From assembly GCA_041657405.1 (NCBI GenBank), contig JBBABX010000003.1:1-62717 (forward strand): a DNA stretch of 62,717 bases. Reading direction: 5' to 3'. Origin of the DNA: Minisyncoccota bacterium (GTDB taxonomy: Bacteria; Patescibacteriota; Minisyncoccia; Phycocordibacterales; XYD1-FULL-46-19). Each line of letters begins with the position of its first letter. The first letter of the stretch is position 1. Positions 1-62,717 of the stretch are shown here, piece after piece. The notes under the pieces were generated by a model. It did no database searches. It saw only the letters and a program-made list of their open reading frames with translations, and had not been told where the DNA came from. The position numbers and the translations under genes were made by a program.

Positions 1-127
1 AATTCGATTAATAACTTGCTCCTTAATTTCAGGAGCTATTTTGTATCCTTTCTTTGACATATTATTTATATGTTAATTGTTTCTAATATAGCTTAGAAAG
101 GGTGTGCAAAGAAAGGGGTACCTTTCA
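1..127 (-). mobile_element. Partial IS3-family insertion sequence (terminal repeat plus first 20 codons of orfA) running off the left window edge
   Basis: Minus-strand ATG at 60..58 opens MSKKGYKIAPEIKEQVINRI, similar to the orfA N-terminus MGKFKIDPEVKEQIISRI of the complete IS at 59744..60894. The terminus TGAAAGGTACCCC ends at 127. Bases 2..127 are the exact reverse complement of 62592..62717. Confidence 0.85.
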
Positions 128-978
128 GTTTGTTCTCGCACCTGATCGTATAATTCTTTTGTGATCAGTGGTGTATGTATTCCTTTGTACCAATTGCCAC
201 TTTTTCTAGGAAATTCAAATTCACCATAGTAGAAAGGAGTACATAAGATTTTTTGTATCGTACTCATAGCTAAGTGCTTGTTGTTTTTAGATCTGAAATC
301 CAAATCATCACGAAGCCATCTTCTGATTCTTCTGTGACTCCAACCTTCGGATGCGAGTTGGAATATTTGTTTGACTACGTGAGCACGAATGGGATCAATG
401 ACAACATGACCCTCTTTGCCACGAGTCATGTTGTTCAAATATCCTGTTGGTGCAACTGTGGGCCATAACCCCATCTCAACTTTAGTACGAAGACCACGCT
501 TCACATTGATACTCTTGTTGTCGTTTTCAAGTTTCGCTTGTGAACCAAGAATCATGAGTAAAAACTTTTCATTTGGTGAGTTACTAAACTTTTGATTATA
601 GGTTCGTATTTCAACCAACAAATGGCTGTCCATAAGATCAACCAACACACCGAGATCGCCAGCATTTCTGCTAAGGCGATCTGGATTCCACGTAAGGATG
701 GCGTTAAATTTTCCACTGCGTAGTTCTTCAATCATTTGATTAAAGACAGGACGTTGACCTGAATTTTTTGCAGAGTGAGCTTCTGTTCGCATTGCAACGA
801 CGTAGAGATTATCTCTTTCTGCTATCTGCTTCATTTCTTTAAGTTGTGAATCAATAGACAAAGCTTGCCGTTCTTCGTCTTCCATTGATTTACGAGCATA
901 AAGACAGTACTTAATAACGGGAAGTGGTTTATTTGGTAAGGTCGCATTTCCCTCAGACCTTTCATTTATATTATTCAT
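128..978 (-). pseudogene. Large serine recombinase (resolvase catalytic domain plus recombinase domain), 3' end removed by the IS ending at 127
   Basis: ORF 73..978 carries YARKSMEDEERQALSIDSQ and DRLSRN motifs typical of serine recombinases. The frame runs directly into the IS terminal repeat after ...DQVREQ, and the last 17 residues are IS-encoded. Confidence 0.8.
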
Positions 979-1017
979 ACACTCAAACTCTCTAGAAAAT
1001 GAGTGTCTAAGTCAAAC

Positions 1018-1046
1018 AAAAAAGAGCGAAGTAAATCGCTCTTTTT
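1018..1046. terminator. Bidirectional intrinsic terminator-like hairpin between tRNA-Ser and the recombinase gene
   Basis: The sequence is AAAAAAGAGCGAagtaaaTCGCTCTTTTT: a 7-bp GC-containing stem flanked by an A-run and a T-run. Confidence 0.6.
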
Positions 1047-1118
1047 GTAACTTGATAGGTTTGTGGGTCGCACTAATTACATAAGTAATTAGGTCATGTA
1101 TCTACCAAGTTGTCAATG

Positions 1119-1205
1119 CGGAGGGTAAGAGATTCGAACTCTTGAAGGGGTTTCCCCCTTACCCGCTTTCCAAGCGAGCGCACTAGACCGCTATGCGAAC
1201 CCTCC
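1119..1205 (-). tRNA. tRNA-Ser(GGA), long variable arm
   Basis: The minus strand reads GGAGGGT...CTTGGAAAG (anticodon loop with GGA)...long variable arm GGGTAAGGGGGAAACCCCTTC...GGTTCGAATC T-loop...ACCCTCC+G. Confidence 0.85.
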
Positions 1206-1308
1206 AATCTAAAAATATCCTAACAGATTTTACCCAAAATACAAAAACGTCAAATTCTCAAGCAATTATTTTTTTGAAATTTTTTCTATTGAATTATCTT
1301 TCGTTATT

Positions 1309-1665
1309 TCAGCCCATTGACCGATTATTTTCCCAATATTTCTTTGTTGCCAAATTAGACAAATAACTCAAAAATTTCCCTCGGCTGGAAGAAAGAAAAC
1401 TTTCATTGGCCAAAGAAATTTGATACTCACGAAAATCTTTTTGAAATTCAGCAAAAGAGATACTATTCCCAAAATAATCCTGCGCCAAGTTCCACATTTC
1501 CAAATCCTCTTCGGTTAATTCGTTAACATTAAAGGCTTCTCCAAAAGTTAAGTGGGAAACGTCTTCTTGCCTTATTTCAGTCTGATAAATCTGTTCAAAA
1601 TGTTGACGTAACTCTCCCAAAGATTCAAATTTTTTATTGTTACCGTTTGGTATTTTTTCAAACAT
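1309..1665 (-). CDS. Hypothetical protein (118 aa)
   Basis: ORF track only; no recognisable motif. Confidence 0.5.
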   Translation of the reverse strand: MFEKIPNGNNKKFESLGELRQHFEQIYQTEIRQEDVSHLTFGEAFNVNELTEEDLEMWNLAQDYFGNSISFAEFQKDFREYQISLANESFLSSSRGKFLSYLSNLATKKYWENNRSMG

Positions 1666-1728
1666 AAAAAATTATCGGTTTAGAAATTTTAATCTAGTTT
1701 TAGATATTATATTTTTCAATTTAATTTT

Positions 1729-2613
1729 TTACTTATTCATTAACGCTTTAATTCTTTCTTCTGTTGGCGGATGAGTCATAAAAAGTTTTGATATTCCCCT
1801 TATTGATTTTGCGCCAAAAGGATTGGCAATAAACATATGCGCCGTAGCATTATTTGCTCGCTTGAGTGGTGCCTCGTAATTAGAAATTTTTTGCAACGCC
1901 AAAGCTAAACCTTCAGGATAACGAGTTAAAAGCGCTCCTGAAGCGTCAGCCAAAAATTCTCGTTGTCGTGAAATCGCTAATTGAATCAATTTTGCGATAA
2001 TCGGAGACAAAATTATAAAAATAACTCCCACGATTGCCAACGGATTTTTCCCGCGGTCACGATCGTTTCCCAACCCAAGCCAACTTGATCGGACAAACAT
2101 ATCAGAAATTATTGCCACAAAACCAATTAAAACCACTACAACTGTTTGAAGTAAAATGTCTCTATTGCCAATATGTGATAATTCATGAGCAATAACTCCT
2201 TCTAACTCATTCTTGTCTAAAATATTTAATAAACCACTTGTCACGGCAACAGCAGCGTGGTTTTTATCCCGACCAGTGGCAAAAGCATTCGGAGCCGTAT
2301 CTTCAATAATATAAATCTTTGGCTTGGGCAAACCAGCTGTGATCGCTAGATTTTCCACCAAACGATGTAACTCAATATTCTCTTCACGTAAAATTTCTTT
2401 GGCACCGTTCAATGATAGGGCCACTTTATCAGACCACCAATAACTCGCAAAATTCATAACTAAACTAAAGATTATAGCGCCATACAACAACGCTGGACTG
2501 TCATAGTAATAACTAATAAACCAACCGAGAGCAATAATCACCATCAAAAACACAACCATTAAAAACCAGGTTTTTCTCACGTTTTTATCTTGTTCGGTAT
2601 AAAGCGTGGCCAT
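1729..2613 (-). CDS. htpX: Zinc metalloprotease HtpX (peptidase M48)
   Basis: 294 aa with N-terminal TM helices, an HELSHIGNRD (HExxH) motif and a typical HtpX C-terminus (MTHPPTEERI). Confidence 0.9.
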   Translation of the reverse strand: MATLYTEQDKNVRKTWFLMVVFLMVIIALGWFISYYYDSPALLYGAIIFSLVMNFASYWWSDKVALSLNGAKEILREENIELHRLVENLAITAGLPKPKIYIIEDTAPNAFATGRDKNHAAVAVTSGLLNILDKNELEGVIAHELSHIGNRDILLQTVVVVLIGFVAIISDMFVRSSWLGLGNDRDRGKNPLAIVGVIFIILSPIIAKLIQLAISRQREFLADASGALLTRYPEGLALALQKISNYEAPLKRANNATAHMFIANPFGAKSIRGISKLFMTHPPTEERIKALMNK

Positions 2614-2622
2614 TGTTAAATT

Positions 2623-2820
2623 TTAAACTTTTTGCAATTCAACTTCTCTTTCCGCCTTCAAAATTTTATCCACCATTTTAATTTCTTTCCAGATACCTTC
2701 AATAATATCGTAATCTTTCGCTTCTTCAAACATCACCCATTTATAATCAACCGCACCATCACCCAGTTTAACTTTATCAGAAACACAAGAAGCATAGTAG
2801 CCCAGAATAACTGTCAGCAT
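2623..2820 (-). CDS. Short ORF resembling only the C-terminal part of a NUDIX-type hydrolase; possible gene remnant
   Basis: 65 aa; the ...DYKWVMFEEAKDYDII... pattern resembles NUDIX C-termini, but no Nudix box is present. Confidence 0.3.
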   Translation of the reverse strand: MLTVILGYYASCVSDKVKLGDGAVDYKWVMFEEAKDYDIIEGIWKEIKMVDKILKAEREVELQKV

Positions 2821-2900
2821 AACACCTGGGATAATAAGACTAAGTCAAATAAATATTTCAGTTTGCCAGTTGTTCTTTGCTAATAACTAAAAGTTGAAAC

Positions 2901-3458
2901 CTAAAAGCTAACTTTTACTGGTTCGCGTTCAACGCTTTCGGCTTCCAATTCAAAGAATTCTTTTTTCTCAAATTTGAATAAATTTGCCACAATATTTGAC
3001 GGAAAAGATTCTATTTTGATATTCAAATCGCGAACATTGCCGTTATAGAAACGACGCGCCGCTTGAATTTTGTTTTCCGTGTCAGCTAATTCTGTCTGTA
3101 AACTGGTAAAATTTTCTACCGCACGTAGTTGCGGGTAGGCTTCCGCCACCGCAAAGACACTCTTCAAAGCACCCGCCAATTGATTTTCCGCCTCACCCTT
3201 AGCAGCAGGACCTTCAGCCGATAAAGCTCTAGCTCGCGCTTCGGTTACTTTCTCAAAAACCTCTTTTTCGTGTGTAGCATAACCTTTAATTGTTTCTACC
3301 AAGTTAGGAATCAAATCGTAACGACGTTTAAGTTGGACATCAATATCTGCCCAAGCCTCCTTAACCCTGGCAACCAAAGAAACAAAAGAATTGTAAATAA
3401 TTGCCAGCCAAACGACAACAACAGCAATAATTGCCAAAATAACCCAAAAAATACTCAT
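2901..3458 (-). CDS. lemA: LemA family membrane protein
   Basis: 185 aa with one N-terminal TM helix; RYDLIPNLVETIKGYATHEKEVF and RRFYNGNVRDLN are typical of LemA. It lies adjacent to htpX, as is common. Confidence 0.85.
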   Translation of the reverse strand: MSIFWVILAIIAVVVVWLAIIYNSFVSLVARVKEAWADIDVQLKRRYDLIPNLVETIKGYATHEKEVFEKVTEARARALSAEGPAAKGEAENQLAGALKSVFAVAEAYPQLRAVENFTSLQTELADTENKIQAARRFYNGNVRDLNIKIESFPSNIVANLFKFEKKEFFELEAESVEREPVKVSF

Positions 3459-3568
3459 AGATTTAGATTATAAAAAATAATTAATAAAAAATGAATAAAA
3501 GACGACTTTTTAAATTATAACATTTAATAAGAATAAGATATAGTCTTCATAATCAAACCTTGAAATTT

Positions 3569-3594
3569 AAAAAGAGCTCTTGGGAGCTCTTTTT
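3569..3594. terminator. Intrinsic terminator downstream of groEL
   Basis: AAAAAGAGCTCttggGAGCTCTTTTT, a perfect palindrome flanked by A and T runs. Confidence 0.7.
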
Positions 3595-3622
3595 AAATTA
3601 GCATTTTCTAACTCTGTCTTTT

Positions 3623-5278
3623 TTAATACATTCCCATTCCTCCGCCCATATCACCGCCATGGCTATGAGACTCTTCCTTTTTAGGCTCTTCGGTAATTGC
3701 CACTTCTGTCGTCAACAAGATCGCTGCCGCACTCGCGGCTCGTTCCAAGCCGGTTCTGGTTACTTTGGCAGGATCAATAATTCCTTCTTTAAACATATCT
3801 TCCACTACCACATCAGCATTGGCATCATAACCTTCATTTCCCTTGCCAGCCAAAATTTTATCAATCACCACTGCTGCGTTATCTTTACCGGCATTTAAAA
3901 CGATTTGTTCAATCGGCGATTTAAGTGAGTGAAGCAAAATTTTTACCCCAGCTTCAAATTCAGCGGCAATATCTTCCGATGGGGCATTTATTTTACTCAT
4001 AACCACTTTGGCCCCCGCCTTAATCAAAGCCGTCCCGCCGCCAGGAACAATTCCTTCATCAATCGCTGCCTTAGTCGCCGCTACCGCATCATCAATTTTT
4101 AATTTCTTATATTTCATCTCTGCTTCAGTTGTCGCACCAACTTTGATCACCGCTACTCCACCTGATAATTTACCCAGTCGTTCTCGTAATTTATCTTTAT
4201 CATAAGATGAATCTGAAACTTCTATTTGTTTTTTAATCGTCGCAACTCGTTCTTCAATATCAGACTTTTTACCCTTGCCCCCCACCACGGTCGTTGCATC
4301 CTTAGTCGCAATTATTCGTCTAGCTCGCCCCAACATATTTGGTTCAACATTTTCTAATTTAATACCAACCTCTTCAGAGATAAGTGTCCCCCCAGTCAAA
4401 GTGGCAATATCTCCCAACATTTCTTTTTTGCGATCGCCATAACCTGGCGCCTTAACCGCCAAAACATTAAAGGTGCCTCGCAATTTGTTGACGACAAAAG
4501 TCGTTAAAGCCTCACCATCAACATCATCGGCAATGATTACCAATTCTTTTCGGCCAGCGCTAGCTAATTTTTCCAATAGAGGTAAGATTTCTTTTATCGT
4601 AGAAATCTTTTTATCGGTAATCAAAATTGCCGAGTCTTCGTAAACCGCCTCCATTCGTTCAGCGTCAGTAATCATATACGGCGATACATAACCCTTATCA
4701 AACTGCATCCCTTCTACAAATTCTGATTCCACTTCAAACGATTGTGATTCTTCAACAGTCACAACGCCATCCTTGCCAACTTTTTCAATCGCATCGGCAA
4801 TAATCTTGCCAAATTCCTCTGACTCGGCTGAAATAGTTGCTACTTGAACAATTTCATTTTTATCCTTAATCGGTTTGGCCATAGTTTTTAGTTCTTTGAC
4901 TACTTTGGCCGCCGCCGCCTCTATTCCAGCCTTGACTCCCATTGCATTGACTCCCAAGGTTGTCTTTTTAAACCCTTCTTCAACTATCGCTTGAGTTAGA
5001 ATAACTGCTGTCGTCGTGCCATCACCGGCAATATCATTAGTTTTGCTAGCGACATCTTTGATAATTTCTGCGCCCATATTCTCCACTTTATCAGTCAAGG
5101 TGATTTCCTTGGCGATAGACACTCCATCATTAGTAATTGTTGGCGCACCATAACCCTTATCCAAAACCGCATTTCGCCCCTTGGGACCAATAGTAATTTT
5201 AACGGCATTAGCAACTTGATCTATACCTCTTTTCAAGGCCTTGCGCGCGTCATCATTGAATGTAATTTGTTTTGCCAT
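3623..5278 (-). CDS. groL: Chaperonin GroEL
   Basis: 551 aa; [14 protein letters not shown]...GDGTTTA...C-terminal [11 protein letters not shown]. Confidence 0.98.
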
Positions 5279-5327
5279 ATTCGTAATTTAAAAATTAAAA
5301 TTTACAACAATAAATAATATAAATAAT

Positions 5328-5639
5328 CTAGTCTTCAATCACTGCCAAAATAGAGGATTCAGAAACAATTAAATATTCTTTGTCGTCAATTTTGACTTCA
5401 TCAGGACCATATTTGGAAAATATAACCTTTTGACCTTTCTTAACCGCAACCGGCATTAAGGTGCCATCTTCTAAACGATGACCTTCCCCAACCGCGACCA
5501 CAACCCCTTCTTCTGGCCTTTCCTTAGAAACAGTTTCAGGGATGATAATACCACTTTTAGTTTTGCCGGTTTTGTCTTCTTCTTTTTTTATTTCCACCAA
5601 AACTCGGTCACCTAATGGTTTTATGCTTATTTTTGCCAT
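5328..5639 (-). CDS. groS: Co-chaperonin GroES
   Basis: 103 aa; IKPLGDRVLV...; immediately upstream of groEL. Confidence 0.97.
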   Translation of the reverse strand: MAKISIKPLGDRVLVEIKKEEDKTGKTKSGIIIPETVSKERPEEGVVVAVGEGHRLEDGTLMPVAVKKGQKVIFSKYGPDEVKIDDKEYLIVSESSILAVIED

Positions 5640-6051
5640 ATCAATTACAAGTTAAAAATTAAATAATAAAAAAATAAAATATTAATAATAAGAACCAAAA
5701 CAACACAAAATAATTACATTTTAAGTTTGATTTTTCGCATAATTCACATAACTTAAAAAGCTCTTGTCAAGTCAGACTGAAGAACTTGTCTTATTTTATC
5801 TTATAAAGATGCTTTAAATTCGACCTCTAAAGCTATATTAATTTAAATTATAACAAAAAAATATTCTAAATCAAGAGGAAAAAATCACAAATAATTTAGC
5901 TCTAATTTGAAAAATACCAAACCTTAATCTTTTTTCTTCTTTTTTTGTGAATTTTGTGAATTATTTTTGTTTTTTAGAATCAAATTTTGTTTGACAACTT
6001 TTGACCTTCATTCTTATTGACTTTTCCCGACTCCCTGCTATACTTTATTTG

Positions 6052-6282
6052 ATGTTGCTTTTATCTAGTTATTTACCTTGGATTCAAATCGTCCTTTCCG
6101 CCTTGTTGGTCGGGGCAATTTTGTTACAACAAAATGAAGCCGGGCTCGGCAACGCCTTTGGCGGCGGTCAGGCAAACACCCCAAGTCATACCAAGCGCGG
6201 GTTAGAAAAACACTTATTCAACATTACAATCATCATCGCAATTCTTTTTGTTGCTTCAACCTTTTTGGCTCTATTTGTGTAA
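6052..6282 (+). CDS. secG: Preprotein translocase subunit SecG
   Basis: Two TM helices with LLQQNEAGLGNAFGGG between them. The ATG at 6052 is preferred over the TTG at 6001. Confidence 0.75.
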   Translation: MLLLSSYLPWIQIVLSALLVGAILLQQNEAGLGNAFGGGQANTPSHTKRGLEKHLFNITIIIAILFVASTFLALFV

Positions 6283-6391
6283 TTTTTATACTCTGTAAAA
6301 TTTTAACTCAGAAAATTTCTTATTTTTAATTTGCAAAATTCTCCCAGTTTTAATTTGCCATAATCTATTTAAATTATTAAATTAATTCTTT

Positions 6392-8119
6392 ATGTTACCA
6401 AAACTAAAAACGACCCTAATCAAAGAGGCGCGCTTCGCGTTTGATTGTTTGTCTTCTCATCAAAAAAACCTTTTTATCATTTTAGCTATTTTTTTTATCA
6501 GTAGTTTAGCTATTTTGGCTTGGCGTATAAACCAAAATTTTATGGTTACTGTTCCAACCGAAGGAGGCTCTCTAACCGAAGGAGTCATCGGCTCAGCTCG
6601 ATTCGTCAATCCTCTTTTGGCAATTTCTGATGCCGACAGAGATATTTCTGCCCTTATTTATTCTGGATTATTGCGAATCGAAAGCAATGGTAATTTTATT
6701 CCCGACTTAGCCAAAAGTTACGAGGTATCTGATGATAAATTAGCTTACACTTTCCATCTAAAAGATGACCTCTATTTTCATGATGGCACACCACTAACCG
6801 CAGAAGATATTCGTTTCACTATAGAAAAAGCCATGGATTCAGAAATAAAAAGCGCCAAAAGAGCAAATTGGAATGGTGTTACTATAGAACAACCAGACAA
6901 AAAAACCATCCAATTTATATTAAAGAAGCCTTACCCAGCCTTTTTGGAAAACACAACTCTCGGAATCTTGCCCAAACACTTATGGGAAAAAACTTCAGCC
7001 GAATCGTTTCCTCTGCACGAACAAAATTTGCAAGCGATTGGTTCTGGTCCTTATCAAATATCTAAAATAGACAAAGACTCAAGCAATATCCCCACAGCTT
7101 ACAAACTTGAGCCCTTTACCAATTTTGCATTAGGTAAACCACGCATCAAAAACATCATCCTTCGTTTTTATAAGAATGAAAAAGAACTGATTGAAGCTTA
7201 CCAGGAAGGAGAAATTGACAGTCTAAATTCTATTTCTCCAGCCTTAATTAAAGAATTAGAAGATTCGGGTAAATACGTAATCAAATCTACTCTTCCAAGA
7301 ATTTTCGCTGTTTTCTTTAACCAAAATCACAACCCGATTTTTTTGGATTCATCAGTTCGCCAAGCTCTAAGCTTATTTTTGCCTAGAAAAAAAATTGTAG
7401 AAGATATTTTTTATGGCTATGCCGAACCCTTGGACGGAATCTTTACCTCAAAAGAAGAAAAAATAACCGAAACCGATTTAACTACAGCCAAAAAAATCTT
7501 GACTGATGCTGGTTGGAAATTAAATGAAAAAAATATTTTACAAAAAACAGTCAAAGATTCTAAAGGCAAAACAACCGGAACACAAACCCTAACTTTTTCA
7601 TTAGTCACTTCTAATATAGAAGAATTAAAACAAATTGCCGAAAAACTAAAAACAAATTGGACCGCCCTTGGCGCTAAAGTAGAAATTAAAGTCTATGAAC
7701 CAAATGATTTAAATCAAAACGTAATCAGACCACGCAAATATGACGCTCTGCTCTTTGGGGAAGTAATGGGGCGCGATAGCAATCCATATCCTTTTTGGCA
7801 TTCTTCACAACGAACAGACCCCGGTTTAAACATTGCAATGTACACCAATGCTAAAGTTGATCGCCTATTAGATGAAGCCAAACAATTATCCGACAGCGCC
7901 GCGCGAATAAAGAAATATTTAGAAATTGAAACCGAAATAAAAAAAGATGTTCCCGTTGCCTTTATTTATTCACCTTATTTTCTGTATCTCCTGCCTCAAA
8001 ATATTATGGGTGTTTCTTTGCCAACTTTGACCAACCCCTCAGAACGCTTTGTTAACGTCTATAAGTGGTACACCCAAACCGACAAAGTTTGGCCAATTTT
8101 TGAAAAATTCTATCACTAA
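6392..8119 (+). CDS. ABC transporter substrate-binding protein, family 5 (peptide/nickel type), membrane-anchored
   Basis: 575 aa with an N-terminal TM helix and a DppA/OppA-like core (LLRIESNGNFIPDLA..., YFHDGTPLTAEDI). Confidence 0.8.
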   Translation: MLPKLKTTLIKEARFAFDCLSSHQKNLFIILAIFFISSLAILAWRINQNFMVTVPTEGGSLTEGVIGSARFVNPLLAISDADRDISALIYSGLLRIESNGNFIPDLAKSYEVSDDKLAYTFHLKDDLYFHDGTPLTAEDIRFTIEKAMDSEIKSAKRANWNGVTIEQPDKKTIQFILKKPYPAFLENTTLGILPKHLWEKTSAESFPLHEQNLQAIGSGPYQISKIDKDSSNIPTAYKLEPFTNFALGKPRIKNIILRFYKNEKELIEAYQEGEIDSLNSISPALIKELEDSGKYVIKSTLPRIFAVFFNQNHNPIFLDSSVRQALSLFLPRKKIVEDIFYGYAEPLDGIFTSKEEKITETDLTTAKKILTDAGWKLNEKNILQKTVKDSKGKTTGTQTLTFSLVTSNIEELKQIAEKLKTNWTALGAKVEIKVYEPNDLNQNVIRPRKYDALLFGEVMGRDSNPYPFWHSSQRTDPGLNIAMYTNAKVDRLLDEAKQLSDSAARIKKYLEIETEIKKDVPVAFIYSPYFLYLLPQNIMGVSLPTLTNPSERFVNVYKWYTQTDKVWPIFEKFYH

Positions 8120-8190
8120 AAACAAACTCATTATTAAACTTAAAAATAAAAGCAATATTTTATTTGCTCAATTAAATAATTAACTTTTCT

Positions 8191-10074
8191 ATGACTATTA
8201 AGAGAATCAGGGTTGATGCTAGTGGCAATGTAGAAACTTTTGTCGTCAACAAAAAAAACAAAACAAAAACCTCTGGCAAAAATAATCCCCCACACACAAC
8301 CCCCAGCAAAAAAACAACTACCAGGAATTACGGCTCTAAATCTAATCGACCAAACAGACAACCAGAAAATAAAATCAAAATAAAAATCCCCCCTGTCTCC
8401 CCAGGTGTTATTAGAATCATTCCACTTGGCGGAGTAGAAGAAGTTGGCAAAAATATGACAGCAGTCGAATTCGGCAACGATATAATCGTTATTGATATTG
8501 GTCTAACTTTTCCAGGCGAAGAAGCTCCAGGCGTAGATTATATTATTGCTGACCCAACCTATCTTGAAGAGCGAAAATCAAAAATTCGCGGAGTCGTCAT
8601 CACCCACGGACATTTGGACCATATCGGAGGGATTCCTTATGTGATGTCTCGTATCGGCAATCCGCCAATTTACACCTCTCTCCTTTCAGCAGTAATGATA
8701 AAAAAACGTCAAGAAGAATTTCCCCACCTGCCAGCTTTGAATATCAATGTTGTTAGTGAAAAAGATAAAATAAAATTAGGTAATTTGTCCATTCGATTTT
8801 TTGCCACCACCCATACTATTCCAGACTCTATTGGCATTATTGTGGAAACTCCCTACGGTAATGTGATTTTTACTGGCGATTTAAAAGTAGAAAATACTGA
8901 CGGCAAACCAGAAGAGTTTGAAAAAGAACGTTTTGCCAAACTTGGCGCTGAAAAAAATTTACTTTTAGTAGCAGACTCCACCAATGTAGAGAGACCTGGT
9001 TTTTCTTATCCTGAAAAAGAAGTTCAAAAAAATGTAAAAGAAATCATCAATGCCGCCAAGGGACGAGTTATTATTGGCACTTTTGCTTCTCTCTTTGACC
9101 GCATTATCGCCATTATTGAAGCTTGTGAAGAACTCGGCAAAAAAGTAGCCATTGAGGGGCGAGCAATGAAAACAAACATTGAAATTGCTAAGGAATTGGG
9201 CTATCTAAAGACCAAACATGGCACCTTTATCACTTCTGATGAATCAGTCAATTTGCCAGATAATCAAATTGTTATTTTAGCTACCGGCGCTCAAGGAGAT
9301 GAATACGCCGCTTTGATGCGTATTTCTCAAAAAGAACACAAGCACGTCAAAATCAAAAAGGGGGACACCGTTCTTTTGTCATCATCAGTTATTCCAGGCA
9401 ATGAAAAAGCGGTCCAACGCCTAAAAGATAACCTGGCTCGACAGGGTGCTAAAATTGTTCACTACGGTATTGCTAATGTCCACTCTTCGGGCCATTCTTA
9501 CCAAGATGAAATTGCTTGGGTTAATAAGATGCTTAAACCGCGTTTTCTTTTGCCAGTCCACGGACATCAATCTATGCTTTATGTTCACGCTGATATGGCA
9601 CACGAAATAATCGGGATGCCTGAAAAAAATATCGTTGTGCCAGAAAACGGCACGATTGTAGAGATTTCTGATAAGGGTCAAAAAATTACCAAACTCAAAA
9701 AAATGGCTTCAGCCAAATTGGTAATGGTAGATGGACTTGGAGTCGGAAATGTGCAAGAAGTTGTTATCCGTGACCGACAAATGTTAGCTCAAGATGGGAT
9801 GTTTGTTTTGATTGCCATTATTGATATCAAGACAGGCAAGGTTCGAAAATCTCCAGATATTATCTCACGAGGATTTGTTTATCTAAAAGAGTCACAAGAC
9901 CTCTTACGTTATGTCCGTCTTCTAACAAAAAAGACGATTGAAAACGCTACCGCTCAAATGCATCCCATTAACCTGGATTATGTCAAAAATAATGTCCGTG
10001 AAGAATTGGGTAAATACCTCTTCCAAAAAACTCACAAGAGACCAATCATTCTGCCTGTTTTGATAGAAGTCTAA
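8191..10074 (+). CDS. rnj: Ribonuclease J with a basic low-complexity N-terminal extension
   Basis: 627 aa; metallo-beta-lactamase HGHLDHIGG, beta-CASP region and an RNase J C-terminal domain. Confidence 0.9.
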   Translation: MTIKRIRVDASGNVETFVVNKKNKTKTSGKNNPPHTTPSKKTTTRNYGSKSNRPNRQPENKIKIKIPPVSPGVIRIIPLGGVEEVGKNMTAVEFGNDIIVIDIGLTFPGEEAPGVDYIIADPTYLEERKSKIRGVVITHGHLDHIGGIPYVMSRIGNPPIYTSLLSAVMIKKRQEEFPHLPALNINVVSEKDKIKLGNLSIRFFATTHTIPDSIGIIVETPYGNVIFTGDLKVENTDGKPEEFEKERFAKLGAEKNLLLVADSTNVERPGFSYPEKEVQKNVKEIINAAKGRVIIGTFASLFDRIIAIIEACEELGKKVAIEGRAMKTNIEIAKELGYLKTKHGTFITSDESVNLPDNQIVILATGAQGDEYAALMRISQKEHKHVKIKKGDTVLLSSSVIPGNEKAVQRLKDNLARQGAKIVHYGIANVHSSGHSYQDEIAWVNKMLKPRFLLPVHGHQSMLYVHADMAHEIIGMPEKNIVVPENGTIVEISDKGQKITKLKKMASAKLVMVDGLGVGNVQEVVIRDRQMLAQDGMFVLIAIIDIKTGKVRKSPDIISRGFVYLKESQDLLRYVRLLTKKTIENATAQMHPINLDYVKNNVREELGKYLFQKTHKRPIILPVLIEV

Positions 10075-10159
10075 AAATAAATCAAAATTAAAAAATCTCT
10101 AAAAATGTTATTTTGTTGGTAAATTTTTTATCATTGTCACTTGTGTTATAATCTAATTT

Positions 10160-11332
10160 ATGTTTTCCAACAGAACTTTTCGCCTGTTAACTTATTTCTG
10201 CGGTTTAACGATGACCTTTTCTTTTTCTTTTCCTGGTTATATTAATTCCACTTTTTTAGAAAAATTCATTAACGAACAACGGGTTGGATTAATTTTTGCC
10301 ATTAGCGCTTTTTTGTCCATCATCATAATATCTCAAGCCTCAAGATTATTTAGAATTTATGGCAATCTAAAAATTTTAGTTGTTTCAGCTATATTAACTT
10401 CTCTTGTTTTAACATTATTATCACTTGCCGAATCACCCCTCGTTGTCATTCCAACCTTCATTATCTATTACAGTTTGAGTTTTCTAGTTCGCTACGCTCT
10501 AGATGTTTATTTAGAAAATATTTCTGACGATGAAAATACCGGATTAATTCGCGGCTTTTATTTAACTTTTTTAAATATTGCTTGGCTGGTATCGCCTCTT
10601 CTGGCAGGCCTTTTGGTTGTTAGCGGAGATTATTGGAAAATTTATATTATTGCGGCAATGTCTCTTTTGCCGCTAATTACAATCGCCAGCATATTTCTTG
10701 GTGAACAAAAAAAACTCCAATACGACAACAATGGTCTTTGGCATCAAATCAAACGTTTGTGGCAAGGCAAAAATCAGACTGACCGCGATATCCGTCAAAT
10801 TTTGATTATTGATTTTTTGTTGAACTTCTTTTATGCCGTAATGGTTATCTATATGCCATTGTATTTACACGAACATCTGGGCTTAGGCTGGGACAAAATT
10901 GGGTTAGCCTTTACTGTTATGCTCGTGCCTTTTGTCATTTTGGGATTACCTTTGGGGCGAACTGCTGATCGTTGGACTGGAGAAAAAGAAATTTTATTGG
11001 GAGGTTTAATTATTTCTGGAATTGCTACTGTGGGTCTAGCTTTTATTACTTCTACTAACTGGTTGGTTTGGGCGGGGATTTTATCCACCACCAGAATTGG
11101 CGCAGCTTCAATTGAGGTAATGAAAGAAACATATTTATTTAAAAAAATTTCCGGTCTTGATACTGGTCTGATCTCTCTTTCTCGTCTAGTCGTTCCCTTT
11201 TCTTATCTAATCGGTCCAGTTTTTGCCTCACTAATACTTTTGATTTTTGACTTTAACTACATCTTTTTCTTTCTTGGCCTGTTAGTTCTTTCTGGCCTCT
11301 TTTTTGCAGCAAAATTAGAGGACACCAAGTAG
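10160..11332 (+). CDS. MFS-type transporter
   Basis: 390 aa, about 12 predicted TM segments, with a GRTADRWTGEK loop motif. Confidence 0.7.
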   Translation: MFSNRTFRLLTYFCGLTMTFSFSFPGYINSTFLEKFINEQRVGLIFAISAFLSIIIISQASRLFRIYGNLKILVVSAILTSLVLTLLSLAESPLVVIPTFIIYYSLSFLVRYALDVYLENISDDENTGLIRGFYLTFLNIAWLVSPLLAGLLVVSGDYWKIYIIAAMSLLPLITIASIFLGEQKKLQYDNNGLWHQIKRLWQGKNQTDRDIRQILIIDFLLNFFYAVMVIYMPLYLHEHLGLGWDKIGLAFTVMLVPFVILGLPLGRTADRWTGEKEILLGGLIISGIATVGLAFITSTNWLVWAGILSTTRIGAASIEVMKETYLFKKISGLDTGLISLSRLVVPFSYLIGPVFASLILLIFDFNYIFFFLGLLVLSGLFFAAKLEDTK

Positions 11333-11344
11333 AAAGTTCTCTCC

Positions 11345-11381
11345 TAATCTCCCAAAAATTCGCCCGATTTTTGGGAGATTA
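11345..11381. repeat. Copy 1 of a 37-38 bp palindromic terminator-like repeat
   Basis: TAATCTCCCAAAAATTCGCCCGATTTTTGGGAGATTA, between convergent genes. Related copies lie at 21121..21158 and 24741..24778. Confidence 0.9.
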
Positions 11382-11480
11382 AAAGTATTAAATGAACCTT
11401 CCTAACTCCCCCTCACATAGCCAACCGCTTTTCTCATAAAACCCCCAACTAAGGTTGGGGGTAGAAAACAAAAAAAGATC

Positions 11481-11957
11481 TCAAGACTTCAGTTGCTCCT
11501 TCAAAATAGAAACCACCATCTTGGCGACCGTTGGCGCGGGAGAATAGATTATCCCCGATCCTCCAATCTTCCTAAGCCTTTTAAAGATGAACCCTTTGGG
11601 ATAAAGGAAAAGCTGATCATAACCAAGGCTTTGGTCAATCGCGACTCCTCCTCTTTTCCCTTCGTGTCCGAGAGTCACGTTAATCTCAAATTTAATTCCA
11701 AAGTTTTCGCCTTGGTCCCCATCCACACTTGACAATCTTAAGTAAAAACTCAAAACTTGGTCAGGCCGAAGCTCATCTCTGAGCAATTTTTCAACCCTGA
11801 TCATAAAAATCGATATTTTTGACATCATCACTCCAAAGTCTTCAAGCGACGATGAAGGAATCTGACAAGAGCCGACTAATCCCTCTACCGGAAATGATAA
11901 AGAAATTTTCATTGGCTTAAGCCAAAGAGCTGATCTAGAAACAATTTTCTCTGTCAT
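11481..11957 (-). CDS. Hypothetical protein (158 aa)
   Basis: ORF track; followed on the minus strand by the hairpin ACCCCCAACcttaGTTGGGGGT (11441..11462) plus T residues. Confidence 0.55.
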   Translation of the reverse strand: MTEKIVSRSALWLKPMKISLSFPVEGLVGSCQIPSSSLEDFGVMMSKISIFMIRVEKLLRDELRPDQVLSFYLRLSSVDGDQGENFGIKFEINVTLGHEGKRGGVAIDQSLGYDQLFLYPKGFIFKRLRKIGGSGIIYSPAPTVAKMVVSILKEQLKS

Positions 11958-12098
11958 TTTTTGCCTCTCTTTTTTGTTTATTCTTGATGTTGAAAGTTCA
12001 TTTCTAATTCAAAACTAACACAAAAAAAACCAAGCATCAATAGATTGGGCACCAGGAAATCGGGCTCTTCTTTTTCTTTCGAAAAAGACTAACCTTTG

Positions 12099-15056
12099 TT
12101 AATCCAACGTATATTTCATTAATTGACAGTATTCACACTTGGGATCATTACAAGTTTCTGTCAAAATGCGTCCAGTCCAAACACTTTCCATCAAAGTTTT
12201 AATTTCCTTTTTAATTTTTGTCACATCTTCAGTTGTAATTGGAACCGACACGATTGGACAACGTCCCTTAGCATCCGGTTTGACAAACACCAAAGCAGGC
12301 TCAATTTTTTTTCCACGATAAAAAGAACTCTCAGATAACAAAATTTTATAAAAAATCAACTGGCGAAAATAATTACCGTCATCATTTTTGGTCTCACCCT
12401 TAATCGCCGCCTCACTCATTGATAATTTTGTTTTGTAATCAAAAACCATAACCTGTTCTTGTGTATCAATAATCGCATCCATCTTGCCATGCAAACGCAA
12501 CTCCACCAACTGACCATCAATCTCGGTTTTAAACTTTGTCTCTACCCATTTCTCAGCAGCAGTTACACCCCTTGTTTGGAAATGAGGCCAAAGCGCCGTT
12601 GCAACCTTGGGTGCCGCCAAAATAAGTTCTTCTAAGGCTAATTCCTTGTCAGATAATGGCAAAAGCGAGTGTTCAAAATAATTACGCAAAGAAATCTTTA
12701 AAGTTTCTGTAATTTTTTCTTCCGTTTTTTCTGGTAAAGCCCATACTGCCGCCAATGCTTCGTGCATTGCGTTACCCCTTTCGGCTGGCACAGCCGGCGG
12801 TTCTGGCACTTTCAAAATACTTTTAAAAAAGAATTTGCTTGGACATTCACAAAAATGATTTAGGGCCGTTACCGACAAACCTTTTTCCAACAAAATATTT
12901 TTGGCATATTCTGCTATTTGTAAATTACTCTGACGAGCTAAATTGGATAGGGTAACTAGTGGTGGTTTTTCTACCAAAATTGGCAAATTAACGCGCGCCA
13001 CATTCTCTTGGTCCAGTTCATCAATAAAACGCAGAGGGGTTAGGATTCTTTTCATTCCATCTTCCAAACCAACAATTATGGACACTTGCCGACGCGCCCG
13101 CGTGAGCGCGACATAAAACAAACGCCGCGAGTCACGTAAGTCATCATTTTCTTCTTTGCCTTCTGGTAATAAAAAATAATTACCATAACCACGTGACATC
13201 CAAGACTCCTCTGTTGCATAAGGCAAGAAAACATAATCAAATTCCAAACCCTTGGAACCATGCGCTGTCATTACCCGCACTCGTGCTTCGCCAAAACCAG
13301 CCATAATTTTGACGCTCTTATTTTCGGCTGTTTGCCGAAAAGCAAGCATTGCTTGAATCAATAAAATCGGGTCCTCTATTCTTTGCGTCTGAGCCAAATC
13401 TTGTCCCAGCGAAATGATTGACCGCCACACTTCCATTGCGAGCGGGTCACTAATTGCCAAGTTAACTAAGCCAGATTCTTCGCCAGCCAAAATTAGAAAC
13501 TCTATCACTCCAGTTGTTATCATTTTTTTTTGCAACGTTACCAGTCGTGGTATTTTTTTGTCCAAGTCTCTAAAATTGCCACTTCGAATATTTTTTATCA
13601 ATTCCGCCCGCGCCGACAAGCTAAGTCCCCACAACCCGCCCGACAAAACATACGCTAATGATTCCACCTTAGACGTATCAGCCAAATATTCCACCAAGGC
13701 AAAAAATAATCGCCCTAACGAATGCCCAAACACATCAGTTCCTCGTTCGGCCGCCGCTGGCACTCCCGCCAACTCAAGGACTCGCAAGGCACTTTCAACA
13801 TCGCGGTTAGTTTTAACAATAACAGCCACCGTTGCCTGCTTATCGTCAGCCAAAATTTTTTTTATTTCATCGACTAAATATTTTTCCGCTGCCGATGAGT
13901 TACCCGCCATTATCACTTCTAATGGTTCTGACTTTTCACCATTGGCAGATTTTAGTCTGATTCTCAATTCCGGATGTTCTCCTTCTTGATAGTTATTTTC
14001 TATCAAACCAAAACAGGCATCTAAAATCCCCTGATGTGACCGATAGTTGTTTTCCAAAGAAATAATTTTCATTGTTGGCCAAAGACTCTGAAATCGCAAA
14101 AAGTTTTGCACCGACGCTCCCTGAAAACGATAGATCGCCTGTTTCTCGTCACCTACCACAAACAGGTTTGGTTCTTTATAAAAATCGGCAATTTTTTTGA
14201 TTAAGACATTTTGTGCATCATTGGTGTCTTGATGCTCATCCACCAAAAGATAAAGGTATTTTTCCTGAATCAAACGCAACAACAGTTCATCTTGCTCCAA
14301 GGCTTGCGTCAACTCAAAAATAAGATCGTCAAAGTCAATTCGTCTCTCATTTTTTTTCTTCTCTTCATAGGCGGCATAAACTTCGGCAAAAATCTTGGTC
14401 TTTTCGGCTTTTTCAATTTTTTTCAAAACCTCGGCCTTGAGTTTGCCTTTAGTCGCACCCCGGCTAGAGATAGAAGTTGGATCGTTTGTTATCATATCTA
14501 TCTGCGAGATGGCAAAATTAGCAATCATTTCTGGAGTCCAAGCTTCTTTGCGACAATCACTAATCACCTTAATTATTTTACCCACATAAAAATCTGGATC
14601 ACCAAGCGGTCGCAAACTGAAAAACTTTTTGTTACGCAAAATCTCGCGAATAATTATTTCAGCCTCAACGTCGGTTAATTGTTTGACTTGTCGTAGGTGC
14701 GGAAAATGTTCGGCAAATTCGGCGATAATCGCCGATGCGAAACCGTGATAAGTATAAACTCCAATTTCGTCCGCTGCCGAACCAATAAATTGTCGCAACT
14801 TGAAACGCATCGCTTTTTGACCAGCCTCGGTAAAAGTTAGCGCCAAAATACCAGATGGCGGAGTATCAGTTTTATAAAGAATATTGGCGACACGTAGAGC
14901 TAAAATTTGTGTTTTGCCAGTACCGGGTCCCGCAATAACCATGACCGGACCCTCAATGGTGTCAACAGCCTCTTTTTGAGCCGGGTTGAGTTGTTTGTAG
15001 GCCTCCTCAAATCTTAACCAGTATTCTTCTCTTTGCTGTGTTAAATTTTTTACCAT
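12099..15056 (-). CDS. UvrD/PcrA-family helicase fused to a C-terminal PD-(D/E)XK (AddB/Cas4-like, Fe-S) nuclease domain
   Basis: 985 aa; Walker A GPGTGKT, DEHQDT, a TAHGSKGLEFDYVF helicase motif, and C-terminal cysteines (FCECP ... CNDPKCEYC). Confidence 0.85.
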   Translation of the reverse strand: MVKNLTQQREEYWLRFEEAYKQLNPAQKEAVDTIEGPVMVIAGPGTGKTQILALRVANILYKTDTPPSGILALTFTEAGQKAMRFKLRQFIGSAADEIGVYTYHGFASAIIAEFAEHFPHLRQVKQLTDVEAEIIIREILRNKKFFSLRPLGDPDFYVGKIIKVISDCRKEAWTPEMIANFAISQIDMITNDPTSISSRGATKGKLKAEVLKKIEKAEKTKIFAEVYAAYEEKKKNERRIDFDDLIFELTQALEQDELLLRLIQEKYLYLLVDEHQDTNDAQNVLIKKIADFYKEPNLFVVGDEKQAIYRFQGASVQNFLRFQSLWPTMKIISLENNYRSHQGILDACFGLIENNYQEGEHPELRIRLKSANGEKSEPLEVIMAGNSSAAEKYLVDEIKKILADDKQATVAVIVKTNRDVESALRVLELAGVPAAAERGTDVFGHSLGRLFFALVEYLADTSKVESLAYVLSGGLWGLSLSARAELIKNIRSGNFRDLDKKIPRLVTLQKKMITTGVIEFLILAGEESGLVNLAISDPLAMEVWRSIISLGQDLAQTQRIEDPILLIQAMLAFRQTAENKSVKIMAGFGEARVRVMTAHGSKGLEFDYVFLPYATEESWMSRGYGNYFLLPEGKEENDDLRDSRRLFYVALTRARRQVSIIVGLEDGMKRILTPLRFIDELDQENVARVNLPILVEKPPLVTLSNLARQSNLQIAEYAKNILLEKGLSVTALNHFCECPSKFFFKSILKVPEPPAVPAERGNAMHEALAAVWALPEKTEEKITETLKISLRNYFEHSLLPLSDKELALEELILAAPKVATALWPHFQTRGVTAAEKWVETKFKTEIDGQLVELRLHGKMDAIIDTQEQVMVFDYKTKLSMSEAAIKGETKNDDGNYFRQLIFYKILLSESSFYRGKKIEPALVFVKPDAKGRCPIVSVPITTEDVTKIKKEIKTLMESVWTGRILTETCNDPKCEYCQLMKYTLD

Positions 15057-15092
15057 ATGTAAATTATAACATTTTCAAGCCTTTTTCATCTC

Positions 15093-15218
15093 TTGCATTT
15101 TAAATCTATCTATGCTATAATTAAAAATAGAGTCATCATAACCATTTATAAAGCCGACCGCAGCGTTTCATTTTTATCTAGTTATAGCCTAAGATAATTT
15201 GCTGCAGTCGGTCTTTTT
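15093..15218 (+). ncRNA. Candidate small RNA unit: consensus-like promoter followed by a long hairpin and U-tract
   Basis: TTGCAT (15093..15098), a 17-nt spacer, then TATAAT (15116..15121). A 12-bp stem pairs 15153..15164 with 15201..15212 (one mismatch, one G-U), followed by CTTTTT. Confidence 0.3.
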
Positions 15219-15328
15219 ATTTGCGTAAAAAATAACAGTTTTCGTCTCTTTCAATTTTTTGTGATAAAATACAAAGATAAAATTTAAAATCTAAAAACAA
15301 AAATTTAAGAAATTAATCAAAATTAATT

Positions 15329-15778
15329 ATGTTACATCAACAAATCAAAGAAGAAGTCAAAAAATCAATGCTCGCGCGAGATACAGAGCGTTTGACTGCC
15401 GCGCGAAATATTTTAGCCTCTTTTACAAATGAATTAGTCGCCAAAAAACAAAAACCTGACGAAATACTCCCAGACGATGACGCACTTACTGTTTTGAAAC
15501 GCCTTGCCAAACAACGCAAAGACTCTATTGAACAATTTACTCTCGGCAATCGCCCCGAAATGGCCGCCGCCGAAACTAAAGAGCTTGCTTTTATAGAAAG
15601 TTTCCTACCAGCCCAAATGTCACACGAAGAAATCAAAAAAATTGCCGAGCAAAAAAAGACCGAGTTAGGAATTAACGACAAGAGCCAACTTGGTCAATTG
15701 ATGGGGATAGTAATGAAAGAGACCAAGGGACAGGCTGACGGATTAATCGTCAAAGAAATATTAGAGGGACTTTTCTAA
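15329..15778 (+). CDS. yqeY: GatB/YqeY domain protein
   Basis: 149 aa; IKEEVKKSMLARD...LKRLAKQRKDSIEQF... is typical of YqeY. Confidence 0.85.
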   Translation: MLHQQIKEEVKKSMLARDTERLTAARNILASFTNELVAKKQKPDEILPDDDALTVLKRLAKQRKDSIEQFTLGNRPEMAAAETKELAFIESFLPAQMSHEEIKKIAEQKKTELGINDKSQLGQLMGIVMKETKGQADGLIVKEILEGLF

Positions 15779-15793
15779 GTTTGATAAAAATAA

Positions 15794-16000
15794 TTAAACA
15801 GTTTTTTTAAATAACCGGAAAAACGGTCTAATAGCAAAAACGAAAAACAAAATCCCATACCAATACCACTCAAGACTCAAAATATCGGGCCATAATTTAG
15901 CAACCGCCAAGATAAAAAAAACAACACTTAATTTGATAGACGCAACGTCTTTCCAATCAAAATTTCTAATAGCATTATTAGCCCAAGAAAAAATAGACAT
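15794..16000 (-). CDS. Small membrane protein, hypothetical
   Basis: 68 aa with two hydrophobic segments. Confidence 0.4.
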   Translation of the reverse strand: MSIFSWANNAIRNFDWKDVASIKLSVVFFILAVAKLWPDILSLEWYWYGILFFVFAIRPFFRLFKKTV

Positions 16001-16044
16001 AAATTTATAAAAAATTAACTGTTAATAAAATCCCCAGCGACCAC

Positions 16045-16572
16045 TTATATTATCTCATTTTTTAACGAAAATTTATACCTTTTGTTTTTCCAAATCTCGC
16101 CGGCATAATCCACGCCAGTTCTAGGTGTCCGAACAATTTTTTGGGGCGGTGATTCCCTCTTTCGGTCCTCAAACCACAGGCCAGTTTCACGCGTAGCTGG
16201 TTGATTGTTAAATTTTTTATCTATAGCAAATTTTCCCGTCAAACGTCCTGGTCCCCTTGTTTCTCTTGTCGCCCTAATCAAAATTGCGGCCGGATAATCC
16301 CGATCTCCAGTCACGATATTGAGCATTTGATACATCCCATAACAAAGATAGACATAAAAAATTCCCCCCGCTTCAAACATTGGAGCAGTCCGCAACGTTT
16401 TGCCCTTGCTGGCGTGACTGGCTTTGTCTTTTGGCCCGTCATAAATTTCCACTTCAGTAATCATTTCCGCTAAAACTCGGCCATCATTAAACCGCCTGAC
16501 TAAATATTTACCCAATAAATCTTTTGCCACTTCTGGTGTTGAACGTTGAAAAAATCTTTTGCCAAGAATCAT
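16045..16572 (-). CDS. mpg: DNA-3-methyladenine glycosylase (Mpg/AAG family)
   Basis: 175 aa; EVEIYDGPKDKASHA, GGIFYVYLCYGMYQMLN, and RTPRTGVDYAG at the C-terminus. Confidence 0.85.
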   Translation of the reverse strand: MILGKRFFQRSTPEVAKDLLGKYLVRRFNDGRVLAEMITEVEIYDGPKDKASHASKGKTLRTAPMFEAGGIFYVYLCYGMYQMLNIVTGDRDYPAAILIRATRETRGPGRLTGKFAIDKKFNNQPATRETGLWFEDRKRESPPQKIVRTPRTGVDYAGEIWKNKRYKFSLKNEII

Positions 16573-16598
16573 AATAAAAAGTACCCTTACAAAATAGC

Positions 16599-17273
16599 CT
16601 AGACCAACGGCACAAATATAAATCCTTCAAAATCTTCTGTCATTAAATTGTTTTCACTTCTCTTTCTAAATAATCTTATCCTAGAACCTGCGGGAATAAT
16701 TAATCGACCGCCAATTTTTAATTGGGCCAACCATTTGTTTAGAACATTTGATTTTGGAGAGTCATTTGTTATCTCAAGCGCTGCGGCCGCGATGATATTA
16801 TCATAAGGCGCTTTCTCAGCGTAACCATTTCTAGCATTTAGACAATAGTATTCGACAATTCCTTTTTTGAGATACTCATATTTCGCCAGGTTGCGACGTC
16901 CCAAATCACAAATTTCTGGCAATATTTCCAAACTGATTACATACCCTCTTTCATTAGGAAGTAATTCTTTGCCTTCATCATCATGACTAACTACAAAGCC
17001 AAGCAGAGCAGCTTGCCAACCAGAACCGGCGCCAAGATCCAAAATTTTATCACCTGGTTGAGGAGCTAAAAGCTCAAGCATAAATGCAACCGTCAAGGGT
17101 TGAGAGATAGTCTGCCCACACAAAGTTGGCAGGGGTTGATTGAGATAAGCACGATTGCGATTTTCTGGAGTAACAAAATCTAGACGATCTACCTTATAAA
17201 AAGCTCTTATCAACCGCGGCGTTTTCAAGACTCCGGCATCAATCAACTCTTTAGTTAATATCTGCTGGTTCAC
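16599..17273 (-). CDS. pcm: Protein-L-isoaspartate O-methyltransferase
   Basis: 224 aa; GQTISQPLTVAFMLELL and a DLGAGSGWQAALL SAM-binding motif. Confidence 0.85.
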   Translation of the reverse strand: MNQQILTKELIDAGVLKTPRLIRAFYKVDRLDFVTPENRNRAYLNQPLPTLCGQTISQPLTVAFMLELLAPQPGDKILDLGAGSGWQAALLGFVVSHDDEGKELLPNERGYVISLEILPEICDLGRRNLAKYEYLKKGIVEYYCLNARNGYAEKAPYDNIIAAAALEITNDSPKSNVLNKWLAQLKIGGRLIIPAGSRIRLFRKRSENNLMTEDFEGFIFVPLV

Positions 17274-17366
17274 CTCTTCACTCTAAAACGAAAAAAACAA
17301 AAAGTAAAGAATTTTCTATCATTTTGATTTTATCTTTAAATTTTTGTCTCCTCTCTAAATTTTTTT

Positions 17367-18278
17367 CTAAAACTTAATTTTCTTTAAATCTTCAAACGCT
17401 TTTTCTGATTCAATTTTCCCCAACAAAATTCGTCCTAAAGTAAACAAGATGGGTAATTTTTTAACTCTTTTTTGACCAATTATTTTAATCAAAAGAGGCA
17501 GGGAAACAGCACTTTCACTTTTGGTGAGAACTGAATTATATTTCGCCAAATCAATCCCTGTTTGTCTGTTTGAAGAATCCCCACTACTAACCGTAGCAAA
17601 AAAATCTGCTAAAATTGCCGTTTCAAATAAAGTCTTTTTTTGCCCCCCCAACCAAACAATTAATTTTGACATTTCTCCTATTGCTTCAGCCATTAAAAGC
17701 CCTTTCTCGTTACAACCCCAACCAAGACCGCTAGCTACTCCCAAAGCTAAAGCGTAAATGTTTTTTAACACACCAGCAACCGCTGCGCCGTGAATATCGT
17801 TAATAGGAGTTACGTTAATAGAAGTCTCCGCAAAAAGATTTTTCACCTGGTTGTTTGCTTTTTTGCTTGAAGAAGCAGCGACAGCCACACCTCCTTGACC
17901 AGACATCAATTCTTCAGCAATCATTGCCCCCGAAAGCATTACCGCTGGCACTCCAGAAGGTAAAGATTTTTTCAATATCTCATCAACAAACATTTTATTA
18001 TTTTCATTAATGCCCTTAGACACCGAAACCGCAATCGTGCTTTTAGAAAAATATGGCACCGCAAAAGCCAAGGCTTCGCTTAGTGACCATGAAGGAACGC
18101 AAAAAAAGACGGTTTCCGTTTGTCTTAAGGCTTCTGGTAATGACAGACATTGCTCACCCATATCAAAAACTAGATTTTCGTTTTTATCCCAATAGGTAAT
18201 TTGATGTCCAGCTGAAGATAAAATTTTGCCTATCGCCCGACCAATCTCGCCAACGCCAATTATTGTAACTTTTGCCAT
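17367..18278 (-). CDS. gpsA: NAD(P)H-dependent glycerol-3-phosphate dehydrogenase
   Basis: MAKVTIIGVGEIGRAIG Rossmann N-terminus and GVLKNIYALALG. The start is taken at the internal Met (the ORF track extends to 18308). Confidence 0.75.
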   Translation of the reverse strand: MAKVTIIGVGEIGRAIGKILSSAGHQITYWDKNENLVFDMGEQCLSLPEALRQTETVFFCVPSWSLSEALAFAVPYFSKSTIAVSVSKGINENNKMFVDEILKKSLPSGVPAVMLSGAMIAEELMSGQGGVAVAASSSKKANNQVKNLFAETSINVTPINDIHGAAVAGVLKNIYALALGVASGLGWGCNEKGLLMAEAIGEMSKLIVWLGGQKKTLFETAILADFFATVSSGDSSNRQTGIDLAKYNSVLTKSESAVSLPLLIKIIGQKRVKKLPILFTLGRILLGKIESEKAFEDLKKIKF

Positions 18279-18401
18279 ATAGAAATATATTATCATAAAA
18301 TATAACAACTTTTAATTGTAATTTGACTAATTATTTTATTGAGTTAAGCTAAAAAAAGTTCTTTTGATCTTGTCTTAAAAAAAAATAATGGAGGAGAGAT
18401 T

Positions 18402-18734
18402 ATGCCTTATAAGCACAGTCGTTGTCCTGGCTGCCATAAAAAAAGACCCTTGACGAGGCATCATATTTTCCCCAGGCGACATTGGCAAGAAATCGCCAGA
18501 AATAATCGATGGAGCGGTCACCCGCCCCCACCAATTATTCTTCTTTGTCGAAAATGCCACGACAAAATTGAGGGGTTAATTCCCTATGAAATCCAACCCT
18601 ATGAATTTTACTGGGAAATAACCAAGGAATTCTTGTGCTTACTCAGTGTTGAAGAAGCTTATATGTTGGCTGGTCTACCTTTCTACTGGGGAGAAATCGG
18701 GCTAGAAAACCCCATTCTCATTGAAGCACACTAA
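18402..18734 (+). CDS. Small stand-alone HNH-type nuclease-like protein
   Basis: 110 aa; CPGC...TRHHIFPRR...CRKCHDKIE (two CxxC pairs around His residues). A GGAGG Shine-Dalgarno lies upstream and a terminator hairpin follows the stop. Confidence 0.55.
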   Translation: MPYKHSRCPGCHKKRPLTRHHIFPRRHWQEIARNNRWSGHPPPPIILLCRKCHDKIEGLIPYEIQPYEFYWEITKEFLCLLSVEEAYMLAGLPFYWGEIGLENPILIEAH

Positions 18735-18855
18735 CCAATCATACCTGGCAGAAACTTTCTGTCAGGTTATTTTTTTAATTAATAATTTACAACTTCAAAA
18801 TTGTTAATTAAAAAAACCCGCCTTTTAAAAAAGACGGGTTTTTGCGCTAGTTAAT

Positions 18856-19257
18856 TTAAACCACAATCAAACTAATACCAAAACCGACCGAGATTAGATA
18901 TAGACCAACTATTACCGCCAACACCCCTCCCAAAAAATACCAAACCTTAGTGTTAAAAATCCGAAACATTTTGTTTACCCAACGGTTTGGCATAAAGAGA
19001 TAAGCGATTCCTTCTATTGACATCGCCCAACCAAAAAAGGTGACAATCCCCGCTGGCCAAGAATTCCAAATCTGGTGTGTAACCACCAAGAACAATCCGG
19101 CAACCAATTCAACAATTGCTACGATCATTCGCAATAAGTGGTTCTCCACAAAACCGGCGAAAACCGCACTAAAATATTTGCGACGAGCAAATAGGGCAAT
19201 CCCAATAATGACCAAATAAACGCCCAAAACTTTTGCTAAAAGCATTGTAAGCTCCAT
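18856..19257 (-). CDS. Integral membrane protein, hypothetical
   Basis: 133 aa with four hydrophobic segments. Confidence 0.55.
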   Translation of the reverse strand: MELTMLLAKVLGVYLVIIGIALFARRKYFSAVFAGFVENHLLRMIVAIVELVAGLFLVVTHQIWNSWPAGIVTFFGWAMSIEGIAYLFMPNRWVNKMFRIFNTKVWYFLGGVLAVIVGLYLISVGFGISLIVV

Positions 19258-19449
19258 AATTTTTTATAAAAAATAATTAATAACTAATAAAAACTAATCT
19301 AATTTCTCTTAAAATTATAACACAGGAAAATTAGGTTTTTCAATTTTAAACATTCAACTTATCCACTTTTAACTAATTTTTGCCATTTAAACTCTTCGGG
19401 TATAATGGCAAAGATAAAATAAAATTATTACTAATAACTCTAAGCTAAA

Positions 19450-21111
19450 ATGAAGCAAGGCCATAAATATATTTTTGTTATTGGTGGGGTAATGTCAGGT
19501 GTCGGCAAGGGAGTGACTGCTTCCTCCATCGCCAAAATCCTCAAAGCTCGCGGTTTCAAGGTCAATCCTCTCAAGATTGACCCTTATTTAAATGTGGATG
19601 CCGGCACAATGAACCCGATTGAGCATGGAGAAGTCTTTGTGCTAGATTCTGGCCTGGAAACCGACCAAGATATGGGCAATTATGAACGTTTTTTAGACCA
19701 GAGTTTGCCACCAGAAAATTATATGACTAGTGGTATGGTTTATAAATATGTTATAGAAAAAGAACGTGCGCTTGGATTTAATGGTCGTTGTGTCGATCCT
19801 GTTCCTTATATCTGTGAAGAAATTCACCGCCGAATAGAGGCCGCACGACAAAAGACCAATTCCGATATTTCCATTATTGAAATTGGCGGCACGGTCGGTG
19901 AATTCCAAAACGAGATGTTTATTGAAGCCGCGCGTATCTTAAAATTAAAAAATCCTAATAGTGTGCTTTTTGTTTTAGTTAGTTATCTACCAACCCCCAA
20001 TAAAATCGGTGAGATGAAAACCAAACCGACCCAATATGCCGTTCGTAGCCTAAACTCTTACGGCGTCCATCCCGACATCATTGTCGCTCGTTCTGATCGA
20101 CCCTTAGATCAAAAACGTAAGGAAAAAATTGCCTTTGCCAGCAATATCCCGAACGGTCACATCATTTCAGCGCCAGATATTGAGAGTATTTATGATATCC
20201 CTCTCAATTTTGAAAAAGATGGTCTGTCTGAAACTATTTTGTCTCTTCTAAAACTAAAACCAAAATCAACCGACCTCAAAGACTGGCGTCAAATGGTCAC
20301 TAAGGGCGCGCGAGCCAAAGAAACAATTAATATTGGCATTGTTGGTAAATATTTCCGCACCGGTGATTTTGTTTTATCTGATGTCTATATTTCGGTCATA
20401 GAATCTCTCAAACATTCCGCCACCGCCTTAGGCAAAAGAATAAAACTTGATTGGCTAGATTCAGGTGATTACGAACCTGGTGCTAGTAGTTCCGCCGAAC
20501 TCAAAAAAAGATTTAGAGATTTAGACCAATACCAGGGTCTCTTGGTCCCAGGCGGTTTTGGCGAGCGAGGAGTTGAGGGCAAAATAAAAGTGATTGAATA
20601 CGCGCGAAATCACAAAATTCCCTACTTCGGCCTCTGTTATGGGATGCAACTAGCCGTGGTTGAATTTGCCCGTCATGTTGTCGGCCTAACGAATGCGCAC
20701 ACGACCGAAATCAAACCCGACACGAAAAATCCAATCATTGACATTATGCCCGAGCAAAAAAAACTGATGGCCGAAAAAAATTACGGTGGCACAATGCGAT
20801 TAGGTGCTTATCCAGCTCACTTACAAAAAGGCACTATCGCCTATAATGCTTACAAAACTAACAAAATCAGCGAGCGACATCGGCATCGCTTTGAGGTCAA
20901 TCCCGATTATATAGAACAATTAGAAAAAGCTGGTCTCGTCTTTTCCGGCAAATCACCAGATGGTATTTTGATGGAAATTGCCGAATTACCAAAGTCCAAG
21001 CATCCTTTCTTTGTCGGCACCCAATTTCATCCTGAATTCAAATCTACTCCGCTCAAGCCTCATCCGTTGTTTTATGCTTTCATCAAAGCTGCAATTCAAA
21101 GGAAAAAATAG
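19450..21111 (+). CDS. pyrG: CTP synthase
   Basis: 553 aa; KYIFVIGGVMSGVGKG, glutamine amidotransferase GLCYGMQ, and FVGTQFHPEF. Confidence 0.97.
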   Translation: MKQGHKYIFVIGGVMSGVGKGVTASSIAKILKARGFKVNPLKIDPYLNVDAGTMNPIEHGEVFVLDSGLETDQDMGNYERFLDQSLPPENYMTSGMVYKYVIEKERALGFNGRCVDPVPYICEEIHRRIEAARQKTNSDISIIEIGGTVGEFQNEMFIEAARILKLKNPNSVLFVLVSYLPTPNKIGEMKTKPTQYAVRSLNSYGVHPDIIVARSDRPLDQKRKEKIAFASNIPNGHIISAPDIESIYDIPLNFEKDGLSETILSLLKLKPKSTDLKDWRQMVTKGARAKETINIGIVGKYFRTGDFVLSDVYISVIESLKHSATALGKRIKLDWLDSGDYEPGASSSAELKKRFRDLDQYQGLLVPGGFGERGVEGKIKVIEYARNHKIPYFGLCYGMQLAVVEFARHVVGLTNAHTTEIKPDTKNPIIDIMPEQKKLMAEKNYGGTMRLGAYPAHLQKGTIAYNAYKTNKISERHRHRFEVNPDYIEQLEKAGLVFSGKSPDGILMEIAELPKSKHPFFVGTQFHPEFKSTPLKPHPLFYAFIKAAIQRKK

Positions 21112-21120
21112 AATAAACAT

Positions 21121-21158
21121 TAATCCCCTAAAAATTCGCCCGAATTTTTAGGGGATTA
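21121..21158. repeat. Copy 2 of the 38-bp palindromic terminator-like repeat (perfect 18-bp arms)
   Basis: TAATCCCCTAAAAATTCGCCCGAATTTTTAGGGGATTA, 10 nt after the pyrG stop and between convergent genes. Confidence 0.9.
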
Positions 21159-21262
21159 ATGTTTGTTTTTCCCAGATTACTTAAGCAATTTTTTAATTTT
21201 CCAATAACTTGTTCAGTTTAGTCCGAGTTTTAATTCCAACAAAACCCGTTCCTTTGGACAAA

Positions 21263-22658
21263 TTAAGCGGTAATAATATCTCCCACTTCGGCCAAACTAG
21301 AACTTTCGCTATTATTTGAACTTAGCGATATCTCAGCTAACGAATAAAGCGGGTCAATCTTGTCAATCGTAAAATTACTCGCTAGAACAAAATCTGTGCA
21401 CAATAGTGCTTCATCACAGACAACTCCCTTCATACCATAATTATCATCATCAACCGCTGTAATATCAAAATCCGCTGTCGTCTGAGTAGAGGAAGAGACA
21501 ACTGCTTCACCAATCTGATTCCCATCAGCATCCAACAAATAAATATCGTAGGTCAAATTATCACCATTCGGATCAGTAGATGTGGCCCAAGCTAAATTGA
21601 TAATTTTTGTCTCAGCAGAACCGCCATCATAGACACCCCCAGAAACCGGCACGACAAAAGATGAATGGTTAGGAGCCAAATTTGGCAAAGGCTCAAAATA
21701 AAAACTTTGTGTTTCTGTAGCAGTAATATCTTCCTCATAAGAAGCAGTCACTGTGGTAATAACACCGTCAGAATATTCACCACGTCGAGCGAAATGGAGA
21801 TGAAAGTCCGGACAACCAGTTTGGATTGATGTGAGCCAACCTGATTGGCTACCCACATACCAACGTTCAGTATTGGTACACAAAGATGGTTCGTGATATT
21901 TAAGATCCCAACCACGGTCAGTTTTAGGAGAATTGGAATAAAGCACCACCCAGAAATCATCAGTAATATCTAAATTCTTTTCACCAATTGTTCCATCTTC
22001 ATTGGCCCTAAGGGCAACCAAATGATGAGAGCTCATGCCTTCTACATGTGTATGATGATAAGTAGAATTCTTATCAAATGAACCGACAAGCTCTACTCCA
22101 TCATCATTACGCCAATCAGAATTAAAAAAACTAATGCTTTTTCCTTTTTCAACGAGATAAACATCTAAGCGAGCCGAATTAATAATAGAATTTGGAGTTG
22201 CATTGGCTTCAATAAAAACCGTTGAGGTCGCCCTAATAACAAAAGGATTATTTAAATGAAAAAGATGATAATTATTACGTCGCAAGTCTATACTAGAGGG
22301 TATATTATTCCAAGTAATCGATGAGGGAGCATAATATAATTCTGGATAAATATCATCTGGGTAAATATTTGGGCTGATATATTTTCCCGAATCACCATCG
22401 TAAGTCATAACTTTATTTCGCACATCAGAATCACCAGTTCCATCAGCATAATAATTCCAATAAGAATCTCCATCACCATTGATACCAGCAATATTAGCTG
22501 AAACCGAAGTTGGCGAACCGGTCACTTCTGCATTCAAAACATAAGGTAAAAAACGCGAAATATCAAGATTAGGAACAAGTAATAGATTGGAAACAGTTTC
22601 GGCCCCAACAAATTCGGGTAAAATAAAAAAAACAGAGCCCTAAAAAGAGCCCTTTCAT
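21263..22658 (-). pseudogene. Secreted/surface protein gene whose signal-peptide-encoding 5' end is out of frame at a T8 tract
   Basis: The 424-aa ORF (21263..22537) has no ATG. The ATG at 22658 encodes MKGLFLGLCFF..., and one T fewer in the run (plus-strand A8 at 22625..22632) would join it in frame, giving ...ILPEFVGAETVSN.... Confidence 0.6.
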
Positions 22659-22794
22659 AATTATTTTTTTGTCCCAACCAAAAAACATATTTTTATATGT
22701 AATTATTATACCATACTTTTTATTTTAAAAACCGACTACAATGTTTCAGGCACTTACCAAAGTCTTTTATCTTGCTATTATCGTGTTTTTCTTT

Positions 22795-24591
22795 CTAACT
22801 TCCCGGCTTAAAAGTTGTTCGCTTAGCGCGGGACCGATCATTTTCAGTCAAAAACGCCTTTCTTAATCTAACAGAGTTTGGTGTAATCTCCAGATATTCA
22901 TCTTCGGCCATTATTTCAAGCCCTCGTTCAATACTCAAAATAAATGGAGGAGCCAACATAATATTTTCGTCAGAGCCAGCCGCTCGCATATTGGTTAATT
23001 GTTTGCCTTTAATTGGATTGGCAATAATATCTTCACCTTTTGAGGTGTTGCCAATAACCATACCCTCATAAACTTCTGTCCCTGGACCGATATACAACTT
23101 GCCACGTGTCTCCAGATTATTTAGCGCATATGCCACTGCCTTGCCAGTAATCATGGAAACCATTGAACCTACATTGGTTTTTTTTATCTCACCAACATAT
23201 TTTCGAAAACCAATCACCCGCGAAGACATAATTCCTTCACCTCGTGTATCAATAATAAACTGATTGCGATAACCCAACAACCCGCGTGTCGGCCCCTCAA
23301 AAATTAAACGAGAAATATTGCCATTCTGTTTTAGATGAGTCATTACCGAGCCCCGCTGACCAAGTTTCTCAATAATTGCCCCCTGAAATTCCGTTGGCGT
23401 ATCTATTGTCACTTCTTCAAATGGCTCATTTTTGACACCGTCAATTTCTTTAATAATTACCCGCGGTTGTGACACTGCCAATTCAAATCCCTCTCGCCGC
23501 ATATTTTCTAGCAAAATTGAAATGTGAAGTTCGCCGCGACCAAATACTTTAAATTTTTCGGCTGAAAAATCAATCTTCAATCCCACGTTCACCTCTAGCT
23601 CTTTTTCTAAACGTTCACGAATCTGACGGCTAGTCACAAACTTTCCTTCACGACCAACAAAAGGTGAGTCATTAATCATAAAATCAAGCGCGATTGTCGG
23701 TTCGTCTACCTTAATTGCCGGCAAAGGTTCACTATCCGCGTTAGCACAAATTGTCTCACCAATAAAAATTTTTGGAATCCCAGCTACAATGACAATATCA
23801 CCAGCGCTCGCCTCGCTCACTTCTTCTCGTTCCAACCCCCGAAAAGTAGAGAGTTTAGATATTTTACCTGAGTAAGTTTCCCCAGCCGCATTTTTAACAA
23901 AGACTGTTGCCCCCGATTTGATAGACCCTTCGTAGACTCGGCAAATCGCCATTCGGCCAAGATAGTTGTCATACGCTAAATTGAATGGTTGCGCGCGCAA
24001 CGGCACCTCGGTGTTGTTTTCGGCTGCTGGCACTTTTTCCAAAATCAAATCAAGAAGCGGAAAAATATCTTTAGTCTCATCTGCCAAATCTTTTTTGGCA
24101 ACACCGTCACGGCCGATAGCATACACCACTGAAAAATCCAATTGAGCATCCTGCGCGCCCAAGTCCATAAATAATTCCAAAACTTCTTCTTCTGCCCGCC
24201 TAGGGTCTGCTGCTGGCTTGTCAATTTTATTCAAAACTACAATCGGCTTGAGCCCCAGTTCTAGTGATTTTTTTAAAACAAAACGCGTTTGGGGCATCGG
24301 TCCTTCTTGCGCGTCCACTACCAAAAGAACCGAATCAATAGAGCGCAAAACTCGCTCCACCTCCGAACCAAAGTCGGCATGCCCTGGAGTATCAACAATA
24401 TTAATTTTTGTTCCTTTATAAAAGAGTGAGGCATTTTTAGAATAAATAGTAATTCCACGTTCTTTTTCCAGGGTGTTGGTATCCATACTAAAACCATCCG
24501 GCACCATATCGGTCTGGCGGAGAATGGCGTCGGTCAGGGTTGTCTTCCCATGATCAACGTGAGCGATAATTGCAATATTTCGGATTTCCAT
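22795..24591 (-). CDS. typA: Translational GTPase TypA/BipA
   Basis: [32 protein letters not shown]. The start is taken at the internal Met. Confidence 0.95.
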
Positions 24592-24740
24592 TTTCTTTAA
24601 AGCTTTGAGATTACTTGACAAAAAAAGTCTCCCCTTGGGAGAACAAGTTTTGATCTCGGTCTTTTTATTCTAAAACAAAAAACACCAAATAGCAAGGAAA
24701 ACTGGAGGGTGGCTATTTCTCTAAATTAAGCTAGATTATC

Positions 24741-24778
24741 TAATCCCCCAAAAATTCGCCTGAATTTTTAGGAGATTA
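24741..24778. repeat. Copy 3 of the 38-bp palindromic terminator-like repeat
   Basis: TAATCCCCCAAAAATTCGCCTGAATTTTTAGGAGATTA. Its two arm mismatches are C/A on the plus strand but G-U on the minus strand, the strand of the gene it follows (24785..25186). Confidence 0.85.
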
Positions 24779-24784
24779 AGAGAT

Positions 24785-25186
24785 TTAATTATTCAAGACG
24801 TAGGAAACCTCTGGACCGGATTCCCCCACCTGTTTTATCCGACCTTCTTTTTCTAATTCGTTCAAATATTTTCTTGCCGTCTCATCTGATACGTTCAAGA
24901 GTTTTTCTATCTCACGACGCATAACCCCCGGCTTGTTCTCGCCTTGCTCTAGCCCGCAAGTCGCCAGTGCTTGGTCAAATGACCCTTCGCGTCGCATAAA
25001 TTCCAAAATTTTGTTTTTTCGATCTGAAATTCTTTCGTCAAAAGCCTTTTGAGCCTCTTTTTTCATTTCTTCTTTTTCTTCAGTGTTCATTTCTGACAAC
25101 AGTTTTCCGCTAATTTTTGCCGCGCTTCGTTTTCCAAGCACAAACCCAATCCCGATTCCAATTATAAAAATTATTATATTTACCAT
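24785..25186 (-). CDS. Membrane-anchored winged-helix/HTH-like protein, hypothetical
   Basis: 133 aa with an N-terminal TM helix; the C-terminal ...SDETARKYLNELEKEGRIKQV resembles a wHTH. Confidence 0.5.
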   Translation of the reverse strand: MVNIIIFIIGIGIGFVLGKRSAAKISGKLLSEMNTEEKEEMKKEAQKAFDERISDRKNKILEFMRREGSFDQALATCGLEQGENKPGVMRREIEKLLNVSDETARKYLNELEKEGRIKQVGESGPEVSYVLNN

Positions 25187-25397
25187 ATTTTATGATTATA
25201 ACACGATTTTTTGTTTAGAGGAGATAGATAACTAACATTATAAAAGTATGTTTTTGAAGTTTTATCTACAAAAGTAGAAATTAAATATATCAATTAAATA
25301 AAATCTTGAGAAAGTAGAAATAGCTGCCTTAATAAACCAATTAAACTTTTTTAGTCGTGGATTTTATCCTTAGATTATGGTAAATTAAAAAATACAT

Positions 25398-25468
25398 TGC
25401 GGGATCGTCTAATGGTAGGACACATCCCTCTGGAGGATGGTATCTTGGTTCGAGTCCAAGTCCCGCAG
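25398..25468 (+). tRNA. tRNA-Gln(CTG)
   Basis: Acceptor TGCGGGA/TCCCGCA (U1-A72, as in bacterial tRNA-Gln), anticodon arm CATCC-CTCTGGA-GGATG, and T arm CTTGG-TTCGAGT-CCAAG. Confidence 0.8.
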
Positions 25469-25637
25469 CTGTCATGTGAGACCGACCGAGGCTTGTATAT
25501 CAACACTTTTGTGAGGTCAAAATCGAGGACCAGTCATGGACTCGAACTTCCCTCAAAAATGTGACTAGATATAATGCTACGTCTAGGTTCTCAAGAATGG
25601 GTCTTAATAAGTTGAGTTAGATTCTCTGTAGTTTTTG

Positions 25638-26363
25638 CTATGCGTTCTTTTTATCAAAGAAAAGGCTTATTTTTTTATAGATATCAGAATTCACTTTACT
25701 TAAAGTAATGTGACCCATAGGTAAGGTGTGTAAGGCGATGTTATTTTTTGAGCAAAATTCCAATATGTCATTCACTGGTATCTGGTCGTCATATTCTCCT
25801 GCAAATACAAGTAGTTTATTTGTTTGGAGTGTCATTTGTTCTTTTGGGGAAATAATCTGGTCAGTAATAAGTGCCTGCATATCTTCAGACATAAATGTGT
25901 AGTAGTCAGAGTGTCTTGTTTTAAGGTACTCACCGAGCGTGTCAATTCCAGCGACTGATTTATAAGAAATGACAGGCGAGAGAACACATACCGCTTTCAG
26001 TATAGGATAATCTTTTAATGTGAGCGCAAGTCCGCCGCCAAAACTGGTGCCAATAATAAAGACGTTTTTGTACGCTGATCCTGTAGTGTTTAGAAAGGCC
26101 CCTCTCTCTAGGCTGGAAATGAAGTCTTGTACTGATATTACGGGATTGTGTTTCAGAAATTTCCCTGAAGAACCCCAAGTGCCATCGTAATGAATCATGT
26201 ATACGTCATGTTGAGTTGTGAGATGATCTATAAGATCATAATTTTTGAGTGGGTTATACGGTATGCCTGGTAGCAGAATGACACATGTGTCGGTTGTGTT
26301 ATTGCTCATGTATGAAGTATAAACAAGGTCAATACCTGTTTTTGTTTTGTGTATGTTAGTCAT
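25638..26363 (-). CDS. Alpha/beta-fold hydrolase
   Basis: 241 aa with the nucleophile elbow GTSFGG and a C-terminal MGH. Confidence 0.65.
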   Translation of the reverse strand: MTNIHKTKTGIDLVYTSYMSNNTTDTCVILLPGIPYNPLKNYDLIDHLTTQHDVYMIHYDGTWGSSGKFLKHNPVISVQDFISSLERGAFLNTTGSAYKNVFIIGTSFGGGLALTLKDYPILKAVCVLSPVISYKSVAGIDTLGEYLKTRHSDYYTFMSEDMQALITDQIISPKEQMTLQTNKLLVFAGEYDDQIPVNDILEFCSKNNIALHTLPMGHITLSKVNSDIYKKISLFFDKKNA

Positions 26364-26730
26364 GGTACGTTTTCATTGATTGCTCGAGTTTTTTATTGAG
26401 TATGTTTATTGTTGATACTATCTGAACAATAGAGGGGGTTGGAATTAAAAAAAGCTTTTGTATTTTCGCAACTTCTTTAAGGTTGAATAGATTTGAGTCA
26501 TTTAGTTTTGATTGTATTATATCAGTATAGTGATATGTGTGCATATCGACGAAATCAAGCTCGTGGTTTAGTAGTAATAGGTCGGTGATGATTCGCGAGA
26601 TATACTTCATTGTAGTGTGACTGGCATACTCAGATTCAGTATTTAGAATACTTTTTTGTATACGATAAAAGTATTCTTCGATTCTATCAATCAAATCTGT
26701 TTTTACTTTATGTAGAGGAATGGTGTGCAC
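26356..26730 (-). CDS. Hypothetical protein (124 aa)
   Basis: ORF track; overlaps the downstream hydrolase gene by 8 nt. Confidence 0.45.
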   Translation of the reverse strand: MHTIPLHKVKTDLIDRIEEYFYRIQKSILNTESEYASHTTMKYISRIITDLLLLNHELDFVDMHTYHYTDIIQSKLNDSNLFNLKEVAKIQKLFLIPTPSIVQIVSTINILNKKLEQSMKTYHD

Positions 26731-26789
26731 TTTGTCTGTGAAGAAATTTGTACCCAGTAGGGTAGAAGGAATTCTTGATAAGCCTTATA

Positions 26790-26891
26790 CTGTCTCATTA
26801 TGGTTGGTACTAGAGTAACCATACCACCGTAAATGAGACAGTGACCGAGAGGGGTGTTTTGTGTCTCATTTGTATCATTCGCAAAAACACC
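26790..26891 (+). promoter_or_regulatory. Candidate structured leader with mutually exclusive 10-bp pairings upstream of the split permease genes
   Basis: CTGTCTCATT (26790..26799) pairs with AATGAGACAG (26832..26841). AAATGAGACA (26831..26840) can instead pair with TGTCTCATTT (26862..26871). There is also a GGTGTTTTG/CAAAAACACC helix. Confidence 0.3.
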
Positions 26892-27054
26892 TTACAGACC
26901 GAGACACCTCGTATAAGTAGTAGAAGGCATGGCATAATATCCTTATGGGGTCTTGCTACGTAGGTTCATGACCACGACAGCCAGCCTAAATTCAAAATTC
27001 GCATTTATATCAATATGGGTATATACTTATAATGTTATAAATATCTTTATTGCA

Positions 27055-27462
27055 ATGAATAAATCCTTGGCTTTCAAGCAAACCTGCGAACATTTCAAAA
27101 ACTTCTTACCTTTTATGCTGGGTATTGTTTTACTGATTGCTTTTTTTATAAGTGCGATATCTCCAGAACTCCTGCATAAAATTTTTACTGGTAATATTTT
27201 AGCTGATTCCTTTGTGGGAGCAGCTTTGGGTAGCGTCTTGGCAGGAAACCCTATCAATAGCTATATTATCGGCTCAGGATTATTAGAACAAGGCGTCAGT
27301 ATGATAGCGGTTATTGCTTTTGTTATAAGCTGGGTAACTGTCGGCATTATTCAACTTCCAGTTGAAGCAGCCTTTTTGGGCAAAAGATTCGCCATAACAA
27401 GAAATTTTATCAGCTTTATTATGGCCATAGTTATCGCTATGATAACAACCTTTATTATGTAA
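27055..27462 (+). CDS. Permease half-protein (PF03773-like two-component membrane permease, subunit 1)
   Basis: GSVLAGNPINSYIIG motif with four TM segments. The start is taken at the internal Met MNKSLAF. Confidence 0.6.
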   Translation: MNKSLAFKQTCEHFKNFLPFMLGIVLLIAFFISAISPELLHKIFTGNILADSFVGAALGSVLAGNPINSYIIGSGLLEQGVSMIAVIAFVISWVTVGIIQLPVEAAFLGKRFAITRNFISFIMAIVIAMITTFIM

Positions 27463-27466
27463 TTTT

Positions 27467-27985
27467 ATGAAAGAAAAGTTAACAATTAAAATTAGCAAGA
27501 GTTGGAGGTTTCTAATTTTTGTATTATTTATATACACAATAATTTTAATTTTAGATAAAGATTTTTTGTTTAAAGTTTTACTAAAAGCAGAAGAAATAAT
27601 AAGAGAGATTATCCCTGTTTTGATAATAGTTTTTCTGTTAACTTTTTTTGCCAACATCTGGTTAGATAACAAAAGAATGAAAAAAATAATATCCAAACAA
27701 ACTGGAGCATTAAGTTATTTAACTGCTGTTATTTTGGGAATTATATCCTCTGGACCTATCTATATGTGGTATCCACTCTTAAAAGAATTAAAAGAAGACG
27801 GATTGAGAAATGATTTAATCGCCATATTTTTATACAATAGAGCCATTATAATTCCAACGATTCCAATGATTTTATATTATTTTGGACTTCATTTTTTCAT
27901 AATTTCTACTGTTTTGATGATGGTTTTTTCTCTGTTGAATGGTTATCTTGTAAATAAATTTACCCAAGATTCTTTTAAAGGCTAG
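27467..27985 (+). CDS. Permease half-protein (two-component membrane permease, subunit 2)
   Basis: 172 aa, multi-TM, 4 nt after the preceding gene. Confidence 0.6.
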   Translation: MKEKLTIKISKSWRFLIFVLFIYTIILILDKDFLFKVLLKAEEIIREIIPVLIIVFLLTFFANIWLDNKRMKKIISKQTGALSYLTAVILGIISSGPIYMWYPLLKELKEDGLRNDLIAIFLYNRAIIIPTIPMILYYFGLHFFIISTVLMMVFSLLNGYLVNKFTQDSFKG

Positions 27986-28049
27986 GCCTCTAAAAAATAA
28001 AAAGAGTTTTAATTTGCTTTTTTAGTCTGAGACAGGTATAAAGAACCAA

Positions 28050-29149
28050 ATGAATAAATTTGTTGTTACCTCTAAAATTTTTTGGTCAATTTTATTTTTA
28101 GCCTTAACATTTTTGGTGCTAGTTATAATTTTTTTTGAATTAAGCTCAAACATCAATTTTCAATCAACTTCTCAAGAAAACCCCCTTACTTTAATTAGCA
28201 GAAAACCCAAAGACCTAGAAAATCAGTTGCCAACTAGCCAAATCTTAAATTCTCGTTACCATATTTACCAAACTTTCAACAACTGTGCCCCAGCAGCTCT
28301 TTCTATGGCCTTGTCTTACTTTGAGATTAACATCAATCAAGAAGAACTGGCCAAAATGACGACAAGTCTACTACCCCAGACGAACTAGCCGCCAAGGTCG
28401 AAGAATTAGATCTTATTACCTACTACCGCCCCGCCGGCGAGATCCAAACTCTCAAAGAAATAATCAATCTGGGATTGCCAATCATCGTGCGAACTCTGCT
28501 TTATCCTGACCAAGATTATGCCCATTATCGAATAATCAGGGGTTATAACGATACCACCGGTGAGATAATTCAAGACGATTCACTAGAAGGCAAAGATTTG
28601 CGTTTCACCTACCAAGAATTTGAAAATTTGTGGCTTCCTTTTAATAAGGCTTATTTAATTATTGCCAGACCAGAACAAAAGACCGCCGTTGAAAAAATTT
28701 TGGGAGAAAATAAAGAAACGTTTTCAGCTTGGCAAAAAGCTGTTGTTTTGTCTAAAAACAAACTAGCAATAGTTCCGCAAGATTTTACCGCCAATTTTAA
28801 TCTAGCCGTCGCCGAATATTATCTTGGCAATTACGCCAAATCAATTGACGCCTTTGAAAAAGTCTCCGCCAACCTACCTAAGCATATGCTTTGGTATCAA
28901 AATGAACCTCTCAAAGCTTATTTTGAGCTCAAGAAAGACGCCCAAGTTTTTGATTTGACTGATAAAATTTTTACTGATGGCAACAAGGCAGATAGCGAAT
29001 TACATTTTTTACGTGGACAAATTTTAGAACGTCAAAGTAAACTAATGGAGGCCAAAACCGAATTTGAAAAAGCTGTTTTTTATAATCAAAACTACCAACC
29101 TGCCCAAGAAGCTTTGGCCCAGTTAATTGCTAAAGAAATTTCTTTTTAA
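28050..29149 (+). pseudogene. Peptidase C39-like (cysteine peptidase) plus TPR protein, interrupted by a frameshift near 28350..28388
   Basis: ORF 28050..28388 (QTFNNCAPAALSMALSYF, catalytic Cys context) stops at 28388. The second reading frame (one base out of register with the first) is open from about 28340 (..QNDDKSTTPDELAAKVEEL...IIVRTLL...AHYRIIRGY) to 29149, with TPR-like repeats. Confidence 0.65.
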
Positions 29150-29203
29150 TTTATTTTCCACAACTCTCATTTTATTGCCATGTTATAATAAAGTGGCCAG
29201 ATT

Positions 29204-29716
29204 ATGGTTTTTAATTTTTTTCGAAAAAAACTTTTTTGGCTGTTTTTTCTGGTTATATTAATTTTTATCGTTTTGCTATTTTATCCTCAAACGGTTTTAA
29301 CTCCTGCTCGAACTCTAAAAAATTATTTTCAACCCCCAACTTATGAGGGTCCTTTGGTGCAAATTGGCAATATCTCAATTCCGGTAGAATTAGCAACTTC
29401 TACTAAAGCTGTGACCAAAGGTCTCTCTGGCCGCCCGTCTCTAGACCAAGACAAAGGAATGCTTTTTGTTTTTGATTTGCCTTATCGTTATCGTTTTTGG
29501 ATGCCTGAAATGAATTTCCCCCTGGATATGATTTGGATTGAAAATGGTCAAATCGCCGATATTACCAAAGACGTAACTAATGATTTTGACCCATCCTCTC
29601 CAGTTTTTTATCAACCAAACATACCTGTCCGTTACGTTTTAGAAGTTAATGCTGGTTTTGCCCAAAGACACAACTTTAAAATCAGCGATCAGGTAACTTT
29701 AATTAATATTGACTAA
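29204..29716 (+). CDS. DUF192 family protein
   Basis: 170 aa with a signal anchor; GLSGR...GMLFVF...FWMPEMNFPLDMIWI is typical of DUF192/COG1430. Confidence 0.7.
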   Translation: MVFNFFRKKLFWLFFLVILIFIVLLFYPQTVLTPARTLKNYFQPPTYEGPLVQIGNISIPVELATSTKAVTKGLSGRPSLDQDKGMLFVFDLPYRYRFWMPEMNFPLDMIWIENGQIADITKDVTNDFDPSSPVFYQPNIPVRYVLEVNAGFAQRHNFKISDQVTLINID

Positions 29717-30773
29717 AATGAAAATCATCCCAGCCGAACCAACCGACAAAAAAATTTGGAATTCATTTGTTAAAAATAATTATCCCTCCGTTGGCGGTTT
29801 TTTACAAACTTGGGAATGGGGAGAATTCAAAAAAAATTGGGGTAAAAAAATCAATCGTTATTTTATCAAAGACAACGGTCAAATCATCACCGCTTTTACT
29901 TTGGTAGAACATCAACTACCTCTTGGTTTTTGCTATAATTACGTGCCTCGCGGACCAGTCTTGGTAAAAAACACTCCGCCATCACAGATAACAAAGATTT
30001 TTTCAATTATCCGAGATTGGGCTTTGAACAACTGCAAACATTCTATTTTCTTACGATTAGAACCTCCAATAACCGGAGAAGAGTTTTGGGTAAACGCTCC
30101 AAATCTTTTTTATCGACCAAATTATTATGTTCAACCAAGATACAACTTGGCCATAGATCTAAGCAAAACAGAAGAAGAAATTTTAGCTTCTTTTCATCCT
30201 TCTACTCGCTCCAATCTAAATCGAGCAAAACGACGAGGGGTGACCGTTTTTCTCAAAGATCACGACCTTAACAACAGCCAAAATGATTTTTGGAAAATGA
30301 CCAAAGATACTATTGACCGAAATAGCGGGAAAAATTTATATCCACCGCGAGCTTATTTTGATTCAATGTTTAAAATTCTACCACCTCTTTCAGAAAAATC
30401 TGAGTTTAATAAACTTACTATCGGCGCATTTTTTGGTTATCAATATGATAAACCGGCGGCTATTCACTATGTGTTATTTTTTGGTGATACCGCTACTTAT
30501 CTTTATGGCGCTTCAGCGACCAAGTGTCTAAAATCAAAAGTTACCACTTACTTACATTGGCAAGCTGCATGTAAGGCCAAGAAACGTGGTTTTAAATATT
30601 ATGACCTAGGAGGAATAGATGAAAAACTCTGGCCATCAATTACCACCTTCAAGCGTCAATTTGGTGGAACAGAATTTTCATATATCGGATTGGTTGATAT
30701 TCCACTCCGACCAAAATTCTATTGTCTTTACAACTTCTTAAAAAAGATTCAGTATTGGATTGATAAAAACTAA
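29709..30773 (+). CDS. FemAB-family peptidoglycan interpeptide-bridge aminoacyltransferase
   Basis: 354 aa; FLQTWEWGEFK, YLYGAS, and a KRQFGG C-terminal motif. Confidence 0.7.
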   Translation: MTKMKIIPAEPTDKKIWNSFVKNNYPSVGGFLQTWEWGEFKKNWGKKINRYFIKDNGQIITAFTLVEHQLPLGFCYNYVPRGPVLVKNTPPSQITKIFSIIRDWALNNCKHSIFLRLEPPITGEEFWVNAPNLFYRPNYYVQPRYNLAIDLSKTEEEILASFHPSTRSNLNRAKRRGVTVFLKDHDLNNSQNDFWKMTKDTIDRNSGKNLYPPRAYFDSMFKILPPLSEKSEFNKLTIGAFFGYQYDKPAAIHYVLFFGDTATYLYGASATKCLKSKVTTYLHWQAACKAKKRGFKYYDLGGIDEKLWPSITTFKRQFGGTEFSYIGLVDIPLRPKFYCLYNFLKKIQYWIDKN

Positions 30774-30862
30774 AAAATTTTTGACAGCAAAAATTTTGAT
30801 CTCCATTACCCAAAACTCATCTCTCCAAACAGTTTTAAGAAAGACTTTGGTTACTAAAAAGT

Positions 30863-31780
30863 TTAAATTTTAGCATAACGTCTCGTTGCCCAAAAACTGG
30901 CAATCAAGCCTAAAGAGATACCTGTGAGAAACAAAATAATAAATATCTTACCAAAATTATCAAGATAAAAAGAAACTAAATTGACTCCCCCATAAACGCC
31001 CGCGGTCAAATCTCTTACCCAAATTGTGGCTGGATATAAAATAGCCAAAGAAATAAATGATGACAAGATACCGGCGATAACCCCTTCTATTACAAACGGC
31101 CCTTTAACATAAAAATTACTTGCCCCCACTAAACGCATCACCGAAATTTCTTCTCGCGAAGTATAAATTGCCAATGATATGGTATTAAAGACAACTAGAA
31201 TAGCTAACAGAGCTAAAACAAAACTAATACCAAAACTTATTTTTTTACTAGTTTCAATTAAACGCAAAAGTTTATCTACAACATCTTTTTTATAGCTGAT
31301 TTGATCAACTATCTGCTGCCCCCCCAAATCAGGGTTGGTCTTGTTTTCTATAAAATGAGTAATCACATCATATTGACTCGGATCAACCGCTAGAATGTTT
31401 AGACGCGCACCAAAAGGATTACCAACTTCATTTAAAGATTGCATCAAAATTTCATTATCCTTGTGTTTTTCCCTAAAATTAGCCAACTCGCTTTCACGAG
31501 AAGAATAAATGATTTCCTTAACCTCCGGCAAAAACGAAAGGTCTTCTTTGAGATCATCAATATTATCAAGAGAAGTATCAACTTTAAAAGAGATGCTGAT
31601 GTCAACCTTACTTTTAACTTCATTAAGCGCCGAGGTCATATAATTGTTGGCCAAAAATAATCCTCCCACCACAGACAGGGTAACTGTCATTGCTAAAACT
31701 GAAGCAAAAGAAACTAAACCATTTCGCCAAAAATTAACAATCCCAAACTTAAAAATTCTTTTTGTGTTAATCCAAAACAT
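30863..31780 (-). CDS. ftsX: Cell-division ABC transporter permease-like protein FtsX
   Basis: 305 aa with a periplasmic domain plus four TM segments; directly downstream of ftsE. Confidence 0.85.
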   Translation of the reverse strand: MFWINTKRIFKFGIVNFWRNGLVSFASVLAMTVTLSVVGGLFLANNYMTSALNEVKSKVDISISFKVDTSLDNIDDLKEDLSFLPEVKEIIYSSRESELANFREKHKDNEILMQSLNEVGNPFGARLNILAVDPSQYDVITHFIENKTNPDLGGQQIVDQISYKKDVVDKLLRLIETSKKISFGISFVLALLAILVVFNTISLAIYTSREEISVMRLVGASNFYVKGPFVIEGVIAGILSSFISLAILYPATIWVRDLTAGVYGGVNLVSFYLDNFGKIFIILFLTGISLGLIASFWATRRYAKI

Positions 31781-31799
31781 AGTATTTAAATTATCTGGT

Positions 31800-32477
31800 T
31801 TAAATTACGTATCGACCATCTTTGTCATCTCTAATAATCCGACCTTGCTCTATGGTCAATACGCGTCCCTCCAATGACTCAATGATCTTTTTATTGTGAG
31901 TAGTCAAAATAACAGTTGTGCCAATTTCATTGATTTTTTTGAAAATATCAATTATCTCAGACGCAGTAATAGGATCTAGGTTACCAGTCGGCTCGTCAGC
32001 AATCAAAAGATCCGGTTGATTGATAATCGCTCGCGCAATGGCAATCCGTTGCCTTTCACCCCCCGATAACTCACTTGGAAAACTCCAAAACTTATTACCG
32101 AGACCAACTATCTCTAAAGCGTGAGGCGCATCGGAAGAAATTTCTTCGTCAGACCGACCAGCGGCTGCCATTGTAAAAGCAAGATTCTCATAAGCAGTTT
32201 TATGCGGCAAAAGACGAAAATCTTGAAAAACACTACCAATCCGCCGACGAAGCTTGGGAATATCTTTACGACCAACTTTGTGAATATTTAATGAATCAAA
32301 AAAAACTTCGCCACTAGAAGGCTTGTCTTCAGCTAAAATCATTTTTAATAATGTGGTCTTTCCAGCGCCAGAATGCCCAACAATGGAAACAAACTCCCCA
32401 GATTCAACTGTAAAGGTAACATCTTCTAATGCTTTGGTGTTGGGATAAATTTTAGAAACTTTATCAAAATAAATCAT
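31800..32477 (-). CDS. ftsE: Cell-division ATP-binding protein FtsE
   Basis: 225 aa; Walker A GHSGAGKTT, signature LSGGERQR, Walker B LLIADEPT. Confidence 0.9.
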   Translation of the reverse strand: MIYFDKVSKIYPNTKALEDVTFTVESGEFVSIVGHSGAGKTTLLKMILAEDKPSSGEVFFDSLNIHKVGRKDIPKLRRRIGSVFQDFRLLPHKTAYENLAFTMAAAGRSDEEISSDAPHALEIVGLGNKFWSFPSELSGGERQRIAIARAIINQPDLLIADEPTGNLDPITASEIIDIFKKINEIGTTVILTTHNKKIIESLEGRVLTIEQGRIIRDDKDGRYVI

Positions 32478-32506
32478 AATTGTTTATTCTATTTTACCGT
32501 AAATGT

Positions 32507-33391
32507 TTAAGAAAACAAAATTTTTTCGGCCCTTATAAATTCGTCCAGTTCACCGTCAAGCACCGACTCTACATCACTTGTCTCATATTCGGTCCGATGA
32601 TCTTTGACCAGCTTATAAGGATGAAGAACATAAGATCGTATTTGATTGCCCCATTCTATTTCCGTTGTCTTACTAACATACATTCCTTGCTCTTTTTTTA
32701 ATCGATCATCCTCTCTTTTTTTATAAAGCTTGGCCGACAAAATGACTAAAGCTTTTTCGCGATTTTGTATTTGTGATCTCTCTGAGTCAGCATGCGCCGA
32801 CAAACCTGTTGGGATATGAACAACCCTAACCGCTGTTTCGCGCTTATTAACATTTTGACCACCAGGACCACTAGAACGAGCAAATTCCACCTTGAGTTCT
32901 TCTTCGGGAATATTAATCTCTTGAATTTTAGCAAAACGAGGGATTACTTCCACCAGCGCAAAAGACGTATGACGCAAATTTTTGGCATTAAAAGGAGAAA
33001 TTCGCACCAAGCGATGAACACCGGATTCATTTTTTAAAATGCCATAAGCATTATGTCCTCTCAACTCAAAGGTAATATTACGATAGCCACCATGATCGTT
33101 TTGATTTTCATGAACCAAATAAAATTCCAGACCTTTTTTTTCGGCATACTTTCGATACATCACTAAAAGCATTGCCGCCCAGTCTTCGGCATCATCACCG
33201 CCAGCGCCAGCAAAAATAGTTATTACAGCGTCACCTTTATCATATTTGCCGACACCAGCTAATTCTTGTTTCAGACGATTAAACTCTTGAACCTTTTCTT
33301 GGGCCAAGTCTTTATTTTGCCAAAAACTTGGGTCAGCCATTTCTGTTTCCAACGCTGTTATTTTTTTTTCTATTTCCTGTTTGTCTTGCAC
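32507..33391 (-). CDS. prfB: Peptide chain release factor 2 (short form, uninterrupted ORF)
   Basis: 294 aa; SPF tripeptide (RISPFNAK) and GGQ (SGPGGQNVNK). GTG start, and no in-frame TGA/CTTTGAC recoding site. Confidence 0.9.
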   Translation of the reverse strand: MQDKQEIEKKITALETEMADPSFWQNKDLAQEKVQEFNRLKQELAGVGKYDKGDAVITIFAGAGGDDAEDWAAMLLVMYRKYAEKKGLEFYLVHENQNDHGGYRNITFELRGHNAYGILKNESGVHRLVRISPFNAKNLRHTSFALVEVIPRFAKIQEINIPEEELKVEFARSSGPGGQNVNKRETAVRVVHIPTGLSAHADSERSQIQNREKALVILSAKLYKKREDDRLKKEQGMYVSKTTEIEWGNQIRSYVLHPYKLVKDHRTEYETSDVESVLDGELDEFIRAEKILFS

Positions 33392-33463
33392 AAAATAAAT
33401 TTTAGAACTTTAAATCAAAATAAAATACCTGCTACAAATTTTTGAATTTTTAATTATTTTCTG

Positions 33464-33536
<73 letters not shown>

Positions 33537-33580
33537 AAGACGTAGGACTTTTTCAATTATTAATTCATTTGTATTCTCTG

Positions 33581-33653
33581 AGCCGTCGGCCGGGATTGAA
33601 CCGGCGACCTCGTCATTACCAATGACGTGCTCTACCAACTGAGCTACAACGGC
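33581..33653 (-). tRNA. tRNA-Thr(GGT)
   Basis: The minus strand reads GCCGTTGTAGCTCAGTTGGTAGAGC, anticodon arm CGTCA-TTGGTAA-TGACG, and T-loop GGTTCAATCC. Confidence 0.85.
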
Positions 33654-33723
33654 TTAACCAAAAAGACTGTTTTATCTTAATATATTTACTCGTTTTTTTC
33701 AATTATTTGATATAATTTAACCA

Positions 33724-35133
33724 ATGACTAATTACCCTCCTCTAAACACAAAAGATCTCCCTTCTCCTCCAAGATGGTGGAGAGCCGTCGGCGTTGGAAT
33801 TATCGTGACCGGCATGGCGATGGGTACCGGTGAACTGGTGATGTGGCCCAATTTGGTTACTCAATACGGTTTAGCCATTCTTTGGTTTGCGCTTGTCGGC
33901 ATCACTTTGCAATATTTTATTAATCAAGAAATTGCCCGAGCCACACTAGCTACCGGCGAAAGTTTTTTTACTTCCTCAGGTCGCCTTATTCGTTGGTCAC
34001 CTTTGTTCTGGCTATTTTCAGTTGTTTTGATTTATGTTTGGCCAGGCTGGGCTAGCACTCTGGGCACAATTCTGGCAGTCTTAATTGGTTTTGGTCATTA
34101 TCTTTGGTGGGCCTGGGCTTCATTAGCATTGGTCTTGATTATTGTTTTTGCCGGTCGCGAAGCCTATAAAGTATTAGAGAAAAGCTTAAAAATAATTGTG
34201 CCAATTTTTATTATTATTCTGCTCTACATTAGTTTCTTAAATTTAACTTGGTTCAATATTTTTGAAGCCTTGCGTGGTTTATTTTCTTTTGGTTATTGGC
34301 CTGAGGAAATAGATATCAATATTTTGCTAGGTGCTATTGTTTTTGCTGGCGCTGGCGGAATGTTGAATCTTTGTGTTTCTCTTTGGTATCGCGACAAGGG
34401 CACAGGTATGGCCATTTATAGTGGTAAAATTAAAAATCCAATTAATGGCAAGACCGAAGCCATTGGTGCTATTGGTAATACCTTTCCTCTTACGGAGTCA
34501 AACTTAAAAAACTGGCAACATTGGCTAAAATATCTTCGTTTTGACCAAGGATTTGTCTTTTGGTTTATTGGTTTAACAACAATCGTCTTAATGAGTTTAA
34601 ATGCCTATGTTGTTTTGGAACCTCTAAATCTAAGCCCTTCAGGGACTGACCTGGCGGTTATTTTGTCAGAAATTTTTGAATCCCAACTTGGTTTTTGGGG
34701 CGGTAAATTGTATTTACTAATGGCTTACTTAATGCTCTTTTCAGTAATGTGGACTATTATCGACGCCATGAGTCGGATTATCTCCGACATTGTCTACACC
34801 AATACTCAAACTGGTTCTTTAATCAAAATTTTTGCTTGGACCAAGAATTTAAGTCTCCATCATCTCTATTACAGTTTGATTTTAGTTATCACCTTGATTC
34901 AAGCAGTTCTTTTGCCATTTTCACAACCATTAGTCTTTTTGCTTCTTAGCTCAGTATTAGGTGGCTTCACAATGGCTCTCTACACACCAATTTTGCTCTA
35001 CTACAACAACCGCCACTTAGCCAAACCTCTACGCCCCGGAATTATCAGTAATTTATTCCTTTTTGGTGCTTTTGTTTTTTATAGTGCCTTCGCGATAATT
35101 TCTATTTGGGAGATGGTTGGGAAGATATTCTAA
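33724..35133 (+). CDS. NRAMP-superfamily-like membrane transporter
   Basis: 469 aa, about 11-12 TM segments, with overall NRAMP/MntH-like topology. The canonical DPGN motif is not obvious. Confidence 0.5.
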   Translation: MTNYPPLNTKDLPSPPRWWRAVGVGIIVTGMAMGTGELVMWPNLVTQYGLAILWFALVGITLQYFINQEIARATLATGESFFTSSGRLIRWSPLFWLFSVVLIYVWPGWASTLGTILAVLIGFGHYLWWAWASLALVLIIVFAGREAYKVLEKSLKIIVPIFIIILLYISFLNLTWFNIFEALRGLFSFGYWPEEIDINILLGAIVFAGAGGMLNLCVSLWYRDKGTGMAIYSGKIKNPINGKTEAIGAIGNTFPLTESNLKNWQHWLKYLRFDQGFVFWFIGLTTIVLMSLNAYVVLEPLNLSPSGTDLAVILSEIFESQLGFWGGKLYLLMAYLMLFSVMWTIIDAMSRIISDIVYTNTQTGSLIKIFAWTKNLSLHHLYYSLILVITLIQAVLLPFSQPLVFLLLSSVLGGFTMALYTPILLYYNNRHLAKPLRPGIISNLFLFGAFVFYSAFAIISIWEMVGKIF

Positions 35134-35182
35134 CTCCCGAACAAAACTGCAAACTTAAGAAAGAATCAAAAATTGCAGTTTT

Positions 35183-35415
35183 TGCGCGGTCGAAGGGTAT
35201 CCAGGACTTGCCTACAAGTTTTGGTTCGCTGTCGCTCAACTGAATAGAAGAGACTCTCCCGCGTCTCTAGTTGCACCAGTCGTGCTTCTCGGGCTGGGCA
35301 ATTTTTTCTATTAAAAAAATAGCGTTCCGGCGTTCAAGTCCCTCGCCGATGCTAAAACAGTAAGACCCCAGTGCTCTCGCACAGGGGCCAAACTGTTTTA
35401 TGCGCGGTCGAAGGG
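35183..35415 (-). other. 15-nt direct repeat of the tRNA-Asp 3' end bracketing a GC-rich, hairpin-rich 203-bp non-coding segment
   Basis: TGCGCGGTCGAAGGG occurs at 35183..35197 and 35401..35415. The interior line 35221..35280 is 31/60 GC, and several 5-9 bp hairpins are present. Confidence 0.7.
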
Positions 35416-35477
35416 ACTTGAACCCTCAACCTTCCGCGTGACAGGCGGATGCTCTAACCAAATTGAGCTACGACCGC
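35403..35477 (-). tRNA. tRNA-Asp(GTC)
   Basis: The minus strand reads GCGGTCGTAGCTCAATTTGGTTAGAGC, anticodon arm TCCGC-CTGTCAC-GCGGA, and T-loop GGTTCAAGTCC. Confidence 0.85.
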
Positions 35478-35522
35478 AAACAAATATATTTTACACAAAC
35501 GGTTACTTTTTACAATAACCTG

Positions 35523-35596
35523 TGCTGATGGCAGGACTTGAACCTGCGACCTGGCGCTTATGAAACGCCCGCTCTAACCAACTGAGCTACATCAGC
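35523..35596 (-). tRNA. tRNA-Met(CAT), elongator type (or lysidine-modified tRNA-Ile2)
   Basis: The minus strand reads GCTGATGTAGCTCAGTTGGTTAGAGC, with anticodon loop TTCATAA and a paired G1-C72. Confidence 0.8.
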
Positions 35597-35730
35597 CTCA
35601 ATTTTTCAACCAAAATCACGACTAAAAATAAAACTACCCGACTTCGGCTCTTGTATTTTAGCTCAATTTTTAAACTTTTTCAATAAATCCCTAATCAGAA
35701 AAACCCCTTTCAGGGTCTTTCAATTACTTG

Positions 35731-35802
35731 TTGCGGAGGCCGGAATCGAACCGGCTTCCCGAGGTTATGAGCCTCGTGAGTGAACCATTACTCTACTCCG
35801 CG
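35731..35802 (-). tRNA. Initiator tRNA-fMet(CAT)
   Basis: The minus strand reads CGCGGAG...CTCCGCA, with the C1xA72 mismatch typical of bacterial initiators, and anticodon arm CGAGG-CTCATAA-CCTCG. Confidence 0.8.
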
Positions 35803-35869
35803 ATCTTTTTTATTGTAACTGTTTTACATCTATTTGTCAAAATTTTAAGAAATGTTTCTTTTTGACAAA

Positions 35870-36442
35870 CTAAATATAGTCAAATTCTTTAAAAACTTGT
35901 TCAAATTTAGCAAGTGCCGCCTTAGCTTCTCTTTGGGTTAAGACAAAGTCATTTTCATGAGCAATTTGATTACGGATCTTGTGTGCTTCCCAAGCTTCAT
36001 TTAAAGTTAAAAAATCACTAGATTCTACAGTTTTTAATCTCTCCCCCAAATTTTCGCCAAGATACCCCATTGCCATCAACATTTCATCAAGAATTTTATC
36101 CGCTTCAATAATCGCCAAATTCCAATCAGACGGATTATCTGAATCTAATTTTTCTTTAATTTTTTCCCAACGTTCATTTTTAACCGATTTCTTGATATCT
36201 CCCAACTTGCCACCTTTTTGTCCAAAAATTTTCTCATTGCGTTCTCGACGAATTGCGTCTAATTTCAATGAAAAATAGATTATTCCTCCAGCAAATAAAA
36301 TCATCACCCCCAAACAAATCCACCAAATTATATTCATTAAGATAAAAAAATCTTCGCTTCTAAAATAAGCAACTATTGCGTAAACATAAGAGGCTAAATA
36401 TTCAAAAATGACCGTGACATTTATCAACGAAGGCGATAACAT
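35870..36442 (-). CDS. Membrane protein with a cytoplasmic helical C-terminal domain, hypothetical
   Basis: 190 aa with two N-terminal TM helices; the C-terminal WEAHKIRNQIAHE motif is of unknown function. Confidence 0.55.
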   Translation of the reverse strand: MLSPSLINVTVIFEYLASYVYAIVAYFRSEDFFILMNIIWWICLGVMILFAGGIIYFSLKLDAIRRERNEKIFGQKGGKLGDIKKSVKNERWEKIKEKLDSDNPSDWNLAIIEADKILDEMLMAMGYLGENLGERLKTVESSDFLTLNEAWEAHKIRNQIAHENDFVLTQREAKAALAKFEQVFKEFDYI

Positions 36443-36463
36443 ATTTTCTTATTATACTTCAAT

Positions 36464-37909
36464 TTATTTTAGTTTTTCAACAAGACGACCAAAAGCAAAA
36501 AGAATATCTTCGCGTCGGTGGGACGCAGTTATTTGGACACCCACAGGCAAACCCTTGGGTGCTGTTGACAGAGGTGGAGTAAAACCGATTGGCACGTTCA
36601 TCGCAGGCACTCCCGCCAAGTTGACTGGAACAGTAAAAATATCTTCTAAATACATTTGGAGTGGGTCGTTAGTATTTTGACCAATCGGAAAAGCTGGCGA
36701 TGGCGCCGTTGGAGTTATCACAGCATCATAATGATTAAAGACACTCAAATAATCTTGTTTTATTAATTCTCTCACCTGGTTAGCTTTGTTGTAATAAGCG
36801 TCATAATATCCTGCAGAAAGAACATAAGTGCCCAACATAACTCGACGACGAACCTCACGACCAAAACCAGCAGCACGAGTTTTTTTGTAATCGTCAATTA
36901 CATTTTTACCATCCAAATGTAGTCCATAACGCACGCCATCAAACCTAGCCAAGTTAGTTGAAACTTCAGCCGGCATTAAAACATAATAACAAGCCAATGA
37001 GTAATGAAGATTTGGCATTTCTACCTCTTCAAGAGTGTGCCCGTCGTGTTTTAATTTTTCTACCAATTGATTAAATTTATCAAGCACCACCTGGTCTACA
37101 CCCCCACCATTCAAAAAAGAAAACGGCACTCCAATCTTTAGTTTAGATGACATTTCAGGATAAACAGGCAAATTATAAGCATTAGAATCAAAGTTATCGG
37201 CACCCCTAATCGCATCAAAAAGAATTTCCGCATCTTCGGCAGTTTTGGCAATGGGACCAACTTGGTCCAAAGAAGAAGCCATTGCCATCACCCCATAACG
37301 GCTTACTGCGCCATAGGTTGGTTTCAAACCAAAGGTGCCGCAAAAACTTGACGGCTGACGAATAGAACCCCCAGTATCAGAGCCTAAAGCTGCCAACGCC
37401 AAACCGGCGCCGACCGCTGCGGCCGATCCCCCAGAAGAACCCCCAGGAACACGTGTGACATCATAAGGATTTTTAGTTGGACCAAAGGCAGAATTTTCCG
37501 TAGAACCACCCATTGCAAATTCATCCATATTGGTTCGCCCAAGAAATACTGCTCCACATTCTTTTAATCTCTTTATGACCGTCGCGTCATAAACAGCTGT
37601 GTAATTTTCCAACATTCTAGAAGCAGAAGAGCATTTACGTCCTTCAATCAAAATATTGTCCTTAACCGCCAAAGGAATACCAGTCATCAAAGTAACTCCC
37701 TCATTTTTGCGAATTCGTTTATCTGCCTCTGCTGCCTGTTCTAAAATATCTTCAAAAATTTCCAAATAAATATTGAACTGTCCATTTTTTTGCTTAATTT
37801 CGGTCAAATAAGCTTCGGCCAAATCTGTTGCTGAGAAATCGCCACGAATCATCGCTTCATGTGCAACTTTAATAGTTAATTTATCCAACTCTTCTTTTGT
37901 TAATCTCAT
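36464..37909 (-). CDS. gatA: Glu-tRNA(Gln)/Asp-tRNA(Asn) amidotransferase subunit A
   Basis: 481 aa with the amidase signature GGSSGGSAAAV. Confidence 0.95.
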   Translation of the reverse strand: MRLTKEELDKLTIKVAHEAMIRGDFSATDLAEAYLTEIKQKNGQFNIYLEIFEDILEQAAEADKRIRKNEGVTLMTGIPLAVKDNILIEGRKCSSASRMLENYTAVYDATVIKRLKECGAVFLGRTNMDEFAMGGSTENSAFGPTKNPYDVTRVPGGSSGGSAAAVGAGLALAALGSDTGGSIRQPSSFCGTFGLKPTYGAVSRYGVMAMASSLDQVGPIAKTAEDAEILFDAIRGADNFDSNAYNLPVYPEMSSKLKIGVPFSFLNGGGVDQVVLDKFNQLVEKLKHDGHTLEEVEMPNLHYSLACYYVLMPAEVSTNLARFDGVRYGLHLDGKNVIDDYKKTRAAGFGREVRRRVMLGTYVLSAGYYDAYYNKANQVRELIKQDYLSVFNHYDAVITPTAPSPAFPIGQNTNDPLQMYLEDIFTVPVNLAGVPAMNVPIGFTPPLSTAPKGLPVGVQITASHRREDILFAFGRLVEKLK

Positions 37910-37973
37910 TTTTTTTATTTATTGAAATTTAATTTTTTCTCTTTTCTTCTCGTGGCTATCACCAATATTATGC

Positions 37974-38270
37974 TTATTGGTTATCTAAAATCTTTTTGAC
38001 TACAAATAAATTGTCTCTTTGTTTAGGTGCTTCTTCTAAAATCTTTTCCGTATTAGCCCCTGGCTCAAATGACTCTTCGTCAGAACGCATCACATTTCTA
38101 AGATAATAGTTATTAGGTTGATGACTCTCGGTCAGGTTGGGCGCTTTTTGCAATTCAGAAATATAACCCAAAATAGACTCCATATCTTTTTGGAGTTTAG
38201 TTTTTTCTTCTTCAGTTAAATCAATCCGAGCCAAATCGGCTAATTTGTCTATATCATTTTTGGTTAGCAT
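37974..38270 (-). CDS. gatC: Amidotransferase subunit C
   Basis: MLTKNDIDKLADLARIDLTEEE is typical of GatC. The start is taken at the internal Met (the ORF track extends to 38306). Confidence 0.85.
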   Translation of the reverse strand: MLTKNDIDKLADLARIDLTEEEKTKLQKDMESILGYISELQKAPNLTESHQPNNYYLRNVMRSDEESFEPGANTEKILEEAPKQRDNLFVVKKILDNQ

Positions 38271-38424
38271 AAAGTTTATTTTAGCACTAGAAAACTTAAT
38301 TTCCAAATTTTATTTGCCCCCCAACGCTAATCAACCCAAAGAAAAAAACAAAAACTCATTCTCATAAAACAGCTTAAAATAGGGATCTAAACGCCTCAGA
38401 GTCTGTCTGAAACGTTTATTTTTT

Positions 38425-40452
<2,028 letters not shown>

Positions 40453-40486
40453 TTATTATAAGCCGAAAAAGATAAATTTTCTATGG

Positions 40487-41056
40487 CTAACGGACCCTCA
40501 TCGCTGTTCTCTCCACTTTCCTGGAGCTTTGCGAGTCAACGGACAAATTAGAACCTCTTACAGTTATTACTCTTTCGCATTCACTTTGGAAAGTTCCCGA
40601 ACCCTGAATCTCATGACAACCACTATAAACAGGATTCCTAAGATTATCCAAATTAAAAGTAAAATCTATTTCTGCCGAACCGCCACTAATAATATTTACT
40701 GTTTTTTTAAAAGAATAAATTCCAGAGCCAGATGGATCTTCAACAGAATATAATTCAATCGGATCTTCGCCAACCACCGAACAAAAAATAGAGGCGGCAT
40801 CTTTTATGCCAACAACTTCACCACTGCCATCAGGATTATAATTCAAAAAAACTTCCCCTACCTGATCGTAATAGTTTAAACAATCAACTACCGAACGAGC
40901 ATTATAATAAGCAATCTGTGAATTTTTGTTCAAAGAGGTCAAAATTAATTGTCTAGTAATGATGTTAATCAAACTCACCCCCACCACCAAAACCGCGCTA
41001 GTCAAAAGAATGGCGTATAATAGAGTGAAACCTTTGTTTTTATTATTTTTACACAT
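40487..41056 (-). CDS. Minor pilin/pseudopilin-like protein (PilX-like N-terminus)
   Basis: KGFTLLYAILLTSAVLVVGV prepilin-type N-terminus. Confidence 0.6.
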   Translation of the reverse strand: MCKNNKNKGFTLLYAILLTSAVLVVGVSLINIITRQLILTSLNKNSQIAYYNARSVVDCLNYYDQVGEVFLNYNPDGSGEVVGIKDAASIFCSVVGEDPIELYSVEDPSGSGIYSFKKTVNIISGGSAEIDFTFNLDNLRNPVYSGCHEIQGSGTFQSECERVITVRGSNLSVDSQSSRKVERTAMRVR

Positions 41057-41058
41057 TT

Positions 41059-41580
41059 TTATTGATAAATTAGGTGAGTTTCATAATTTACAGATCGCGG
41101 GGTTTGAAGGTGTGTATTAGACCAAACTACTGTTGATATAACTTGATATTCTTCCAAACCAAGATTATTTAAAATAGAATTATCAGTATCTATAATCCTT
41201 AAATATCTTGTAAAAATCGTGGGGGACCCATTGTTGTGGGTATAATAACCATCATCAAACGTGATGACACAATCATCTGGGTCATCAACCGGAATAACAG
41301 AGCCAGCGTAGTTCTCTTTAGTGCCATCAACACAGTAATAACGATCACTCCTAATATTTAATTCCCCAACATCCCGATAAAAAGTTAAAATTTCCAAACC
41401 TTCTTGTGCTAGAAAATTGGCTGTAATTTCATTTCTTAAATAAACACTGTCACGCAGGGCTGTCGCTAAAAGTGATAATGGACCGATGACCGCAATCAAA
41501 AGAATTGTGATAGCAACCAAAGACTCCACCATAGTAAAACCTCGTTTGTTTATTTTTGGAGATGTTTTCTTTTTCATCAT
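41059..41580 (-). CDS. Prepilin-type N-terminal cleavage/methylation domain protein (minor pilin)
   Basis: RGFTMVESLVAITILLIAV. Confidence 0.7.
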   Translation of the reverse strand: MMKKKTSPKINKRGFTMVESLVAITILLIAVIGPLSLLATALRDSVYLRNEITANFLAQEGLEILTFYRDVGELNIRSDRYYCVDGTKENYAGSVIPVDDPDDCVITFDDGYYTHNNGSPTIFTRYLRIIDTDNSILNNLGLEEYQVISTVVWSNTHLQTPRSVNYETHLIYQ

Positions 41581-41582
41581 AT

Positions 41583-42146
41583 TTAAAAATCAGTAGTTCT
41601 TTGACTGGCGGAAGTTTGAATCATAAATTCGGTTTCCAAACCTGGACGACTCACCGCCCTGCCATTAATATTTATTAAAACTTTCGCTAATTTATTGTCA
41701 ATAATACCTCTTTCGGTTATTTTAAAATTGAGACTACTTAAAAATATTTGGGGAGACAACATATCTTTTACCCCTTCGCTTGAATCTCCACAAGGACATT
41801 CATTTTTACACTTTAAAAGAGTATTTTCATGATTATTATAATCCCCCAAACTATAACAATAACTGTTCCCCTCATCGCCTAATTGAGAATATTTTATTGC
41901 CCGATCGCTATCTTTGAGCTCTATTTTGACTCCTTCCCTAATTTCTAAGTTCATTTTTTCTAGTGCAAAGTTAAAATTATCCATTAACAATCGCATCGCC
42001 TGCGCTTTTTTATAAACAGCCGAAAGTTGAACCAACACTCCGCTAACAATCAACGCCACAACCACAAACAAAGAAACTGAAACCATCATTTCAATCAAGG
42101 TAAATCCTTTATTTATTTTCCTTTTTTTCATTTTAATCATAGTCAC
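41583..42146 (-). CDS. Prepilin-type N-terminal cleavage/methylation domain protein (minor pilin)
   Basis: KGFTLIEMMVSVSLFVVV. Confidence 0.7.
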   Translation of the reverse strand: MTMIKMKKRKINKGFTLIEMMVSVSLFVVVALIVSGVLVQLSAVYKKAQAMRLLMDNFNFALEKMNLEIREGVKIELKDSDRAIKYSQLGDEGNSYCYSLGDYNNHENTLLKCKNECPCGDSSEGVKDMLSPQIFLSSLNFKITERGIIDNKLAKVLININGRAVSRPGLETEFMIQTSASQRTTDF

Positions 42147-42690
42147 ATTCTGATACCGTTATTTGTCCACTAGAAAAAACAAAAACACATCTTTTTTCTT
42201 TGTTACGCAAGGATTCTATTATCAATTTTACCAAACTTACATCATCAACCAAACTTCCTTCTGAATCATAAAAGGTTGGCTCCAAATTGCTTTTTATGCT
42301 TTTTTGATAGTTGGTGCTCATAAAAATAATATTGGAAATTTCCCCATCTGCAGCCAAAGAATAACCGTTGAGATTACAAGTCTCTATGATATCATCGTCA
42401 GAACTATAAAAATTTGGGCTAGCATTACCATTATCAAAATAAATAGTTACTTTATTGTCTTCCAAATTAGCTCCAACCGGGCTATTATCTTCACCTATTT
42501 TTTTAGTGGTGCCATAATTTTGAGTAGCTCTAATACAACCAGCTACTTCTTGAGCAGTTAGATCTAACGCACCTTTGCGGCCAAAATTAGGAATATCGGT
42601 CATCACTACGGCTGTAATAATAAGAAAAATCGCGATGACAACTATCAATTCAAGCAAAGAAAAACCCTGTTGAAATTTTTTAAAAGACAT
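42133..42690 (-). CDS. Prepilin-type N-terminal cleavage/methylation domain protein (GspH/FimT-like minor pilin)
   Basis: QGFSLLELIVVIAIFLII. Confidence 0.7.
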   Translation of the reverse strand: MSFKKFQQGFSLLELIVVIAIFLIITAVVMTDIPNFGRKGALDLTAQEVAGCIRATQNYGTTKKIGEDNSPVGANLEDNKVTIYFDNGNASPNFYSSDDDIIETCNLNGYSLAADGEISNIIFMSTNYQKSIKSNLEPTFYDSEGSLVDDVSLVKLIIESLRNKEKRCVFVFSSGQITVSECDYD

Positions 42691-43474
42691 TGATTTGAAA
42701 AAACAAATTTAAAATTATTCCCAAGATAATAAAAGGTGCAAAAGGTAACTCACTCTTAATTGTAAAGTATTTTGAAAATCCAAACAACTTGATTTTTGTC
42801 AAAAAAATTAAAACCAAACCCGTCATCGCGCCAATCCAAACAGCTAAAATTAAAGCGGAAAAAACTTGTGGCCAACCAAGCAAAAAACCGGCTACTAGAG
42901 CCAATTTAACATCACCAAAACCAAGCCACCGACCGCAAGATAGCAACCACAACAAAAGAAAAATACCGCCAGCAATCACCCCGCCTAGAAAAATTGTTTG
43001 GTATTCAGTCCATAAAGAAGAATAAGCCCCAGCCTCAATCACCGTTAAGAGTGGTTTAATCAACGCCAAAACACCTATCCCAAAAACAAAGATATCGGGA
43101 ATTATTTTATGCCTCAAATCATAAATGATTATTGGAACCAACAGAGAAACAATCACCCAGTAGAAAGATATTTCCAACCAATTATTAAAACCAAAACGTG
43201 CAAAAGTTAAAACAAACAACAGACCAGTTAATATCTCCACCAACGGATATTGCCAAGAAATTTTTGATTGACAACGACGACAACGACCTCTTTGGATAAC
43301 AAAGCTAGCAACCGGCAAAAGTTCAAACCAAGTTAAAATTTGACCACAAAACAGGCAATGAGAGCGACCTCCAAGTGATTGTCCTGAATGATAGCGGAGG
43401 ATTAAAACATTTAAAAAACTGCCAATAATTAAACCAAACAGGAAACTTAATGCATAATTAATAACCAAAAACAT
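42680..43474 (-). CDS. pilD: Prepilin peptidase (A24 family)
   Basis: 264 aa; N-terminal CLFC...CRRC zinc motif, multi-TM, and GFGDVKL aspartate motif. Confidence 0.9.
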   Translation of the reverse strand: MFLVINYALSFLFGLIIGSFLNVLILRYHSGQSLGGRSHCLFCGQILTWFELLPVASFVIQRGRCRRCQSKISWQYPLVEILTGLLFVLTFARFGFNNWLEISFYWVIVSLLVPIIIYDLRHKIIPDIFVFGIGVLALIKPLLTVIEAGAYSSLWTEYQTIFLGGVIAGGIFLLLWLLSCGRWLGFGDVKLALVAGFLLGWPQVFSALILAVWIGAMTGLVLIFLTKIKLFGFSKYFTIKSELPFAPFIILGIILNLFFQINVF

Positions 43475-43481
43475 TTTTTAT

Positions 43482-44828
43482 TTAATCACCGAACGGTCTG
43501 GAATATTGAATTAGCTGATTCAACTCGTCGTAAGATTGAGAAAATTCAAAGGTGTTTGAATCTTGCGCCATTAATTTTAATGACCATTTAATCGTTTTTT
43601 CTACTGGTCGATTATCAAACAAAGCTTTAACTTTATACGACAAATTACCATCCAACCCACTACATTCTTCTTTGGTGTAATTATTATTGCTATCTTTATC
43701 GCAAACAATGGAAACATTAGAGTCATCCGCGGGTCCAACAGTGGCATCGCTAACATAGCGATATTCACTTGAATCAAGATTATAAGTAATACCAGTGCAA
43801 GGAGTGCCGTTTGCAATATTTACTAATTTAAGCTGACCAGGGGCATTGTTGCTAGTCGCCGGATAAATGACCAAGCCAGATTCTGATAATTTTAATGGAG
43901 TGATACTGGTCAACTTGGGTTGGCACAAAGCAATTGATTGTACGCCACAAATAGCTACCAAGTTTTTATCTTCTTCAATAGATTCTATTGTGCAAATTCC
44001 AACTTCAGGATCGTAAGAATCACAACCCGAGACTGATGTAGGAATGAGAGAGAAAGAAACTTCAACCGTTTCTCCTGTCTCATAACTTCGGCAATAATCC
44101 CCTGAGGGATCGCAATCATCACCTTGCGGACTAAAAGTTACTTCGGTTGGATTACCTTCTTCGTCTAGACAAGAGGCTGCTGTGACCGTCACTTCATTTC
44201 CATTTTCATCATCTTCTCTGCCACCACCACAAACTTGTTTTGTTGGATCGCACTCTCCACTACCACCCCCCCCTCCGCCACCAGCATCAATCCCAAATCC
44301 AAAATCAAGCCATGCCAAATTCAAATCGCCCCAGGCATAACCGGTAAAACCCCCATTTGTTTGGCGTTTAATATTATACATTCTAACCCAACCATCCCAA
44401 CCGCCAAGCTCAGATTCTGACCGCAATAAGCCGCTACAACCATTTTGAAAAACTGAACAAGCTCTTGCCCAACCTTTTAAATCGTCACCGATTATTTTAG
44501 CGCCATAACAATCCCCCGTATTACAATAAGCGGGCGCGAAGGATGAACCTGGGGTAAATTTAATCCAACCCAAATTCAAGCTCCAAGCATAGCCAACCAA
44601 GTTGTCATTATTATCAATTTTTACAGTGTAGGTATGATTAGTCTCACTATAATCTTTATTATTAAAACTTACCCAACCAGTAACATCACTCCAAGCCCAA
44701 CCACGTAATTCGTTATTTTCCAAATCACTTTGAGCTCTGACTGACCCCACAGGAAAAGGCAAATAAACAATTACCGTTATTATCAAAATAGCGGTAGCAA
44801 TCAAACTAAAAATCGTTTTTTTGTCCAT
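43482..44828 (-). CDS. Secreted cysteine-rich protein with four G[WY]AW...GW[IV]xF repeats; pilus-locus associated
   Basis: 448 aa with an N-terminal signal anchor. Repeats: GWAWSDVTGWVSF, GYAWSLNLGWIKF, GWDGWVRMY, GYAWGDLNLAWLDF. A Gly7 linker is encoded by a G8 run. Confidence 0.6.
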   Translation of the reverse strand: MDKKTIFSLIATAILIITVIVYLPFPVGSVRAQSDLENNELRGWAWSDVTGWVSFNNKDYSETNHTYTVKIDNNDNLVGYAWSLNLGWIKFTPGSSFAPAYCNTGDCYGAKIIGDDLKGWARACSVFQNGCSGLLRSESELGGWDGWVRMYNIKRQTNGGFTGYAWGDLNLAWLDFGFGIDAGGGGGGGSGECDPTKQVCGGGREDDENGNEVTVTAASCLDEEGNPTEVTFSPQGDDCDPSGDYCRSYETGETVEVSFSLIPTSVSGCDSYDPEVGICTIESIEEDKNLVAICGVQSIALCQPKLTSITPLKLSESGLVIYPATSNNAPGQLKLVNIANGTPCTGITYNLDSSEYRYVSDATVGPADDSNVSIVCDKDSNNNYTKEECSGLDGNLSYKVKALFDNRPVEKTIKWSLKLMAQDSNTFEFSQSYDELNQLIQYSRPFGD

Positions 44829-44954
44829 ATTTTTAAAAATACTTTACGCTTGGTATGTAAAACTATTTTAATTTTAGCACAAAACCCCACCCTCCTTATA
44901 AATAGTTATCCACTTTTTTTAATTATCCCCTTATTTGAGTCTTCTTTTGTTTTT

Positions 44955-45466
44955 TTATTCCGAGGGAGAAAAACCTGAATAAATTTCACATTTACCGTTA
45001 GGGTTGGCAACATAGCCATAACCGCTAAAATTAGTGCTGTCCACACAATAAAAAGAATACTCCGAGCTCCTATCCAAGTCCGTAAAAGCAGCCCAAGCTG
45101 AAGGTTTTTCTCCAAATTCAACATCTATCGTACAAACTGGTCTTTCGATTAGGTTACCTACAACCGCTTGAGATAATTTTTGTAATGTTCCATAGCCGAG
45201 ATGACCCCAGTCGGGCAATTCAATAAGACCTTGAGAAACACAGAGATCTTCGGGAAATCTGCCCGTGCTGTCACTTGCCAATTGGGCAGAGCGTTTATCA
45301 TTGACTTCATGCTCGTCATTGCCGAAGCCGCACGCGCCTTATCTCGCGAGTTACCCATTACGGCAATAACTACGCTGGCCAAAATACCAATAATAGCAAT
45401 CACCACCAGAATCTCTATCAAAGTAAAACCTTTTTGAGACCTCAATTTTTTGATTTGTTTTTTCAT
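44955..45466 (-). pseudogene. Second type IV pilin paralog, interrupted by a frameshift near 45282..45300
   Basis: ORF 45158..45466 encodes the [22 protein letters not shown] pilin N-terminus. ORF 44955..45281 encodes the C-terminal part (..PSAWAAF..YSFYCVDSTNFSGYG), which aligns with the intact pilin 45606..46046. Confidence 0.7.
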
Positions 45467-45550
45467 TTGTTTATTTTATCAAAATCATTTAAAAACCAAA
45501 AACATATAATTTTTCCAAAAACAAAATCCTATAATATAATATCATAAATA

Positions 45551-45586
45551 ACACAAAAAGAGAGGCAAAAGCCTCTCTTTTTGTGT
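45551..45586 (-). terminator. Strong intrinsic terminator/attenuator directly after the major pilin gene
   Basis: ACACAAAAAGAGAGGCaaaaGCCTCTCTTTTTGTGT. Confidence 0.75.
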
Positions 45587-45605
45587 TAAAAATTTCAATA
45601 AAAGA

Positions 45606-46046
45606 TTATTGACATTCTACATCAACACTTGGAGTTCCGTCAGTAATGGCATCAGCTATAGAATCACCAGCATAACCGGTACTATCAACGCAATAATATG
45701 TTCCATCTGGCAATTCGGCCAAAACACCCCAAGCACTTGGGCTGGTTGCAGCATCGGCTCCACAAGTAACAATCGAGCCTTGATTTGTCGCTGCAGCAAT
45801 AAGAGTAGCAAGACCACCAGTTTCTGTGCTATTAGTACAAATGCCATCAACGTAAGCGCCACTAGTGTCAGTCCCCAACTCGGCTTCGGCCCTCATTGAA
45901 GAGAGAGAGGCTTTGGCAGAAGCGGCACGGGCCTTTTCTCTTGCCGAACCCAAACTAGTCAAAACCACCCCGGCCAAGATACCAATAATAGCAATCACCA
46001 CCAACAATTCAATCAAGGTAAAACCTTTATTTAACGTATTTTTCAT
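45606..46046 (-). CDS. Type IV major pilin
   Basis: 146 aa; [22 protein letters not shown] with C-terminal Cys residues. Confidence 0.85.
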   Translation of the reverse strand: MKNTLNKGFTLIELLVVIAIIGILAGVVLTSLGSAREKARAASAKASLSSMRAEAELGTDTSGAYVDGICTNSTETGGLATLIAAATNQGSIVTCGADAATSPSAWGVLAELPDGTYYCVDSTGYAGDSIADAITDGTPSVDVECQ

Positions 46047-46290
46047 ATATAAAAACTAATTTAATAATTAAAACTTAATAATTTAAACTTAAACGACTTT
46101 AACCTTATCTATATTTTACAATAAATCAAAGAAAGTTAACAACTTTGAGCAAAAAACTGTGGATAAACAAAGATAAAATTTCTAAAACAATCCTCAAAAA
46201 ACAAAAACCAAATAATTTGACTGGATTTAATAAATTTAAATTGGAGTTTTGTTATTCCAAATCCTTTTTTAATTTTTGCAATTTGAATGC

Positions 46291-47499
46291 TTAAATCCCT
46301 TGCGCCAGATTATAAATCGGAATCAAAATTGCTGTCAGCATCACCCCAACCCCAACCCCCAAGACAACAATCAGGGCCGGCTCAATCAACCCAACCAAGG
46401 TGTCCACTTCATTGCCGACTTCACGTTCATAAAAACGAGACAACTTTTCTAACACAAAACCAATTTTACCCGATTCTTCACCAACTTTAATCATTTGAAC
46501 CATTACTCCAGGAATTTCTGGATATTGAGAAAAAACACCCGAGACCGCACTTCCAGCTTTTATCGCCTCCCCTGCTTCAACTAAAATCTTTTTATAAACC
46601 TCATTATTAACCACGTCACCAGAAATCTCCAAGGTTCGCACCATTGAGATGCCAGATGAAAGCATTGTGTTCATATTATCAGAAATACGCGCTAAATATA
46701 ATTTGCGATATAAACGACCAACATAAGGGACGTTTATTTTAAAACGATCAAAAGAATATTTTCCCTTTGGAGTGCTAACATAACGAAAAAGATAAATACC
46801 TAAGAACAACAAGAGGAGAGCAAGCGGTATGCTAAACATTATAAAGAAATCACTAGTCCAAATTAATAATTTGGTGTAAATTGGCAATTCTTGACCGGTT
46901 TCCATCAGAACTTGCGACAACTTTGGCACTACAAACATCACCATCAAAATCATAACTACAATAAAAGACACAATCACAAAAGCTGGATATATCAAAGCAT
47001 TCTTGGCCCGCGATGATAAAGCATAAGAACGGTCCATATAATCAGCCAAATAAACAAAAGATTCTGCCATCTTGCCAGATTCTTCGCCAGCCCGAACCAT
47101 ATTGACATAAAAATCAGAAAAAATCTTTGGGTGACGACCAAGTGCCGCCGAAATTGAGATACCACCTTTTATATCATCCACAACAGACAATAAAACTTTT
47201 TGTAAAATCGGATTCAAACTTTCTTGAGCCAATAAGCGAAAGGTTGCTAAAACCGAAACTTTAGCCTCAAATAGAGTAGCTACTTGTCGCGACAACATCA
47301 CTATTTCTTTATAAGAAACCCGACGTGTAAAAGGCAAAACGATATGAAAACGTTCTTTTCTATCTATTTCAGGTTTAATGGAAACAATAATCAAACCCCG
47401 TCGTTGAAGTGAACTAATGGCCAAATCTATATTAGGTGCATCAATACTGCCATTTTGTTCTTGTCCTTCTTTGTCTACAGTTTTATAAACAAAAAGCAT
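46291..47499 (-). CDS. pilC: Type IV pilus platform protein PilC (T2SS F family)
   Basis: 402 aa with two T2SSF repeats and three TM regions. Confidence 0.9.
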   Translation of the reverse strand: MLFVYKTVDKEGQEQNGSIDAPNIDLAISSLQRRGLIIVSIKPEIDRKERFHIVLPFTRRVSYKEIVMLSRQVATLFEAKVSVLATFRLLAQESLNPILQKVLLSVVDDIKGGISISAALGRHPKIFSDFYVNMVRAGEESGKMAESFVYLADYMDRSYALSSRAKNALIYPAFVIVSFIVVMILMVMFVVPKLSQVLMETGQELPIYTKLLIWTSDFFIMFSIPLALLLLFLGIYLFRYVSTPKGKYSFDRFKINVPYVGRLYRKLYLARISDNMNTMLSSGISMVRTLEISGDVVNNEVYKKILVEAGEAIKAGSAVSGVFSQYPEIPGVMVQMIKVGEESGKIGFVLEKLSRFYEREVGNEVDTLVGLIEPALIVVLGVGVGVMLTAILIPIYNLAQGI

Positions 47500-47505
47500 A
47501 ATAAT

Positions 47506-48570
47506 TTAGATTAAACGATTAAGTCCTTCTGGATTAAGTGAATAACGAAAAGCATTGTCTGCTGTAATTTCGCCATCACGAACTAGGCCGGATAATGAAC
47601 GATTTAAATCTAACATTCCTTCGGATGAACCTGTTTCAATTACCACGTCAATTTCAGCCGTGCGGCCTTCGCGAATTAAATTAGACACGGCGTCGTTGTT
47701 TACTAAAAGTTCGTAAGCCGGAATTAAGCCACCAGAAATTCGCGGAATTAAACGTTGAGAAAAAATACCAAGTAATGAGCCAGCTAATTGAGTTTGAATT
47801 TGATGTTGTTGATTGCCTGGGAAAGAATCAATAATACGGTCAATTGTCTGCGAAGCACTGTTAGTGTGCAGGGTTGATAAAATCAAGTGACCAGTTTCAG
47901 CCGCTGTCACCGCCATTGAGATTGTTTCTGGGGTGCGCATTTCGCCTACCATCGCCACATTAACATCCTGACGAAACATAGACCGGAGAGCAGTATAAAA
48001 ATTTTTAGTATCAAATCGCACCTCACGTTGATCTATAATAGAACGGTCACTAGTAAATAAATATTCTACCGGGTCCTCAATTGTGATAACATGTTCGGCA
48101 CGTTCATGATTTATCAATTCCACCAAAGATGCCAAAGTTGTAGATTTGCCTTGCCCCACTGGACCAACAACCAAAAAGAAACCTTGCTTTTTATGGACAA
48201 AATCGGCTAATTGCTCTGGCAAATTCAATTCGCTTAATTGCGGAATTTTCATTGGTATCAAACGCAGAGCAATTCCCACTACTCCCTTTTGAAAAAAAGC
48301 ATTGCCTCGAAAACGGACATTGGCCGCTGGTGAATAAGAAAAATCGACTTCCCGTTGTTCTAATAAAATTTGTTTGTTATCATCGTTCAAAATTTCCATT
48401 GCAATCCCCAAGGTGTCTTCTGGCGTCAAAAGAGGTTTCTTGATTATTGGAATAAGAGAACCAGAAACACGAATAGATGGGTGACGTCCAACAGATAAGT
48501 GCAAGTCTGACGCACCTTCTTTGGTAACAGCCACTACCAATTCTTCTATGTCTTTGTTGTAATCTCTCAT
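47506..48570 (-). CDS. pilT: Twitching-motility retraction ATPase PilT
   Basis: 354 aa; Walker A GPVGQGKST and the PilT signature AHLILSTLHTNSA. Confidence 0.9.
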   Translation of the reverse strand: MRDYNKDIEELVVAVTKEGASDLHLSVGRHPSIRVSGSLIPIIKKPLLTPEDTLGIAMEILNDDNKQILLEQREVDFSYSPAANVRFRGNAFFQKGVVGIALRLIPMKIPQLSELNLPEQLADFVHKKQGFFLVVGPVGQGKSTTLASLVELINHERAEHVITIEDPVEYLFTSDRSIIDQREVRFDTKNFYTALRSMFRQDVNVAMVGEMRTPETISMAVTAAETGHLILSTLHTNSASQTIDRIIDSFPGNQQHQIQTQLAGSLLGIFSQRLIPRISGGLIPAYELLVNNDAVSNLIREGRTAEIDVVIETGSSEGMLDLNRSLSGLVRDGEITADNAFRYSLNPEGLNRLI

Positions 48571-48601
48571 AAAATTTTTAATTTAAAATTCAAAATCATC
48601 A

Positions 48602-49003
48602 TTAAACATATTTGCGATTAGCCAAAATTTCTTTAACCTTGTTTACCACTTCCGTTGGTGTGGCAGAAGCTTTGACGATGTAACCGTCCGCCCCCAAACC
48701 CAATCCTTTTTCAATATCTTCTTTTTGTCCCAAATTAGATAATATCACGATCAAACCTTTGTGGCTGTCAAATTTTTCCTTTATTTTTTCTACCAACCCA
48801 AAACCATCCATTACTGGCATTACCACATCCACCAAATAAATATCAGGCACCAAACCTTCTTCAAGTTTTTTGATAGCTTCTTCGCCATTTTCCGCCGTTT
48901 CCACCTCGTAACCGCTTTCATTAAACTTGAGTGAATACATATTCACGAGAAATTTATCATCATCGACAATGAGAATTTTCATTTTTGTTGAATCGTTTTC
49001 CAT
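48602..49003 (-). CDS. Stand-alone response-regulator receiver domain (CheY-like)
   Basis: 133 aa; ILIVDDD...DVVMPVMDG...K; lies between pilB and pilT. Confidence 0.85.
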   Translation of the reverse strand: MENDSTKMKILIVDDDKFLVNMYSLKFNESGYEVETAENGEEAIKKLEEGLVPDIYLVDVVMPVMDGFGLVEKIKEKFDSHKGLIVILSNLGQKEDIEKGLGLGADGYIVKASATPTEVVNKVKEILANRKYV

Positions 49004-49018
49004 ACTTAGTTAATTATA

Positions 49019-50599
49019 TTACAATTTGTTAACTTCTTCAAAAGGCACAGTCCCCTTGAGCGACTTAATTAGTAAATCTTCTTTCATTGTCAGAAAACCT
49101 TTTGACCTAGCATAACGGTAAATTTCATTTTCATTTGGATTGTTTAACACAATTCTTTCCAACTCTCGATCCATCTCCAAAAATTCAAAGACTCCTGTTC
49201 GTCCCTTAGTGCCACTAGGGCAAGAAGCTGTCTTGTGGATACGGTAAATATTATCTATCGTCGGAATTTTTTGATGATATTCCTGAGGCAAATCAGCAAA
49301 TTGTTTTTCTACTATCATCTTAATACTTTCATCAGCTGGTTCTGAAATCCTAGCATCATCACAAATAGTCGGCACTAAACGTTGGGCCATCATCAAGACC
49401 AGAGTCGGGGGCAAAAGATATGGTTCCACCCCCATATCAATCAAGCGCGGAATAGCGCCGATAGAATTATTGGTGTGCAAAGTAGAAAGCACCAGATGTC
49501 CAGTTAGAGAAGCTTGGATAGCTAAACGTGCAGTTTCTTTGTCACGCATTTCACCAACCATTACGATATCTGGGTCTTGACGCAAAATACTTCGCAAACC
49601 ATTGGCAAAAGTGTAATTAATTTCCGGCCGGACTTGTGATTGACTGACTCCTGGCATGTCATATTCAATCGGATCTTCCAAACTAACAACATTATTCTTT
49701 TCTCGGTCTAACATATTCAACATCGCATAAAGAGTTGTTGTTTTACCGGAACCAGTCGGACCCGTAATCAAAATCAAACCATAGGGACGTTTAAGTGCCC
49801 GTGTTACAATTTCTTGTTGTTCTGGTGACATTCCAATGGTATTTAAATCTACTTTGCGTTTTTCCGGATCAAGAATACGCATCACAATCTTTTCGCCCCA
49901 ATAAGTTGGAAGAGTGGAGACACGAAAATCCGCCTTGCGACCTTCATAATTATAAGAAAACCGACCATCTTGCGGCACTCGTTTTTCATCTAATTTTAAA
50001 TTGCTTAGAATCTTGATGCGCGCCACCATTGCTTCGTGCACTGTCATTGGTGGAGTCAAGCTGGTATAAAGCACCCCGTCCACCCGAAATCGCACCTTGA
50101 GGGTAGAGTGAGTCGGCTCAATATGAATATCAGAGGCTCCCCCAGAAAGAGCATTCTGAACAATCACGGTGACAATTTTAGAAATTGGTGCTTCTTCAAC
50201 AATATTAGCTGAACTTTTGGTTGTTTCTTCTTGTGGCGCCTTGCTAAATCTGGCCACCGATTGTTCCGCTTCACGAATATTAGTTTGAATATCGCCAACA
50301 ACAGCTGCTGAATCACCGCCAGACAAACCCTTATAACTTTTTATCGCCCAATCAAAATCTTTCTTAGAAATAAGATAAATTTTGAATGGCATTCTAACTT
50401 TAGAAGCAATAAATTGTAGAGCATCGCGAGCTTCTGAATTGTCTGGATTAACCATTCCCACTTCCAGAACTCCATCCTTGACCGATATCGGCACAAACAA
50501 ATAATTAAGCGCTGATTCAAACGGCACATATTTCAAAACTTCAAAAGGGATTTTATTATTATCCAGCTTTTTTAGTGGTATGTTATAGTAATCGTCCAT
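49019..50599 (-). CDS. pilB: Type IV pilus assembly ATPase PilB (GspE family)
   Basis: 526 aa; Walker A GPTGSGKTT, Asp/His boxes and a tetracysteine-region remnant. Confidence 0.92.
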   Translation of the reverse strand: MDDYYNIPLKKLDNNKIPFEVLKYVPFESALNYLFVPISVKDGVLEVGMVNPDNSEARDALQFIASKVRMPFKIYLISKKDFDWAIKSYKGLSGGDSAAVVGDIQTNIREAEQSVARFSKAPQEETTKSSANIVEEAPISKIVTVIVQNALSGGASDIHIEPTHSTLKVRFRVDGVLYTSLTPPMTVHEAMVARIKILSNLKLDEKRVPQDGRFSYNYEGRKADFRVSTLPTYWGEKIVMRILDPEKRKVDLNTIGMSPEQQEIVTRALKRPYGLILITGPTGSGKTTTLYAMLNMLDREKNNVVSLEDPIEYDMPGVSQSQVRPEINYTFANGLRSILRQDPDIVMVGEMRDKETARLAIQASLTGHLVLSTLHTNNSIGAIPRLIDMGVEPYLLPPTLVLMMAQRLVPTICDDARISEPADESIKMIVEKQFADLPQEYHQKIPTIDNIYRIHKTASCPSGTKGRTGVFEFLEMDRELERIVLNNPNENEIYRYARSKGFLTMKEDLLIKSLKGTVPFEEVNKL

Positions 50600-50639
50600 T
50601 TTTTAAATTTTTCCCTAAAATAAATGGGGGGTAATCAAC

Positions 50640-51122
50640 CTATTGAGTTGTCTCGTTATTTCCTAAATCTTCTTCCGTGTTTGTTGTCTCATCTTCAGAC
50701 GGAACAATCATTTCGCTAGTAGTTGCTTCCTTAAAAATTCCTTCTTCTTGCAAATCTTGAGTATTGGTTGTGTTCAAATCCAAATTGCCAACACCGATTT
50801 GCGCAAAAGGATTTTCTCGGCCACGTCCCCGGTCAGAAACTGGACGGCTCAAATCTCTTAATTTATCTTTAAAAATAGGGTCTGATAATAATTTTAAATT
50901 CGTTAAATCTATATTTTTTATCCCGTTGAGCAAAGCAATAAACGGGTCATCAGTTGCTGTAATATTACCAGTCAACAAATTAACGCCTCCAGGCAAGCCG
51001 GAAGCAAGAGTAACCCCTCCTTGCGACTCCTCTTGACCTATAAACATTTTAACTGACCAAAAAACAGCCAAAAGAAGAACTGCGGCCAAAGCTACAAAGA
51101 TAATTATTTTTTTGGTGTTCAT
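50640..51122 (-). CDS. Signal-anchored hypothetical protein of the pilus locus
   Basis: 160 aa with an N-terminal TM helix and an acidic C-terminus; occupies the position of PilP/PilQ-like accessory genes. Confidence 0.5.
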   Translation of the reverse strand: MNTKKIIIFVALAAVLLLAVFWSVKMFIGQEESQGGVTLASGLPGGVNLLTGNITATDDPFIALLNGIKNIDLTNLKLLSDPIFKDKLRDLSRPVSDRGRGRENPFAQIGVGNLDLNTTNTQDLQEEGIFKEATTSEMIVPSEDETTNTEEDLGNNETTQ

Positions 51123-51126
51123 TTTA

Positions 51127-51744
51127 TTATTTTACCCAATAAGTTTTTAATTCAATGTCATATTGGTTGATCCCATTTTCACCAACGCCAAAGGATAAAG
51201 AAACAACATCAGCGACTCTCAAGCTAGTCGATAAATCATCCAAAAACCCCAATAGCGACTTGTAATTGCCAGCAACTTGAAAGGACATTGTCATTTCGGC
51301 AATAGTATCTGCCCCAGCAGCTTCCGTTACGGAAAGTTCACGAGAACTTAGGCCTTCAGTTTTTGTTTCTTCTGAAGCTTTAATGTTAACGTCTTGCAAC
51401 ATCATACCGTGTCGAGCAGCAATGTTGTTTATATCATAAACAAAATCTACTGTGTCTATTCGGTCGGGAATGAAAGCATCCAATTTTTCCCGGTCGGCAG
51501 AAGTAATCTGTTGTTCAGCTCTTTCTAATTCTGCCATCTTTGAACTTAGCTCACGAGCGTTACCCAAAGCCTCGTTTAATTTATTTTTTTCTTCAAGTAA
51601 ACTTTTTAAGCCTTGATCGGTCCCATTTAAAAGCCAAGTTTGTAATAAGGGTTGCTCGCTTCCATTTAAAACAGCCAAGCCCAAATAAAAGACTAAAACA
51701 GCTGACAAGGTAATGAGAATAACTGGTGTAATTAATTTAAGCAT
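51127..51744 (-). CDS. PilO-like pilus assembly protein
   Basis: 205 aa with an N-terminal TM helix, a coiled coil and a ferredoxin-like C-terminus. Assigned mainly from gene order after pilM-pilN. Confidence 0.55.
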   Translation of the reverse strand: MLKLITPVILITLSAVLVFYLGLAVLNGSEQPLLQTWLLNGTDQGLKSLLEEKNKLNEALGNARELSSKMAELERAEQQITSADREKLDAFIPDRIDTVDFVYDINNIAARHGMMLQDVNIKASEETKTEGLSSRELSVTEAAGADTIAEMTMSFQVAGNYKSLLGFLDDLSTSLRVADVVSLSFGVGENGINQYDIELKTYWVK

Positions 51745-51748
51745 ATCT

Positions 51749-52372
51749 TTAGCTGTTTTTTACAAATGATAATAAAGAAGGATCGACCGTTAAGGTTAAC
51801 TTAAAAATAACATTACCACTACTGTCTAAATCAAAATTAGAAAAAGAGAAAGCTGTAATTTTACGATCTTCGCCAGTCTTTGCCACTTCTGAAGTAAAAA
51901 TTTTTGATTGATAAGCAACATCCTCATAACCTAAAGCGGCCCCACTAATTTCTATAACATTTTTGTTGAACTTAAAGTCATTAAATTTAACATTGTGAGC
52001 TGTTGCCAAACTCAGCTGCTCAAACAATGGCCGAAGCGTTTGATGGTTGGTCAAAATGGTAGAACCATTTTTTAATTTTGTATCCAAACGCTTTAATCGC
52101 GCCAAACTTTCATATTGGAAATCTCTTTTCTCACGTTCTAGAGACTCGCGCAAACCACAACTTTGAGTGCTCTCACCGCCGGTCGGACAAGGACGATTAA
52201 TTAGATTATAAACATAAAAACGATAACCAAAAATACTGGCAAAATAAACTAACGCAATCACAAAAATGATAACCGAAATCATTATAACCAAACTCAAAGG
52301 TTCACGACGTTCACGTAAATTAGAACTAATTGATTGCTTGGGTATAAATGAAGGTGATAATTTGTTATTCAT
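51749..52372 (-). CDS. PilN-like pilus assembly protein
   Basis: 207 aa with an N-terminal cytoplasmic peptide and one TM helix; directly downstream of pilM. Confidence 0.55.
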   Translation of the reverse strand: MNNKLSPSFIPKQSISSNLRERREPLSLVIMISVIIFVIALVYFASIFGYRFYVYNLINRPCPTGGESTQSCGLRESLEREKRDFQYESLARLKRLDTKLKNGSTILTNHQTLRPLFEQLSLATAHNVKFNDFKFNKNVIEISGAALGYEDVAYQSKIFTSEVAKTGEDRKITAFSFSNFDLDSSGNVIFKLTLTVDPSLLSFVKNS

Positions 52373-52395
52373 AATTTTTTAGATTTTATTTCGAC

Positions 52396-53535
52396 CTAAA
52401 GGTCCTCAAGTTTACGCAAGGCCAAGCCAATTGCGACAGCAAATTCTGGACCAGTTTCCTTTAATACATCGTTTAAAAAAACCGGCGTTTCAACTTTATC
52501 GAAAGGTGTCCCCATCATAATCGGTAAGCCTAATACTTCTCGCGCCACATCACTTATTCCTTTCATCATTGACCCACCACCGATCAAAACAACTTTATCA
52601 ATCGCTCGCTTATGTTTTTTTTGATATTGTAACATTATTTTGCCAGCTTCAGCAAAGATATATTCTACAGTTGGATTCACACTTTCTAAAAGTTCCCCAT
52701 TATCCACCTCGCCCAAAAGACCAAATTTTCGTTTAATTTCTTCCGCTTTAGCAAAAGGCACGGACAAAGATTTAGAAATAGCAATTGTAATATCTTGAGA
52801 ACCTTTGACAATTGTGTGCGAAACACGAACTAGACCATAATCAACAATGGCAATTTTAGAAGTGCCAGCGCCAATATCTAAAATAGCCGTAGCTGTTAGG
52901 TCATTGGGCATCACTGAACGAATAGAGCTAAAGGTTTCTATTTCAAAAATTCCCAAAGACAAGTTTAATTTTTGTAAAATATCTTGATAAAGCCTGATAA
53001 CATCTTTTTGGATAGAAGCAATTAAGACTCCAATTTTTTTCCCATAAGTTTTTTGTTTTTCGCCCGAAGATAATTCTTGGTCAGCTTCCCGTTCATCAAA
53101 AGAGCTTTGGGGCATTATCCGCCAATCAAGTTCAACTTCAGAAATCGGTAATGGCACATATTTACGGGCTTCAATCGGCACTATTTCCGCTAGTTTTTCT
53201 TCATCCATTTCTGGCATTTCCACATTAACTAGAAGACTATTACGAAGCGGAATAGCCATTGCACTAAGTTTAGCCGTTACATTCGCTTCACGGAAAAGAT
53301 CCTGTAAAAGTTCTATCATCTTTTCAGCTGGTAAGTTAGTCGCTTGTCCGACCGACAAACCAGAATAAGGGCCACAGGCTAAACCACCATAAGTTTCTAA
53401 AATGGCACGGCCTTTTTCTTTGCGTAATTGAACAACTTTGACTGAAGATGAACCGAAATCAATCGCCACGACACTTTTTTCTTTTGATCCAGTGCTTTCT
53501 TTAATTACCTTTAATAATTTGTCAAAAATTCCCAT
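52396..53535 (-). CDS. pilM: Type IV pilus assembly protein PilM (actin-like ATPase fold)
   Basis: 379 aa; AIDFGSSSVKVV, DIGAGTSKIAIV, LIGGGS. Confidence 0.88.
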   Translation of the reverse strand: MGIFDKLLKVIKESTGSKEKSVVAIDFGSSSVKVVQLRKEKGRAILETYGGLACGPYSGLSVGQATNLPAEKMIELLQDLFREANVTAKLSAMAIPLRNSLLVNVEMPEMDEEKLAEIVPIEARKYVPLPISEVELDWRIMPQSSFDEREADQELSSGEKQKTYGKKIGVLIASIQKDVIRLYQDILQKLNLSLGIFEIETFSSIRSVMPNDLTATAILDIGAGTSKIAIVDYGLVRVSHTIVKGSQDITIAISKSLSVPFAKAEEIKRKFGLLGEVDNGELLESVNPTVEYIFAEAGKIMLQYQKKHKRAIDKVVLIGGGSMMKGISDVAREVLGLPIMMGTPFDKVETPVFLNDVLKETGPEFAVAIGLALRKLEDL

Positions 53536-53592
53536 AAAAAGTTGAGATAAGTTATAATAATTATAGCACGACTAAAAGAACAAAGCTCTCGT

Positions 53593-54288
53593 ATGGTCAA
53601 GAATTATCCACACAATTACCCTTGTCAATTAATTAGTCCCGTCATTAAAAAAATTCTGTCTTTTATTTTTCCGCCACGTTGTGTGCGATGCGGTTTGGTT
53701 GGTTCTTTTTTATGCGACAATTGTTTACCTCAATTAACCAAAAGTGATGGGATAATTGAAGACGGAATTATTGCCGCCTTTGATTATCACGACCCAGCTG
53801 TCAAAAAAGCAATTCATTATTTGAAATATCGCCGTATTAAAGACTTGACTGCGACATTAGCAAATAAAATTTATGAGACTTTTTTGAACACTACTGGTGA
53901 TGAATTGATTTTTAATCGTGGCAACGGCAAAATTATAGTTGTTCCAGTTCCCCTTTACCGAAAACGAATGCGAGAACGCGGTTTTAACCAAGCTGAAGAG
54001 TTGGCTAATCTTTTTTGCATTTTAGACCCAGAAAATTTTGAAGTTAAAACTGATTTGATTTTTAAAATTAAAAACACCCCACCTCAAGCCCAACAGAAAA
54101 AACGCGTCACTAGATTAAAAAATTTAAAAAACGCTTTTGCAATCAGAAAACATCCTCAAATTGCTGGTAAAATTGTCGTGATTATTGATGATGTCGCTAC
54201 GACCGGATCCACGATTAATGAAATCAAGAAGATATTGTTAAAAAACGGTGTCCGCCGAATTTACGCTGTCGTTGTCGCTCACGGGTAA
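53593..54288 (+). CDS. comFC: ComF family protein (phosphoribosyltransferase-like, ComFC)
   Basis: 231 aa; N-terminal CxxC...CxxC and a C-terminal PRT motif VVIIDDVATTGST. Confidence 0.85.
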   Translation: MVKNYPHNYPCQLISPVIKKILSFIFPPRCVRCGLVGSFLCDNCLPQLTKSDGIIEDGIIAAFDYHDPAVKKAIHYLKYRRIKDLTATLANKIYETFLNTTGDELIFNRGNGKIIVVPVPLYRKRMRERGFNQAEELANLFCILDPENFEVKTDLIFKIKNTPPQAQQKKRVTRLKNLKNAFAIRKHPQIAGKIVVIIDDVATTGSTINEIKKILLKNGVRRIYAVVVAHG

Positions 54289-54363
54289 AAATAATAAGAA
54301 AAACAGTTATTTTAGTCTTTTCCCAAGATTTATAGCTTTTTTGGGCTTTTGAGGAATTTATAC

Positions 54364-54392
54364 TTGACTAAAAAAAAGTTATATGATATACT
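54364..54392 (+). promoter_or_regulatory. Sigma-70-like promoter of the 54444 gene
   Basis: TTGACT (54364..54369), a 17-nt spacer, then TATACT (54387..54392). The same hexamers and spacing occur at 61792..61820. Confidence 0.6.
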
Positions 54393-54443
54393 ATATAAAG
54401 ATAGTTTGATAGTTTGTTCTTTAAGATAAAGAAGGGGGCCAAA

Positions 54444-54932
54444 ATGGTCAAAACAATGTCTCAAATTAAAACTCTGGGAGAACAGGTCCGTATTCTTAAG
54501 AGCTATTTCCCTTGGTTGGAAACAGTGGAAAAACGCGAGACAAATCATCCCTTGCCGCTAGATGCGGATGGATGGTTTGCTATCCCCAGGTGGCAAAGCT
54601 TTGGAGCAAGTTATTCCGAAGCTGTCGAAAGAATTTTGGAATCCTTGGCAAGAGCCCAAAAATTCCAAAAGAAGTGCCAATTGACAGGACTACGGCCTCG
54701 TCAATTGGAGCAGATTGGTAATCACGACATTCTCGTGATCCCAGATACTTTCGGCCCAAAATCCCAACTTGGAATTTTTGAGGTTGGAGTAAAACTCCTA
54801 ACCCATCCCGGAAGATTATCCCACTTTGCCGATCCTTGGATTGAATGTTGGGGAGACCGGGTAGGAAGAAATATCCCCGTATTTTACCACCGGGATATTC
54901 TAAAGTTAAGGCTGAAGCTTGAAGAAACCTAA
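54444..54932 (+). CDS. Conserved hypothetical protein (GWFAIPxWQ family); low-GC paralog of the ORF at 61967
   Basis: An AAGAAGGGGG ribosome-binding site lies before the ATG at 54444. Shared blocks with the 61967 ORF: GEQVRILKSYFP / TEQCNILRQIFP, DGWFAIPRWQ..SYSEAVERIL / EGWFAIPKWQ..TYAEAVQKVL, HDILVIPDTFG / HDILVVAAQFG. Confidence 0.7.
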   Translation: MVKTMSQIKTLGEQVRILKSYFPWLETVEKRETNHPLPLDADGWFAIPRWQSFGASYSEAVERILESLARAQKFQKKCQLTGLRPRQLEQIGNHDILVIPDTFGPKSQLGIFEVGVKLLTHPGRLSHFADPWIECWGDRVGRNIPVFYHRDILKLRLKLEET

Positions 54933-55358
54933 CCCCCTCTAAGCCGGACTATCAAAAATAGCCCGGCTTTATTTTACAAAATTTTTGGCTTGCACTGGCC
55001 CGGCTATTTAAACGCTACAGACTTAAACATTCATTTTGGATAGACGATTTGACCGTGTCAGGCAACTGTTCAATAAAAAAATTTGGCCTCCGAATTAAAG
55101 ACTCCGTCTTTGAAGATAACTTTTTTACAATGCGGACAATTACCCACCGTCAATTGATCCTTGTTCATATATTTTGGTTTGGAAGGTTCTCAGTCGCCAA
55201 CCCGACAAGTGAAGGGCTGGCAACAGAGGACCTCGCTTGGACGGTTCGCATTTCCGTCATGAAGTCGGACCTCGGCCACAGATATCCTTGCTCATAATGT
55301 TAATTAATAAAGCCAATTAAAGATCCGGATCGACAATTCCGGACCGTTAACTATTTAG

Positions 55359-55802
55359 TTAGGTGTCCTCATGAGTATTTGGTAGAACTATTTTCTTTTT
55401 TCGCTTTTCTTCAAGTTTTTCCTCCTCATCGGAATAATCAACTGCGTCTTTGCCAGCAAAGAAAATATAAGGTATTTGCTTATCACCTCTTAACGTTTTG
55501 TTGATGTAATCGTCATTGAAGACTCTAATTTTTGATTTAAGATCATTCAGAGAGTCTGTTTCAGAAAGTGTTGCTGTGTCAGTTTTTATTTTGAATGAAC
55601 AGTTTTCTAATTTAGTATCTGTTTCTATATTATAAAAAATCTTCGATAGTGTAGTTTTGCCAGACCCGTTCCAACCAAAGAGTATGTTTACTGAGTCACA
55701 AAAAGGCTGGACTGTAGTGTCCCAGTTAAAATGCCTATACCGTGCGTGATTAAGTTTTTCAATTTTTTTGATCCTCACAATCTTTATTATCGCAAAAAAC
55801 AC
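55359..55802 (-). pseudogene. N-terminal fragment of an AAA_13-type ATPase (PrrC/RloC-like family)
   Basis: IKKIEKLNHARYRHFNWD...NILFGWNGSGKTTLSKIF is the typical N-terminus and P-loop of this family, whose members are several-fold longer. The ORF stops after 147 codons. Confidence 0.6.
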
Positions 55803-55972
55803 TACTTTTGACTAAGTAGTGTTTTTTGACTGAAACGTATAGTACTCGGGTCACTCCGATACTTAGTTTTCTTGGCGGTGGACATGGGTATGGTACCCAC
55901 AGCTCCAAGCGTTGTGAGGGTATTCTAGCATATTTCCGATTGTGAAAATAAGGTTTGTGGGTCTAGGTCTCC

Positions 55973-56110
55973 AAATGCCAACAAATGCCAATTTTTTTTG
56001 AATATTATGGGTTTGCAAATGCGACAAATGCGACACGCTAAAAAGGCTGGAATTTTGTTGTGAATGGGACAAATGGGACACAAAAAGTGGCTTTTGAGCT
56101 GTGTCCCATT
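55973..56110. repeat. Iteron-like array: seven AAATG-SSR-AC units arranged as three tandem doublets plus one inverted copy
   Basis: AAATGCCAAC-AAATGCCAAT (55973..55992), AAATGCGAC-AAATGCGAC (56017..56034), GAATGGGAC-AAATGGGAC (56062..56079), and inverted GTCCCATTT (56102..56110). Confidence 0.8.
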
Positions 56111-56194
56111 TACCCATAATTAGTCTTAATTATTGGTATTTTCTAACATTTAGTAACACCTTATCGGATTCGTTATAACCTACAAAATCAACAT

Positions 56195-57508
56195 TTATTT
56201 AATTATTCCAAGCATTATTAGTAGAAAAACAATTTGATATTCTTCAGAATCTTTTCCGAATAAATTAGCCATTAAATCTAGCATTTGATCTTGTGACAGA
56301 TTAGCATTGTTGGATTCAGTATTTGAATTATTATAATCATTATCACTATTCTTACTTTTCTCTATTTCTATAGCAGGAGAACTATCACCAGCAGCCTTAC
56401 CGCCAAATCTAAAGTAATAATAGCCTGGTTCTAAATTTACAGGCAAATTAACTTGCAAACTTTCTTGACCTAGATATGCAGTACCAAGATCTAATATTTC
56501 TGTTCCAATAGAAACATTAGTTGGACCATTCCTTAAATAGTCATTCGACGGTTTTCTGTCGTATTTATACAAATGAACATCGGTCCATTCTGCTTTTACA
56601 ATATTTTCCCATTTTAAAGTGTATCTTTGTCCTGCCTCTATTTTTTCAGGGGTTCTTTGTCCTTCTTTTGGATTAATAAATCTAATGTCTCCCCATTTTT
56701 CAAACATTTCACCAAAACTTTCTTCGTCAGACTCTTCGACTTCAATTTTAACTGTTTTTGTTAATTGAGAACCATAGTCATTTTTATATTTATTAGCGCA
56801 ATAAGAAGTGGTACTGAGGTCTGAGCAATATGCAGTAATTTCAATTTTATACTTTCCGTCTCTAGATACTGGATCAAATGTTAGAAACCATTCGCTTCCA
56901 TTGAAATAACCGTTTACTGAGTCAAAAGCTTGACTGCTATTACTTTCAGATATTCTAGCCTGGACATTAAATCCCTTGCTTCTATCAAGAATTACACCGT
57001 CTTTCTCCCAAGCTTTCAGGCTAATCTCAATTTTTTCTCCTGTGTAATAAGGGTCTTCCGTCTCAATATCAGTAATCTTATATTCAGTATCTTGTAATTC
57101 AACAATATTTTCATTTTCTGGATTTATAATACTAAATTCACCACTATATTCTACGTCTCCGTTTTCAAAAGTAAGTTTAACTTTATAATTACCAGTATTG
57201 TATGTCCCTATAAATTTTGGTAGCTCGTACCTTATTAAACCACTATAATTTATTGGGTCGCCATACACCTTTGGTCCATAAATGTAAGAACCATAGTTAT
57301 TATTTCCTGTAGACTGTATTTCAGCAGACTTAACACCCGAGGCTTTATATGTATCTGCATCACCTGGTCTCCATCTTATTTCAATCTCCTCACCTAGATA
57401 ATACCTATCTGCCTTTTGTGGACTAGATATATCCGCCGTATTAGCTGATACAAATAATGGACTAACAAATAGAATTGATAAAATTAAAAATAAATATTGT
57501 TTTTTCAT
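56195..57508 (-). CDS. Secreted/cell-surface protein with signal peptide and hydrophobic C-terminal tail, hypothetical
   Basis: 437 aa; MKKQYLFLILSILFVSPLFVSANT signal peptide, repeated beta-rich modules, an Asn/Ser-rich linker and a C-terminal FLLIMLGIIK. Confidence 0.7.
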   Translation of the reverse strand: MKKQYLFLILSILFVSPLFVSANTADISSPQKADRYYLGEEIEIRWRPGDADTYKASGVKSAEIQSTGNNNYGSYIYGPKVYGDPINYSGLIRYELPKFIGTYNTGNYKVKLTFENGDVEYSGEFSIINPENENIVELQDTEYKITDIETEDPYYTGEKIEISLKAWEKDGVILDRSKGFNVQARISESNSSQAFDSVNGYFNGSEWFLTFDPVSRDGKYKIEITAYCSDLSTTSYCANKYKNDYGSQLTKTVKIEVEESDEESFGEMFEKWGDIRFINPKEGQRTPEKIEAGQRYTLKWENIVKAEWTDVHLYKYDRKPSNDYLRNGPTNVSIGTEILDLGTAYLGQESLQVNLPVNLEPGYYYFRFGGKAAGDSSPAIEIEKSKNSDNDYNNSNTESNNANLSQDQMLDLMANLFGKDSEEYQIVFLLIMLGIIK

Positions 57509-57517
57509 ATGTTTTAA

Positions 57518-57546
57518 ATTTTACCCCCCCCATTCACAAAAGTAAA
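57518..57546 (-). promoter_or_regulatory. Promoter with a G8 tract in a 17-nt spacer (minus strand: TTTACT-N17-TAAAAT)
   Basis: Plus-strand ATTTTA 57518..57523, C8 57524..57531, AGTAAA 57541..57546. The ATG at 57508 is only 9 nt from the -10 box. Confidence 0.5.
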
Positions 57547-57581
57547 GCCAGTTTTATAGAAAAGTACGATTCGTCTTGCAG

Positions 57582-58763
57582 TTATTTCAACCAAGATCCA
57601 TTTGGGTAAATATTGTTATCAGACTGATATTTTTTAAGAGCACTTTCTGTGCAATTTCTAAAGTTCCCATTTAGTGGGCAATTATTTAAATTATCATTAT
57701 AGGGATAATATCCTCTATCATGTAAAAAATTCTGAAGGGCCAAAACATCTAATCCTTTATCTCCAAATGATAAATTTCTTTTCCATTTATAATTATCGAA
57801 ATCTTTAAATGTTTCATGATCTGATTCTGTGTCATTCAAATAATCCATAATCCCAAAATATGTTTGCTGTGCTAATTCTTTCAAAATAACATCTTTGACT
57901 TTCTGATCTGTGAATTGTGATTCATAAATGTATCCATATTCAATTAGTGCTGAAACTGAGTCAACGGTATTGTATGAACCAATAGCAATCAGTTCTTGAT
58001 CTTCTGTAATCATATTTTCTTTAGGCATATCACTGACGGCAAACATATTTGATAAGTGCCTTGCAACTTTTTCAGCAAAATCATGACTTGCTTCGGCATT
58101 TGAATATTGTTTTTCTGGAACATAAATAGAAAAACCACTATATTTACCGTAGGAACTAGTTCGTCCAGGGTAATCATTAAAATGGATATGGAGTGTTATA
58201 TCGAAATCGTTGTCATTAGCAAATTTATTAATACCATATAAGATATCTACCACTTCTGGTCTAGCAAAATTATGTTGGACAACAATATTACTTTTAACTT
58301 TTCCTTCTTCCATTAATTCTTTTATTATTTCTTTTTTTTCTTTTTGAAATTCTTCGATATTTTCTTTTTCGCTATCAAGATATTTTTGCAATTCTGGATT
58401 GTAGCCAGAGCCATCTCTAGACAATAAAATTTCAATTCCTTTTTCCTTCTCTAAAATATTTTTTAGTTCTTCTGCAACGATTAAATTTATTTCTGCTTCG
58501 GTTGTGTTATTGGCATATGCACCAAAGCTATCATTGTCATGACCAGGAACAATTAATATTTTAATTTTTTCATCATGTTTGCCAGATGAAGCACCATTGT
58601 ATTTTTCTACTATATCTTCTGTATAAACACTTGTCGTGAAGAAAACACTTGCTAGAAAATTTGATGTTCCATCTTTAAATATATCTACAGAAGAGAATGC
58701 CATGAAAAATAAAGCAGAAATTGAAAGAGCGAATGTGAGATACGGGTTTATTTTATAATTCAT
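57582..58763 (-). CDS. N-acetylmuramoyl-L-alanine amidase (Amidase_3) with a C-terminal peptidoglycan-binding domain
   Basis: 393 aa with a signal anchor; ILIVPGHDNDSFGA, LHIHFND, and C-terminal GDKGLDVLALQNFLHDRGYY (PG_binding_1-like). Confidence 0.8.
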   Translation of the reverse strand: MNYKINPYLTFALSISALFFMAFSSVDIFKDGTSNFLASVFFTTSVYTEDIVEKYNGASSGKHDEKIKILIVPGHDNDSFGAYANNTTEAEINLIVAEELKNILEKEKGIEILLSRDGSGYNPELQKYLDSEKENIEEFQKEKKEIIKELMEEGKVKSNIVVQHNFARPEVVDILYGINKFANDNDFDITLHIHFNDYPGRTSSYGKYSGFSIYVPEKQYSNAEASHDFAEKVARHLSNMFAVSDMPKENMITEDQELIAIGSYNTVDSVSALIEYGYIYESQFTDQKVKDVILKELAQQTYFGIMDYLNDTESDHETFKDFDNYKWKRNLSFGDKGLDVLALQNFLHDRGYYPYNDNLNNCPLNGNFRNCTESALKKYQSDNNIYPNGSWLK

Positions 58764-58777
58764 AATATTTTGAGTAA

Positions 58778-58807
58778 ATTTTACCCCCCCCCATTCACAA
58801 AAGTAAA
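58778..58807 (-). promoter_or_regulatory. Second copy of the same promoter, with a G9 tract in an 18-nt spacer
   Basis: Plus-strand ATTTTA 58778..58783, C9 58784..58792, AGTAAA 58802..58807. About 35 nt are identical to the 57518 copy apart from tract length. Confidence 0.5.
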
Positions 58808-58962
58808 GTAAAAATATGGCTAGTTACCAACTTCTTACCTACTCGGGACGCTCTAGACTCATCAAAGTGGTTGCGTCATTAATGTAGGTATGAAAATAAC
58901 AGCACCACAGGGCTTTGAAATAGCTCAGGAGAACATAGGAGTAACAAAGAGTAGGTATTTGC

Positions 58963-59743
58963 TTGTATGCTCGTAAGTCGAGCGAATCTGAGGAAAGACA
59001 GGTTCTTTCGATCGATTCACAGATCAAGGAAATGCTCCAGTTAGCAGAGCGTGAAGGACTTGAGATTGTATCAATGAAACGTGAATCCCACTCTGCCAAA
59101 GAAACAGGCTGTAGAACCGTATTCAATGAAATTATAGAAGAAATAAGAGAAGAAAAATATAATGCCATACTTACATGGGCACCTGATCGTATTTCAAGAA
59201 ATGCAGGAGATCTTGGAAAGATAGTAGATTTGATGGATGCAGGAAAACTTTTGCAAATCAGAACGTATGGACAAACATTTTCAAACAATCCAAATGAGAA
59301 ATTCCTTTTAATGATTCTTGGTTCACAAGCAAAACTAGAAAATGATAATCGAGGCATTAACGTGAAGCGAGGACTTCGAACAAGGGTTGAGTCAGGTCTC
59401 TGGCCCGGCATGGCACCTCTTGGATATTTGAATCAAAAAAGAATGGATAAGAAATGTCAGATAATAGTCGATCCAGATCGTGCTCATGTAATTAAACAAA
59501 TGTTTGAGAAAGTTGCATACGAAGGATGGAGTGGCAGAAAAGTATACAACTGGCTCAGGTTTGATTTAAATTTTTATACACGTGAAAATAAACCCCTGAC
59601 ACTGTCGGGGGTTTATCGTATTTTCAATATGACAATCTATTATGGTCCATTCGAGTATCCACGAAATTCAGGGCAGCGGTTACGATCAATAAAATATTTA
59701 TATTGTCTAAAAGTATGGGCATATTTTTATCCACATTTCGCTA
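58963..59743 (+). pseudogene. Second large serine recombinase paralog, truncated at both ends
   Basis: YARKSSESEERQVLSIDSQ and DRISRN are colinear with the 128..978 protein up to ...FEYPRNSGQ (about 59676). Homology then fades and the frame runs into the IS at 59744. An in-frame stop 18 nt upstream of the TTG leaves no normal N-terminus. Confidence 0.75.
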
Positions 59744-59807
59744 TGACAGGTACCCCAAATTTTGAACACTCTCTATACAAATTATTAATCTAAATTAGTA
59801 TAGAAAT

Positions 59808-60059
59808 ATGGGAAAATTCAAAATAGATCCAGAAGTTAAGGAACAAATTATTAGTCGAATTAAAAACGAAGGTATAACCGTAGTTCAGGCCTCAAAAGAT
59901 CATGGGATATCATCTCAAACTATCTATCGTTGGCTAGGAGTTGGCACTAATGCCCCAACATACTCTGAATTTGCAAAATTGAAGAAAGAAAACAAAGCTC
60001 TCCTAGAGCTAGTCGGTGAAATGACTCTCAAATTAAATGAAACCCAAAAAAAGAATTGA
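59808..60059 (+). CDS. IS3-family transposase OrfA (HTH)
   Basis: 83 aa; ITVVQASKDHGISSQTIYRWL helix-turn-helix and a leucine-zipper-like C-terminus. The slippery A-AAA-AAG is in frame at 60047..60053. Confidence 0.9.
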   Translation: MGKFKIDPEVKEQIISRIKNEGITVVQASKDHGISSQTIYRWLGVGTNAPTYSEFAKLKKENKALLELVGEMTLKLNETQKKN

Positions 60060-60865
60060 GGAATATGGAATCTTCAAACAAATCAATTCTCGCAAAAGAA
60101 TTGGGTGTTTCCAGAGGTTCGTTATACTACCAATCCAAACAAGAAGTTAAAGATTGGAAAACTAAAATCTTGATTGAAGAAGCTCTCAGAGACAATCCGT
60201 CATATGGACACAAACGATTAGCATTTCATCTGAAAATGAACAAAAAGAGAGTTCTCAGGGTGATGAAGATATATGGAATTAAACCATACAGAAGACATGG
60301 CAAGAAATACAAGAAAACCAAGAATATTAAGGTTATTTATCCAAATCTGTTGTTAACTGAATATCCAAAATATGAAAATCATATATGGGCTAGCGATTTC
60401 ACTTATCTAAAGATTGGAAAGAAGAATGTCTATGTTTGTACAGTTATGGATCTGTATACCAAGAAAATTATTGGATTATCAATTCTAACCAACCACACAG
60501 TTCAATTAACCGTTAATGCTTTAATGCAAGCCTTGAACAATCATGCCAGACCTGAAATCTTTCATTCAGATAATGGAAGAGAATATGAAGCTAAAGATTT
60601 CAGAAATATCTTGATTAATTTAGGTATAAAAATATCCAGATCAGCTCCAGGTTGTCCTTGGGAGAACGGTTATCAAGAATCATTCTACGATAAGTTCAAA
60701 ATTGAACTAGGTGATCCAAACAGATTCCATTCATTAGGAGAACTAACCTTTGAAATCTACCAGCAAATTCATTACTACAACCACAATCGAATTCACACGG
60801 CTCTGAAAATGTCGCCAAATCAGTTTGCTGAAATGAATAAATTAGCTACAATATTTAATGTATAA
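60056..60865 (+). CDS. IS3-family transposase OrfB (DDE integrase core), expressed as OrfAB by -1 frameshifting
   Basis: ASDFTYL (D), HSDNGREY (D), CPWENGYQESFY (E). The frame is -1 relative to orfA. Confidence 0.9.
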   Translation: MRNMESSNKSILAKELGVSRGSLYYQSKQEVKDWKTKILIEEALRDNPSYGHKRLAFHLKMNKKRVLRVMKIYGIKPYRRHGKKYKKTKNIKVIYPNLLLTEYPKYENHIWASDFTYLKIGKKNVYVCTVMDLYTKKIIGLSILTNHTVQLTVNALMQALNNHARPEIFHSDNGREYEAKDFRNILINLGIKISRSAPGCPWENGYQESFYDKFKIELGDPNRFHSLGELTFEIYQQIHYYNHNRIHTALKMSPNQFAEMNKLATIFNV

Positions 60866-60894
60866 AGAGTGTCTAAAGAAAGGGGTACCTTTCA

Positions 60895-61486
60895 CGGTGA
60901 GTTGTTGCCAATCTTCTTGATATGAAAGCGAATAACAAATTACGTACTTAGGTTTATGTTCCTCAATTAGCTTTCGTAGTGCTTCAATCCGTTCACTTTT
61001 GTATGTCTCTAGATAATCCTTTCTTGAGGATAGTCCGTCTATACCTGAATCAGCATAGAGTCAATCTTTATCTGCAACAGATTTTGATGGCAACGGCATT
61101 AACTCCAACAATGCGTTGTTGGAGTTTTTACGTCCCAGTTTATTGATTTGGAACGCACGTACTGCTTCTTTGTCTGGGAACGTATGCGTTTCAGCGTATA
61201 GCATCATCTCAATAAGGCGACGCCACGTTGGTTGAATTGGTGCTCCATCTTCAAACCAGTACACATGACCTGGATCTATTTTTAAATCATCGTATATGTC
61301 ATAAGTTTGTTTGTGTGCGGTAGCGGTGAAGCGGTCTAGTAATATTTCGTTCGTTTCGTTATATCCTTCTTCCATACCGATAAACCAGTATGGACTGTTG
61401 AGGTTTCCATAACCCCAAAAGTTTTTTATACGTTCTTGTATCAATAGTCTAAAACCATCTCCATGAGGAGACTTTTCTGTACACAT
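60895..61486 (-). pseudogene. Hypothetical gene with an in-frame TGA (61061..61063), 3' end removed by the IS at 60894
   Basis: ORF 61061..61486 ends ...SKSVADKD-TGA. The same frame continues open as LYADSGIDGLSSRKDYLETYKSERIEALRKLIEEHKPKYVICYSLSYQEDWQQLT up to the IS terminus. Confidence 0.65.
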
Positions 61487-61488
61487 AA

Positions 61489-61641
61489 ATTCAACCGGGT
61501 TTTAAGATGGAAAGAGGCAGATATACAAAAGGCTCCTAGCCATCGCGATCCATCCTTTCGGACAGACCCATATCCGTTTCCAGATATGACCCGGTTGAGT
61601 GACTCTGACTAGGAGTCCTTTATACTCAACCGGGTGTTTTT
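61489..61641. promoter_or_regulatory. Three-element RNA switch-like structure: one 12-mer and two copies of its complement
   Basis: ATTCAACCGGGT (61489..61500) and ACTCAACCGGGT (61624..61635) are both complementary to ACCCGGTTGAGT (61589..61600). The 61589/61624 hairpin is followed by GTTTTT on the plus strand. The 61489 copy lies 2 nt upstream of the minus-strand ATG at 61486. Confidence 0.4.
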
Positions 61642-61791
61642 CACCATACCTCCCAGAAAAATCCGAAAGGGTTAGGCTACTGATAATATTCAATTGTCAA
61701 TCCACATAATACAGATATTATCTGTATAAGTCCACGATTCTATCGCAGAAACAAAGGTTTGCTAAGCCCTGTTGCCAACACGTTGAAAACC

Positions 61792-61820
61792 TTGACTTTT
61801 CCTTGACTATTTGATATACT
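61792..61820 (+). promoter_or_regulatory. Sigma-70-like promoter upstream of the high-GC ORF
   Basis: TTGACT (61792..61797), a 17-nt spacer, then TATACT (61815..61820), followed by TAGTTTGCTCTTT. This nearly matches TAGTTTGTTCTTT downstream of the 54364 promoter. Confidence 0.55.
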
Positions 61821-61855
61821 TATTATGTAGTTTGCTCTTTGATATTTCAGGACTT

Positions 61856-61907
61856 TTGAGACTAGCGTTGTGGAAGTTTTTAGAAGCTTCTAGAACGCTA
61901 GTCTCAA
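61856..61907 (+). promoter_or_regulatory. Nested perfect palindrome in the 5' leader of the high-GC ORF
   Basis: 14-bp arms TTGAGACTAGCGTT / AACGCTAGTCTCAA enclose the 12-bp palindrome TAGAAGCTTCTA (61881..61892). Confidence 0.5.
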
Positions 61908-61966
61908 GAACGAGACAAGTCGTCTACCCGAGCGGTTCGGGCAATTCAACATAAGGAGCTAACGTC

Positions 61967-62591
61967 ATGACGACGCTTACTCAGGAAACGGCCTCCGATG
62001 GCCAGATGAAGCAAATCACTCGCATGGCCACCGACGCTGCCGAGAAGGCGGTGAAGGCCTATGCCAACGCCAACTACCTCAGCAAGGAAGGTGCCGAGCG
62101 CGTGAAGGGCAACGCCGACTTCGTTGGCCGCATCCACGCCGCGACCGTTCTTGCCCTCGCCGAACTGTCGGTCACCGACAAGTTCAAGAACGAAGAGGTC
62201 GCCTCGAATTACGGCTATCTCCCCGGCTACACGAAGCCCAAGTCGATCACGGAGCAGTGCAACATCCTGCGCCAGATCTTCCCGGGTGTCGGGTTCGCCG
62301 ACGAGAAGCTCGCCGAGCGCGAGGTGCCCAAGCACGCCGAAGGGTGGTTCGCCATCCCGAAGTGGCAGACGGTCGCTCCGACCTACGCCGAAGCGGTGCA
62401 GAAGGTACTCGACGCGATCAAGAAGGTCCGGAACGGCAAGTTCTACAACCACCGTGACGGCCAGATCAACGATCAGCGTCTGCGCCAGTCGACCCAGACG
62501 GAGGCGGTGTTCCAGAAGCTCGGAGACGAGCAGAAGGATCACGACATCCTCGTGGTCGCCGCCCAGTTCGGTCTGCGTCATCGTGGTCGCT
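61967..62591 (+). CDS. High-GC gene fragment of the GWFAIPxWQ family, 3' end cut by the IS at 62592
   Basis: AAGGAG lies 7 nt before the ATG. GC-rich third codon positions; sampled lines are 41/60 and 36/60 GC. Overlapping open frames on both strands are typical of high-GC DNA. The protein aligns with the 54444..54932 product. Confidence 0.75.
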
Positions 62592-62717
62592 TGAAAGGTA
62601 CCCCTTTCTTTGCACACCCTTTCTAAGCTATATTAGAAACAATTAACATATAAATAATATGTCAAAGAAAGGATACAAAATAGCTCCTGAAATTAAGGAG
62701 CAAGTTATTAATCGAAT
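62592..62717 (+). mobile_element. Partial IS3-family insertion sequence (terminal repeat plus first 20 codons of orfA) running off the right window edge
   Basis: TGAAAGGTACCCCTTTCTTTGCACACCC terminus with the orfA ATG at 62659. It is the exact reverse complement of 2..127. Confidence 0.85.

Follow-up and report, generated by a model that had tools for sequence, protein, structure and literature searches.

The window, i.e., the whole stretch of 62,717 nt analysed here, carries near its right end the truncated first part of a GC-rich gene, with a conserved leader, a promoter candidate and an RNA motif upstream of it, in a region rich in insertion sequences (IS). The following features were found:

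1-127, minus strand: IS3-family left end, an inverted copy at the other contig end, 100% identical to the reverse complement of 62592-62717
128-978, minus strand: second large serine recombinase, Resolvase and Recombinase domains, cut by the IS (ORF 73-978 extends into the IS)
54444-54932, plus strand: 162-aa relative of the target family (BLASTP E = 6e-19)
58963-59743, plus strand: N-terminal ~260 residues of a large serine recombinase, Resolvase and Recombinase domains, cut by an IS at 59744
59744-60894, plus strand: complete IS3-family element, orfA 59808-60059, orfB 60056-60865
61061-61486, minus strand: 141-aa ORF between IS and LOOT RNA, called as gene in contigs L086 and L087
61547-61678, minus strand: LOOT RNA (Rfam RF03000), 76.8 bits versus a gathering score of 46.4, model positions 1-121
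61792-61820, plus strand: sigma-70-like promoter candidate (TTGACT, 17 nt, TG-TATACT), 10/12 in a consensus scan, function putative
61840-61966, plus strand: 5' leader of the target gene, conserved, with the RBS GGAG and ...TAACGTC at its end ahead of the ATG
61856-61907, plus strand: long leader hairpin (inverted repeat I3), 22-bp consensus stem
61967-62591, plus strand: predicted fragment of a target gene of a diversity-generating retroelement (DGR), codons 1-208 of ~296-301 aa, 91% identical to the full-length protein P0002 over 208 residues
62592-62717, plus strand: left end of a second IS3-family element, IRL 62592-62625, orfA from 62660, contig ending within it

The gene fragment at 61967-62591 showed a GC content of 0.62 and a GC3 (G or C at the third codon position) of 0.85, with G or C in 176 of the 208 third positions between 61967 and 62590, compared to a median GC3 of 0.315 for the 56 window ORFs of at least 150 aa. 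A 300-nt profile gave GC values of 0.28-0.46 over 52-61.7 kb and of 0.58-0.63 at 61900-62500. Using the window median (0.37) plus 0.13 as threshold, 61851-62650 was the sole GC island of the 62.7-kb window. The preliminary description had reported a sharp shift in composition from about 61920, third positions almost all occupied by G or C, and G+C counts of 41/60 (62101-62160), 36/60 (62221-62280) and 24/60 (8461-8520); all of this was borne out, the counts exactly. The long overlapping ORFs noticed there on both strands are present and represent by-products of GC3-rich coding.

Truncation of the gene by an IS was confirmed as well, with the boundary exactly at 62591/62592 in an IS-rich region. 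The called ORF runs 11 codons past this boundary to a stop at 62626, yielding a 219-aa product. In the complete element, 59808-60059 was identified as HTH_Tnp_1 and 60056-60865 as rve/rve_3/rve_2; with orfA (HTH_Tnp_1) and orfB (rve DDE), a length of ~1.15 kb and TG...CA ends, it resembles known members of the IS3 family and shows nothing unusual. Its terminal inverted repeats begin at 59744 with TGACAGGTACCCC... and end with ...GGGGTACCTTTCA at 60894. The second element begins at 62592 with TGAAAGGTACCCC..., and 62592-62625 forms an inverted repeat (88% complementary) with the right end of the first element at 60861-60894. The N-terminus of its orfA, MSKKGYKIAPEIKEQVINR, of which the first 19 codons are visible, resembles that of the first copy. 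Despite their relatedness, the two IS types of the window are not identical. The flanks of the 59744-60894 element show no obvious 3-bp repeat as target-site duplication, and the contig ends inside the other IS. Homology to L087 begins exactly at 59744; the DNA left of it differs in L087.

Both large serine recombinases of the window are related to enzymes encoded close to DGR cassettes. The one at 58963-59743 is 87% identical to ~450-aa recombinases near the cassette in L008, L014 and L016 and 63-73% identical to those in L001, L011, L017, L029 and L030. The one at 128-978, whose junction with the IS was read directly, shows 59-65% identity to cassette-linked recombinases. To our knowledge, the LOOT motif is known from metagenomes only and has no function assigned. 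The copy found here is a full-length Rfam match. What sets LOOT apart in this context is its repeated association with DGR cassettes and their serine recombinases: of the 55 Patescibacteria sources searched, 14 had LOOT at the edge of a DGR cassette or adjoining the serine recombinase of the cassette, a link for which no description was found in the literature. For the ORF at 61061-61486, Pfam, NCBIfam, PHROG and PADLOC gave no match. DNA homology of the leader region to L001 starts at 61786, and the TTGAC(T/A) box of the promoter candidate is kept in alignment A4. The leader itself (61840-61966) is alignable in at least 20 loci and had no match in Rfam. In 20 sequences of its hairpin 97.8% of the cells pair, and compensatory changes were observed for 12 of the 22 pairs; 0 of 500 shuffles reached the observed values, and slid controls dropped to 31-49% paired. 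G-U pairs are conserved, and the hairpin is most likely an RNA of the sense strand.

The family of the encoded protein, which the preliminary description had not recognised and had listed as of unknown function, can now be placed: its members are DGR variable proteins. Neither the target protein nor the 54444-54932 paralog was matched in Pfam, NCBIfam, PHROGs or PADLOC. At least 929 homologs were identified, 296-301 aa at full length and the best of them 91% identical. They are almost confined to Patescibacteria, and the named ones all belong to Parcubacteria, Paceibacterota or Patescibacteria. Full-length relatives carry a variable region (VR) of ~131 nt at the 3' end and a template repeat (TR) ~0.5 kb off. 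The mismatches between VR and TR fall on TR adenines in 18 of 18 cases in L001 and in 456 of 475 cases over 26 loci, and an RVT_1 reverse transcriptase (RT) and bAvd were found within ~1 kb of the target gene in about 25 relatives' loci. Five natural variants (P0030-P0034) are identical over residues 1-253, with differences scattered in 254-285 only, and a third-position A content of 0.00-0.04 is found in VR codons only. The VR of L001 ends in an invariant G/C-rich block followed by GTCCT-N8-AGGAC, the TR copy being without the repeat (one locus, read from the alignment). In intact relatives, RT and Avd would copy the ~131-nt TR into cDNA, misreading adenines, and the cDNA would overwrite the last ~40 codons of the target gene, i.e., the VR. 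Such rewriting probably diversifies a ligand-binding surface.

The fragment at 61967-62591 is thus almost certainly the promoter-proximal 208 codons of a DGR variable-protein (target) gene; the assignment of this copy, whose VR is gone, comes entirely from homology. The last ~90 residues of the protein, the VR among them, are absent, and a tblastn search of the 62.7-kb window found neither RT nor Avd nor the C-terminal part of the target gene. There is no TR within the window, the contig ending inside an IS. Insertion of an IS3-family element after codon 208 has cut off the VR-bearing 3' end. With this end severed, the copy can no longer serve as a DGR target. Target gene, leader, LOOT RNA and large serine recombinase, all of them damaged by IS here, together resemble the remains of a DGR island of the type circulating among Patescibacteria.

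For the protein structure, an AF2 model from an 87-sequence alignment reached a pLDDT of 86.4; the model from a 10-sequence alignment (pLDDT 49) was unusable. The top PDB matches by Foldseek were C-type-lectin-like domains, all of them non-significant (E 0.4-2, probability of at most 0.41, target-normalised TM 0.41-0.51). No significant structural match was found in PDB or BFVD, solved DGR variable proteins were absent from the top list, and a sequence search of PDB with the family profile gave no match. Mtd of Bordetella phage BPP-1, TvpA, TaqVP and archaeal AvpA share with the target family the C-terminal VR with a TR differing at adenines, the adjacent Avd and RT, natural VR variation and, weakly, the C-type-lectin-like domain as best structural match. 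Clear differences are seen in other respects. The VR motif ends in ...GSASGF(L/V)PQ in place of the ...NLGFR of classical DGR variable proteins, and the target family is without a Pfam or PDB-chain sequence match. Further, within an AT-rich genome the whole ~900-nt CDS stands out as a GC island, it is preceded by a structured 5' leader that is conserved, and the window copy is truncated and VR-less.

DGRs in Patescibacteria are already known. Wu et al. (2018; PMC5758913) described a 'CPR set' of Patescibacteria DGRs whose VR classes are unclassified, and Roux et al. (2021; PMC8144416) a CPR-restricted RT clade 2; the target family fits these chromosomal, Patescibacteria-confined DGRs with domain-less targets. 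In the portions of PMC5758913 and PMC8144416 consulted, atypical GC of whole DGRs is mentioned only as a sign of recent transfer; a GC excess limited to the target gene next to an RT of host-like GC, a leader common to target genes, or a linkage to LOOT or serine recombinase is not described there.

Homology of the fragment to the gene at 54444-54932, as claimed from three short shared blocks, was verified by a significant BLASTP alignment of the two proteins (32% identity over 142 columns, E = 6e-19) which includes these blocks. It begins at residue 92 of the fragment versus residue 9 of the 54444-54932 protein, so that the reported ~90 extra N-terminal residues are real. In tblastn, residues 92-274 of P0002 aligned to 54444-54932. 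The low-GC resident gene is a divergent, shortened member of the family, with a GC3 of 0.42 between host and family, and possesses neither the N-terminal module nor the basic RHRGRSVRRAR loop nor a VR. Close relatives of it were not found: a word-indexed search returned the protein itself only, and the best non-self match in phmmer was 43% identical.

The high GC content turned out to be common in the family. Over 56 Patescibacteria loci the target gene showed a mean GC3 of 0.72 versus 0.41 for flanking ORFs, the latter computed on all long ORFs, some of them spurious; the median excess was +0.36. The relatives of 50-91% identity all reside in contigs of Patescibacteria with 0.28-0.54 GC, where they are equally GC-rich; host assignments rest on MAG binning, and several record titles are plainly mislabelled. 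The edges of the islands are the edges of the CDS, with GC values of 0.58 for the gene, 0.42 for the leader, 0.44 for positions +1 to +100 and 0.43 for the flank. RT, Avd, rplK, rpoBC and ftsZ range from 0.28 to 0.50 in GC3. Along the whole target gene GC3 is 0.57-0.88, highest in the clade around P0002/P0118, and no gradient falling away from the VR was seen. A dependence of the GC excess on an adjacent DGR was not seen either, the GC3 excess being equal with and without an adjacent TR. Exceptions with host-like GC are L021, L024, L045 and L054. Deep clades still have a GC3 of 0.5-0.7 near synonymous saturation (4-fold identity of 0.37 observed versus 0.34 expected). A survey anchored on the RT revealed three short target families whose GC3 excess, +0.21 to +0.27, extends over the whole gene; in DGR targets of 865-1000 aa the GC enrichment is confined to the last 50 codons. 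The two other short families possess the GC trait together with a conserved 5' leader hairpin, and common ancestry of the short families was unsupported (hhalign probability 5.5%). No published report of GC-rich DGR targets was found in literature searches. We consider the high GC content, with a probability of roughly 0.75, not as the mark of a foreign high-GC donor but as a standing property which, in the AT-rich genomes of Patescibacteria, the target family shares with two or more further families of short DGR targets.

Comparing the target core with copies elsewhere, 85-90% protein identity and a 4-fold identity of 0.75-0.85 (0.75 between the window and L010) were observed, while the hosts' housekeeping proteins are only 52-58% identical to those of the window. 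Within one pair of loci carrying both genes, 4-fold identity was 0.67 in the target core versus 0.30 in the RT. N-terminal module and core show conflicting similarity. Judged from these comparisons, the target alleles are mosaic and exchanged between Patescibacteria lineages. On terminal branches, synonymous GC->AT and AT->GC changes were counted by parsimony, which on skewed composition inflates GC->AT counts, as 204:93, a ratio of 2.2. This ratio differs from the equilibrium value of 1.0 (p = 1e-10) and also from the 4.9 of neutral decay at host bias (p = 8e-10), an expectation which takes host GC3 as the mutational equilibrium of the host. The GC->AT excess on the tips makes slow decay from a GC-rich origin possible and places the gene off compositional equilibrium; at 2.2:1 versus ~5:1 under neutrality, something favours GC. 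These data would fit a scheme in which alleles are exchanged and recombine between lineages, and AT-biased mutation in the host is partly offset by a fixation bias toward G/C-ending codons which acts on the CDS. We hold this explanation tentatively, at slightly less than even odds.

Several other causes of GC-rich codons were tried and rejected. An overlapping antisense gene is one of them: its frame is open only since TTA, CTA and TCA are rare, and these codons, at 1.8 per gene, are as frequent in the acidobacterial homologs and not specially depleted compared to other A-ending codons. Gene-wide avoidance of adenine against DGR mutagenesis failed on A3, which is ~0 in the VR only and 0.08-0.20, near T3, elsewhere, and on the long DGR targets, in which only the VR departs from the host. 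Codon optimisation for high expression was dismissed with the genes for ribosomal protein, RNA polymerase, FtsZ and S1 in the same loci, whose GC3 is 0.28-0.43. A specific selective reason for GC-rich codons was not demonstrated.

The GC content might also persist without any maintaining force, if a fast-moving pool of copies were fed from an unsampled GC-rich reservoir (plasmid, phage or GC-rich Patescibacteria lineage) and copies were replaced before they decay. The mosaic alleles and the far later coalescence of the target gene compared to its hosts speak for this, as do the prevalence of GC->AT changes on the tips, the near-host GC of divergent or orphaned members (GC3 of 0.42 for the 54444-54932 paralog, host-like values for L024, L045 and L054) and the GC3 peak in the P0002/P0118 clade. 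However, a GC-rich context was absent in 85 genome loci, in metagenome-assembly loci and in IMG/VR. The latter, with 2.9 million contigs, contained one match, of the same GC pattern and with a flank GC of 0.41, and therefore no GC-rich phage reservoir was seen. Mutually saturated deep clades all retain a GC3 of 0.5-0.7, the tip ratio is well under the neutral one, and the linked RT and Avd are host-like despite travelling in the same cassette. Overall, we regard such a reservoir as unlikely.

GC-biased gene conversion, with the target gene as a recombination hot spot in which biased heteroduplex repair raises GC3, appears still less probable. Recombining bacterial genes tend to higher GC3, and the clear mosaicism of the alleles, the GC-favouring fixation bias without GC-biased mutation and the independence of the effect from the protein family would all agree with it. 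However, the GC effect ends at start and stop codons; the leader, although inside the homologous tract (from 61786), and the 3' flank have a GC of only 0.42-0.44. Moreover, effects of this kind reported in bacteria are far below an excess of +0.36 in GC3. Selection on the CDS appears more likely than GC-biased gene conversion, because conserved leader and 3' flank are not GC-enriched.

According to the first reading of the fragment, a xenolog was imported once and recently into an IS-rich hotspot, from a high-GC donor not belonging to the Patescibacteria, and is still unameliorated. What remains of it is the horizontal component, in the form of a horizontally exchanged pool of mosaic alleles; a high-GC donor is not supported, all close relatives residing in Patescibacteria contigs. 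The composition of the gene is strikingly foreign, IS elements and recombinase genes lie all around, high-GC homologs exist in Acidobacteriaceae, and the GC->AT bias of tip substitutions is what amelioration predicts. Nevertheless, the relatives of 50-91% identity show the same anomaly in low-GC Patescibacteria contigs, and the only high-GC hosts are one tight clade of Acidobacteriaceae (mean internal identity 0.74), whose homologs are ~40% identical, without a DGR, in a fixed Lon-X-VWA context, and prefer CTG/GTG where the Patescibacteria genes use CTC/GTC. The identity of ~40%, the different codon preference and the position among deep Patescibacteria branches led us to reject Acidobacteria as donor. 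This position was read from a midpoint-rooted NJ tree. The neighbouring RT and Avd of the same cassettes are host-like in GC, and decay proceeds at less than half the neutral expectation. Compared to acquired genes under the amelioration model, atypical GC and codon usage, mobile-element neighbours and a recent GC->AT bias are shared. The differences are that the anomaly here concerns one gene only, is common to relatives in more than 50 hosts of 0.28-0.54 GC, persists beyond the point where synonymous sites are saturated, and decays less than half as fast as expected under neutrality. We therefore consider recent import very improbable.

The alternative raised by the preliminary description was an assembly chimera, in which the reads of a high-GC organism would have been attached to a low-GC contig. 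It is suggested by the sharp shift in composition close to the end of the contig and by the repeat in which the contig ends, but has practically no chance of being correct. The exact 219-aa product and both junctions are also present in ENA metagenome contig L086 and NCBI MAG contig L087. On the left side, the succession of LOOT, promoter, leader and gene is found again in L005, L009, L014, L016, L019 and L025; on the right side, the junction consists of a clean terminal repeat of an IS. Single-gene GC islands of the target family occur in more than 50 unrelated assemblies, and the layout of low-GC flank, leader and GC-rich gene in dozens.

High GC as a standing property of the family, in islands of a single gene adjoining an RT of host-like GC, conflicts with the usual view that atypical GC indicates recent foreign origin. 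We found no prior description of a very large Pfam-less target family and two other short ones forming one-gene GC islands with a host-like adjacent RT and a GC-favouring fixation bias, nor of a covarying 5' leader hairpin common to short DGR target genes. GC-based island detectors and MAG decontamination tools will flag or remove such genuine genes. It is conceivable, although we rather doubt it, that the short stand-alone DGR targets of Patescibacteria constitute a distinct class of at least three BLAST-unlinked families with a structured 5' leader RNA, in which GC3 is actively held at 0.6-0.9 and RT and Avd drift with the host. If so, single-gene GC islands would be a practical marker for short DGR target genes, and either a GC-rich CDS would be needed for expression, stability or retrohoming, or a recombination-driven conversion bias would be exceptionally strong. 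If the GC trait is selected, it would point to an unknown constraint on the expression or diversification of hypervariable genes in ultra-small symbiotic bacteria.

The GC-rich gene at 61967-62591 (+), which covers codons 1-208 of its family, lies in the sole GC island of the 62,717-base window (61851-62650; threshold, the window median of 0.37 plus 0.13). In 300-nt windows, GC ranges from 0.28 to 0.46 between 52 and 61.7 kb and from 0.58 to 0.63 at 61900-62500. The line counts quoted in the preliminary description (41/60, 36/60 and 24/60 G+C) were exact on recount, and the G/C-rich third codon positions it had noticed amount to 176 of 208, with a third-position G+C (GC3) of 0.85 versus a median of 0.315 for the 56 ORFs with 150 aa or more. 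The long overlapping ORFs reported on both strands exist as well. They are a passive by-product, because TTA, CTA and TCA are nearly absent from the gene and the codon-aligned antisense frame is thereby open; a selected antisense gene was rejected as cause of the GC content on this ground. The claimed truncation by an insertion sequence (IS) was confirmed, with native sequence ending at 62591 and the IS inverted repeat starting at 62592.

Features of the window
1-127 and 62592-62717: IS left-end copies at both contig ends, inverted, reverse complements of each other
73-978 (-): large serine recombinase gene, IS-cut at the contig's other end
58963-59743: second recombinase gene, cut by the first IS
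59744-60894: first IS3-family element, complete (orfA HTH_Tnp_1, orfB rve)
61547-61678 (-): LOOT RNA motif (Rfam RF03000), 290 nt upstream of the GC-rich gene
61840-61966: conserved 5' leader of the GC-rich gene, comprising a covarying hairpin of 22 bp, another short hairpin and then the RBS
61856-61907: the 22-bp leader hairpin
62592-62625: inverted-repeat end of the IS cutting the GC-rich gene, partner of 60861-60894 (right end of the first IS)

The fragment is not an assembly chimera of high-GC and low-GC reads, the alternative offered before: the exact 219-aa product, including 11 IS-derived codons, is also present on L086, an ENA metagenome contig that matches window 51967-62709 at 100% identity, and on L087, an NCBI MAG contig that does so for 59744-62713, and dozens of unrelated assemblies again show a low-GC flank followed by the leader and the GC-rich gene. 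All three contigs terminate within the IS. Left of the first IS (59744), positions 1-1287 of L087 were wholly unlike window 58457-59743, reflecting either a structural variant or another assembly path through the IS.

The 208-residue product matched 929 proteins (best 91% identical), whose names, where attached, are all Parcubacteria, Paceibacterota, Zambryskibacteria or Patescibacteria, and a profile of more distant members added a further 1,576 of the same kind; full-length relatives have 296-301 aa. Pfam, NCBIfam, PHROGs and PADLOC held no match for the family. In the closest relative (loci L001/L002 from other genomes) bAvd and an RVT_1 reverse transcriptase (RT) come after the gene, whose final 132 nt recur 531 nt downstream at 86% identity, with 18 of 18 differences at adenines of the downstream copy. 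In a set of 85 loci drawn from species-representative genomes, a variable region (VR) of ~131 nt at the extreme 3' end of the gene, with a template repeat (TR) ~0.4-0.55 kb away, was present in 26 from Patescibacteria, and 456 of 475 mismatches fell at TR adenines; RT and Avd adjoin the gene in ~25 loci. Five natural variants were identical over residues 1-253, their scattered differences being confined to 254-285. Because of the adenine-mismatch pattern, the adjoining RT and Avd and the VR-confined variation, we assign the family as variable proteins (targets) of diversity-generating retroelements (DGRs). A confident AlphaFold model (87 sequences, pLDDT 86.4) predicted a helical module at the N-terminus and an alpha/beta domain; the VR falls in the terminal beta-strands. 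C-type-lectin-like domains were the top PDB matches for the model, at non-significant scores, making a fold like the usual DGR scaffold suggestive and not established; a BFVD structure search with the model found nothing.

High GC is a trait of this family and not the signature of a donor. In 56 Patescibacteria loci with a flank GC of 0.28-0.54 the target was found at 0.53-0.64, with few exceptions, and mean GC3 was 0.72 versus 0.41 for flanking ORFs (median excess +0.36), the flanking-ORF value deriving partly from spurious ORFs. Usually no other GC island lies within 20 kb of the target, and the borders of the island are those of its coding sequence (mean GC: gene 0.58, leader 0.42, flank 0.43, first 100 nt downstream 0.44; TR copy 0.56). 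At L022, in contrast to most loci, two more GC-rich genes just upstream form a multi-gene island, a 170-aa ORF of no assigned function (7191-7703, -) and a 312-aa putative band-7-type membrane protein by appearance (8591-9529, -). High-GC hosts were restricted to one tight Acidobacteriaceae/Terracidiphilus clade at ~40% identity (L057-L085, e.g., L078 9740-10696), whose native GC is high; all host labels rest on MAG binning. No DGR was found near these members. Their context is fixed as Lon-X-VWA, the gene lying directly downstream of Lon protease in 3 of 3 loci examined and being followed by a VWA gene in 2, and they prefer CTG/GTG versus CTC/GTC in Patescibacteria members. As the clade falls among deep, divergent Patescibacteria branches in a midpoint-rooted NJ tree, transfer outward from Patescibacteria to Acidobacteriaceae seems possible.

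A second survey, anchored on RT, covered 80 further Patescibacteria loci (L089-L168) and yielded TR/VR pairs, in which TR adenines account for 80% or more of the mismatches, in 61 and a target ORF in 57.

GC3 excess of target families over flanking ORFs
Family of the window gene, n = 15: +0.27
Cluster 0, ~250-300 aa, classical ...GL.V...W...LGV..ARK ending, n = 21: +0.23
Cluster 2, n = 8: +0.21
Cluster-0 targets of 865-1022 aa, n = 4: no overall excess, raised in the last 50 codons only

The short targets of clusters 0 and 2 are thus whole-gene GC islands as well, and profile comparison gave no connection between cluster 0 and the family of the window gene (hhalign probability 5.5%). Locus L007 holds a second GC-rich gene (5789-6577, -; GC3 0.78) of the cluster-0 family with a classical VR-like C-terminus (...NNWWDDDRSDNLGVSSARKS), for which the local TR gave no match.

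Several causes of the trait were rejected. Third-position adenine drops, to 0.00-0.04, in VR codons only, which excludes gene-wide adenine avoidance, and codon optimisation for high expression fails because ribosomal protein, RNA polymerase, FtsZ and S1 genes of the same loci have a GC3 of 0.28-0.50, as do the cassette RT and Avd. No GC gradient decays away from the VR, and the excess is equal with or without a nearby TR, hence independent of a neighbouring DGR. A phage reservoir was dismissed, as IMG/VR held the target in only 1 of 2.9 million contigs (flank GC 0.41). On terminal branches, synonymous third-position changes from GC to AT outnumbered the reverse (204 vs 93, ratio 2.2), a pattern that is incompatible with GC-biased mutation and places the gene off compositional equilibrium. 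The ratio was nevertheless well under the 4.9 expected for neutral decay at each host's bias (p = 8e-10), a test that is conservative in one respect, since host equilibrium GC is probably below host GC3, and weakened in another by the bias of parsimony under skewed composition. Deep clades, mutually saturated at 4-fold sites (0.37 observed, 0.34 expected), still have a target GC3 of 0.5-0.7 versus 0.2-0.4 in the host. As the best reading of the cause we infer a fixation bias towards G/C-ending codons. A GC-rich reservoir outside the present sampling, combined with rapid turnover of copies, is a serious rival. If fixation is biased, biased gene conversion seems a less likely cause than selection on the coding sequence, because the conserved leader lacks the enrichment and the effect does not extend past the start and stop codons.

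The leader hairpin showed pairing in 97.8% of cells (20 sequences) and compensatory changes at 12 pairs, values attained by 0 of 500 shuffles, and its conserved G-U pairs point to a structure that would act as RNA. Rfam does not contain the leader. It also precedes cluster-0 targets in at least 9 loci and the second GC-rich gene of L007 (copies at L007 6551-6653 (-), L103 4221-4288, L115 3128-3206, L138 5060-5124 and others), and is thereby common to DGR targets of at least two BLAST-unrelated Patescibacteria families; it could be a new cis-regulatory RNA. Of 55 Patescibacteria sources searched for LOOT, 14 have it either at the outer cassette edge or immediately upstream of the cassette's large serine recombinase gene and in divergent orientation (L005 9650-9774, L008 14832-14960, L011 8312-8431, L016 1622-1751, L018 11050-11181 and others). 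In the window a 141-aa ORF without match in any library (61061-61486, -) lies directly downstream on the same strand, and LOOT could be its 5' leader.

Patescibacteria-restricted DGRs with targets of unknown fold are established, and an unusual GC content across an entire DGR has served as an indicator of recent transfer (PMC5758913, PMC8144416), whereas here the excess is confined to the target. The literature covered by our search, with one key CPR paper outside it, contained no report of a target-only GC excess, the shared leader or a LOOT-DGR link.

The IS removed residues 209-301 of the window copy including the VR, so that its assignment as a probable DGR target is by homology, and tblastn of the 62.7-kb window detected no RT, Avd or C-terminal part of the target. 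The recombinase at 58963-59743 shares 87% identity with the ~450-aa recombinases found close to the DGR cassettes of L008, L014 and L016, and 63-73% with counterparts in five other loci. With the target and two large serine recombinase genes cut by IS3-family elements, and one recombinase of the cassette type, the window holds what looks like an IS-riddled remnant of a DGR island. These three cut genes and the inverted IS ends suggest IS-mediated rearrangement; the missing 3' part of the target may, like TR, avd and RT, be located outside the contig on the far side of an IS copy.

The resident homolog proposed earlier (54444-54932, +) was verified by BLASTP (E = 6e-19, 32% identity, 142 columns). 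All three quoted blocks lie within the alignment, which begins at residue 92 of the window product versus residue 9 of the paralog, in agreement with the extra N-terminal stretch described. The paralog aligns with residues 92-274 of the full-length target protein and lacks N-terminal module, basic loop and VR. Searches of 5.8 billion clustered proteins and of 1.8 billion representatives turned up no close relative (best non-self match 43% identical), and the GC3 of the paralog is intermediate, at 0.42. The paralog resembles an old copy that is decaying or has been re-purposed, and the slightly GC-elevated stretch at 54.4-55.5 kb looks like a decaying island. The adjacent 147-aa ORF (55359-55802, -) is a gene fragment, as it matches only the first ~108 of 713 AAA_13 profile positions.

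Comparison of L001, L005, L007, L008, L010 and L018 revealed conflicting similarities, 4-fold sites included, between codons 1-70, which encode the N-terminal module, and codons 71-208, the core. Protein identity was 47% in the module and 89% in the core for L005 versus L001, and 88% and 74% for L008 versus L018. The conflict between the nearest relatives of module and core implies that target alleles are mosaics formed by recombination between lineages. When the same pairs of loci are compared, the core is much better conserved at 4-fold sites than RT (L001 versus L008, 0.67 and 0.30, the latter at saturation), and the window and L010 cores share 0.75 of 4-fold sites, against 52-58% identity for housekeeping proteins between these genomes. 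DNA homology between window and L001 (91.7%) starts at 61786, within the putative promoter; upstream of this position nothing aligns between the two. Of the recent acquisition from a high-GC donor considered before, acquisition thus stands in a relative sense, and the high-GC donor is not supported, the partners being other Patescibacteria with the same GC-rich gene: the target gene is exchanged between Patescibacteria lineages.
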